64,000 nucleotides of DNA from Ruditapes philippinarum (lineage: Eukaryota). The notes beneath the pieces are model-generated. The model had not been told where the DNA came from. It did not search any database and saw only the letters and a list, made by a program, of their open reading frames with translations. Positions 1 through 64,000 of the stretch are shown here, in pieces; the stretch's first letter is position 1; every line of letters begins with the position of its first letter. Location of the stretch: contig NW_026859889.1 of the NCBI RefSeq assembly GCF_026571515.1, forward strand, positions 1 to 64,000. Reading direction: 5' to 3'. The position numbers were made by a program, and so were the translations under genes.

Positions 1-429
1 CTGTATTAAGTTTCAAATTTTGTTTTAAGGGTTTTAATGAATTTTTTTATCAAAGTTTTTTTTCGGGCCGATTTTAGATAAAAAAAATATATTTTTGATA
101 TAACGACACCCCGTAAACCCGGGACACCATCGATTGAGTGAATAACCTCGCCTTTTATGTAGGCTTTTAAGTATCTAGATCTTACATCAAACGTGAGCGA
201 TCAGAAACTGTCAAATCAGTAAAAACTTGAGTCTTTGTCACTGGCATTTGTACATTTACATTTTAGTACATTAATATGGGTTAATCTGGTGCTTGACCTT
301 TGACATTTTATTTATTGAATTTACTTGTTCTCTTAAGATGCTGAGCTAATTACATTATGTTCTCATACTTTGTTATCTACACTTTATTTTCTTAACACTT
401 TTTTCTTATCGTCTATTCTTCCATTACAC

Positions 430-535
430 AGTTTTGTATTCATAAACCGGTGCTAGGGGGCATGAGGGATGATGCACTTTTCCACTATCCCTCATGAATA
501 GACTCAACCAAACCGAGTCTGCAATTTTCAATTAA
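430..535 (-). repeat. Dispersed repeat fragment, inverted relative to the copy at ~1590-1725
   Basis: AAACCGGTGCTAGGGG and AACCGAGTCTGCAA are reverse complements of CTCTAGCACCGGCTT and TTGCAGACTCGGTT at ~1643-1712. Related pieces occur at ~6700-6730 and ~9735-9800. Confidence 0.55.
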
Positions 536-1104
536 ATTTGATGATTTCATTGCTTCCGAGGGATCTCCAATTTTTCAAGATTTTTAAATGTTCTCTAAAT
601 AAGTGGTTTAATCTTTTCAAATTATATTGTCTTACTTTAATGTGAAACAGTAATGTCATGTATCATATTAAATCTTGTAATATTTGAAATCTTTGCATGT
701 ATTTTAACTCGATCTACTTTCTTTCGTCCGTATATAGGTTGTAGCTAATGTTCCTTTGTCATATATGACCAAGGACGTTCAGTAAAATTTTCCCCTTTTA
801 AATCTTAAAACTAGCCTTGAAAAAAGTATCCCCTTTTAAAAAAGAATTAAGTTTGTGGGAGGCAAAACATGTTGTTTAAGAATGAAAAAATTTAAAAAAA
901 CTTTTTCCCTTTACGACTTATTACGTAAACATTTAGATACATTTATCAAATTTAACCCACATATTTCCTGCACCAATATAATTTGATTTATCTGGCGGAA
1001 CATTGAATTAGTTCGGAATAAAGTAATAAATCGTTTTTCCCAAAACTCCATAGTTGTATATTGAGTATAGTAAGTTAGCACAGCCATTTTCTCGGACAAT
1101 AATT

Positions 1105-4100
1105 ATGTTTTCATGGCGAATCGTTGTGTTAGTTATTGCAATTGGATTGTTTGCAAGTTGGTATTTGGACACGCCTCTACCAGACGATATGCAAGAGAAA
1201 TGGAAGGTCAGAATCATAGATGCTGGGATGAGAACTTATGGGCATCTGGTAAAATTTACATGTTGTAAACTACTTTTCTTTAGTAACTCTTTAAAAATAA
1301 CAATCAGATAAACCCGTCAGTTGTAAAGATTTAAATAGAAAAGGATAAGAAAATTGAGGGTAATTTGAATAAAAAAGAATGAAAAGAAGTGAAATATCTT
1401 GCACGACTGAATTAATAGTTTGTTTTAAATAATATTCGTTCATGCCTATTATGTTTTATATTTATCCATGCAAATGAATGTTACGTTGATATAGAGTATT
1501 GTTAGAAATGTTAAATACAGAGAATGTAGTTGCACTGATAAAATATTAATGAATTATAAAAACCTAAATTAAGTTATTTTTTCTACAGTAAAATAGAGAA
1601 AAACGAAACCCCTAAAGAACGTCCAAAACGACCATTTGAAATGTTGCAGACTCGGTTCAAAGCTGGTAACGGAAAGAGCGAGTTATCGTCCATGCCCTCT
1701 AGCACCGGCTTAAGCAGAATGCCATATTTGAACACAAAAAAATGTGAAATTTTGAATTTAGAAACATCCGCGGTAAAGTAATTTTTTATCTTTTAGAAAG
1801 GACTAATGGTAGCTTTGGGCATTATAGAGCCATTTTCAGTGATGGATCGATGGCTAGTTGATAAGTTTGTAATTCTTATGACTACCGGAAAACCTTGGGT
1901 TCAAAGGGAAGAAAAGGCATTACAGGTAATAGTCCATGTGAAATATTGATACAAATTAAAGCGTTCATTATAAATGCAATGAAATAAAAGTATGTCTTTA
2001 ATAGAAATTCTACACGTATCTACGATTTATGACTTGTCATTTTCAGAAATTTCTACTCACCTTTTCAAATGACATTGTTGAAAGCATGTGCTATATAAAT
2101 GTACACGGATAACACAAATTGCTTAATTAACAACTTTGTTGCATGTAATCAGTAAAAAAAACCGACACATTTATGCAAGAATATGATATGCTATAACGTA
2201 TGCTAGAAAGTGTTTGTTTACATTAAATTGTATGTTTTATAGGTCATTAATTTTTATGAAAATGATGCGACATATATTTTGTTGCAGAATCAATAAAGAA
2301 AATTTTAGTTGATATTCTCAAATGTTTACTGTTTACCTCGACTATTAAAAGAATAGAGAGAGCTATTGTACTAATCCCGGTGTCCGTGTTAGGGTAGGCG
2401 TTTACTATTTTGCGTGCAAGCGAAGGCAATGGGTTGAAACTTTACGGTGCAGTTCCAATAAATCTAAGTTACCCTTTTACAGAGTAATGTCCCTTTTCTT
2501 ACTGTTGAGCACTGAGAAAAGTCGAGCGTGCTGTCTTACGGACATCTCTTATTATATGCATTATTCAGATCAGCGACCTTTACACTGATGAAAACAAAAT
2601 CCAAATGAGGATGTACGAGCCAAAGACAACATTACACCAAGATAAAAGGCCAGTTTTCTTCTATTTCCATGGCGGAGGGTTCTCATTGATGTCAATAGGT
2701 AAGGATGTACTTGCAGCCTTTTCGTCTTATTCCTTTTTATCAGGCATTAATTATATTCATTTAGAACAAAAGCATTTCTAAATTAGAAATTAAACTGTTC
2801 GCTATCGCAGAAATTTTTTTTGTTTCGAGTGGGGGGGGGGGGGTGTTACGTTATTGCATCCCAACACAGTAAATTGGGTTTCATGTATGTTCACATTCCT
2901 GCTAAACTAGTTTGGAGGAAAACTCCCTGCTCAGTTGCCCTCCTATGCATTGTTTCAGGCACCGTCAACTTTCAATAAGCTAGCTTGATAGCTTCCTCAA
3001 TCCAAAGTCTCTGTCGGGATTTGAACCCACAGTGGTAACTAAAGAACCTATTTGAAGCATTCTCGAGTCTGCTTCATTGAACTAACCAAAGCTAGTGTCA
3101 AATATGGTAGCATTGTCGTAGCCCTAGTGAGGTTCGATGCAAAGTCCTGGGTTGACCAAACTCCATCTTTTTCAGAATCGTATGATGCCTTGGCACGGAA
3201 ATTAGCACGTGACAGCGGTGTGGTGGTGATTTCAGTAGAGTGAGAAAAATATGTTTCCCTTTTTTTTTAAAAAATAAAAAAGGGCAAAAATTTTGATAAA
3301 AAAAAAAATTGGGGTTTTTAAAAAGTTTTCAAAAAAATTTTCCATTTTAAAATATTAATTTTTTAAAAAAAAAAAATTAAATAGGGGTAAACCCCATGTT
3401 TAAAAATTTTAAAATTTTTGAAAAATAAATTGCTTACAGCCTCTCTTTAAATGTTAATTTAACATATCTTGAGTACACACAGGGAAGATACATTACTTTT
3501 TAAACTCTACACACTATATAAAACACAGTATTATTACATAGTCATTAAAATGCATGATTTTTAAAGAAAGGAACACAGTTAGCATAACCATTTACAAGGA
3601 ATACAGATTCCCAACACAGTTCATGCATATCTTATTCAAATTAGACATATTCAGTAAGAATTTCAATTATTATAGATTTCTGCAATACAAGTTTTTTACC
3701 TTAAAAAGAGCATAGTATATACATGCATTTATTGTCTATACAAACATGGATATATAGAAGAAACGCATAATGTATTTATTTTCAAATTATGCAAAAGCTA
3801 GTACTCTGTGTTTCAGTTATCGACTTAGTCCACAACATCCATATCCAACTCCATTAAACGACTGCCTGGAAGCGATTAGTCACGTGGTTAAGAAGTCAAA
3901 AGATTTGCGGATTGATCCGGATAGAATAGCTGTGGGCGGAGATAGTGCTGGCGGTAATTTGGCTGCAAGTGTGTCATTGCGCTTAAAGAAGAAGATCAAA
4001 CTTCAACTCCTTCTAGTTCCGGTTTTTCAAATGTTTACATATAACACAACCTCTGTGATTTCAAATAAAAAATACTTCTCCAAAACGGTCAATAACTTAA

Positions 4101-4603
4101 TGCAAATTGTGTTTTGGACGAACTATATCGGGTGCGGAAGTGAGTACATTTCAAATATGATAGAAAACAGGCATACGTCGTCGGAACTAAAGTCATCTAA
4201 ATATGCGTCATTTGTTGATGGCGAAAAATGGTTGATCAGGAAGTATATTGATGAAGACTTAAAGAGGAAAGATTTGACTCAGAAAACTGACTTTGGAATG
4301 AAAGAGACACCGGATTGTTTAAAAAGAAAAATGTTAGATCCACTTATTTGTCCGTTAATGGCGGATAAAGAGATGTTTAAAGATTTGCCACGTGCTTATA
4401 TTATGACAGCCGGATATGACCTCATTAGAGACGACGGTATAATGTATGCGCAGCGTTTAAAAGACGCCGGAGTTAGTTTAGATTTAATCAATCACAGAAC
4501 ATCATTTCATAATGCTTTAACATTTGTAGAAGGACCTTTGACTCTTGGAATAGCCAAACATACAATTCAAGACATTGTCAATTATGTTCAACTTCATCTA
4601 TAG
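1105..4603 (+). CDS. Arylacetamide deacetylase / neutral cholesterol ester hydrolase-like (HSL/GDXG family alpha/beta hydrolase), ~417 aa, 5 exons
   Basis: Exons 1105-1248, 1797-1925, 2569-2698, 3176-3239, 3817-4603. All introns are GT-AG with compatible phases (1254 nt total). N-terminal hydrophobic anchor (IVVLVIAIGLFASWYL), oxyanion motif YFHGGG, SVDYRLSP, nucleophile GDSAGG, acid YDLIRDDG, late His (SFHNA). AATAAA at ~4982. Confidence 0.93.
2332..2552 (+). mobile_element. Short HINE/Helentron-like non-autonomous element in lipase intron 2
   Basis: Starts TTTACCTCGACTATT and ends AAAAGTCGAGCGTGCTGTCTTACGGACATCTCTT. The ends closely match those of the element at 42287-43263 (subterminal CTCGAC/GTCGAG inverted repeat plus 3' hairpin). 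Confidence 0.65.
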
Positions 4604-6086
4604 GGATCTATATATTATATTTAAATTATAACTGTTTAATGTTCATTTTAAGTATGTGCTGTTTAATGCATATACATGTATATCAAATATTGAAATTTAC
4701 ATGACTACCAATGTTATTAAGAAACGTTATTAGTAGGTTTCAGGTCCGTTTTTTTAAGTTAAAGATACACATTGTTATCTGAATAATTCAAATATCGCGT
4801 TCCAAATAATTTTATCTAAATTACATTTTCACATCCCAAGATGAGATAACCTATCTATTTATTTATGGAAAATGGATTCTTTCGGGTATCCCAAAGAAAG
4901 ATAAATGCATGATGTAATTTCAGAACTCAGGAAATGTTAAATGAAAAAAAAATAATATGATATGCACATCTAAGAAAGTTTAATAAATAATATTAAACGC
5001 TTATTTTGCAAGTTATTATATGCTATGCATGTATAGGCAATGTGAATCGTATTTTCATCACTGCAAATTCTAATTTTTCTGAATATTTTCAAAATAAAAT
5101 TTTCAATTTTGATAGCAATAATTCAAATGTTAATCAATTTATTGATTACAATGTGTAATTAATGATGATACAAATATTATTCGTGTTTGTTTTATTGCTG
5201 ACTAAACATATTCATTTTAACATTTTATCAATTTCTATAATTTATATGTATACAATTATTACATATAGTTGAAAAGCATAAGCAAACTTATATATAGTTC
5301 CTCTTCCTGGATAACAACTAATATTCACATAGAAATATGGCAGAATATTTTTTTTCAATGTAAATTATAAGAGTTCTGTTTAAATTAAGATGTAAATTTG
5401 AAATTAAATGAAAAAGACAAGTTTCAGATCAATGTTAAGGAAAAAGGAAAAAAGCGCAATAATTTGAAAACGTATTATTGGCATTTTAAAGCAAGCTGAA
5501 AAAATACAGACATTAATATGACTAGAAATAAGTAAGAAAGCAGCATGTCTCAAGATTTATGCTAATTTTTATGAAAAATGAAGTAAAATAAGTAATTTAC
5601 ACAATGCAAACCGCACTTACGATCCACGTTAAATACAAGAAAGATGTCAAAATATGCAAAATAAGCCCTCTCTGCTTTAGCAACGCAGTAGAAATATGGT
5701 GATAAAAACTGCAAAATCAGTCATTTATCGCACATAACATGTAAATAATTATTTGAATCTTATATTATTTTACTTTTCAAAAAAAAGCACAATTTTTCTA
5801 GCACATTTGTAGGTTTGCAGCTTTAAATAGAACAAAATTTGGAAAATATAAGACTAACGAACAGAGATCATATGGAAATTGCTGATTTGATGTGATTATT
5901 CTAATTCGTAGTGCAAATAACTTTACAACAGTACTGTTTAGAAATATTCATAATAACGACGTAAACTGGTAAAATCCATAATAACTATCATTTCTTTGAC
6001 ATGAAAAGTGACTTCAGTTATAACAAAATATAAAAAACATGACTTATTTTTCCTTTTTATGTCATTTAATTTATCGACAAACTTGT

Positions 6087-9000
6087 TTAAGAACAGTTTG
6101 GCGGACGAGCACCTTTTTGGATCGTCCGAACTACCCCGTATGACGTTCCCACACAGAAAACTCGGTCTAAAAAATATAAAATAATAACATTGGTAATTAG
6201 CAGATATCAACTGTACGTTTGTAACGTCGATTTTCATTGGACAATTGTGACGTTTATAAAGTTTTATGTGCTTGACTGCTGTAAATGTATGAAGAAATCT
6301 CACTTTTTTTCCCCCTAAAAACGAAGTTTGTAGTATTATAAATTCGTTATAAAGATTCCTGGTAGGTTATATGGTAGTACATTAACGGTTAATTGCAATA
6401 TAACCCTCGTCTCCCGGCTCGGGTTGTAAAAGCAAGCAATCGTATAATATAGGCCCATATAACCTGCTTAAAATCCTTATAACTATATTTAAACTTAACT
6501 GTGCATCTTCCACAATAAAGAACTAACTGTTTCTAATAGGGATCGAGGAGAAATTTCTGTATTAGTGTTTTTTTTAAATTTCTATCCTCTAATAAGAAAA
6601 GATAAAATTCCTTAAGACAAACGACAAAAGTGAAAACATTGTAGGTTCCCTTTGATTGAGGCTGTTCATTGACGGTAGTGAAAAGTGCAAGCTACTGTCC
6701 ACACCCCTAGCACCGGCTTAAGCAGAATTCAAAATTTATACGCTAAACTAAACTATATAAAAACGTACATCTGATCACATAGAATTTGGTTAAACTGAAC
6801 AAAATTTGTAAAAGCTTAATATGAAGACGGTCTTTGGTTGAAGCTAAAATACGAATATGGTATAACATGTACATGTACTGTATTACCGAGACAAAAATGT
6901 AATCGCTCCACTATGTTGGTTACCGGAATTGCTTTCGGGCATATTTCTCTTTAAATCTTTTTTAAAATAATAAAATATAATCTTGAAATTACAAAAATTA
7001 ATATGATTAGGTTAAGTGTTGTATAAGACATGTTTCTTACTTATATTATCGCACTGTTCAGCTTTAAAGAGACCGGCGGCGTCACATTTTGGGAACCATT
7101 GCCCTCTGTAAACAATCATCGATATCATTGCGGAGATTCTTTTCTGCTCACATAGCGTTCGTGTCGATCTGTCTGTAAAATAAGACTGTTTTAAAAACAC
7201 CGTGATATTCAACTATGAATAGGTTAAGAAGTTCAATGACTTTTGTCAATGAATATGATCGCTTTACTTCATACATACTAAATTATAAAATAACTCACTG
7301 AGTACTGCATCTCTTAAACATACCTAAAGGAAAGACGAGGTCATTATCATTTACTAGCCAATTGCAAGAAATCGGGATTGACATTTTATTACCAAAACCC
7401 GTTCCCTGTATGCACGCAGCGTACGCACACACTCACATACACGCGCACATGCGTGCACGTACTCATACGCGCGCGCACGCGCGCGCACAGACACACCGCG
7501 CAAACTTATAATTGAATAAACATGCATTTAAACACCGCACTTATGATGAAAAATTTTAGAAAATGAAGTTTAGCCTTCACAAAGATAAAAACATTTTGAC
7601 CCTATTTAACACCTGCCTGTTGTGGTCCCTTTAAGATAGCGAGAAACTGCTGCCATCGATAGTTTAAAGATATGGTTTCCCAGATAGAAAATATATAACA
7701 ATCATAATTCTTCAAAACCTTTCAAAATTAATAAACTTAAAGCTCGCAAATATTCGAAATGATATGGACACTTTCGTGAATTTGGTATTATTAATGGTGC
7801 TAATTAAGCGACGGGCAATGCATGTACAGCTAGCTGAATGGAGGACATCATCAATGTATATAAATTGTTTCTAAAAAATATATCACGCAACCTACAACAA
7901 AACAAAATAGTCACCAATTTTTAATTGATTGTTGCATTCTTAAGAAGCCCTTAGATATTGCTCTTACAACACGAAATTCATTTGTTAATATAAATTTGAC
8001 AGCAGATCTAGTAATTAAGTTAAATAACGCCAAAAAAACTATGTTAGCACATGACACATACCTTGTTTGGGTGCAGTCACGTTAGTCTCCTCTGATTTAA
8101 CACACTTTCCTGCGCCTATGATCATATGTTCTTGAGCGTCGCACACCAACCCGGTGTCACAGGTACCGAGGTTTGGCCGGCCTCTAATGGGACGTGATTG
8201 GCAAGTCTCCCCCTCTTGCTTAAAATCAATAAAATGATATGTAAATCTGCCCTTAGTATAGCGATGTCATATTATAACATATACATATTTCTAATGGAAC
8301 AATTGAGTAAAGAACAATTCAAATATCATACATTATGTATAGGTATATGTATCCCATTTTGACAAATATGACATGGTGAGACAAACGAAGAAATCGTAAT
8401 GAGCTGTTTCACTTTTAATTTTACCAATGAAATGTTAAACAATACTGGTTTATAAGAAATATTAAACCGAATAACAAAATAGCCGTGCTATATCATAATT
8501 AAATCAAGCCCAAGTGAATAACTTTAAGGCACATTAAGGCATATATGAATTTTTTTTCTTCTGTATAATGGAGAAACATGTGTTGAAATAGTGGTTTTAG
8601 AACATGTGAGATACTTGTTAGTTGAAGAAAATAACGGTAAATGTGAAATAATTTGTGATAAAGGCAGCAAAAAGTAGACAAAGAACTACATGTTGTACTT
8701 CGACTTCCATGCAGATACATGACTTATTGTAACTAGTATCTGTACTAATTACCAGAACGCACGCTGGCGCTTTATGAACTGTGTAAATATGAAGTCACAT
8801 ATACAAATTTAAAGATTCAATCGAAACTAAGGCACTTACTATTCCCCGAAATAACCTATATTTTGATAAAATATGCAAAATATATCTTACTTTATAAGTT
8901 ATGCGGTCGAATTTTGACGAAGCGAATAAAGTAAAAAAAAATGTCATATTTTGCAGCCTAGTCCGAATTGTAAATAATGAGATTCTTTTTCTTAAAATTT

Positions 9001-9348
9001 GATTTTCTTAAGATCCATTTTTTCATCCCGAGGTGTGTACATATTTTTTAATAAAAAAATAATATGCATAGCTTTATTTAATATATTTTTCAATAGAAAT
9101 GCTTTATTTACCGATGTCTTCAATAGATAAGCTTTATTTACAGACACATTTTTAACATCACTTGACTTAAACTTTACCTTGGCGCAGACATCATAACAGT
9201 GACAAAATCCTCCATTTTTAATCACGGATCCTTTACAGCCGGTGAGTGGCTCTCTTGTAGGAAGTCTGTCACATATACCATGGAAGCAAACCATTGCTTC
9301 AGCACCAATACACGCCACAACCAATAAAGTCAACCCTTTTATAAACAT
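6087..9348 (-). CDS. Secreted IGFBP-like protein: signal peptide + IGFBP-N-like Cys-rich domain + thyroglobulin type-1 domain, ~179 aa, 4 exons
   Basis: Exons 9348-9178, 8218-8062, 7172-7041, 6166-6087 (540 nt, GT-AG, phases 0/1/1). Protein MFIKGLTLLVVACIGAEA-MVCFHGICD...GGFCHCYDVCAK|QEGETC...GTCDTGLVC...GKCV...|LCEQKR...WFPKCDAAGLFKAEQCDNI|NRVFCVG...PPNCS*. The last exon is the least certain. Confidence 0.82.
7412..7502. repeat. Compound (CA/CG) alternating purine-pyrimidine microsatellite
   Basis: GCACGCAGCGTACGCACACACTCACATACACGCGCACATGCGTGCACG...CGCGCGCGCACGCGCGCGCAC. Confidence 0.8.
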
Positions 9349-9789
9349 TTTCCTATTTTGTTATCAAACGCAGCTAATGACCAAAAGAACCGTCTTCAAA
9401 TGGTGTAGTTGAACGTTTCAACAGTCTTATCTCTTAAACTTGATAGAGGACAACAAACAACACAATGACGTGACAGTTTACATATCATATCTCGGGTCAA
9501 TATTTCCCTTTAAATATCACATGTATATCAGATAATTTAACGTGCCTCTGCATAACAAGAATTATGACAAAACTTATTAAACAGTACTCTTGTATTCAAA
9601 TTTGTTATTCTTATTAACTTCATGTACGAACAGTTATTTAGGGCCATACATCGGTCTATCATATAAACCGGTGATATTTACGCATATAATTTTTTTTTAA
9701 ACTTAGTCGATAAAGGGGTTCCATCAACGTTGATGAGAGAAAAAGAAACCCTAAAGAAAGTCCAAAACGACAAAATTGAAAATGCTGCA

Positions 9790-10480
9790 GTCGGTTTGGA
9801 GGATCTTCTTTGCACAATATGAGTACCAAAGCCCTAATGCAAGAAACATATCCGGGAGATTTCCGTGTGGCATAGTCGTTTTTTAGACCGGCGATTTGAT
9901 TTCTTCTATATAACCTTAGGATGAACGCTACGTACCTAAAAAGAAATGATTCAGTAGATTTTAGTTGTTTGAAGGATCTTCTTCACAGCAATATAAGGCT
10001 TAAAGCTATAACGCAAGGAGAATGACAGTGAAGTGCCCGCGTAAATAGTCGCTTTTTGAACTGACGATTGTTCTTTCTGTACATAATGTGTATAGACACA
10101 CTTTTCTCTAGCCTACCTTTGAAACTGATTCTGTTGCAGATTCGATTTGGTATAAGTTTGGAGGGTCTTTTTTGAACAACATGAGGACTAAAGCCCTAAC
10201 CCAAGCAATATATCTGGGAGATTTCCGATGTGGCATGGTCGTTTTTTACTCCGGCAATTTGTTCCTTCTGTATAAAAAGTGTAAAAGTACCATTTTATGT
10301 AGCCTACAGTTAAAACACTATTGGTCTGATTAGGTTGCCGATTCGATTTTGTACAAGTTTGGAGGGGTCTTCTTTGCACAATATAAGTACCAAAGCCCTA
10401 ATCCAAGCAATATGTCCGTGAGATTTCCACGTGGCATGGTCGGTTTTTAGTCCGGGGATTTGTTCTTTCTGTATATAAAG
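9790..10480. repeat. Degenerate tandem repeat, ~175-200 bp unit, 4 copies
   Basis: GTTTGGAGG.TCTTCTT...CAATAT..GTAC/GACTAAAGCCCTAA recurs at ~9794, ~9967, ~10156 and ~10357. Confidence 0.7.
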
Positions 10481-10602
10481 CGTTCATTTCATTTATACTA
10501 GCCTTTTGTGTGAGTCAGTCAGAAGATTTATGAATAAAGGAGCAATATGAAATCGTGCTGTTTCAGACTAAGTTTTGCAATGCAAAACAAACTAGTCAAG
10601 CC

Positions 10603-10861
10603 TACGGTGGCATAAGGATGGCATTTGTCCGTTTCTATTTATCTTGTGCGCACGAGATACATGTGCTATGTCGTGGCCAACAGTTACTAAGTCGTGGCCA
10701 CGAGGAATTAAGTCGTGTGCACGAGATACTATGTACGCTATGTATATAGTAGAAATAGTATCTCATGCGCATCAGTTAATTACCTCGTGGCCACGAGGTA
10801 CTTGTATCTCGTGTGCACGAGATAAATAAATTCACACACGTGCCACCTTTGTGCCACCGTA
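10603..10861. mobile_element. Non-autonomous DNA transposon (MITE) with 6-bp TSD
   Basis: TIR TACGGTGGCA...TGCCACCGTA. Flanking direct repeat CAAGCC at 10597-10602 and 10862-10867. Internal palindromes CTCGTGGCCACGAG and CTCGTGTGCACGAG. Confidence 0.85.
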
Positions 10862-11275
10862 CAAGCCCATAAGCGTGATTGCGGAAAGTATGTTAGTCAA
10901 AGTTTTGATGTATAAAATTTTCTTCGTTCATACGAAGTCCATTTGAAGAAAATTATTTCCCCATGCACTGTTCCTGTCGGAACATTCCCGGGCGCTTTTC
11001 CCGTCTTATTTTCTTCGTATGAAGTTAAATCGTTCAGTGCTTGGACAACCGACTGTCAATATATCCGAAAAAGAAAAATTAAATTTAAGAGATCTAAATA
11101 TGTATAAGATGTAAATGTTCCATAATTTCTATCATTAGTGTTGTGTTTGTAGACAGCAAATTATACCCAATAAATTGATATAATGTATTTTATACGATAT
11201 ATGACTGTTTATATATTTTGTTAGTTAATGCGCAAGTACAGTCAGCTATACCCAAGTTATACACAACATATTAAA

Positions 11276-13470
11276 AATCAAAGCACAGAAGGCGCTGAAT
11301 TTGTTTGGGTCTCAGAATGTTAGAAAGGTGAAGGTTGTGAGATTATAAAACAATTTGTTTTTGTATAGTGCCACCAATGCTTTCCAGCGTCTTAATTGTA
11401 GTAGATTGGCTATAAGACTAATTGCAACAAATTTAAACAATTTGAAAAAAAATGAGTTGCCTTAACTGGGATTTGAACTCCAGACCTCTTGTTTCCTAAG
11501 CGAGCGCGCAAACCCCTCGGTCACGGTTGATTTACATGTTAATGGCCTGAAGAAAACCATATTATTCTAGTTAGGGTTTGTAACGACGCTAACTGCAGTG
11601 GTTTAACACTTGTGTAAATAATCATGGCGCTTACTATAAGCATGTATATCTATCTATAAAGAATAAAACAATATTAGAAATCTTCGACCATTCGGGAATT
11701 ATTTTGCTTGAAAATAAATCCGCCTGTCATGTGACCATATTTACGCAGTGATCTCCCCTAAATTTTTCGGACTAAGTGTTACATATAAAGGGAAGTAACC
11801 GCTTCAAAAAAAGTTGACTACTTTCGGCACTTGAAATTAACAGCATTAGAGTCTGAAATTTCGCTACCATTATTTGTTTGGTCTGACGACCAAAAACAAA
11901 TAAAAACAGAAGAAATCAAAACATAAAGTTGTTTTTTTACTTTTATTATTTTTTTTATAGAAATTTACAGAGATGCATATGCATGACAAAATATCATACT
12001 CTACATTTTCTAAAACTAACATAATCAAAGCACAGAAGGCGCTGAATTTGTTTGGGTCTCAGAGTGTAAGAAAGGTACAGGTTGTGAGATTATATGTATA
12101 GTGCCACCAATGCTTTCCAGCGTTTTAATTGTAGTAAATTGGCTATAAGACTAATTGCAACACTGATATTCAATCCAATGTTTATTTGACTTAAACAATT
12201 TGAAAAAAAAATTAGTTGCCTTTACTGGGATTTGAACTCCAGACCTCTCGCTTCCTAAGCGAGCGCGAAAACCCTTTAGCCACGGTGAATTTATATGTGG
12301 ACGGCCTTAAGAAAACCATATTATTCTAAATTAGGGCGTGTAACGACTTTAACTGTTGTTTAACACAGATGTAAATAATCCTGGAGCTTACTATTAGCAT
12401 GTATATTTATAAAGAATCAAAGGGCTGCAAGTTCTCTGGTATTTTCTGATCTTTGCAATCTAATACGTACTGTATATCTGTATGCATTTTCCTGTATAAG
12501 TTTATTTTTATGTATTATAATTCATTTTGCAAGGCACCAGAGTTTGATACATACGGAATTCTGCATAACTAGAGTTGCATCAAAATATCATTTATGTTCA
12601 TTTTTTACGACAGCTACACTTTATCCTTGCATACCATGGCTACTTCACTTAAGACACTTAAAAAAGAATTAAAAAAAAAGTTTCCTCGACTGGGATTTGA
12701 ACTCCAGACCTCTCACTCACTAAGCGAGCGCGTTACCCCTGCACCACGGAGAAGTTATTCAACAATGTCTGAAAACATCAAGTCATTCTAAATTTAGAAC
12801 TTCCATTGCATTTCGGGTTTGTAATCCTTATTAATTTCGAGGTATTTTGTTCAGGATAAACCTGTTGTTTAAAATTGAAGTAAATAATTTAGCGAAAATC
12901 TTCTCGCCCAAACAGTCCGACATGTAGAATCTATATATTCCACTACTCGGTTTGTGTAGTATTCGGTAATCGACATCGCTAAAAATAGTATTTTCATTGA
13001 TAAAATCATATTCATCCGCGTAATTTGTGATTGTGCATTTATTGACAATTCTATAAGCCAACGCTATTTCTAAACTTTGAGTTGGATACTTGTAACAAAA
13101 TAAAAATATTTCTTTCTTTTAAATCGCTAGTTTTAAGCTGTTTTGAGAACTACTTGTTGTTAGGTTTGTCGTAAACTTCTGTGTCAGAGATTGAATGTCC
13201 GCTTTGTATTTACTTATTTTCGATCAGAAAATACAATAAAACAATATTAGAAATCTTCGACCATTCGGGAATTATTTTGCTTGAAAATTAATGTGCCTGT
13301 CTTTGACCATCTTTACGCAGTGATCTCTCCTGAATTTTTCGGCGTTAGTGTACATATAAAGGGAAGTAACCGCTTCAATAAAGTGGACTACTTTCGGCAT
13401 TTGCAATTAACAGCATTAGACTCTGAAATTTCGCTACCATTATTTGTTTGGTCTGACGACCCAAACAAAT
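11276..13470. repeat. Local block duplications carrying three tRNA-derived modules
   Basis: The block starting AATCAAAGCACAGAAGGCGCTG occurs at ~11276 and ~12023. The block starting TAAAACAATATTAGAAATCTTCGACC occurs at ~11664 and ~13237. Confidence 0.85.
12682..12753 (-). pseudogene. tRNA-Pro-derived pseudogene/SINE-head module (paralogous copies at ~11457-11528 and ~12217-12288)
   Basis: Minus strand TTCTCCGTGGTGCAGGGGTAACGCGCTCGCTTAGTGAGTGAGAGGTCTGGAGTTCAAATCCCAGTCGAGGAA, followed by a T-run. A box, B box (GTTCAAATCC) and anticodon arm CTCGC-TTAG(G/T)NA-G(C/T)GAG resemble eukaryotic tRNA-Pro(AGG). The T-stem is distorted. Confidence 0.7.
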
Positions 13471-14022
13471 AATTATAACTATAACTTTTTGTTAATGGTT
13501 TTTGTTGTTTGTTTGTTGTCTTTTCTTTTTCGTGTATTTACTACGTGTAATACTGATAAAATGTATTCTTTCGTTAATGCCTTTTACCCTATGCAGAATG
13601 CGCATGTGCGAAATGCTATTTCACTTTGTCTGTCGGAGAGGATTTGAGTAGAATTAAGTGTGAAGTGGAAACTTCAGGCATCACACTTCTTAATATATTA
13701 ATCACATGGTTTAACTGTTAAAAATTTACGTCTCAATAATTTACACCAGTAAAGTGGTCCTACTGGAATAGCTTACAAAATAGCAAGTGATGTGCTGTGC
13801 CAACTCATCGTGCCGTACAATATAAAGTTTTGTTTTCAGTTTAATTAAGTACAAAAGACATTTTACCCTATAAGGGACATGACTTGAACACAGTTGTTTA
13901 GAGGTCTAGCGACTTGGGTTACAAATGCAAACATCAGTTTATATAGAGCCATAAAAAAGCTTTTTAACTAATGATATAAACTATAGATATATGAACACTT
14001 TATGTAGCTTTTGTAATTCGTG

Positions 14023-15462
14023 TCATTCTTTTCTTAAACATCTAGAAAATGAAGTATGTACATGATTTCTTGCAAAATAACACAATAATAACGATATTAG
14101 AAATAAAACGGGTAGACTTATTATTAAAACAACATTGTAGTTGAATTGTGTAGTTATTGATTGTATATCTGATGGTTCCCAACAGGTTTCTTCGTGTATA
14201 TAAGTCACGTGGTCAGCGTACATTCTTCTATTTCTATTCAGGTTGTTAAGTTTTTCACACATACTACAGTAGCCCGTTGTCATTGTAAACAATTCATGGG
14301 CAAAATATTTGTCTTTCCTTCTCAAAAAGTCCGTGTAAAGGGTTTTCGATGAACCCACTTTATGTAAGAACTTAACCAATGCTCGTGCAGTAGTAAAGTG
14401 GGCGGAGTTGATAAAAGTGTCATTTGGAAGGGCGTGGTCATAATCCGCTCCGCCTCTGGTCACCAATATAACATTAAGATTATAATACCGGAAGAACTTC
14501 TCTGTTATGTAATCTTGGCATAAACTGTTTTCAAAACTCAGGTAGAACTGATACTCCTGGTCAATAAGTTTAGTCATGTCACCTCTGTTATGAAATACAT
14601 TATCAGAACAGACACCAAATATGTCAACCTCCAAGCCACTCCTCTTCAACTCCGACACGAAATCATCCCTCCTACTTGGTGCCCCGCAATTACTCACTAA
14701 CCAAGCAGCTTGTTTGGTCTTTAGATGATATATTGCACTATAATCTTTTATTGGAACCTCTTTTCTCTCTTCAAGCATTCCATATGGAAAAAATATGTCC
14801 GAATCCAAACGATAAGACATGGACCAATTCATAGTATCCATCCAACTGTTGTGTCGGTAGTTTATTAATTTGTGATTTACTGGCGATTCTAAACCGAAAA
14901 ATATCCAAACTTGATCACCATTTCTTTCATTTTTTACCACAGGGGGTATGATGTCTAATTGTTGTGTTAATGTAAACACCACGGCTCCATACTTTTGAAT
15001 ATCTGATTTGTCGTCTGACATTCTACAATTTCTGTAAATGCAATCAGATGGCAAAACACGATTTGCAAAACTAAGATCTATCCATGCAGGTTTATTGTAC
15101 CACAGAATGTTAACTTTGCGATTTTCCTTCTCAGTTTCTTTATTACTATCTACATCAATTCTTGTATTGTTGTCAGAAAACTGCATTACCGTGTCTGCAA
15201 ATTTCCCAGATTTTTTCTTTACTTGCACACCTTCAAACACGTTTATTAATCGTCTGCGGCTTTGTTTTTCAACTTCCGGTTTAGAAATGTTACTATTCCG
15301 TATAAAATTCTTGACATTTTCGAATGAATATGACAATGCCGTCGGCATCAACCAATATCCTTTCATATTAAACTGAATATTCACGAAGACGACACAAATT
15401 ATTCCTACAATTACTAACAGAAAACAAATCTTACGCACAAATGTAATAAAACCAGTCTTCAT
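14023..15462 (-). CDS. Alpha-(1,3)-fucosyltransferase (GT10), 479 aa, single coding exon
   Basis: Type II N-terminal TM (ICFLLVIVGIICVVFVNI). GT10 motifs FGLESP, MNWSMSYRLDSDIFFPYG, AAWLVSNC and FYLSFENSLCQDYITEKF. Extra C-terminal hydrophobic stretch. Confidence 0.95.
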   Translation of the reverse strand: MKTGFITFVRKICFLLVIVGIICVVFVNIQFNMKGYWLMPTALSYSFENVKNFIRNSNISKPEVEKQSRRRLINVFEGVQVKKKSGKFADTVMQFSDNNTRIDVDSNKETEKENRKVNILWYNKPAWIDLSFANRVLPSDCIYRNCRMSDDKSDIQKYGAVVFTLTQQLDIIPPVVKNERNGDQVWIFFGLESPVNHKLINYRHNSWMDTMNWSMSYRLDSDIFFPYGMLEERKEVPIKDYSAIYHLKTKQAAWLVSNCGAPSRRDDFVSELKRSGLEVDIFGVCSDNVFHNRGDMTKLIDQEYQFYLSFENSLCQDYITEKFFRYYNLNVILVTRGGADYDHALPNDTFINSAHFTTARALVKFLHKVGSSKTLYTDFLRRKDKYFAHELFTMTTGYCSMCEKLNNLNRNRRMYADHVTYIHEETCWEPSDIQSITTQFNYNVVLIISLPVLFLISLLLCYFARNHVHTSFSRCLRKE

Positions 15463-15995
15463 AATCTTTGTTCAGAAAATGTATGAGTATGAAATAAAAA
15501 TCGTATCGTGACATAGTGAACCGTCGTATCTTTTCTACGGAATACGTGTCGTGGTAAACCAAATATCGTCAAACCTACACAAGTCAAAACGAAATTTATA
15601 GTTTTTCAAATCGTACGAACATTTTGGCATTTCTATAAACATATTTTTAAAGAGTTTTCCATGTAAAAATACATGAATTTATTTGACATATAAAGGAATG
15701 GCAACGATTATAGCGTAGTCACGTATCAATCGAACAAGATAGCAATACCACAAAAAGGCTTCCGTACATTAATGAGATAAGGTGTCCAGGTTTTAAGGCG
15801 AAGTGACCTTATTACGACTTGTTAACGTCTACCTCTATCGCTTAAAGGGAAATATACACAAAGTGGTAACATCCTTAATATATGGCCACTTATTATTAAA
15901 TATACGCTTAAAACTAAATCACATAAACAAATTAACCTATTATCGTTTGAAGAAAAATAAATGAATTGTATTTGATTCTGAAGAAAATTATTAAT

Positions 15996-16175
15996 NNNNN
16001 NNNNNNNNNNNNNNNNNNNNNNNNNNNNNNNNNNNNNNNNNNNNNNNNNNNNNNNNNNNNNNNNNNNNNNNNNNNNNNNNNNNNNNNNNNNNNNNNNNNN
16101 NNNNNNNNNNNNNNNNNNNNNNNNNNNNNNNNNNNNNNNNNNNNNNNNNNNNNNNNNNNNNNNNNNNNNNNNNNN
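15996..16175. other. Assembly gap (180 N)
   Basis: Run of N characters. Confidence 1.
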
Positions 16176-16242
16176 AGACACCAAAAAAATAAAAGGATTT
16201 TGAGGAATAAAAATAATAGCATTTTTGAGGCATAATGGGCCT
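16176..16242. mobile_element. Terminus of a Kolobok-like TTAA element truncated by the gap
   Basis: ...GCATTTTTGAGGCATAATGGGCCT|TTAA matches the termini at 23458 and 60299. Confidence 0.65.
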
Positions 16243-16453
16243 TTAAGCATCATATGATATAAACATTAAGTGAATTTTAGAAGCTGAAATGAAATTATTT
16301 CTCACTCTTGCATTATATATACAAAAAGTACTGAAGCAATAAGCTTGATTATTATCTAAAGGAAGAATGTAGATATCATAAGTTGAATGTAAAAATATTA
16401 ATTGTTCATATTAAAACAAACGTTGTTGTCAGTAGGATAACGCTCACAATATT

Positions 16454-16690
16454 TGAGCCGCGTCACGACAAAACCAACATAGTGCGTTTAAGACCAGCAT
16501 GGATCCAGACCAGCCTGCGCGTCTGCGCAGTCTGATCAGGATCCATGCTGTTCGCTAACCAACCCTATTACAAGTAGAGAAACTGATAGCGAACAGCATG
16601 GATCCTGATCAGACTGCGCGGATGCGCAGGCTGGTCTGGATCCATGCTGGTCGCAAACCCACTATGTTGGTTTTGTCGTGACGCGGCTCA
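16454..16690. mobile_element. Palindromic MITE (long TIRs), copy 1
   Basis: TGAGCCGCGTCACGACAAAACCAAC...GTTGGTTTTGTCGTGACGCGGCTCA with ~100-bp arms. Near-identical copy at 37425-37660. Confidence 0.9.
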
Positions 16691-17554
16691 TTTTGCAACA
16701 AATCTGCACGGATCTTAAATCAATAGCAGATGAGATTTTATATTTAAGATAGCTTTGCAGACCAATGTACAACTTTATGTCTAACATGACCAGCACACCA
16801 GTGTAATATCAACTGTTGAAATTCACTTATATCTCTTTCCTTAGAAATATTCTCTTAACATTATGTTTAGAAGGACTATATGATATAAATAATAAATTAA
16901 TATCTTTCGGCGTGAAAATCGATAGTTTTACATTCCTCAGGGAACAAAAGTTGTGCTACTCAAGTATAAAGTAAACGGTTTCTTATCTCGGGGGAGTAAC
17001 TGTTACTGATACACTACACTTCTTGCAGCGGTTACTTCCCCTGATCAGTACATTTAGAGGGGTAGATGAGTTTTACCTAGTGTGATATCTTTTAAACATT
17101 AACATCAGTAGAAGGCAGTCACTTTAATACTGACAGGCCACTCCCCTTGACAGTGGAAAAACATAAATATACATTATTCTGCATGCAATGTACGTAATCT
17201 TATACATGTAGTCCACTTCATAAATACCCTATAGCTGTCCATTATGAGTTATTGACGATGAATTTGTAAATTGTTATTAGCCCCTGGGCAACTTAAATAA
17301 AATGAATTAATATTCATCACTTAAAAATCTGAAAGGAATACATAAATATTGCTGGTTCGTGTGTATGATCTTATATAGGTATGCTTGACAATATTGTGTT
17401 GATCACTTATCAATGTTTAAGACTATCCTGTGCCCTGCTGTATTTGATCAGTTTCAACAAAGGTCATTTTTTCACACGTGGTTGGGTCATTAAATAACGG
17501 GAAGGTGTCAATATTCATCAAAATCCTTTAAAATGACCCATGGGTTTGTTTTTT

Positions 17555-18150
17555 GTTATACAGCCGAAAATATCTCGGCGTATATTGTTATGCACCTTGT
17601 TGTCCGTCCGTCCGTCACTTAGCAAGTTTCGTGTCCGATCTTTTTGAACCGGTAGAAGGAAATTGAACCTACTTAGCAGAAATGTTTGCCATAATGAGAC
17701 GATATGCAGAGCGTAGGTTTGATCTTTCAATGTCAAGGTCACATTCAAAATCAATATCAAAATTTTGTGTCCGCCCTGTATCTTTTGAACCGATAGAAAG
17801 AAATTAAAATAATTTGGCAGAAATATTACTTCTATTAAGACGGTGTGCAGAACACAAGTTCGGGCTTCCTAATTTCAAAATTGACCCAGCCCTAGGGATT
17901 TATAGATTTATATAGATTTATATAGGAGTTTTCGTGTCCGGTCTGCATCTTTTGAACCAAAGAAGGAAATTGGAACTACTTGGCAGAAATGTTAACCATA
18001 CTTAGAAGAATGTGCAGAGCAAAGATTTGACCTTCCTCAGGTCAAGGTCAATGTCACACGTAGTCATTTTCTATCAATTTCAAAATTCTGTGCCCGCTCT
18101 TTTTCTTTAAAAGCGATAGTAGGACATTAAATCTATTCGGCAGAAATTTT
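17555..18150 (+). mobile_element. Degenerate HINE-like element with (GTCC)n and ~145-165 bp internal repeats
   Basis: GTCCGTCCGTCCGTC microsatellite near the 5' end, recurring TTTCGTGTCCG...TCTTTTGAACC...TTGGCAGAAAT and TCAAGGTCA motifs. The 3' boundary is uncertain. Confidence 0.6.
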
Positions 18151-19746
18151 GTTGTTGTTTTTTGTGGGTTGGGGTTGTTGTTATTGTTGTTGTCTGGACA
18201 TTACTTTTTTCAAAACAAAATCTTGGGATATCAGTTAGAAACTTCATAGGTGGATGTTTGTTTTTTCCTTCTTTTTTCATACTTAATTTTTGTGGTATTT
18301 CTCAAAAAGTATCGGAAGCTTCATATATGGATAGATCTAATTAGGGGAAAAAATGCAGCGCTTAAGAACCTGTCTTTCTTTTGCATAATTTGGAGTTATT
18401 GCCGTATGTAATTTTTTCATACCTATTTTTGCCACAGAGCATAATTTTGGGTCAATATTTGGTAACTAAATGGATAGATTTTTCTAAGGACAAATGCAGT
18501 GCACAGGATCCTTAACTCATTGATGAAAACACTTTTGGTGTTGCTGCTCTTAATTAGTATGTTCAGAACATAACTTGAAGGCTTTAAAGGAATAGGAATG
18601 GATGGATTGATGTATGTCTTATATAAATATTAATCATTTTAAAAGAACTACCATGACATTTTTTCTGTTGAAATCAACCGTATAATTGAGAAATTTGTGT
18701 TTAAAGACACTATTTTTTACTTGAGAAATAAGTTCATGGGCGCCGCCATTTTGGCGTTCTTTCACTCTCGCGAGACAGACGAGATCGCAATTATGACGTA
18801 TTACACCCACTTACAGTATAGAAGGTGTACACGCTGGTACAACAGAAATATATCTTGATGAAGAACTTATTAATATCAAGTTTTTATTCTAACATTGCCT
18901 TTCCCTTTAAGAGATATCAACATGGAACTTCGGTGGTTTTAATCTTTATTCTGCATTAGATTGAATTCTCGCGGTTTCCCATGTCAAGAGTAGTGGAAAC
19001 AAACGATATTGCTGACCACAGACCAATTTAAGAAGAATGTCGACAGTAAAAATTGCTGTTAACAATAATGCATTAATAGCACATTATAGTACAATGTACA
19101 TTAATGCCAAACAATCATTTAATGTTGAACGAAATATCAACATACACAAATCAGAAATATTTATACTTATACGTTCGTTTCTAAAAATAGAATGATCGTG
19201 CCGCTTTTCTAATGTAAATAAAAGATCGGACCTTTAGATTAGAGGCATCAAGTGGTTTACTTATTGTTTGTTTATTTTATCACCACGTAATTTCATTTCC
19301 CACCTTTATTCTTTTTATTTCGATTTATCTAAAAATAACATATTTAACCTTTAGGAAAGCTGAAGGCCGCTTTGAGTCTGAAGGCATCTGATATAGCAAA
19401 CACATTTCAAAATAAGACAGTTACAAAACTCATAATCGTTCATGATGCAAATCACAGGTGTCATAGCGAGGCTCTATTACGTTTTCTTGAAATCCCATAA
19501 TTTGATAATGGGCACTTCCAAAGACTTCCTAAAATGGAAGCTAGACAAGTCCATTTAAGAAATTCAACAGATAACGGGTTATTTTGGTACGAATGTTACT
19601 TAACTTTGTGGGAATCCCCCTCCCCCTAACCCCCATTCCTTTTAAAAACTGGTTACAAACAAATGACAATAAAACTAACTCATGTTGTTGTTGTTGTTTT
19701 TTAAACATCAGCTTTTAATAGAACTAATTTTATTTTGATTACAGTT

Positions 19747-22700
19747 TTATCTAATGAAAGTTGAAAAAGAAAAGAATTTATATTCGAAGTCTCCCTTGTT
19801 TGCACCATTTTCTTCTACAGTTATCTGTAAATACAAAATAAAACATCACATTATTTGACTACTTTTCTAAAATCTTTCTTCTATAACCAAGATTGTAAGG
19901 TACATACATGTATTGTCATCAGAACATATGTTTTAGTCTTTACTTATATTAAACAAGACATTTAAATACTTGGACTGGTTTTGAATAGCATGATAGTATT
20001 CTAGTTTGCTCAATTCTTATTCTTTGATAATGATTAAAACGAATGACAGCAGTTGTATTACCTTTGTATGTTTCCATAGAAACCGTCATTAGCTATTACT
20101 AAATATTCAAAGAGAGTTTCTATTAAGTGTAAAATCATCTAGAGTTACATATTCGTTACAAAAAAGTTCAAAACATCGTTCATCTGAGTATACAATACTT
20201 ACTTTGCTTAGTTCACAGTGTAGACCACTCTTTTTGTAGATTGTCAAAATACCACACTTGTCATCACCATCATCATCATCATCATCGTCTTCTTTTTCTT
20301 CATTTCCTTCGTCTTAATTTATAGATATACAAACGATTCTGTTCCGTTCTTCTGATACATTTACTTCATGATGCTCTGTAATAACTATTGATTCTATATC
20401 AACAACTGTTTCTTCTCCTTTTATTCTTATGCTTGTCTCATCTGGTATAAAGCCTACATTTGCATAAACTGATTCAATGCTTTTATTTGTTTTATATAAT
20501 TTTAAGTCTATAACTTTGTCATTTGATACTTTGTCTAAGACTACATTATTAGTATGTGGATCATTGTCTAATGCCCTTTCTTTCTCCACAAGATCTATTT
20601 TTCGCAGCTTTGTATCAGCGTTATCAGGAGAATCAGCGTTGATTTCATTTGTCTTTTGTCTACCAATTCTTCCTCCTAATTGTCTAATATCTTTATTACA
20701 ACTGTCGATATTTTGGATATTCACCTTTTCAACTTCTGAAATGAAGGCTTTGTCGTAATGTGCATTTTCTGCGAGTAAGCCATCTCTATCCTTAACAATT
20801 ATAATATTTTTCTCAATGGAGCCGGGCTGCTCTGAAAATGGAATATTATTTCTTGTTTGTGTTCTTGTATTGTTTCTTGTATCAGTCTGTTCCAGAAGTC
20901 TCTTATTGGTTTTTGTTTTTCCGCCTGTTTTGTCAATGCATCTTTACTAAACATCAGAGAGTCTTGCATTGACTTAACAAAATCTGCATCCCATTCCATG
21001 TCGTTTACATAAGTCAAATATGACTCAGTTGTTTGGAATCCAGTATTCAAACAATTCAAATATGCCCGACTAATACGATTACCTACTGCAGTATCAATTA
21101 AAATTGCTAGCATTTCACTTTGATAAGCTTTATCAATTGCTTTGAAAGCTTTTTTATCGTATGAAGTGGCGGCTAATGTTGCATTTAAACTTGATTAATA
21201 GCGTTTATAAAAATTCATGTCAGTATTCAAACTTGTTACAGTTGGGTCTTGAAAATCGTGCTTTGGTTCTGGTAACAAAATATTTCTGGTGTCTGATATA
21301 GAAATCATTTCCAAGACGACATGCATGCTATCAATTATACTGTTCACACCCTCGGATTTAGCCTGTCTTAACAGGAGTCCAGTTTTTGACAATCTTTTTG
21401 CAGGTTTCGATATTGTCTTACCATAAAATGAGTTAACATACCTAAGCAAGTATCTGTCAATATCTTGTCTATTTGAAATGTCTCCAATGAACTTATCTTT
21501 AACTTCGACCAAAGGCTTTCTTTATTCTTCAAGGTTCATTTCTATAGCACCCACATTTCTCGCGTCTCTTTTATAGATTCTTTTCATAAACTTCTGAGTA
21601 GCATGTTTGAATGATGTTTTGATTTCTTTCCAATCTTTAACATCAGGCTTCTCTATAAAGATTCCTTGTCCATTTCCAATACCAATATGTAAAACAACTC
21701 TGTCGAAAGTGGCGCTGATTGGAATAATTACATCATCATTGTTTGGACTTATGAGGATATCTAAAAACAAAAATATGTTTGCTTTATAAAAATGCATGAC
21801 AATGTAAACTCAAATATATCTGAGATTTAAAGTTAATGTGAAGGGTGGATAATCTAAATTCTGAAGAAAGAAACTTTTCATACAAACAAAGAAAAATTAA
21901 ATCACTGAAAATCGCAAATTCGCCTTATGTGCATATGTATAATTGCACTAGTAATGTGTATATACTAATTGTCATGAAGTACGGTCTCGTTGCTCTCCTC
22001 ATCGAAAAATACTTAACTCCCCTCTCTCGAACATCACGCCCTATATAGCTGGTGGATGGGGTACATCGCATTAACACAGTATTAATCATATGGAGACTTT
22101 CCAGCTATACTGGTTGAGGAAGACCTCAGGTGCCCTTCCGTGAAGTATTTCAGGCACTAACTGGTGCCTGAGTAGAAACACCGAAGTGGAAGAATACAAA
22201 GTCCCTGCGGTGAGGGACAAGTGTTTTGAAGTCAATACCACCGGACGTCCCATCTCCTGGGCTATGGCTTATTTACAGCAACCTCAGACAACTACAAATA
22301 CCTTTTCTTTCTTATGACTGTTTACATCAGGTGACCTTCTCCCTACCCCATATCCCAACTCCCACTATTAGAGCAGTTCAATGCAGCCATATATCTAGCA
22401 TATAACATGTCTCAGTTTAGTTTTCCAGTTCCCTAGTTTTACATCCCCCTCCCCTGCCCCCTCCCCAATTTTTTTTCTCGTTTATATCCTCTTTTAAACA
22501 ACTCTTTTAACCTTCTTGCGATTTTTGACATTTAGTATATCAATAACATTATAATAAACTTCATGACAACGGTGCCTATGGGCCTACTACACAGACACAT
22601 ACGGGTATCAAATATTTTCAGCACAATATTTGGATGAAGGTCACTTTTAATTACTTCATTCGTCTTCACCGATCTACTTTACTAGACACTATACAAAGTT

Positions 22701-23219
22701 TTCATTTATTATTTCAGTCTGATATCTGATGTCTCGTTGAATCACTTCTGTGTTGCTCTTGATCGTTTTTCCGGCAATTATACCAGTCTAGTACATTAAA
22801 ATAACTTACACATGACTGATATAAATGTAGAATCTATTCTAAAATGCCAAATCTTAAATTAATCAAAAAAGTCTTTTAAATTAAAAGTCAAGTGTAAAAT
22901 TATTTAACTGATATAAGCTGTGTTGTGGTTTTTTTAATGTTGACAAATTAAATTTGTTATAAATTAGTCATTTGATATTGGCTTTGTGCTATACAAAATG
23001 CAAAATTCGAACCATTTTCATATAATGTTTCATAATCGTAATTTATCAATTTATCTTTCTGACAATTTCATTTCAAAACCCTTGCAACTAGAAGACAATT
23101 AACGTAGGACATAACGCATTATTACAGTTATTTCTAATAATAAATCATAACCCAAATATATTACCTTTAAATATACTTTTCGTTAAACTTTCGGTATTAA
23201 TTCGTTCTTTTTCTTCCAT
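19747..23219 (-). pseudogene. Disabled multi-exon gene of unknown family (~560 codons of recoverable frame)
   Basis: Large exon 21760-20203 (AG acceptor, GTAAGT donor) carries in-frame TAA at 21522, 21195 and 20314 plus a frameshift at ~20800-20850. Terminal exon 19824-19747 (ITVEENGANKGDFEYKFFSFSTFIR*) joins in phase 0. Candidate first exon 23219-23165 (MEEKERINTESLTKSIFK, phase 1) is phase-compatible. Confidence 0.7.
22075..22245 (-). mobile_element. SINE-family fragment (also ~2950-3035, ~33860-34010 on +, ~55140-55330, ~57960-58150)
   Basis: Shared core GGAAGAC-CTCAGGTGCCC...ATTTCAGGCAC...CCTGAGTAGAACCACC...CAAGCTAGCTGGATAGCTT recurs at five or more sites. Confidence 0.65.
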
Positions 23220-23457
23220 AATTTAACTATTTTCTTCCCTGTTTTAAATCTTGCGGCATTGCCTATATTCTCCGACAGACGTTATTCGTTCAACGGCAAG
23301 GTATAATAATACACCAAGTAGCTACAGTGTGTTTTGGACCCCCCCCCCCCCCCCAAAAAAAAAGAAGAAATAAATAAATAAAATAGTTTAACCATTCAAC
23401 TGAAATTGTGAAAAGAAGGCGTTAACACATGAACATTTTTTCTCAAAATGTGATTAA

Positions 23458-23819
23458 AGGGCCCATTATGCCTCAGAAATGCTATCATTTTTATTTCTCA
23501 ATTTTTTTTTTTATTTTTTGTATCTTGTTATAGTTAAAAAAACTAGTTATTTGCTAAATAGATGAACTACCTTTTAATTCTTTTGGTCTGTTGGCAATTG
23601 TAATAATAAAAGTGAATAAGTGTTTTGTATGGAAGTCAAAATACTACTTTGTTTACATTTTGCTACCTTTATGACACATTCCTGCACGCTCAGTGCTACT
23701 TTCTTCAGTTGTTAAACATCTAACACGTTCTTAATTCATAATTAAAACATTATTAAACACATGTTTGACATTTCTAAAGAATTAAGAAATATGGATTTCT
23801 GAAGCATAATATGTGTCCT
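23458..23819 (-). mobile_element. Kolobok-like non-autonomous element (TTAA target)
   Basis: TTAA|AGGGCCCATTATGCCTCAGAAATG...TTTCTGAAGCATAATATGTGTCCT. The interior is the reverse complement of the 59858-60299 copy. Confidence 0.7.
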
Positions 23820-24419
23820 TAGCTTACCAGACATGATACAAGTACATTTATACTTACATTTGTACTTACATGAATACTTACAGTACATGATAAATTCACA
23901 GAATGGACCATTTAAGCGCTCGTTCAGTTTAAACACCATCTCACCGGTGTATGAAAACTATAAAGGCCTATAAAATTGCACGTGATTCCCTTAAAAACCA
24001 CGTGGTACTTACTGACAATTTTATATGATATGATTTAGTTTACGACATGTTTTCTGTCTTAATTGGTGCACGCAACATTGTGGAGACATTGTATTGCAAA
24101 CATATTTATATGTATGTAGTTGTAATAAATACATTATACATATGTGATAAATGAAAAAGCAATTTTATTTATATTTAAGTTTCCATGTCATATATTACAT
24201 AAGTTAGTAGATATAGATGATATTTTATTTTATTTGTTTTTACGATTAAGATCCTAATGCGGCAATACAATCGCTTTGACAAATTACGTATCACTGGTAT
24301 TGTCTTTCAAGAGCGACATAGACTAATATTTATCTATTTCCAAGAAACATATTCTTTAATAATTCCGACACATTTTTCTTGTATTGTTTTGGGTAAAAGT
24401 ATCTCATGACATCCTTATC

Positions 24420-25027
24420 CACGATGGGCCACCAAATTATGGATTCACTACTGATCCCTTCTGGAAAATATCATATGGTGGCTGATTTGTGCCACTAGTG
24501 TTTTCGCCCCGCGACCCAGCGAAAAGTCGAGAATTAACAAGTTAAAATGGCGGGGCGCGGAGCGAAAACACGCTAATTAGCGAGAGCGCGGGGCGAAGTT
24601 TAATAAATAATAAATAAAACTTCGCCACGGGGCAGGGGGCGGGGCGCGGAGCGAAAACATGCTAATTAGCGGGGGTGCGGAACGAAGTTTAATAAATAAA
24701 ACTTCGCCCCGCGCCCCCGCTTATTTAAAGACAACAGTTAACTGTATTGCATCTACCGTGTCTGACCATTTTATTAAATTGCGTGGCGTTGTCATGTGAT
24801 CTTTTATTAATTTGTCGTGTGTCATGGCTGAAAGGAAACTACACGACGTTGCTTAATATATTATCAGGAGTCGTGTCGGATATTAACGACGTGTGTTTAT
24901 TTTTAAAATAAAAGCGTGACATAGAATTATAACGACACGATGTTTGACATGAGCTGAAATAATACATGACACGCCATATACGACACGACACCACACAGAC
25001 GTGTTTGCCCGCCATGGTCCATCGCAA
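24420..25027. repeat. CpG-rich repeat element with internal direct/inverted repeats (probable degenerate MITE)
   Basis: Duplicated GGCGGGGCGCGGAGCGAAAACA.GCTAATTAGCG...CGAAGTTTAATAAATAAAACTTCG units, followed by GACACGAC/CGTGTC arrays. Imperfect termini CACGATGGGCCA / TGGTCCATCGCA. No clear TSD. Confidence 0.6.
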
Positions 25028-25164
25028 GGCCAAAACGCTATATTTATCTTCTTATTTGCTAATCATGGGTCATATAGCATTTGTAAATTAAGATATAGAC
25101 ATGCTGAAATGGGTTAATTTGTTGTTATAGGCCTAGATCTATTTGTAAAAAATGTCTTGTAAAA

Positions 25165-25280
25165 ATTCGGAAAGGAAGAGTGTAGGACTAATTTAACGGG
25201 AAGCTTATTACTGTGACACCTATTGTAATCGTAAAAAAGATGGCGTCTGGTTAGATATATTTTCTCTGCAGTATTATTTG
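25165..25280 (+). promoter_or_regulatory. Putative promoter / non-coding first exon of the BTB-ZF gene
   Basis: ETS-like CGGAA, YY1-like AAGATGGCG at 25237-25245, and a donor-like TTG|GTAAAT at 25280/81. The downstream coding exon begins at an acceptor (27295/96) 15 nt before the ATG, which implies an upstream exon. Confidence 0.45.
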
Positions 25281-25519
25281 GTAAATAGGAGTATTTTGGG
25301 TGATTTAAAGATTATTTAAGATATATTTATCTATGATATTCTTTTTGCTGTCTTTATTTTGACTTTGATTTAATATGCAATCTAAAACAACTGAGTACAA
25401 TTGCGAATAAACAACAAAATTTACGTTGCACAATATCAAAAGTTTATACAGGGGCGGATATAAAGTGAGATAGCGAAGCAGTGGGGTTGCTGTTGCATAG
25501 AAGGTTCAATTAAATATTT

Positions 25520-26265
25520 TGCTTTCGCATGCAGGTCTTCAAAAGGCATTTAAACATGAATAATGGCGTATAATCCGAGCAATTGGTGAATCTAAAGGCA
25601 GTCATGGCACACTTTAACTGATAAAGCGAAACAAAAGGCATTATAACGTGAAAGCGTAACAAAAGGCGAAAGTGAAACGAAAGGCTTAATAATGCTCAGT
25701 GATAGTTGTAATTATGCAAATCATAACACGAAATAAAAAGCATTTAATAAACATGAATACAGGCGTTATAACGCAAATCAAAAGGCATGTCAGACACAAA
25801 CCAAATTGCAGACTTACTGATTAAAGTGAAACGAAATGCGAAATGAAAAGCATAATTACGCAAATCAGAAACCGTTATAAAGCAAAACAAAAGGCATTTA
25901 AAGATGAATAGATTATAACGCTAACAAAACGACATAGTAACGTGATTCGTGATCAAAAGGCATAGCACAAACCAGATTGAAAGTGGAACAAAATGCGTTA
26001 TAAATTATATAATGTAAAACAAAAGGTGTCGCAAAGAGAATCAAAATTCGTAATAATGCAAATTGAAAGGCAGAATTACATAAATGTAAATCAGAAATCA
26101 TTATATTGGGAAACAAAAGGTGTTCTAATGTGAATAAAGGTGTTACAACCTGAATAAAAAGGCGTAATTACTTGATACAAGTGTGAAACATATAAGGCAA
26201 AAAGCGTTATAATTAAAGGCGTTTATAACATGAACAAAAATATTAAGGCATTATTACCATAAGGT
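25520..26265. repeat. Degenerate short-period tandem repeat (AAAAGGC...TTATAACG)
   Basis: Many AAAGGC(A/G)TT(A)TAA motifs at ~20-35 bp spacing. The pattern resumes briefly after 26763. Confidence 0.6.
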
Positions 26266-26273
26266 GTTGTAAT

Positions 26274-26755
26274 TAGTGATGTTCCGATTGTCGCCAGTCG
26301 CCGAAAATCACTTACTGTTATGTAAAGCGACAATAATCGATTCATAAAAATTTGTTCCGCGACGTCGTCGAAAATGTTTAAAGTTTCAAAGGGAATTATT
26401 CTGACGGTAATTTTCACCTCGCCGATCGCAAAAAATAATGTCAGAGACAATTTGGAGTTAAACAGAATCAATAAGTAATGTAAACAATAGTAATGTAATG
26501 TGATTTGAATGTTATTATTTGACATACATTGAAAAATAAAAGCTATTTCGTAAAATTATGACTATACAAGGTTAAAACTGTGTTGAAAAGTGCTAAATGA
26601 AGTTCATGTTACTGAATATAATCAAGTGCCTATGGAAGAAATGTTACTTCCCTATTTCTTTTTAAACGCGACTTTATTCGAAAAGTTATCGATTATGTCC
26701 CATCCGACTGAACCGATGATCGATTGGGACAAATTTCATCCGATTTCCATCACTA
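26274..26755. mobile_element. hAT-type non-autonomous DNA transposon, 482 bp
   Basis: TIR TAGTGATG...CATCACTA with a perfect 8-bp TSD GTTGTAAT (26266-26273 and 26756-26763). Subterminal CCGA/ATCG motifs. Confidence 0.88.
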
Positions 26756-27310
26756 GTTGTAATGCGAACCAAAACACATAATATTGTTTATATTGTAATA
26801 TGTTTATGGTTAAGAATTTAAGAGCAGACTTTACATACATGTAACTTGCATTTTGTATAAATTACGTTAAATTTGCCTTTAATACATGAACGTTGCTCTT
26901 TGTATTTAAAGGTGTTTTTTAAGGGTTTATAAATTAACTGGAAGAGTTACATGTATCATAAACTTTTATTGATCTAACTTGAGTTATTACATGTATAACT
27001 ATGAATCACAATCTGGCCATTTTAAGACTAATAAATACCAATAAATCCCTGTCATATTCGTTTATCTAAAATATCATTGCAGCCCTATTGCCAGTCCACC
27101 TGTACAGTACTTCAGTACTTTGATTCCTTTTTTGAAAGCAAAGTTAATGGGCACAGATGTCTATAACTAAGAGCTGACTAAGTGTCTGAAAGATGTTGTA
27201 CATCTAACTTTCATTTGGTATGAATCATGGTAAATTTGATTTACATGTACATTGCTCTTTGTATTTAGATTTAATTGTTTTTAATATTTGTGCAGGTAAC
27301 TGAAATAAAA

Positions 27311-30300
27311 ATGGAGATAATTGATGTTCCCTCCTACTCCATGCATCTACTAGAGCAGCTGAATCTTCTACGCCAAGATCAAATGTTCTGTGATGTCACA
27401 ATTGCCTGCCAAAACAGCACAATGTTAGTCCACCAGGTTGTTCTAGAGGCCGCCAGCCCATACTTTCATCAATGCATTGAAAAATCTGCATCTGACCAAT
27501 GCTGCATAGACTTTACTCGTTTTGATGAGAAATTGTTAGGAATTGTAATTGATTTCCTATATTCAAGTAAGTTAAAAGTTTCTAGGGATACAGTAGGAAA
27601 TGTTATGGAAATTTGTGATGAACTGCATCTACAGTCTGCAGTAGATGCTTGTAACTTCTTCATACAGTTCGGAAATCAGAAACAACACACGGAAAACGAT
27701 ACTGAAACAGATGTTATTGAAAATGAAACTGCAACAGGTACTGTTACTGACAATCCTGTAAGGAAAAAACGTAAAGCAGCAACCATGCATGAAGAGATTT
27801 CCCCAAAACTTAATGCAAAAGCCAAAAAGGTAGCCACTGATAAGCCTAAAAGAACAAGGAAAGCATACAAACCAAAACAAAGGAAAGCATCTTCCAGAAA
27901 GGTAGTACCTGTTAAGATAACTAAAGCAGCTGAGAAAAATGTGAAAGATGAATTCAATCTTGTTAAAGAAGAAGAAAATAATCTTAATAATAATGGTGAT
28001 GAAATGGATTCTAATGAAGTTGAAGAAACTGCTGAAGCTATTGTTAAGATAGAAAAAACTGGCTTTGAACCTGAAAATGTGCTGCAAGAAAATGAAGATA
28101 ATGTTAATGATATAGATGATGAGGATGATGATGAAGATTGTAATGATGATGATAGTGATACTGATGATTATGATAGTAATATTGTTGATGAGTCACAAAA
28201 TTCTTTGACCGCTGATGATGGTAATATAAAAAGAATTGATGCCGAAGGTAGAGTTTTGAAGAAAAAAGTTAGAAAGAAAAGAGATGATCCAACAGTAAAG
28301 AAATCCAAGAAGAGGAGAAGAAAACCTTTTCCATGTTCTATGTGTTCAAAAACTTTGACTAGCAAGAAGAGGCAAATTTTTCATGAGTACAGCAAGCATG
28401 GAACACCAATAGATTTCAAGAACATCACATTTGCTGTCAGCCCTTGCAGTGTTGAGGCAAGTTTGATTTCATTTATTTTCCTAATTAAATATAATTTGTA
28501 GTATGTACTTAAAGAAAGTTTGAGACATTTAGTTTTGTGAAATATATTCACAAAGTAATGTATTGCCTTTCTGGTTGATAAATATGAAAATTTATACATT
28601 TACATAATCAAACGCCTCCTGTGGCAGAGGGGTTTCCATCAATGGCTGAGACATAAAAATGCCTGGTTGATCATAAAAGGCAATTAAATTACCTCCAGCA
28701 GAAGAGGCGGTTTTGACCCCTGAGGTTGCTTTACTCATTTATAATTTGGCTCTCCTTTACCAATGACTTTTTTCATGTATTATTGACACTTACAGAAGAT
28801 CAGTGGTTCAACTTACGCAAACAAAAATCATTAATATGAATAATTAATAATGTAATATTTCATAAAGTTTGTTTTTTTTTGGTCAAGAAATATATAACTA
28901 TTGAGGTACATACTTCTATGTAAACATTATTTCATATTCAAATTATACATGATTTAATCATTTTTCTTTTTGCTTTACTTAAGCAATATTCACATTTATG
29001 TATTTTGTGCTAATGTTATTATGTTTTATGGTGATTTTGTCACATGCTTGTTCAGACTGCATGGTTCAGTGGCTACATAGTTATAATCCAATCCTTACAG
29101 GGTAAAATAAATTTGAATTTTAAGACCAGTCTCCATCTTCTGAGTTTTTATTGGTTGATCTACCAGACACAGTCTATAAATTTGACCAATAGATATGTAT
29201 TTAATTAATTGACTGGTTTTCAAATTCATTTCAAAATACAAATTTTTTCTCCTTAAAAAAAGTTTATGGTAATTATACAATTTCACAATAAATGCAGCCA
29301 GTTTACCATTTGGGGGAAACAGCAATTTTTTGATATTGGGATTGCTTCTTTGACATGTATATATGTACATATACATTGTACATGTACAAGAAGTAACTTT
29401 GTAGGGGAGAAGTCAGTTTACTGCTGTAGGGGCACCAAATTAAATTAAGAATCCATTTATAATTATAGGGCTGTAACTATGTAGCTGCTAACCCACACAA
29501 TCTCGACATGCATATGAAAAGTCGTCATGGTAATGCACGGCCACATATTTGTGAATTTTGTGGCAAAGCTTTTAAGTTACCGAACATTTTGGCGACCCAT
29601 CTCAACATTCACACTGGCTCAAAGTCGTGGAAGTGTGACTATTGTGGAGAAAGTTTTAACCAACAGAGTGGACTGCAAGTAAGTGTCATAATAATTAATT
29701 ACCTAAGATACGATTAAGATGAGTGCCTGTGAGCATTTTTGAATGTTTTTCGTCATATGTTTCTCTTTTGTGGAAATAGCATTTTGGGAATAAAATTATG
29801 TTGGTAATAGTCATAAGCAGACTGTAGCTGAAGGAGCACCCTTATTAGCTGGGCTTGTGATAGTAACTAAGGGAATGTCCCTGATTCCCTGGTCCTGTGA
29901 CAGTCACTAAAGGAATGTCCCTGATTCCCTAGTTTTGTGACAGTAACTTAAAAGAATCCTTGATTCCTTGGCTCTGTGCTTAAACTGAGGGAATGTCCAT
30001 GATTCCCTGGCCCTGTGACAGTAACTGAAGGAATGTCCCTGATTCCCTGGGACTGTGACAGTAACTAAAGGAATGTCCCTGATTCCCTGGGACTGTGACA
30101 GTAACTGAAGGAATGTCCCTGATTCCCTGGCCCTGTGACAGTTACTAAAGGAATGTCACTGATTCCCTCATTAAATAAAGTCGTTACTTACTTACTTACT
30201 TACCTGGGACTGTGACGATAACTGAAGGAATGTCCCTGATTACCTGGTCCTGTGACAGTAATTTAAGGAATGTCCCTGATTCCCTACTTTTGTGACAGTA

Positions 30301-33300
30301 ACTTAAAAGAATCCCTGATTCCTTGGCCCTGTGACAGTAACTGAAGGAATGTCCCTGATTTTCTGACCATGTGAGAGTAACAAAAGAAGTGTCCCAGATT
30401 CCCTGGGCCTATGACAGTAACTCAAGATGCCTATGACAGTAACTCAAGATATGTCTTATTCTCTGGTTCTGTGACAGAAACAAAAGGAGTAACCCTCATC
30501 CCTGGACCTGTGACAATAAAAAGGAATCCCTTATTCCCTGGCCCTGTCTTACTAAATCAGAATCAAATTCTGATTTTATTTATATTTCTGCTTGAAAATT
30601 ACATTCCAAAGAAACAAATTTATTTCATACAAACAGGGAATATTTACTATGTTTATTTGCTTTAAAAAAGATCATATACATTAAGTTTGTGAACACACGC
30701 TGAATGTTATTCAAATATCATGAATTTTTTTTTCAAAAATACTGTAACATTTTATTGATAACTCTTAATCGTGAAATGCCTTGTTTTATTGGTTGTAAGT
30801 TAATTGTATTAAAATGTTTGTGTACATGCAGTAAAACACTATTTCATCATTTCTATATTTAGGTACATGTAAAGCGGTATCACATGGGAGAGTCATCGTG
30901 GACAGAGATGTGTCACATGTGCTCGGAGAAATTTCTACAGAAAGCTGACCTGGCCTGGCATCTGTTTAAAGTTCATAAACAACCTCTGCCAGACAATTAT
31001 AAAATGTATGTTTAAAACAATTTTAGTTTCAAAATGATACAATGTACATGTATATAGGCATGCTCTAGCTATGGCGACCTCAATCTATAGAACCAGCTCA
31101 TGACTAACATTCAAACTACACAACCATGCACTGTCTGATACCTGAATGGGGGTGAATATGAATCTTGGCTGTGATTGGTTAATATTTATATTTGTAGTTA
31201 ATGCTTAGTTTACTATATTACTGCTGGTATAGACACATTATTGAATCAGTGGAGGTTCCATCACATCATATTAAAGGGAATTATAGAATTTGCAGTTGAC
31301 TACTTTTTTTTTACTATCACATCATATAACACACTATTTAGATAAAAAAAGTTTTGTTATGTTTTTAGCTCACCTGTCACAAAGTGACAGGGTGAGCTCT
31401 TGTGATCGCTTTTCGTCCGGCGTCCGTAAACTTTTACTTTAAATGACATCTCCTCATAAACCACTAGGCCAATTTCATCCAAACTTCACAGGAATGTTCC
31501 TTTGGTGGTCACCTTTAAAAATTGTTCAAAGAATTTAATTCCATGCAGAACTCTGGTTGCCATGGCAACCGAAAGAAAAAACTTTAAATATCTTCTTTTA
31601 AAAAACCCTAAGAGCTAGAGCTTAGATATTTGGCATAAAACATCTTCTAGTGAGTGTCTACCAAGTTTGTTCAAATAAAAGCCCTGGGGTCAAAAATTGG
31701 CCCCGCCCCAGGGGGTCATTGTTTTTCCCTATATGCATATAGTAAAAACTTAAAAAATCTTCTTTTAAAGAACTCAAAGAGCTAGAGCTAAGATATTTAG
31801 CATCAAACATGTTCTAATAGGTGTCTACCAAGTTTGTTCAAATAAAAGCCCTGGGGACAAAATTGGCCCAGCCCCAGGGGTCATTGATTTTCCTTATATG
31901 TGTATAGCAAAAACTTAAAAAATCTTCTTTGAAAAAACCCAAACAGACAGAGTTTAGATATTAAGCATGAAACATCTTTTAGTAAGTGTCTACAAAGTTT
32001 GTTCAAATAAAAGCCCTGGGGTCAAAACTGGCTCCGCCCCAGGGGTGTCATTGTTTTTAACTATATGTGTATAGTAAAAACTTAAAAAAATCTTCTTTTA
32101 AAAAGCCCAATGAGCTAGAGCTTAGATATTTAGCATGAACATCTTCTTATAGGTGTCTACCAAGTTTGTTCAAATAAAAGCCCTGGGGTCAAAATTGGCC
32201 CCGCCCCAGGGGGTCATTGATTTTCCCTATATGCATATAGTAAAAACTTAAAAAATCTTCTTTTAAAGAACTCAAAGAGCTAGAGCTAAGATATTTAGCA
32301 TCAAACATGTTCTAATAGGTGTCTACCAAGTTTGTTCAAATAAAAGCCCTGGGGTCAAAATTGGCCCCGCTCCCGGGGTCATTGATTTTCCTTTTATGTG
32401 TATAGCAAAAACTTAAAAAATCTTCTTTGAAAAAACCCAAATAGCTAGAGTTTAGATATTAAGCATGAAACATCTTCTAGTGAGTGTCTACAAAGTTTGT
32501 TCAAATAAAAGCCTTGGGGTCAAAATTGGCCCCGCCCCGGGGGTCATTGATTTTCCTTATATGTGTATATCAAAAACTTAAAATCTTCTTTGAAAAAACC
32601 CAAACAGCTAGAGTTTAGATATTAAGCATGAAACATCTTCTAGTGAGTGTCTACAAAGTTTGTTCAAATAAAAGCCCTGGGGTCAAAATTGGCCCCGCCC
32701 CAGGGGTGTCATTGTTTTTAACTATATGTGTATAGTAAAAACTTAAAAAAAATCTTCTTTTAAAAAGCCCAATGAGGTAGAGCTTAGATGTTTAGCATGA
32801 AAAATCTTCTTATGGGTGGGGGGGGGGGCTATATACTGGTGAGCGACCTCAGGGCCATCATGGCCCTCTTGTTTTTTTAAACAATTTAAAGAACCTACAC
32901 ATAGTAATCAAAAAAAAATTTTAAGGCTTTAAGAATTTAAGAGAACTTAAAACCTCATCATTCAAACCATAAGCTACACATACTTTCCTACTTAAGGCAT
33001 GAGGCAAAAGTGTAGTCGGACCTCTTTCATTATAATTGTTTTCTAGATCAAACCATCCAGCTAGTTTGCAGACGGTTTTTAGTTCTCCTACGGAACTAAC
33101 TGTACACATTCCATATTTACTACATTTAATTCATTTACCGATACTGGTATACGGTATATTGCCTTGGTTGATAGTGCCCACTTTTGACTGAAATAGTGCA
33201 TGATTGATCCAGTGTCTTTTTTGATTGGAAATCGGTAGCATCCAACAAATCAAAATACCGAATAGGGAGACTGTTTTCACTGGTAGTATCTGAGATATTG

Positions 33301-36300
33301 CTTAATCTAATAATCTAACAGAATGATGTAATGTTTAAAGGTGCTGTAATGCTCTGAATTAGATTTGGTATGACTTGTAGACAAAGTTACATTTTGAATA
33401 TCTTTATTTTTTTTTTTCAGGTATGTGTGTGATATATGTGGATTTAGTACCATGAAGTCTCAACAGTTAAAACAACATAGAGAGCGACATGATGGTAGGA
33501 ACTATTTTACCTGTTGTATCTTAACCCCTTGCAGTAGTAGGTTCCAATCCTTTTAGGGATATTTGAATTTTTTCGTTTATGCAAGCTGTCAAACTTGTTT
33601 AGTTTACTGGTTTCACAGCAGTATTGTGGCCTTGTGGCTGAGGGGATGCCTCTACCAGTTGAGGCATCAGAATTGCAGCCCGAGTTTAACCCTGTGTGAA
33701 AGCAAGAGGTAACTTAATGGGTTCGAATTATTGAAGTATATATATATATATATCTTTGCTCCAGCAGTTGGGGTTGTTTTGACCGTCACCCCTGATGTTG
33801 CTTCAAATTTGTAACAACCAAAGTTTGGCAAAATCATCTTTCCAGTTTGGCATAATATGGCCTAAACTGTGTTGGTTAGTGGTTGTACTCAGGTGATTGC
33901 TTGTGCCTGAAATAATGCACAGAAGGGCACATGAGGTTGTCCTCAACCGATAAAGCTGGAATGTTGCCACATGACCTATGCTGTGTGGTGTGACGTAAAA
34001 CCCAACAACAAAAAATATATTAATAATAATTCTTCCAACTTTGAAGTTTTCAATATATTACCTGATTTATTTTGAAGGTATAAAGAATTTCATCTGCTCA
34101 ATTTGCTCAAAAGGCTGCAGTACAAAGAGTGAACTTAGGAGACATGTTAGCTTTCATGGAGGTTAGTACAGTTTTAATATCATCTATTATAATGATAAAC
34201 ATTTTTGGCCGGGTTGCACTGGTGCAAATCCGGTTTATAATATGGTGAATGTCGGGCGGCGGGCAGGCAGGCGGGCGGGCGGGGAAAATATTTTCGTAAC
34301 AGTTTTCTCAGCAACTACTTGCAGGGCACTCGTTTGGCCATTTTTGGGGCCGAATATCGGCCCCATTCCCCTCTCAAAATCATATGGTTTTTTCCCCTAT
34401 TTCAGTAAAAAATTCCCCTCAAAAAAAAAAAAATTGTAGTGTTAATGTTTGATATTTAAGAAAAAGGTGATGTTTTGATTTCATACAAATAAAATATAGT
34501 TAACTTTCAATGGACTGAAAACTAAAAAACAGTAGTCAACAACGCTTATGTTAAAACCGAAAGTAGCAGGAAGTGTACAGAAGGGAGTTAACTCCCGTAA
34601 AATTATTGACAAAATTAATGTGGCAGATTATCATCGTAGGAGTTTACCTTATATTCAATTTGTTTAGAGAATATACATACATTGTCAAACTTCTGCTAGA
34701 AAATAAACAAATCTGTTTTAATTTCTGTCTGTTGTTGTTGGAAAAAACGTATTTCTCTTGCATTTTCGTACTCAAATATTTTCGTACCAATTATTTCCGT
34801 ACCCAGTTTTACAGTTTCATACAATTTCCTCTGAAACCAATACCTTTCTTAGAAAAGTCAAAAAGCTTTCTTGTTTGTTTTTATTTAATTCTTATTTCAG
34901 TTTTCATTGTTATAATTGTTTCATTCTAAAGAACAGACAGAAATATGTAGAAAATAGTTTAAGAACTGACCAGTGCAGATTGCAAAATAGTGTGATAAAT
35001 TTTTAACATTAGAAATAAAGAAAACATTAATGACTATAATAGAAAATAATTTTGCTGTGTTTCCATAACTTGGGTACAAGTTAACATACCCTTGCCTAGG
35101 AAAATCTGCCTTTCCAAAGCTTGTTGCACTGAATCAATATTTTTTGTACAAGTTTAAAAAAAAAACACAACAAAAGCAACTGTCAGTTTTAATTTTTTAT
35201 CATAAAAAAATGCATTATGCTTGTTATAGCTTTTAATATAACCCAGGCCCTTATGTTTTTCAGAATTTGCATTTTACCCCTCACTCTAGAATTTGAGTGG
35301 TATATTAACCCTTGGCCAAAAACATATATCTGGACCTCTGATTGATGTCTGAGTCAGTCAAGTGCAATAAGAAAACAATAAAGAAAACAGTGAGATAGCC
35401 TACTTCAAGAACAACTTCATGTTATATGTTTTATTTGTTAGGTCTATAGTAATAAATATACTAGCTATTGTAAGTAATGGTAGGAAATAGTGCCAAGAGT
35501 TAGTGTAAAACCTAAATTTAAAGAACTCATATATGACTTAAAATTCCCCTTTTTGTCTTAAAATGACGCAAAATTCCCCTTTCTGAGGGTATGGGTACCT
35601 GTCCCCAAAAGTTGTCTAGTGCCCTGACTTATCACAGCCTCTTGATATTTGGCATACAGCATAGACACATGGTCCCATACTGTGGGATTTAATTCTGGTC
35701 TGCAGCTCATCTACTTCCTGTTTATCCACTTAGTTAAATTAGTTAGATTTTTTGACATTAATGATCAATGGTAGGAAATTTTCGTAACAGTTTTCTCAGC
35801 AACTACTTATCACAGCCTCTTGATATTTGGCATACAGCATTGACACATGGTCCCATACCGTGGGATTTGATTTCAGGTCTGCAGCTCATCTACTTCCTGT
35901 TTATCCACTTAGTTAAATTAGTTAGATTTTTCGACATTAATGGTCAATGGTAGGAAATTTTCGTAACAGTTTTCTCAGCAACTACTTATCACAGCCTCTT
36001 GATATTTGGCATACAGCATTGACACATGGTCCCATACCGTGGGATTTGATTTCAGGTCTGTCGCTCATCCACTTCCTGTTTATCCACTTAGTTAAATTAG
36101 TTAAATTTTTCAATATTAATGGTCAATGGTAGGAAATTTTCATAACAGTTTTCTCAGCAACTACTTATCAAAGCCTCTTGATATTTGGCATACAGCATTG
36201 ACACATGGTCCCATACCGTTGGATTTGATTTCAGGTCTGTCGCTCATCCACTTCCTGTTTATCCACTTAGTTAAATTAGTTAAATTTTTCAATATTAATG

Positions 36301-39088
36301 GTCAATGGTAGGAAATTTTCATAACAGTTTTCTCAGCAACTACTTATCACAGCCTCTTGATATTTGGCATACAGCATTGACACATGGTCCCATACCGTGG
36401 GATTTGATTTCAGGTCTTTCGCTCATCCACTTCCTGTTCACATTAATGGTCAATGGTAGGAAATTTTCGTAACATTTTCTCAGAAACTACTAATCACAGC
36501 TTCTTGATATTTTGCATACAGCATTGACACAGTCATGGTCCCATACCGTGGGATTCGATTTTAGGCGTGTAGCTAATCCACTTCCTGTTTACCCACTGAA
36601 TTAAATTTTCAACATTAATGGGTCAATGGTAAAGTTTTTTCGTAACATCACAGCCTCATGATATTTGGTGTACAAATGCTCCGGCCTTTTCTGTCTTTGA
36701 CCCATTTTTTCTTAAATTCTGATGTCATGCAGTTACCGGGTGCAGTTTTGAGTTTAATTTTTGACTCTCAGTTTAAGATTCCGTATCACTGACTCCATGA
36801 CTGTATGTGAGCAGTCTCTGAGAAAGAACAGATTAATTCTGGCACAATGCCAATATTTATCGAGTCTGTTGAGTAATTTTTGTTGAAGACATAATGTTAT
36901 TAACCATTTTTGTTGCCATCCAGTGGTTGTTGTTATTCATATGGAAATATTTACAGTACCTTATTAATGAAAATATTGGTTCTCACAGAGCTATATTTAT
37001 ATAGAGAGAAAGCTATGACTCCATACACTTAAATTTATATGAGGGATTTATTATCCTGCAAGTTCACATTTTTGCTAGACTTTGCACGACAATGTTTGAC
37101 AAGACAAAATTTACCGAACTGTACGCAGCCATGTCATCTAAAATTTGTTACAAAAGAAGTTACAAAACAGAAGTCATGTTTAACAAATTATATAATGTAT
37201 AATTTCAGAGAAGAAATACAAGTGCAATTTTGAGGGATGTGCCTATGCCTGTACAGACAATATAGGTCTTGATAAACATATTAAACTTATGCATACTCAC
37301 AAGGTAAGTTGATGCTTATATTTCACACTTACTTATCTGAAAATATATACAATATATTGTGGTGGCAGTACTCATTGACCTGCCCAGTATTGGGTTTGGA
37401 ATAGTTCATTAATACTTCAAGATATGAGCCGCGTCATGACAAAACCAACGTTATGGGTTTGCGACCAGCATGGATCCAAATCAGCCTGTGCATCCGCGCA
37501 GTCTGATCAGGATCCATGCTGTTCGCTATCAGTTTCTCTACTTGTAATAGGGTTTTAAGCGAACAGCATGGATCCTGATCAGACTGCGCGGATGTGCAGG
37601 CTGATCTGGATCCATGCTGGTCGCAAACCCATTATGTTTGTTTTGTCATGGCGCGGCTCATATTATGGTGGAGAATATTAAAATTGATCAGCCCAGTTAG
37701 GCTGCAACGATGTCTAGGCTGGCATAGCTCTTTGTGTATTCACCTTACTTATTTCAGGACTGCCTGTCTCTTTCTGCCTATAGGTTTGAATTCTGCCTTT
37801 AATGTTAAAGTTTTTATTAGTTTACTTGAAAGTCACCATAGACTTTAACCATGCTGTGATTTTTCCTTAAAACTATGATGAGCACACTGTTTTGTCTTTC
37901 TTACTTTTATAGCAAGATCACTATTTATTTGATTATGCTTGTAACACGTTACAAATAAAGGGGCTGACGCATTATTGCATATGACAATAACATATACTAG
38001 CGTTTCAAAAATATTTAGAAAAATTGCTCTTATGCAGATTTACACATATGTTTTGGACTTAATATGTTCATTCCTACAGGCATAGACCAGAAACAAATTT
38101 TGACCATGTTCAAAATTTTTCAGTGTACACACCTGAATAAATTGTTTGTTATATTACAGCTGTATAGTCATATATGCTGGACATAAACTGAAAAAGAAAG
38201 ACTTAAAGTTGTTATACATACGTTGACATAGTTAACATATCCACACATACGTTTTTTACATGCCGGCTATACATCAGTTGTACATTACATACACGCTATT
38301 CATACGTTATCCATGAGAACCTTATGGACAGCATTCGAAAATGCTGTTCTTATGACACGAAACTGTTTGTGTAAGAACTTTTAAGGAATTTTTTCTTACA
38401 CAGTGTTTAAATTTGTTATTTGCGTATTATATTTATATTTGTATTTTGAAATTTTAGAAACTTATTTTATATAAATTTTCAGGATTTTAAGCCGTATGCC
38501 TGCCCGGTGTGTCAGTACAGGACTGGAGTTAAAGGAAACGTTGACAAACATATACGTACAGTTCACGACCTCATTGTTGTAACTAAACATACTGTCAATT
38601 TGAAAATGAAGTATTCCAATTTTGACTCGGGTGACGTCATTACCAAAGATGGCCAACTAATTTCCACAGCAAAGGAAAGGAAAGCCTTACAACAAGTTCC
38701 GACAATTGACAAGGAAATAGGTCAAGACGGGAATATGACGATGAACAATGCCAATAATCTTACGTATGCTGATTACAAAGTGAAAGAAACTGCCGATAAC
38801 ACTTACTCTTCAATAAAAAAATCGAAAAGGCATAAAAGTTACATGGATCCGCCCAATATTTCTGATCTTGATGACAAACATTCGATTCCGACAGTAGTAA
38901 ATGATCAAACTGACACATCAAAAATGGAGACGATAATTCATGATTTACCTCCTTTGTCCAATTATGTATACATCCATGGAGACCTTTCTCGTGCCCAAGA
39001 TCTCACAGTCTCGGGAATTAATCCAGCAGACGCAGGGTCGCTTTACAACATAGGAAATGCTGAAATGTACTTGCAGAATAAATATTAG
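27311..39088 (+). CDS. BTB/POZ domain + 9 C2H2 zinc-finger transcription factor (ZBTB-like), ~785 aa, 7 coding exons
   Basis: Exons 27311-28456 (GC donor), 29469-29678, 30863-31005, 33421-33494, 34078-34161, 37209-37303, 38483-39088 (2358 nt, all phases compatible). BTB motif FCDVTIACQNSTMLVHQVVLEAASPYF, acidic linker, basic NLS-like patches. Fingers CSMC, CSVEGC, CEFC, CDYC, CHMC, CDIC, CSIC, CNFEGC, CPVC. Confidence 0.93.
29855..30548. repeat. 40-bp minisatellite in ZBTB intron (~16 copies)
   Basis: Unit GTGACAGTAACTGAAGGAATGTCCCTGATTCCCTGGCCCT, head-to-tail, degenerating toward the 3' end. Confidence 0.92.
31366..32872 (+). mobile_element. HINE/Helentron-like element with internal ~166-bp tandem array, copy 1
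   Basis: 5' TTAGCTCACCTGTCACAAAGTGACAGGGTGAGC and 3' GGTGAGCG...AGGGCCATCATGGCCCT-CTTGTT hairpin. The unit anchor GCCCTGGGG occurs at 31681, 31848, 32013, 32180, 32346, 32511 and 32674. Confidence 0.88.
34205..36700 (+). mobile_element. HINE-like element with (GGCG)n head and 179-bp tandem array, interrupted by an insertion
   Basis: Head TTTGGCCGGGTTGCACTGGTGCAAATCCGG...GGGCGGCGGGCAGGCAGGCGGGCGGGCGG, then 179-bp units from 35627 to ~36660. Near-identical ORF-track hits at 35768, 35947 and 36126 mark the units. Confidence 0.8.
34322..35626. mobile_element. ~1.3-kb non-autonomous TIR transposon nested in the first 179-bp unit
   Basis: Termini CAGGGCACT...AGTGCCCTG. The host unit CAACTACTTATCACAGCC is split as ...CAACTACTT(G)[element]ACTTATCACAGCC. 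Subterminal ATTCCCCT motifs occur at both ends. Confidence 0.8.
37425..37660. mobile_element. Palindromic MITE, copy 2 (opposite orientation to copy 1)
   Basis: TA|TGAGCCGCGTCATGACAAAACC...TTTTGTCATGGCGCGGCTCA|TA. The loop is the reverse complement of the copy 1 loop. Confidence 0.9.
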
Positions 39089-39180
39089 GTCAATCAGTGT
39101 CATATAAGTTAACTTGTAACCTGCTGAACTCCTTAAATGGACCTGTCCAGCTTCCACTTTTGAATTGTCCAATATTATTT

Positions 39181-40586
39181 TTAGCTCACCTGTCACTTTG
39201 TGACAGGGAAAGTGACAGGGTGAGCTTTTGTGATCACTTTTCGTCCGGCGTCCGGCCGTCCGTAAACTTTTACTTTAAATGACATCTCCTCATAAACCAC
39301 TAAGCCAATTTCAAACAAACTTCACAGGAATGTTCCTTTGGTGGTCACCTTTGAAAGTTGTTCAAAGAATTTAATTCCATGCAGAACTCTGGTTGCCATG
39401 GCAACCGAAAGAAAAAACTTTAAATATCTTCTTTTAAAAAACCCAAAGAGCTAGAGCTTAAATATTTGGCATGAAACATCTTCTATTGAGTGTCTATCAA
39501 GTTTGTTCAAATAAAAGCCCTGGGGTCAAAATTGGCCCTGCCCAAGGGGGTCATTGATTTTCCCTATATGCATATAGTAAAAACTTAAAAAATCTTCTTT
39601 TAAAAAACCCAAAGAGCTAGAGCTTAGATATTTGGCATGAAACATCTTCTATTGAGTGTCTATCAAGTTTGTTCAAATAAAAGCCCTGGGGTCAAAATTG
39701 GCCCCGCCCCAGGGGGTCATTGATTTTCCCTATATGCATATAGTAAAAACTTAAAAAATCTTCTTTTAAAAAACCCAAAGAGCTAGAGCTAAGATATTTA
39801 GCATGAAACATGTTCTAATAAGTGTTTACCAAGTTTGTTCAAATAAAAGCCCTGGGGTCAAAATTGACCCCGCCCCGGGGTCATTGATTTTCCCTATATG
39901 CATATAGTAAAAACTTAAAAAATCTTCTTTTAAAAAACCCAAAGAGCTAGAGCTAAGATATTTAGCATGAAACATGTTCTAAGGGTGTTTACCAAGTTTG
40001 TTCAAATAAAAGCCCTGGGGTCAAAATTGGCCCCGCCCCGGGGGTCATTGATTTTCCTTACATATGTATAGCAAAAACTTAAAAAAATCTTCTTTGAAAA
40101 AACCAAAATAGCTAGAGTTTACATATTAAGCATGAATTATCTTCTAGTGAGTGTCTACAAAGTTTGTTCAAATAAAAGCCCCGGGGTCAAAACTGGCCCC
40201 GCCCAAGGGGTGTCATTCTTTTTAACTATATGTGTATAGTAAAAACTTAAAAAATCTTCTTTTAAAAAACCCAAAAGAGCAAGAGCTTGGATGTTTAGCA
40301 TGAAATATCTTCTTATGGGTGTCTACCAAGTTTGTTCAAATAAAAGCCCTTGGGTGAAAATTGGCCCTGCCAGGGGGGAGGGGATGAGGAGGGGTGGGGG
40401 AAGGGAGGGAAAGGGGAAGGTCATTATTTTTCATTATACATGTGTAGTAAAAACTTAACATCATGAAACATCTTCTAATGGGTGTCTTCCAAGTTAGTTC
40501 AGATAAAATCCCTGGGGTTTAAACTGGCCCCGCTCCGGGGCCAGTTATACAGGTGAGCCACCTAAGGGCCATCATGTCCCTCTTGT
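39181..40586 (+). mobile_element. HINE/Helentron-like element with ~166-bp array, copy 2, just downstream of the ZBTB stop
   Basis: Same 5' and 3' ends as 31366-32872. Unit anchors at 39517, 39683, 39849, 40012, 40178 and 40346. Confidence 0.88.
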
Positions 40587-41576
40587 TTGGTTTATCCAGG
40601 TAAAAAGGAAGTTAGTTTGTCGACAGTGTAAATGCTGGTCAGACTACACAAATGTGCAGGCTGCCATGGCTGTATACTGATGGCAAAGGCTGATCACTCT
40701 GCAGGTTAAAATATTAGTATAAAAATAACCAGCATATTTAAGGTCACATGAGTTAAACAGTGCCATTTTACATCATGTTTATCATCATTTTTGATACTTT
40801 CACATTTGAATTTTTTTATGCTCACCAAAATCATACGATGAAGCAGTTTGTCTGTCTGTCCCTCTATTCTTCCCTCTATGACTCCTTCCAGCTTTCTATC
40901 CCTCCATTCTTCCGTTTCCTATCCCTCCATTTTCCCATCATTCACTCACACTTGCCATTCCCCAAAGTACCTTCCTGCATTGAATTGTATCTTTAAATAT
41001 TTGATGTGTAGGGACCCTTCAAGTTAGGGAGGGTTACAATGGTTATTAAGGCTAAAAATAAATTTTCCCATATATTTCCTCATAGTAAGGTCATGTTTTT
41101 ACCTTTGTCATAATCAGGAAGCACCTATTTGATAAAACTTATATTTTTGTTTTCATTGCATATTGATCAAGTCATAAAAAAAATGCAAATGTTACATAAA
41201 CGGTTAAGTGAAAATTGGGTTGTTATAACGAACTTCTGTTGCCAATAGTCAACCATTCGCGCAACTAGATTTTGTTAACCTTCTTTTACTTACTTTGTTA
41301 ATGTCCATTTTTGCTTTGTTTTCATTTTATTCATTTTAGTCTTATTTTGTTACATGATGTTTTTACAGTTTTAACGCAGATTGTTAACTTTGCTTTCTAG
41401 CTTCACTTCTTTATTTCTGTGTTCATAAAATTTTTATGCAAAGTGTTTTGCCATGTTTGTGTATAATGTCGGTTTTTAAAGTATTTTAGATAGTATTTAT
41501 TAATATTTTAGCTATAATTTATGTAATTTTAGTTACGAACCATGCCAGATGTACAGGCTGGCCTGATTTTATACCG

Positions 41577-41670
41577 GTTACATATCATCACCTTAGTGCA
41601 TTATTGGGTTAAGTCCTTATAAATTTAATAGGAGTTAACCCGTTATTGCACCAAGGTGATGATATGTAAC
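41577..41670. repeat. 94-bp near-perfect hairpin (miniature inverted-repeat element)
   Basis: GTTACATATCATCACCTTAGTGCATTATTGGGTTAA...TTAACCCGTTATTGCACCAAGGTGATGATATGTAAC. Diverged copy at ~52366-52445. Confidence 0.8.
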
Positions 41671-42286
41671 TCGTTCTGCTGGTAGTGGCCAAACAGTCCT
41701 ATAGGATTTCTTTGCATTTTAGAATACCATTTGATATCCTTCTGTAAAGTTTTAGCAAAATGAACATTTTTAGATGTTATTTACATATCATTTATTTTCT
41801 ATTGTCCTATTAGTTAATGTTTTTTATCCAAAACGGAGAATCGTGTGACCTGAAATAGAGAGAAAAGTATTTCATAGGGATCAAAACTTTAAAAGAAAAG
41901 TTGAAAACACCAAATAACTTGAAAATTTGTATTATAATATTTCAAGATATACTATACTTTTACTGCAGAAATTTATTGAAATCTTGGAAATTTTTACTGA
42001 ATATGTCGAGTTTGAATAAAAAATGCACAGCTTATTTTTGGATAGCTGCAATCCCTATTACAGATGAAGTTAGTTTGGTCCTTTCTTGAAGGACTGCCTT
42101 TTTTAATGACCCCATGTTTTCATTTACCTAGATAAAAACGTAACATCTTCTCTGTGTGTACTCAAAAGTTATTTATTTTACATTTAAAATGAGACTCCAT
42201 TGTAATTACCATTATTTTCAAATATAAAATTTGAACACACAAGAGTTACCATATGTATCCTTATTATATGTAAATTGCTCCCTTTT

Positions 42287-43263
42287 TAGCTCGACTTTTC
42301 TATGAAAAGGGGAGCTATCCTACTCGCCCCGGCGTCGGCGTTGGCGTCACACCTTGGTTAAGTTTTTCGTACCACCCCACTTTATTTCAGAAGTATTACA
42401 AGTATGGCTTTGAAACTTACCATACTTGTTCACCATCATAACCTCCATCTACAGACAAGAGTACATAACTCTGTCAAGGTTTTTGACAGAATTATGGCCC
42501 TTTTTTGACTTAGAAAGTGTATTGAGCTTGGTTAAGTTTTTGTACCACCTCACTTTATTTCAAAAACCATTGGAGGTATTGCTTTGAAACTGACCATACT
42601 TGTTTTACCATCACGACCTTCATCAACAGACAAGAGGACATAACTCTGTCAAGGTTTTTGACAGAATTATGCCCCTTTTTGACTTAGAAAATACATTGAA
42701 TATGGGTAAAATCCACTTATTGCCTTAACCCTTTGAGATATTGCTTTGAAACTTTTAATGCTATTTCACATCATTACCCCCATCTGTACGCAAGAGAAGG
42801 TAACTCTGTCAAGGATTTGTTTTAAAAATTAAGGCCTTTTATCGACTTAGAATCTTGGTTAAGTTTTTAGTACCAGTCCACTTTTTGACTGAACTGTTTG
42901 AGATATTAATTTGAAAGTTGGAATACTTGTTTACAATCATGATTCCCAAACATGTCCAGGAGAAGGTAATTCTGTCAAAGATTTTATTTGAATTATGGCC
43001 CTTAACTGTCAATGTTTTGTATTATAGGCAAGCACTAAAAAACTTAAAAAATCTAAAAAAATTCATTCCTATCCACTGAACCTGCAGTGTTCAAGGGTAT
43101 CACACAATTCAGTAAAATAATTCTTCACTAAATATCTTAATGCTCATGGCCATTGTTCACTTTAAAAATACAGAGATTCTTGTATTGCCTTTTACTGCAA
43201 AAACTTTTTTTATTGGCAAGCAATAAAAAAGTCGAGCGCGCTGTCTTACGGACAGCTCTTGTT
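42287..43263 (+). mobile_element. HINE/Helentron-like element with degenerate internal repeats
   Basis: 5' TTAGCTCGACTTTTC...GAAAAG..GAGCT with (GGCGTC)n. Internal repeats of CATAACTCTGTCAAGG...GAATTATGGCCC. 3' AAAAGTCGAGCGCGCTGTCTTACGGACAGCTCTTGTT. Confidence 0.82.
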
Positions 43264-46263
43264 TAAAGTGTTCTAGTTCATCGCAGCAAATAAATAAGCA
43301 CAAGATGATTTTATAATCTGAAGAATTAGACAGACCTAGATTATAATAAAGATTTTATTACAATAATATTATCTTTACCTATTTTGTGAGATATAGATCC
43401 GCATTTGCCTTTTTCTCTCCCTATGATACTGTCTTAACATTTCAGGTCACTTGATGTCCATATTTATTTTATTGTCAGATTTTAGAAGCTTACCATTTAA
43501 AGATTTTGAGATGAAATTTTATCAATTTTAATTGATGAATTTTTTTTTTTTGCAAGAAATAAAATATATATGTGATATAAATGAGGAATAAAAAAATGAA
43601 AAATTCACTTTTTGTCCATTTTATTAGCATGTTTGAAATAGTGTTGCATTATGAAATGCCCATGGCTGACAGACAGGTGGCTTTGGCTTTGTCCGGTGCA
43701 TACCTCAAGCATGATGAGATAGATTTGAGTATTTTTTTATACAATGAAAAACACCAGGAGACAGTGTTTAGAGCTTGAACCAGAACTCTATGCCTAAGGT
43801 CAAGATCACAGTTTAACCAAAATTCGTATCAAAAGCTGTACTTGCAAAAAGGGATTTTACATCATTTGGCACATCTGATTATCATTGTTACGTTGAGTAC
43901 TTCATACAGGGCCACGTCCCTGTGGTCAAGGTCACAGAGGTGAAAGGTCGGTTGAAAAAACGTTTGTACAATGGAGTAGTTATTATGATAATCCAGATCA
44001 ATAATAAGGTGAAGGTCACCAGAGTTGTAAAGATTTTGTCCCCAGCATAATTTCTACAAGCAAGTGTTATTTGATGCAAATTGCCACTGTCATCAAATGT
44101 AGTGTTGCACACATAAATCAGACTCGTATGTCGGAAGTTAAGGTCACACTTAAGGGCAGGTGATGTAGTCAAACTTGTACATGCATTGAGGGACTGTTAC
44201 ATAACTTCACATAAATGTTCAGCATTGTTTAGCATACACATATAGTGTTGTGGCAAAATTTAGGTTCATGTAGTCAAGGTCACATGCTCATCACTAAATG
44301 CTCAATATCATGAGTCCTAGATGACTGAGCATTTATGACTGGCGTGTTTTGTGACAATGGCACTCGTGTTTATTTTAAGAACCAGTTTGGCTAAAAAGTC
44401 GCCAGATTACACGAAAAGTATCTGTATAATCCGCCTATTAAGGCACAAGAAGTAGCTTTGGCTATCGAGTAAGGACCCGGACAAGTCACCAGCCATGACC
44501 TTGAAGGTTTAATTGTAAAGAGCACAAAGAGGTGATACTTTATCTCTGTGTAATTTCTACTGAGTATTAGCCAAGGAAAATAATAAAAATAGGTCACTGT
44601 TCAACAGCTAATGAGACCTAGAATGTTAAGTTACCTGTGGCAGTAATGAAGGCGATAGCCTTGATAAGGGTTTTTGGTGTCAAGCAAAGGACGTCACTGC
44701 GTGCAATGGTCTCTTGCACCCTAGTACCCTTCCTCGTCATCCCTGCTTACTTAGAGCCACTCTCCTCGACTTAAAGTCAAGACATTAGCAGCTGTTTCGA
44801 TAAAAGTATCGTTCATGCTTGTGCCGTCTTATTCGTTATATCTTATTCATCTCGCATTGCCCGAATTGTCTTATTCGTTACTCCTAGTCTACAAGTCTTC
44901 TACCTTGTGAATTTCCGGCGTGGTACGAGAGAGCAATTAGAAAATATAACGCTGAATAATGAATTTGACTTTATATTGTAACGCTTTGGAACAGAATCTT
45001 TCTGTGCATGACAGAAAAGTATCGTTGTTGATGATACAAAATGACGATAATATTAAGCATTTGCGTTAGTAAATGATTAAGTTTTGTTTTAAGACACATA
45101 TTTAGATAAGTATTAGTTTACATATATTCATGCAACAATTTTTCCAGCTTGATTATTAATATAATGTTCCTGGAATTTCAAAATAATGTCTGTGTCATAA
45201 TTTGTTGCCCCGGTAACATTTATTGATGGTTATCATCTTTTTTACAGTATTCTTTTGAAATATTAGATATGAATTAAAGAATTAAAAGAGCCATTTTCAA
45301 GAGCCATTAACCATTGAAAAACATACACATAAAAAGATAAATTGTCTATGAATTAGCCAAACATGTTTATATAAGTCAGTGATAACTGACCAATAATTAA
45401 TAATGAAAAAAATTTAAGATAAAATATGAAAAATGCCTTAATAAAAAAGACTGTCCCGCTCTTTTTATCAATTGAAATATGAATGCGAATATGTAATTAT
45501 CAAAGGCTTTTGCAATAATAGTCAGATTTTGCACAACATAACACTCTCACGAGAGGCTTACGGAAGACGGGTTGAAATGTCCACACCCGTCTTCATAAAG
45601 GCTCGCATTCTATTAACTCGTTTAATAAATTCAGTATTGAACTTACACTCATTCAATATCCTCTAGATATTACCTTTTAGGGAGATGTGGTTTATTTGAA
45701 AACAATTATCAGGACAGTGTCTTTGGTTATATCTTTGCTTGCGTTTTTTTTTCTCTCGAAATACAAAAATGCAAATGCCGCTCAAATGAGTACATATAAT
45801 CGGGGTCTTCCAAAAAAATTCTATTTGAAATACCCAGATATAATTGAATTTTAAGTGCACGCAATGACCGGCAATGGATTTTATTTAATCGTTACCATGC
45901 GGTATACCTTTGTGAAGGAAAAACAACAACACAAATATGTAAAAATAAAAAACACAACTTTACCATAATTAAGACAATATGAAGATAATGACATAATTAT
46001 TATGGTATACTTATGTTGTACAACTTTTACCCAGAGTGCATCACAACTGTTTTGTCACCTAGGATACCGTTGACAACTGGGCCGTCATGTACATTTCGTA
46101 AAAGCGTAAGCATATTAAATCATTAAAAACAGTGTTACATGTATAATAAATATAAATATACATGTACGATAATTGTTGTTTGTAATACACTGTCATGTTA
46201 ATGTTAAATAATTATTGGTTTGTATATTTTATGAATGTTACCTCTACTATTTGGAGCGGACAC

Positions 46264-46323
46264 TATATAAGCTGGTAAGTTCTGAATGTAGTTACCAGAG
46301 GTCCACTGAACGGTGCATTTAAG
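46264..46323 (+). promoter_or_regulatory. TATA box and short non-coding exon 1 of the Gly-rich gene
   Basis: TATATAA at 46264-46270 and donor AAG|GTATGG at 46323/24. The next acceptor TTTTGCAG| at 46915 precedes the ATG at 46955. Confidence 0.6.
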
Positions 46324-46954
46324 GTATGGACACATATTTTTGTTATTTTATATACATGTATAATTTTTCATTTCTTTTTTCGTTTTTTTTTATTATTATT
46401 TTCTTCTTTTTTTCGATAACAAGAATTACTGCCATTTTCATTCTGTTTTATTGAGTTTTGAATGGTTTTTATTCTTTAAATATAAAAAATAGTTATTAAT
46501 GGTAAAAAAATCGACAAAAAAAATTACAAAAATATTGAAATCCTTAAGATAAAGTAGAGGTGCATTAAGTAGGGCCTATCTATAATTATTGTATTAAGTA
46601 GATTTTTTTTCAAATTGTATTTTTTGTTGTGAACGGTTAGCACAGCATTTTTTTCCTTTGATAGTTATTATTTTATAGTAAATATATTTAGAATACATTT
46701 ATTACACATTTTTTGTTTTCTTGTATAAACTTACATACTAAATAGCGTTAAAAAAGAGCACAGCTACAGTGCGCGGTTACTTGATTCGAAAACATTCACA
46801 TATATATATTCAACTCATCATTTTTCTTTCAAAAAAACGCCTCCGTATGGGAATTTTGCTTTGAAGTTTTATTTTTAATGGCGAAACTTAATAATATATG
46901 TATAATATTTTGCAGGATTTAGAGAGGTTTCACGGAGTGATACAATAAATAACA

Positions 46955-49601
46955 ATGGGTGTTTATGTGCTAATTTCTGTCGTAACAGTAGCTTGTTTCG
47001 TAATGGTCAAAGGTACGTGCATTTTATATTTTAAATTGTATTTAATTTTTGTTTATTTATTAACTTATTTTTAACCCTTAAACCTACCTTTGCCGCCGGT
47101 AAAGTCATACAAGGCTCCATACTGACGTTAGCTTAATTTTGATTTTTTTTATCTAACGCACTGTTCAAAATTCAAAAATAACGAATCAATTACACAAATC
47201 ATCATGAACCATTACGCAACGAAATAATGTACATAGAATGACCATCACCAGCATACGCTCGCCGGTTCATTTCATAATAATATAATAAATAATTTTTCAA
47301 GTTATACATGCACATTAATAATGTTGAGTTTACAAAAGAAAACTAAAGGTAAATAAATGTATTATTGTAATGTTTTACAACACATCGAGTTAACAAAATG
47401 ATAACAAAATTCATCTTACAGGTCACTTTCCGCCAAATTTTCTTGTATGTATTGCTCTTGTCCTTCGCCATATATTAAAAGAAAATATTGGAACATGCTT
47501 TTAAATATACATTGTAAATGTTCAAGCACTGCCTAACAAATTTTCGAGTTGATTTTATTGCGTAATCTTATTTGAGTTGATGCTAACCGCTAATTATTAA
47601 TAAAATTTGACAAACGAATATTTTGCATAATTTACTCCAAACATTCTAGTATTTACAGAATTATGTCCAAATGCACTGGCAACTATGGATGATTCTTTTT
47701 AGGTTATTTGTAAATGAATTACAAGTGTGTTTAAAAGTAATTCATTGCACGCTCTTGCAGGTTCCTTCGTAAATGGACGGTTTGTCAGCAATTATGCAGA
47801 TAATGGGTTTGACGACTCGGGGAGTTTTCTTGGAGGTATGGATTTTCTTTGGCTTTAAAAGTGCAAAAGTTGAAAGTAGATCTTAAGAAGGTATAACGTA
47901 ACTATTATAATAATCCGAAGTTTGACGGAAAGAGCCGGGAAGATGCGATTGCAATAAGTTGTGGAAAGGGAATCGGGGTGCTTTAATCGTATGCTTAATA
48001 CTTAGTCCGGGCGTCAAACTTTACATTACTTCTAATGTAATGCCTCTTCAGACTCAGTGGTTATTTATCAACAAGAAGGAGAAGAACGTTTATTTATCAC
48101 CTATACTGTTTATGCAGACAGTCAACTCAATAACAAATATGCAAGACTTAGTGTGCAAACTGTAAGTTAATTAAGAATTAAATAATTGCTATGCAACTTA
48201 TGTTGAACTTTTATTCTATTACAGGCGGTAGCGGAGGAATTGGAGGAGGAATTGGGGGTGGACTCTCTGGTGGTATGATAGGAGGTGGAATGAGCCATAA
48301 ATTCAGCGGAGGCTCTGGTATCGGTGGTGGTATCGGTGGAGGTATCGGTAGTGGTATCGGTAGCGGTATCGGTGGAGGTATTGGTGGAGGTATCGGTAGC
48401 GGTATCGGCGGAGGTATTGGTGGAATTCAACAAGGACTTGGAGGCGGTTTTGGTGGAATGCAAAAGGGATTTGGCGGTGGTATAGGCGGTATTGGCGGGA
48501 TCCAGCAAGGAATTGGTGGTGGATTAGGCGGTGTTGGTGGACTACAGCAAGGAATTGGCGGTGGATTCGGCGGAATGCATAAAGGATTTAGCGGTGGCAT
48601 TGGTGGAATGCAGCAAGGATTCGGTGGTATTGGAGGGCTTCAGCAAGGAATTGGCGGTGGCATCGGAGGAATGCATAAAGGATTTGGTGGCGGTATGGGT
48701 AGAATTGGTGGAATCCAACAAGGCTTTGGTGGTATTGGTGGGCTTCAGCAAGGAATTGGTGGTGGTTTGGGTGGAGGATTAGGTGGAATGCATAAAGGAT
48801 TCGGTGGTGGAATTGGTGGTATCGGTGGAATGCAGCAAGGATTATCTGGTAAGCTTACGCTGTGGTTTGTCTAGGTCTTAAGTTTTTTATTGGAAGTCTG
48901 CCAGTTCTTTCTACCCTCGGGAAAACTTATTTACAATTATTTACATGTCATATTCAAAACAACTTCAAGTTTAAAAAATTGAGGTTTTACGTAATCATTT
49001 GAAAATATTATTTTTATTTCAAATATTTATCTTTATATACAACTAATTTTCGAAATTGATTATATTTCTGCAAATAGGTGGCTTTATTGGCGGTCGACAC
49101 GGACAATTTGGCGGCGGACAAATGTCAGCAGGGCTCGGAGGATTTTCAATGGGAACTAGCAGTTTGGGCGGTATGGGTGGGATCATGGATGGCGGAAGAA
49201 GGTCATGGAGTAAGTAATAATGCTTTATCCTGTTTTGTTTTTTCTTGTTTTTTTTTTTCACTCCCCCCAAAGTTATCTCCCTTCTATCATTTGCAAATGG
49301 GGTAACTTAACTAGAAGGGAAGTAAACGTTGTATGCAGATATGATTTATTCCAGACTCTAACAAAGTTGACATGTAACCGGGGAATGACTTCAATTAATA
49401 CGGTATGATATTAAAACATAAACATGGAGTTGATAAAAATATACGGAATAAAGGTCAATATATTGTATATAAATCCTAATATTGTTCATTGTATATAAAA
49501 GTGTGCATTTGATTGTGAACAATTTTGTTATCTAGAACATGTAAACAACTTGCTTTGTTGGTTAAAATATTGTGTCACTTCTCTTTTCAGAAATGTACTG
49601 A
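46955..49601 (+). CDS. Secreted glycine-rich structural protein (abductin/shematrin-like composition), ~299 aa
   Basis: Exons 46955-47012 (signal peptide MGVYVLISVVTVACFVMVKG), 47761-47835, 48225-48848, 49078-49209, 49591-49601. All introns are phase 1 GT-AG (900 nt). Repeats GGIG, xQQG and M(H/Q)KGF. C-terminus GGRRSWKMY*, or RRSWSK* at 49217 if the last intron is retained. Confidence 0.85.
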
Positions 49602-51227
49602 GACTGAGAATAGAAAATTTGACTGCGAGCGATTCGCATTTTTGATTTTTGGTTCTGCGTGAAGTCACGTGACATTTGCAGACGGTTTTATGACGAAAGC
49701 GGCAGACGACATTTTTAAATGATAACAACATCGTGTATTGAATTGTTTTATGTTTATATACTTATTACTGTAAAAATGACAACACTTTATGTTATCATTC
49801 TGCTACATATTTGAATAAAGATAAATGCATTATATGTTTTACGTTTTTCGTTGTTTTTTTCCCTCATTCTTACCGTTGACACAGAGGCAAAAAGAAGCAA
49901 ATCTTTACGCCGAAAGAAATAATTCCGCATTCGAGATCTTAAATAACAAATGCTAGTCAATTTATTATCTTGTTTGACGCTGTTATATATAGATATGCCA
50001 CGTTTGTTTAAAGGCACATTATTCCTCAGAAATGAATATATTTTTCATTGTGTAGATAAAGTGAGTTGTTCATAATTGGTTAAAAGATGAGAGATAATCA
50101 TCAATCGAGCGCTGAATGTGGAATTCTTTGTCAGAAATGTAACATTGAATGTAAACAAAGTGGAGTTTTGACTTTCATACAAAGTACTAAATCAAAACAA
50201 CTGTACTAATTACTTCATTTAAGTTACATTGTCTATCATGCAATCCCAACTGCAAAGTGAAACATCCTAGTAGTCCTTTGCATAGCTTAAATTTTCAACA
50301 AAAATTGCATGAAATAGAACATGATAACATACCAGGATACGTTCAAACACAAGGTATTGCATGGTAATGCATGAATGCAATATTTTAAATTTCACAAAAC
50401 TGTAACCCTAGGGGGGTCGTAGTCGCCAGTATTTATCAGGATCGATGGTTTGGGCCTATTCATCTAACAGAAGATAACCGACATCACTGTACCCCATCTT
50501 GCAAGCCTATACCATTCAATGTGCATCCTGTCTTGCGATTACAAGCACGTGTTACGTAGTTTAATACCACAAATTTCAAATTTTAAGAAAAAATACTGGT
50601 GGAAGAACTCCATTATACAGATGCAGCATTCTATAGGCTGACCTTTCATAGGCAATTCATTGCTCAACCAGCATATTTATAGTAAAGTTTCAATTTTAAA
50701 GCCAACAGGAAATATGATAGACAGCTGTTGGTAAAATACTTTTCTTGAAGTAACTGGGATAATTTCAATGCCTTTCAGTACCAATGTGAGGAACAAGACT
50801 ATTAAAAGCAGCGGACAGGGGCTTACTTTCATACTACATGGTATCCTAAAGTGCAATGGGGCAATTAAGAGGCTATTATAATTATACTGATGTTATCAAC
50901 AAAATATGATTATACAGTGAAACCGAGAGAGCTGCTGTCTGTACACCTATAACCACCTTGCAAAAATAATATCAATTCTTCTTAAAGTAAGGTTTCACAA
51001 TTAACTCTATTTCTGGAGCATCACCTCTCAGTCACACCCAAAGTCTTTGTCTCTTCTAAAGTAATTTGCTCCTCAAAGGTTGTACCATATATTTGACATT
51101 ACAAAGTTTGTCTACTACCATCTTTTAATATAGCTTCCTTAAATAAAAATTAAAAATAAAATAAAAAGTTATGTATTTAAATAGTTTAATCGATTAACAA
51201 TACACCTATAATATAAAACAACATTAG

Positions 51228-54200
51228 TTATTTGGGTGGCCATTTCAATGACAGTTCTAAATGTTTAGATTCTGGTATCCATTCTTTCAATGCTGCCAAA
51301 AGATCTGAAACAAAAGACCAGAAAAGCTTATAAAATATGATATAATAATATGTATTCCAAAATATTACAGAACACATGTGAAGCCCTAAGAATAATTTGC
51401 AAATTAACTGTGTATTTCTCAGCTAGGTTCACACATTATGAGCATACAGTATAGCAAGGTACAAACTTATTTACAATCAAGGTAAAAAATTTACAGACAA
51501 TCTATAAACAAATAGCAGGTACAAACTTCATAAACAATCCATAAATATATAGCACATGGAACAAACTTTACAATCTATAAACAAATACCTGGTACCAACT
51601 TCATAAATAATCCATAAACAAAAGTATAGCACAAGTTTTACAGACAACCTATAAACAAATAGCAGGTGCCAAATGTATACACAATTTATGATATTTATCT
51701 ATTCCAACCAGACTCCAGTCACTTGGTTACTCAGTTTTACTATTTTTAAACTGGAAACCCTTAAACTTCTTATGGACTGGTCCAAATTTTTAAACAGGGC
51801 AACTCCATTTCACAAATTCAGGACAGTAAAGGTTACAGATAAAGTTACTCACAATCTGGTTGTTTCTTCCAAGTTTGAAGTAAAGTATCTTTAGAATCCA
51901 CTCTTTCTGAGATCAACAATTTTAATAATGTCTCTGTCCTCGGCTGAAGCCTGAAATACATATTATACACTTATTAGCCAACATATTATTTTTATATTAC
52001 TTTGTTTATTTGTCTTTAATGTTAATATATTGCTATATCTATATAAACTTAAATTTTCAAGCATTAAAAGACATATTACAAAACACAAAATTACATAGAC
52101 TTGTACTTTTATGCAAGAATAGTGCTAATGCACCTTTTTTTGAGCATCAATATATATGCTTTAAAAGCATCTCCTGTGGTTCTACAGATGTTAATGCATA
52201 AATAAAAGGTGAATAACCCAAAAAATCAACATGTCATTTTATTTGCCAAAAATGAATTTTCCATAAACACCTAACAAATATAAATCAAACAGCTTCTTAC
52301 CTTTCATTCATTTTCTTTTTTACAAATATATTTTTTTTATCAGTTTCATATATATCTATATAAAATCGTCACCTTAGTGCAATAATGGAATAAGTCCTTC
52401 TAAATTTAATTGGAGTTAATCAGATACTGCACAAAGGTGATGATAGGAAGAAATAATTCATACTTTGCCCATGTTTTAATCATTGTGGCAGGTGGGGACA
52501 ACAGGTCAGGAGTGAATTTTTTCAGTTCTGCTATAACTTCTCCCTCGAGCAGAAATCTTGCAAACCACTTCATTTTCTCTATACCCCTTGGATATTCCAG
52601 TTCCACTGGAGTAATCGGCCAGGCTCTGTTACCAAATGTTCCAGACATGTGGCACATGACCTGAAATATAAACATTGACCCTAAATCTAAACAAAATTCG
52701 TGAATTGTGCAAAAAGTTCCAACACTATTGTCATAAATCAATTAAAAGATTCTGTTTTAATTTAGCTTTAAATACCTTATTCCAAACCCATTCAATAATA
52801 GATTTTCAAAAAGTATCCTAAAGAATAAAACATATTCTGAGATAAACTTTGAAAGGTCAAAAAAAGACTTTAACATATCACCAGTTTGACCATAACACAT
52901 GACAAAGATGCATCTTTTATGCGTCTTTTTTTTTTTTTAAAAACAATTACTTGTATTCCTATTGTAATTGAGAAAACATAAAACAACTGTTACCAATGAT
53001 GCCAAAGTTATGATCAAGAAAACCCTCTGTCAAAAAAATAATTCCTCAGGTGTAACAATTAAATGATGTGAAAATAGTACTCACTTGACCTTTGACCTTA
53101 TCATATCTTGGTGGTGGTTCTTCCATTGGCTTAGAGAGGGTCACATGACTTTCAGCAAACAAGGGCAACCACTCTGGCTCAATTGAAGTGATACCTGAAA
53201 TATAAACATCATGTTTGAAATTGAATGTCTTTGCTATATTTAATTTATAAAGCAAATTCTAGTTTTTCAATGTCTATATTTCAATCTCATTTCTTGTTTG
53301 GTTTCACAGCCAGTTTCTTCGAGTATTTCTTTGGAAAAATCTCTACATCATATTTTTTAATGTTTGCTTTTATGACAGTCTTTCAATTTAAAAAAAAAAC
53401 AACATTTTCTTGCTGGTCCCTTCATTCTTATTCTTTATTTTTACCATATATAGCTTTACAGGTAATTACCAATTTCTGTATAAGTAACAGATTACTAGTT
53501 TCACATGACTTAAGAATCAGCGGCGAGAGACAAATGTTCATTAGGCTCAATGTGATAGAAAAATTCTGCCTGGCAAGGGGATCAAATCAGCTACCCCTGG
53601 GTTAATAATCTGATAATTTCACTATTGAGTTAAGCTGGCGGACCATGTTCCTATTAAACATTGCATAAAGCTTTCCAGATTTTGTATTTCATTCATATAA
53701 ACTCTCAAGATAACAAATCGCCTCTATGTTTGGACACTTAGGTCATAATTTGAACAGTTTTGTTAGAGGTTTAAAATATAAACTTTACCTTTCATATATA
53801 ATTTGGAAGTTTCTTCTATATGTTGATAAACAACAAATTCTGGTCTTTCTCGGTAAAGAACTGATGTTGGATGTATAAATACTGGCTCTTCTAAGTTTGG
53901 ACACTGCAAAACATAAATGGAACCGATAATAAAAACTATCACTACCCCTTGGTGGTTGTTTAAACTGTTTCATATTTACCAAACTCATTTTATTACTTAT
54001 ATTACAACCATAAATTAAATCCCTTTAGAAAATTTATATAGGATTTTAGGTTTAAAATTCAAACTGAGAAGCTCATATGCCATATTTCTTGTTTTACTTG
54101 TTTCCCCTACCTTGCACATTTAAAAGGCATAAGTGATTCAAAGTTCCATTTAACACTGAATAAGACGATTACCTGGTAAGCATTTTTAAGTTTTTTAGCA

Positions 54201-57200
54201 TCTGGATTTGTTGCAGGAAGTTCTGGCATCTTTCTGAAGTAAAAAAGGAAATTTGTAAGACGACTTTAAGTCACACCTACAAGTTTAAGAGTATCTGCCA
54301 ACTTTTGAGAGGTATAAGTGTAGTTTAAAGTAAACCAACATTTTTTAATTCTGTCAGGATATCTTTTTAATAAGCATAATGGGAAAGTTGTGAATTATCT
54401 TGCTACTGTCTATATTATCCGATAAAGCCTTGCCAGATAAACTTATCTATCTCCAGTCATTACATCACATGGTTAGCCTATGAGGACATCACATGGTTAA
54501 CAGCAAAACAAAACTACATATAGACGCTGTTTTATCCAAGATAAAGTAAGAATGAAACCAATTAAAAATCTAAAAACATAATTAAAGTAGACAAAAGTAG
54601 GATAAATCAAAAACTTGTTTGATGTCCGGATAGGAGAAGGATTATCCAATTCGCTTCGAAAGTGAATCTTGGTGCGCTAAAGATACACTTTCTCGCTCAC
54701 CGGATAAACCTTCTCAATACCAACATCAACCATGTGTTCTCTAATTCTCTTTGTCTCCACACACAGGATTAAATTGTTAATCATTCTTCAACAGAACAAC
54801 AGAGCCTGCACCTACCTTGCTACATGGTCACCCATCCCGGACAAGACAATCTGCCTCAATAGTTTAGCCTGGGTATCATTAGGAGGGGACATTTTGGGGT
54901 CCACACATACATTGGCATCAGGTATCACTGTATTCACTAAAATGTATATTTACACTCATATTACATAAATAAATAATTTTATTCTTTATTCATTTATATA
55001 TTTTATGTCTTTCCAACAGAAGACCCCTGTGCAGCTTAAAAGTGAACCTTAATACACACCAGTGATAATCTGTACATTCATTTTTTTCATTTATTTTTAT
55101 CTTTTAGTGGCTTATACATTGCACCAACACAGTATAGGTCATACATATGGTGGAGAAAGACCTTGGGCGCCCCTCTGTCTGCTCTGTGCATTACTTCAGG
55201 TTCAAATTGGCACCCTGAGTAGAACCATCAACATTCTGCAAGCTAGCTGGATAGCTTTCTCATATGAAAGAATCTGAAGACGCTTGCGCTCGAACTTACA
55301 GCGGTGAACGGCAAGTGGTTTTAAGTCAACAAGTAATCTTTACAGTCATGTAAGCTTAAAATCCTTTCATGGCATTGAAGGCCACCAGAAAAAAATGGCA
55401 CCTAGTGATGCAAAACTGCAACAAATTTGTTATAAAAATATATCTTTCCCATTAAAAAATTATAGAAATAAGATGTAAGTATTTCAAAATGATCAAAATG
55501 CTGGAGATTAAAATAGAAATATTCATACCAGAGTTGGTCAATTGAGTTCTCAGTTTCCTAACCTCCCTCATGGCTTTATACCTTATACCATGAGCCTCGC
55601 AGAACTTTGGTGACCCACCCTCGTACTCGCTGGACCCTACTGCTTTCAACATCACCATCAAATCTCCTAGTAAAAGCGAATGACCCTAAAAATGTAAAAT
55701 TGTATATTGCTGACAGATTTTTAACAGTCTTTTATATGACCAGGCAAGGTAAGCAATTGCTGAAATATTACTTTTTGGACAAAGCCAGAATGCAAAGTTT
55801 GTTAATAATCTGACCAATTGTAAACTTACATACTTTCAATAACAGTGACTTTTAATGTGTATATACATATGGATCCAGTTTAACCTAAATACTAATTTCT
55901 TTACTGTCAATTCTTAGAATTTTAATAAATATCTTACTTTGAAGACTAAAAAAGCAAGGCTGATAACTTGATTGGATAAAGCCATTATAAGAGATTTGAG
56001 ACAAAGTGATCTGTTTCTTTCAATGTGTCTACTATCAAGATATATCAATATAAGTAATACAATATACATACAGCTCCCGCCCATCTCCTCTTGATCTCAG
56101 TCTGGTGTATCAATCTTTGTCTAAACTCTTCTTCCTGTAAAATCAATAATAACAAACATCACCTTGCACCTGATATTCCAAAAGAAACATTTAACTTGTA
56201 GGGCAATGAATTTCAGGTCCCTTCTGTTTAACAGGTGCTGTTTGTTAAAACTAAGTACAATAGCAATTTAATTTAGATTTTTGTAATCAGGACATGAAAA
56301 CTAGGCAAGATGTAGTACAATACAAAGTTTGATATGGATAGTTTGGACTAGAAAAAATTAAATGGATCCAAAAATGATTTATATTTGGAAATCAAATGGT
56401 GCAAACGCTGGAATTTCATTGGTAACATTCTATAAGGTGTGAGACAAAATTATTACTCTAAAACAATGTGTGACTAGTATGTGAAATGTAGTGCAAGTTG
56501 TATACCTATGTATGCCTTATACTTTCATAAACCAATCATTAAACTTTCTGTAACTTAGAATGATTTCATTACGAAATTTGTTTAACAATAATATATACCA
56601 TAGGAATATGCGGCAGAATTTGGTAAATCTTTATCTTACCTGACCTTCATCTTGTGGATTACTATAAACTTCCATAAATAATTCCTGCACGGACAGTGCG
56701 GAGACAATCACCACTACATAAGGTAATAAATTCTGCTGGTGCCCCATGGCTAACATCTTAGAATATCGCGGTGAAACCGGGAAACAGGCCATAGCTCTAC
56801 CTACTGGTGTGATTGTTGTGACAGATTCTAGAATGTATAAACAGTTATTATAATAATTTTCACCCATTCTGTTTCAAATTCTCCCATTCTCCTGCTTTAT
56901 AAGGTATAAATCAACAATTATTGTAATAATTTTTACCCCTTCTGTATGATTTGGTTTGGTTTTTAGGCGCACCAATACAATTTAGGTGATATAGCACTGA
57001 AACAGGAAAGATGATTTGGACTAACCTCTGGTGTTATAAGCTTTAAGCAACAACAGGGGTCAAAACCACCTCACCTGCTGGAGTAAAGAGATGCAAAGAC
57101 TCCTGTTCAAAATCCTCCTGTTCCACTTTGTCTTCATAATTCATCAATTTCAAAAAAGACAGAATTTTGAACAATTTTCAACATGTTTAATCTAATTGTT

Positions 57201-60200
57201 TTGCATCAAACCTGTTCTACTATTGCTTTGGAACTATCCATTAAAGTTTTAGGGGTTTCAAGAAAAGCATACTTAGTCTGTAAGAGTGATCATCTATATT
57301 TTAACATTTTAAAACAGTAGTATTTTTCTTTAACAGATCTGAATAGTTTGACCACACTACAAAGATGTGTAAGCAAGACCATCACTACAATTTCAACAAC
57401 TAAATAGGTAAACTACAGTGACCACTGCCCTCTGTATCAAACAATCAAAAGAGAATATTCTTTAAAACTTTCAAACATATTTTATTAAAGATGCAAAAAA
57501 AAGATATTATCAACCCTGTCCCTCTTCAATTTATATAATGGACCTATCCTATTTTTTCAAACTGCCCAATAGTAGCTATAGGGATTTCAATATCAAATGT
57601 TTAACTCAGCAGTCAACAGTATATCATCTGTTCAAACTGGACAGATACACAGGCTGGCTTGGCTCTATACTGGTGACATAGGTCTGTTATTATCACTCAC
57701 ACTGCTAGAACACAATGAGTTAATGCCTACCTTTCTTTGACTCCCTGAATGATCTGGGTGCTGCAGGTATTGTTAGTGCTCCCAAACTAATTAGAAGATT
57801 CTCTGCTGCCTAAAATAAAGAATAAACAGTTAGGGTCATATGATAACTTCTCCCATATTGTTGTAGGAAAAGTACATGAAATATTTTCAAGTATACACTT
57901 GGTAGAAATTTTCACTGTCTATGATTGGTTGGTTAGGCTTAAAGCTATTTTGACCTTGTAAAGGTCATTGGCTGGCAACTTTTTAATACTGATGGTTGAA
58001 TACCGTTTATGTGCATAATTTCAGGCACCTGAGTAGAACCACCAACATTCCGTAAGCTAGCTGGACATCTTTCTCACAAAGAGATTTCAAAGTACCTAGC
58101 AGGACTAAAAACCTAAAGCAATGAGGAGCAAATGATTTCGGGTCTTAAGACCGTAACAGCTGTCAAAGATAATATAATATAGTAAATTTCTAGTTGTAAT
58201 GGTGGAGGCGTCTTCATTCATTATTTCAGGCACAAGCTTAAAACCTACAACCTGCATTAAGCTTTACTGTATCTGAATTATCTTCCTTGCATGAAATAAT
58301 ATAATGTAACTCAGTGCAAGTTAGTCAGTGTACTTACTAACTTAAATAGTTTGAATAATTCAGTACAAATAAGTTTATAACTGCTAAACTATATAGATCT
58401 ACCTGTAACTGCTCTTTGTCAGGTGGGGTGGGGTATGGGAAATTGATCACCTTCTCTATATTCATGTCCTGAAAATATTACCAAAAGCAGTTGATATGAT
58501 GCAATACTCAACAAATGATTATCATTTCAATGCTATTAAATATTCAATTTAGTAAAGAAATAAGAAAGTTAATACAAAAATGTTATTTTTGCAGTTTATA
58601 CAAATGTTACATAATATTTCATTCAGTAAAGGAATTATAAAGTGAGAGAAAATAAGATATTTTTGCAGTCAAATACAAAATTATAATGCAATAAATAAAA
58701 TGCAATGACATTAGCCAAGTATCAGGCAAATTCGAAACTTCAACATAAGATATAAATTACATTAGCATTTTCATAATACTTGGGTAATGTTGCATAATTA
58801 TGATGTTGGAAAATGCCATCACACTGTATAAACTGTTGATAATAGTAGTGGCACAGCCAGGTGGTTTACGCACCGGATAAGTAATCTAAGGATTGCTTTT
58901 AGCACGGGTTCAAACCCCTGTCAGGGGCAAGCTGTTGTTTTCTGAGCAAGAAACATTACACTTATTGCTCAGTACTGGTTGATTCCAGGGACGGATTTGT
59001 GAGTATGTCTGTAATCTTTAAGCTTCCTACTCGATCAAACTAAAAATAAATTCGTATACACCAAATTCTCGATATGAAAAAAAGAGAAATCAACAGAGTT
59101 GTGTTCAGAATGTGAAACAACGTTAAGCTCCTTTACCTTCATTTGTAGCACAAGGTCATCTACAGGTCTTCTAGTGATTTCAGCTGGAGAAAATTTCTCA
59201 AATTCGTCATTGAACACTGCTGATGAATATAACCTGAAAAGAAACACAGAAAAATAATATATTGCTGGGAGGCTAAGAGAGAATCCTGTAGTTTTTTATA
59301 CTAGAATAAGATAAGATAATCATTTCTTATAGTGACTTGTGTTTGTGTGTTTTGACAATAATCACAAAACAATATATATAATCATAATACAACCCAGCCC
59401 TACAGGACTATAAGTCAAACTGCTTAAATCTATGAATATAAAATTAATTCAAATCCAACATTTCTCTACATACTTTGTTCAAAATACTCTGTGTCCAAAT
59501 AGCAAATTATTTCAGTATGATCAAAACAATAAATATCCTCTATACTGTAATATCATTATTATTCGTGGGGCACAAATTTTTGTTGTTTTTGTTATTACTT
59601 GCATCAATTAACACTGTGCATTACACAAAACTTTAAGTTTAATTCAACATACCTATAGCAGTGGCCTGGCCCCACCCTGCCTGCTCTACCAGCTCTCTGA
59701 TTGGCTGATGCTTTAGATGTCCATGTGATCCTAAATGTTGACACCCCAGTTACCTTGTCATAAAACTTTGTCTTACTCTGAAAAGCACATACACTCCCAA
59801 GATAAAATTACAGTCAATTTTTTGACACCGCAATCTGATGTCACGCACATGCTTTAAAGGCAAATTATGCCTCAGAAACAAGTTTTCCATTTTTTAACAA
59901 AGGTCAGACATGGTGTAAGAGCATGTTACATACATAAGAAGTGCTGAATATATAATTATTTGTCATAAAAAGTAGCAAAATGTAAACAAAGTAGTATTTC
60001 GACTTCCATACAAAATACTAAATCAATATTACTTTACTTATTGCTAAAAAGCAACAAAAACATAAGATGGTTCAGATAATTTTCCGATTACTAACTTTAA
60101 GAAATCAGAACAGGACACCAAAAACAAAACAATATTGAGAAATAGAAATAAAAGCATTTCTGACACCTAACGGGCTTTTTTGTTTGTCATAGTTTTAACT

Positions 60201-62056
60201 TACTGTTGATGTTTTTTGTATTCCACTTTGAACAGGACACCAAAAACAAAACGATATTGAGAAATAGAAATAAAAGCATTTCTGACGCCTAATGGGCCTT
60301 TAAAGAAAATGTCAATTAAACTCGAAATGTGTTAAAAAGGAAAGTAGGTTGGTTAAAAGAACAAAAAAACAATACTACATACCTTTCCAGTATCTACAAC
60401 ATACTTGATGCCAGGTATGGTGAGTGAAGTCTCCGCTACATTAGTAGCAACAACACAAAGCCTGCAACCTTCAGGTACTGGACCAAATACCTAAAGTGAT
60501 AATGTTGATATCATTAAAGCAACATTCCAACTTGACATCCCAATTTATCAAACTTTTGGCACATCAACAAATTACAGGTAACACATTCTCGAAATGTGCA
60601 TCTTATATTCAAATTATAGTTGTTTGTTCATTTGTTTTTGATGATAATTTTGATACAATCGTCATATGTAGGCAGTCTGTCAACCTAACTTGCTTCCCTG
60701 AATAACTGACCAGCAATTACCCATTTCTAACCAAGTGACTGACATCTAATACAACATGATTTCTGAATTAGTGGTGAGGAACAAATAATCATTACACTCA
60801 ATGTCTGAGATAAATTGTCACGGAGAAACTACCCCTCGCCCCAAAAGATCGAATCAGCAACCTTTGGATTTCAATCATATCCCATGCACTTCTTATTGAG
60901 CTAAGCAGGCGGACTCAGATTTAGGCATTTATAAGATTTTGGCAGAAACTTATTGACTTAGAAGTTTTACGATGACCTTACACAGAAATGTAATAAAGTT
61001 CAAGAAAATAATTCATCCCATAAGACTATTATAATTTATAACTAGGAAGTTCAATAACTAACCTTAGCTTGTTTCTGTGTAGATAGTAATGAATATAGTG
61101 GCAATACATATAGTGGTTGTGAGCATTCAGTGACCTTAACATTTTCAATGCCAAGGTCATCATCATCCACATCATCATGGTTACCAAGGTCATTCTCATC
61201 ATCACTAAGGTCAAGGTCAGAGCCGCCCTCCATTTCAGCTTCCTCATCTATTGGGGCCACTGAATAACTGTATAATAAAGTTTACAGAATATATTTCATG
61301 GAGGTCCCAGTTTTTTTTTTAGTAATATTTGTTTTTGGTTTGGTTTTACGTTGCACCAACTGTAATGGGTGAAAGACACCTTAACTTTATACCCTGTATT
61401 CTTAGACTAATACAGGATCTTTCAAATACTTGAATACTTTTATCTGACTGATGTCAAATTAGTTACAAAGGTCACAGATATGAAAGCATATATTTAAATA
61501 CAAAAAATGTTATATACTTGTCTAGGTTAATTTTTGGTAACTCCACTTTCTCTGCCTCTTTATTCTTATCACCATGTTTATGTCTTTTCCTTTGATGTGA
61601 GATTGTTCCTGATAACGAAAAAATACATTTTTTTTTTATAAACAATGATTATCATTAAGATCCCTTTAAAACAGAGAAACCAAATTTCGGAAGTATATAA
61701 TTTACTTATTTAATCCATCTTTAGCTTAACTAATCTAGGAATAGGGTGCAAGCTGGTATCTCCAAAACTACTGAAAGTCAATGGTTGAAACTTCACACTG
61801 TTCGTCCCTTTGATTATCTTACTCAGAACAGGGCCCATAACTCTTGATTTACATTTTTACATGGTTATGCCCCTTTTCTTACAACAGTTAAGGGCACCGT
61901 CTTACATTCAGCTCTTGTTTTCCTACCTGTTCCTGGGTTATTTTTATCCAATGGGAACGTCTGTTTTAATTTTCTGCACAGAGTATGCACTTCCTGTTGG
62001 CCTGTTACAAACAAAAGTATACCACCTTCCGGTAATGTCTTGTGAATCTTACATGT
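51228..62056 (-). CDS. DHX37: DEAH-box RNA helicase DHX37 (Dhr1/kurz), 3' 18 exons; 5' part lies beyond the window
   Basis: Exons 62056-61927, 61608-61518, 61267-61063, 60490-60383, 59777-59653, 59233-59137, 58468-58403, 57809-57731, 56827-56640, 56134-56072, 55685-55529, 54936-54816, 54233-54173, 53903-53789, 53194-53085, 52660-52464, 51950-51853, 51304-51228, all phase-compatible. Motifs [70 protein letters not shown], an acidic insertion and C-terminal WPP. Confidence 0.95.
51452..51672. repeat. Degenerate ~30-40 bp tandem repeat in last DHX37 intron
   Basis: Recurring ACAATCTATAAACAAATAGCAGGTACAAACTT. Confidence 0.7.
58849..59005 (+). mobile_element. tRNA-headed SINE fragment
   Basis: A-box-like GTGGCACAGCCAGGTGG and B-box GGGTTCAAACCCC, followed by a TGAGCAAGAAACATTACAC..ATTGCTCAGTACTGGTT central domain. 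Confidence 0.6.
59858..60299 (+). mobile_element. Kolobok-like non-autonomous element with duplicated 3' terminus
   Basis: TTAA|AGGCAAATTATGCCTCAGAAA...TTTCTGACGCCTAATGGGCCT|TTAA. The 3' ~65 bp is present twice (~60111-60176 and ~60233-60299). Degenerate copy at ~50008-50200. Confidence 0.78.
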
Positions 62057-63324
62057 CTGAAATATATGATACAGAAAATCATGTCAGAAAGGTTTCTGAA
62101 ATACCAAGCCATTGAAAGCCCCTCCCTCTATGATCTTGGGTACATTCAGGACGTAAGGATAATAAATTGGTAAATATCAACTACCTGATGAGACAGCGTT
62201 TTTCACCGTGACCGTTATTTGAGAAAATACTAGTATGACTGCTTGTTTACAAGCTCATTATGGTTCAGTCCTTCACCTGAAGACCATTGACCTTATATAA
62301 ACCTGTAGCAGTCCTTCCAGACAAATTCATCTTCACTTATTTCGAATTTTAATCAGCTACATGCAAGAGATTGATAAATTACTGAAATAAACATAGCACA
62401 GCCATGTGACAATGGAGGGCTAATCTTTAAATGTGTAAGTTGAATACTTAGAGAGCTGAAAACATAACAATGAATTATGAATAATATTTAAGATATTGAC
62501 AGGCATGTGCAGTAAATTAGAGATTCATCCATCTGCCTCAAATCTGTGGAATCACAGGTTTGAGTCGGAATTCAGAGAAAAAATTTTAAAATCTCAAGGT
62601 CAAACTGGTTACAAAGCAAAACCAAAAGCAATTCAAACTAGAGGATGCTTTTGTAAAAAAGCGCATGTCTCCCCCACTGCTGAGAATAACTGTGAATGGA
62701 AACAGGAATGGAAATGGAGATAAGATAATGTAAATACCCGGTAGTCACTTCAATGAAGGCTGTCTATGGATGGTTTCTATTGTTAAGGTTGTATGAGAAG
62801 ATGCTTCCTAAACTGTTTGTTTTTAACCAGGTATTCAATTTTGAAAATCCTGGTTATTCAATCAGCATATGGCAGGCGGGCGTCAAACGAAATTGCACTT
62901 GATGGTCATATCATATATAGTTTCACAAATGAAATTAAATGAAATTGTGTCTGCTCCATAATTCTTCAAACCTTTAAAGGATTTTGATGATACTTGAAAC
63001 AAACGTTCATATTGTCAGATTTTTTTACACTATTGAAAGACAACTCAAATTACAATGTATGTAAAATCATGATAACTGTAGTGTGTTGGGATGACTCCAC
63101 TCGTTTTCACAATGAAGCCTCTCTGGTAGATACTTGAAACAAAAATACATCAGCAAACAAAACAATGCGTGTAATACACCTTGCTGTGACCATGTAGCAT
63201 TGAACGCTCAGCGGGGAAGAAATGACTGCATAAGGGTGGAAAGATCAAAAAAGAACAGAGTATATAAAACCAGACAACTGATATATCACTGATATATCAA
63301 TAATAGTTAAATGTCCTCACTGAT

Positions 63325-64000
63325 AAGAACTCTAGTTATCATCCGGAAATGAGAAAATGACCAATGGTCACTGTGACCTTAACCTTTGACCTACTGACCC
63401 CATAAACAAGAGGGATCATCTGCTCAATAAGACCAATCATCCTATGAAGTTTGAGGGTTGTAGGTCTAAAGGAACTCTAGTTATCATCCGGAAAGGAGAA
63501 ATTAACCAATGGTCGCTGTGACCTTGACCTTTGACCTACTGACCATTAAAACAATAGGGATCATTTGATTAATAAGACCAATCATCCTATGAAGTTTGAG
63601 GGTTGTAGGTCATAAGGAACTCTAGTTATCATCCGGAAATGAGAAATTGACCAACGGTCACTGTGACCTTGACCTTTGACCTACTGACCCCAAAAACAAT
63701 AGGGATCATCTGCTCTATAAGACCAATCATCCTATGAAGTTTGAGGGCTGTAGGTCTAAAGGAACTCTAGTTATCATCCGGAAACGAGAAATTGACCAAC
63801 GGTCAGTGTGACCTTGACCTTTGACCTACTGACCCCAAAAACAATAGGGATCATCAGCTCTATAAGACCAATCATCCTATGAAGTTTGAGGGCTGTAGGT
63901 CAAAAGGAACTCTAGTTATCATCCGGAAACGAGAAATTGACCAACGGTCACTGTGACCTTGACCTTTGAACTACTGACCCCAAAAACAATAGGGATCATC
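63325..64000. repeat. 145-bp satellite array (probably internal array of an inverted HINE), running off the window end
   Basis: GAACTCTAGTTATCATCCGGAAA occurs at 63327, 63472, 63617, 63762 and 63907 (exact 145-bp spacing). Confidence 0.93.

Follow-up and report, generated by a model that had tools for sequence, protein, structure and literature searches.

A spliced, expressed gene of Ruditapes philippinarum encoding a probably secreted, silk-like glycine-rich protein

The gene, its surroundings and its second haplotype

A gene for a glycine-rich protein lies on the plus strand of the window, i.e. the whole stretch of Ruditapes philippinarum DNA that was analysed (contig NW_026859889.1, 64,000 nucleotides). 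It comprises five coding exons, the third of which spans 48225-48848, and all four introns are in phase 1 and have GT-AG borders (Table 1). The coding sequence of 900 nucleotides encodes 299 amino acids followed by a stop codon, and its start and end coincide with the region 46955..49601 marked out in a preliminary description of this DNA. In run X1, read depth amounts to approximately 390-4600 in bins overlapping the exons and the 3' UTR vs 0-65 in intron-only bins, and three of the four coding splice joints are present. The joint between exons 2 and 3 (47835/48225) is listed as GT..AG in the X1 contigs, with exon 2 covered, while loose ends lead from exon 3 into exon 4 and from exon 4 into exon 5, the latter confirming the K-M-Y ending of the protein. 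The joint of exons 1 and 2 is outside the X1 coverage and was inferred from splice signals and reading frame. The gene is real, spliced, expressed and present at a single locus. Exon bins had a depth of 0 in the raw RNA runs X8 (12.9 million reads, 4 in 100 of the run; one bin at 0.61) and X10 (7.4 million reads, 6 in 100), both without tissue label and with zero depth uncalibrated by a control gene, which suggests restricted expression. Run X7 behaved like DNA, exhibiting flat depth and contigs that span introns. This read evidence is drawn from four of 24 runs, and parts of the stretch are present in seven rows from four studies.

Table 1. Features of the glycine-rich gene in the window
Feature	Position	Strand	Evidence
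TATA-like box	46264..46270	+	sequence; inferred promoter element
Probable 5' non-coding exon, GT donor at its end	46295..46323, start approximate	+	inferred from TATA distance, donor 46324 and acceptor 46915
Coding exon 1: 5' UTR, ATG at 46955, predicted signal peptide (residues 1-19)	46916..47012	+	sequence, hydropathy
Coding exon 2: predicted cleavage after Gly20, acidic aromatic N-segment, Tyr31, D-x-G-F-D-D-x-G-x-F-L-G-G (residues 33-45)	47761..47835	+	sequence; X1 contig
Coding exon 3, first part: Gly/Ile/Ser block (residues 45-111), 61% Gly	48225..48424	+	sequence; 12-nt and 36-nt tandem periods
Coding exon 3, second part: 12-unit array (residues 112-252), 52% Gly	48425..48848	+	sequence; motifs kept in second haplotype
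Coding exon 4: Gly/Met/Ser segment, start of basic tail (GGRRSW)	49078..49209	+	both joints are loose ends in X1
Exon 5, coding part: K-M-Y-stop	49591..49601	+	joint with exon 4 seen in X1
3' UTR, AATAAA at 49814-49819	49602..49835, end approximate	+	X1 contig 49618-49818; depth 0 in bin 49868-49951

The neighbouring genes recognised by Pfam (carboxylesterase, fucosyltransferase, BTB-zinc finger and DHX37) are unrelated to the Gly-rich gene and form no gene cluster with it, and the window holds no second long Gly-rich frame. Exons of an Abhydrolase_3 (alpha/beta hydrolase) gene occupy 2509-4603 (plus strand), and a single-exon glycosyltransferase family 10 gene (fucosyltransferase) with hydrophobic segments at both ends is located at 14023-15471 (minus strand). 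A BTB and C2H2 zinc-finger gene extends over 27275-39088 (plus strand), its only match among longer proteins being a ZBTB24-like protein of Mercenaria mercenaria (59%), in keeping with a venerid-type clam, and a weak match to the DHX37 C-terminal domain is found at 52406-52741 (minus strand). At 8992-9360 (minus strand) a frame with only a weak, unrelated Pfam match has a signal-peptide-like start followed by a small Cys-rich stretch, similar to the motif at the N-terminus of IGFBP/perlustrin-type proteins. The interval 20314-21809 (minus strand) contains four frames free of stop codons (95-209 codons), three of them directly abutting, which match no Pfam family above the cut-off and are possibly a decayed gene or exons. 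Elsewhere in the genome (L012; G000:C4124, near 70374, minus strand), a short frame resembling an exon contains acidic motifs and motifs of the FGDF type; it is unrelated to the Gly-rich gene and reminiscent of AP-1 adaptor-binding proteins. Two tandem arrays with a period of 165-166 bp lie in the window (31577-32818 and 39413-40378); the second haplotype carries a similar one, inverted and located elsewhere (L008, approximately 1937-3785), which suggests a mobile satellite-bearing element.

A second copy of the Gly-rich gene on contig C2754 is collinear over approximately 27 kb, with introns diverged by 2-17%, and hence it was read as the other haplotype, its interpretation as a paralogue being rejected. 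Across 47013-49590 of the window, compared with L002, divergence is about 2% in introns 1-2 and steps up to 13-17% in introns 3-4, with 12% in silent coding positions. Comparison of the two coding sequences revealed 24 silently changed codons, 15 codons with amino acid changes, one of these in coding exon 1, and one 4-residue gap. The protein is under constraint between the haplotypes (pN 0.025 vs pS 0.121, Fisher p 1.6e-7), and all 12 repeat motifs are identical, as none of the 15 amino acid changes falls into the 52 motif codons (p 0.05). Paralogue searches of the genome contigs with exon 3, exon 4, the 3' UTR and the pattern GFDD-x-G-(x)-FLG left only the gene's own locus and the C2754 haplotype, a third exon-3 match (L003, E 5e-4) being rejected as a minisatellite. 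The shorter pattern DNGFDD occurs 19 times in the genome vs two matches for a control; the 17 other matches were rejected as relatives, since no Gly-rich frame occurs within approximately 5 kb of them and many are situated in repeats of the GAT type.

Composition of the protein and order of its repeat array

The whole protein contains Gly 46.5%, Ile 10.4%, Ser 6.7%, Gln 6.4% (19 residues), Phe 5.7% and Met 5.4%, with no Pro and no Glu. Its N-terminus is hydrophobic (mean Kyte-Doolittle value of 2.18 over residues 1-19) and the predicted cleavage between V-K-G and S fits the -3/-1 rule, both by script, and hence the protein is probably secreted. The predicted mature chain of 279 residues (25 kDa) is basic, with a calculated pI of 10.4, and contains Gly 49%, Ile 11%, Gln 7% and Met 5.0%, so that, with Pro absent, Gly and Pro together make up 49% and polar and charged residues 23%. 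Its only Tyr residues are Tyr31 and Tyr299. Digestion with trypsin is predicted to give mostly long peptides of 24-55 residues. All the elements listed in the preliminary description are present, the signal peptide as a prediction: the short acidic head with three Asp in the segment NYADNGFDDSG, the GGIG/GSGIG block of residues 45-111, eight xQQG and four M(H/Q)KGF motifs, and the basic, Tyr-ended tail RRSWKMY.

From start to end, the 12 units run Q K Q Q K Q Q K Q Q K Q, a period-three arrangement found in three of the 495 possible orderings. At the DNA level, units are more alike at lags 3 and 6 (identities of 0.83 and 0.815, respectively) than at lags 1, 2, 4 and 5 (0.72-0.73), and TRF reports a tandem period of approximately 96-101 nt. 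Cutting the array into modules gives similar likeness in each phase (QKQ 77-89%, KQQ 81-85%, QQK 84-85%), and hence the four [QQG-KGF-QQG] modules proposed earlier are one of three equally good parses; the periodic order itself is beyond chance. Splitting the Q units into those before and those after a K unit ranks fourth among 70 partitions. The array is a single 10-15-residue unit in two variants, and its four-module boundary is arbitrary. All 12 units share the succession of a hydrophobic residue, a polar pair, Gly and a hydrophobic residue, followed by GG or GGG spacers. Over residues 77-252, the pieces between hydrophobic residues are GG (17), GGG (14), QQG (8), GSG (3), HKG (3) and five others.

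Over residues 109-252, all 40 spacings from one hydrophobic residue to the next are 3 or 4, with a peak period of 3.545 that is matched by seven of 5000 spacing shuffles. Together with a single-sequence AlphaFold prediction of exon 3 alone, which is helical over the array (pLDDT 55-72 by block), and with the basic character of the mature chain, this would fit a long amphipathic helix of the glycine-zipper type, forming bundles or covering a lipid or hydrophobic surface, or else a cationic Gly-rich antimicrobial protein. We consider these readings very improbable. The same peak is reached by 324 of 3000 shuffles of unit order, and hence the helix-like phase coherence arises mostly from the unit grammar and was rejected as independent evidence. 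The mean hydrophobic moment is only 0.27, the AlphaFold model has a pTM of 0.26, the five models average 35-59 pLDDT, and a trimer prediction scored 0.00, which counts neither way. A Gly content of 52% disfavours a helix, and in the second haplotype two hydrophobic positions are occupied by Arg and Ala, respectively (L116R, V148A). Because of this Gly content, the hydrophobic-to-Arg change and the unreliable model, the chain is read as disordered or polyproline II-like, and it is predicted to be largely disordered. Abductin peptides are likewise reported as disordered or polyproline II-like in the available part of one study (PMC12571646).

Likeness to ligament and shell proteins

Homology searches used single exons as queries, and low complexity weakens all of them. 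Exon 3 found no match at E <= 1e-5 among 7985 candidates of 113-363 amino acids from a set of 5.8 billion proteins, and residues 66-207 found none at E <= 1 among 7994 candidates of 364-2000 amino acids from the same set. Against 1.84 billion representatives, exon 3 gave 11 matches (E 3.8e-10 to 2.9e-4), the seven inspected being unrelated repeats. No Pfam family was assigned to exons 3 and 4, and two attempts with the ESM Atlas gave no usable match. In the accessible parts of the peptide tables of PMC5854119 (apart from one unrelated GFDD) and of the PMC5105077 supplement, the protein's own motifs are absent. The protein is apparently undescribed, as judged from literature searched by subject and, for its own motifs, from supplements only, with a closer relative possible outside those sources; likewise, no identity to an already characterised protein, which the preliminary description had named as decisive against novelty, was found in the databases searched.

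The preliminary description saw in this protein a mixture of the abductin and shematrin designs, and each is retained only in part. Abductin of Argopecten irradians, as described in the accessible text of two reports, is a protein of 116 residues with a signal peptide, 58% Gly, 14 Met and almost no Pro, built of GG/GGG blocks split by single residues with the repeat GGFGGMGGGX and Tyr at its ends (PMC9999432; PMC13052691), its cross-links being stated as unknown (PMC9999432). The clam protein shares with it the di- and tri-Gly blocks broken by single residues, the absence of Pro, a predicted signal peptide, a few Lys residues and Tyr at both ends of the mature chain. GGFGGM occurs twice and GG[FILMV]GGM six times, with Met and Lys close together in each, and the Gly plus Pro content falls inside the 45-60% range given for entropic elastomers. 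These features argue for an abductin-like hinge-ligament rubber that the mantle isthmus would secrete, its randomly coiled chains forming a network with cross-links at the end Tyr and internal Lys residues. Such a ligament elastomer is the main rival of the shell-framework reading developed below, and we regard it as rather unlikely. Both GGFGGM copies are followed by (Q/H)KG and never by GGG, so that the complete GGFGGMGGGX decamer is absent, and the mature chain differs from abductin in length (279 vs 116 residues), Met (5% vs approximately 12%), Gly (49% vs 58%), polar plus charged residues (23% vs 13%), its acidic head and the prominence of Ile and Gln. No abductin match was obtained at E <= 1e-5 among the 113-363 amino acid candidates, a result limited by HMMER's discounting of low complexity and by the unconfirmed presence of abductin among these candidates. 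In Pinctada, acidic and Met/Gln-rich regions are described for shell layers and as absent from the ligament proteins covered in the part of the report available (PMC7591529). With its acidic head and 19 Gln, the clam protein leans towards the shell side of this contrast.

Shematrins are characterised by GnY repeats (n = 2-3) and the C-terminal signatures RKKKY, RRKKY, RRRKY, IRRKK or PRKKY (PMC3896809; bioRxiv 10.1101/696732), and basic Tyr-ended tails are named there as a mark of shematrins and KRMPs (PMC3896809). With these Pinctada proteins and the shematrin-like proteins of Dreissena, insofar as they are described in these sources, the clam protein shares its predicted secretion, Gly richness and a short basic tail ending in Tyr. 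It contains no G{2,3}Y match, its tail RRSWKMY corresponds to none of the five signatures and, unlike shematrins and KRMPs, it has no Lys/Trp head; hence it resembles a shematrin at its end only. What stands of the earlier proposal of a molluscan elastomeric or shell-matrix protein is a real, molluscan, probably secreted structural protein with an abductin-like Gly grammar, and not the two designs as they were stated.

The closest resemblance and best lead, a suggestive one that the preliminary description lacks, is to two shell-matrix proteins of a heterodont clam. Tcr_83017 and Tcr_618259 were identified by mass spectrometry in shells of Tridacna crocea analysed after removal of the periostracum, mainly in the acid-insoluble matrix, with 32 and 29 peptides of Tcr_83017 in the insoluble vs 5 and 6 in the soluble matrix (PMC8217771). 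As far as its sequence is given, Tcr_83017 has in common with the clam protein a signal peptide, an acidic aromatic head, a Gly-rich body and a basic Tyr end, and the head motif D-x-G-F-D-D-x-G-(x)-F-L-G-G is found in both. Matched by eye, the Tcr_83017 segment DGGFDDLGFLGG and the clam segment DNGFDDSGSFLGG exhibit 10 identities with one gap. Tcr_618259, in turn, resembles the Gly/Ile block through its GGGIGGGIGG and GGIGG runs, a GGI/GGGI grammar. Unlike the clam protein, both are devoid of QQG and (H/Q)KGF units in the sequence available, and Tcr_83017 differs further in its much smaller length and its high content of Arg, Phe and Pro. The number of matches expected by chance for the 24-residue head against approximately 15,000 residues ranges roughly from 0.0001 to 1.4 depending on background composition, and reaches up to 17 for the whole chain. 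Since the motif is short and read by eye and this estimate is wide, the Tridacna likeness is suggestive and possibly convergent.

Silk-like structural proteins (SLSPs) are lineage-restricted proteins defined by a signal peptide, at least 25% Gly per 80-residue window and no membrane segment; in the accessible text of the same source, they are said to have arisen independently in many lineages and to serve many materials, and both abalone proteins predicted as SLSPs to be mantle-restricted (PMC4944945). In the clam protein, hydropathy and the -3/-1 rule predict the signal peptide, Gly amounts to 45-60% in all such windows, and the highest 19-residue hydropathy of the mature chain is 0.87 by script, consistent with no membrane segment. 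By these sequence-based measures, it is a silk-like structural protein as a class. It differs from the class in its own repeat alphabet of xQQG and M(H/Q)KGF in period-three order, which was not found elsewhere in the searches made.

A possible framework protein and its proposed cross-linking

The best explanation, held with about even confidence, is that of a lineage-specific silk-like protein, likely mantle-made, that forms part of the insoluble organic framework in shell or periostracum. It is suggested by the Tridacna insoluble-matrix likeness, the SLSP features, the apparently restricted expression, the constraint between haplotypes and the basic Tyr-ended tail. Counting against it, two Tyr are few for a tanned or chitin-binding shell protein, and abductin, too, would agree with the Gly grammar, the missing Pro and the Tyr at both ends. 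Another secretion, namely juvenile byssus or foot gland, larval shell, mucus or egg coat, would agree with the zero depth in X8 and X10, uncalibrated as it is, and with the range of materials that silk-like proteins serve. We judge it improbable, as the resemblances found are to shell and ligament proteins only and the low Tyr content counts against a DOPA adhesive.

In a shell framework, cleavage of the signal peptide would yield a 279-residue basic sticker-and-spacer polymer, in which single Ile, Leu, Phe or Met residues at every third or fourth position, spaced by GG, GGG, QQG and (H/Q)KG, might make the chains associate with one another as a hydrophobic gel or film, to which the Gln pairs would contribute hydrogen bonds. 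The acidic head with its three Asp could attach either to mineral or to the following chain at its basic tail. Hardening of this film is wholly conjectural and would proceed by oxidation, with tyrosinase/quinone or dityrosine chemistry linking the chains at the two terminal Tyr and at Lys and His, which are regularly spaced; quinones are described as adding to Lys and His, and a tyrosinase is among the Tridacna shell proteins (PMC8217771). Tandem duplication of a three-unit block may have generated the period-three order, placing one Lys per 32-39 residues.

A role of His in pH- or metal-dependent assembly, as proposed in the preliminary description, is not borne out. The preCol-end and squid-beak-type proteins, whose assembly is metal-dependent or pH-switched through His, carry His-rich clusters; no such cluster is formed by the five His among the 279 residues of the mature chain (positions 69, 163, 195, 234 and 260), none of which are adjacent and which lie 26-94 residues apart. 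The second chemistry proposed there has the Gln-Gln and Lys units act as transglutaminase donors and acceptors. With the two kinds of unit in a 2:1 ratio, it would give an isopeptide network in shell, ligament or other secretion, and it has a precedent in loricrin, a Gly-rich protein cross-linked through Gln and Lys. The 17 Gln and four Lys exposed in the Gly-rich array, the constancy of motif cores between haplotypes against varying flanks, and at least one Transglut_core match in the genome speak for it. Yet the motif conservation is marginal and does not tell one chemistry from another, transglutaminase genes occur in animals generally, and the literature search by title or abstract opening found no report of transglutaminase in shell formation. 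The enzymes named in the accessible part of the Tridacna shell proteome are two, tyrosinase and a glycoside hydrolase (PMC8217771). We judge transglutaminase cross-linking improbable. More novel still, and very improbable, is a shell or ligament rubber that works as a cross-linking ruler, with two Gln-Gln donor units per Lys acceptor unit and a Lys every 32-39 residues, transglutaminase-cured and not quinone-tanned; through the acidic GFDD head common to both, it and Tcr_83017 would make up a heterodont family so far unrecognised. If true, it would represent an isopeptide-linked molluscan exoskeletal elastomer of fixed mesh size.

Since lineage-specific Gly-rich repeat proteins are routine in mollusc shells, one more such protein is modest news. 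If it were a ligament protein, it would be a venerid counterpart to scallop abductin, and if it were transglutaminase-cured, it would introduce a new chemistry for shell or ligament. Being clean, short (25 kDa), expressed and constrained, it makes an easy test object, both for the cross-linking of abductin-type proteins and for the role of Gly-rich insoluble proteins in heterodont shells.
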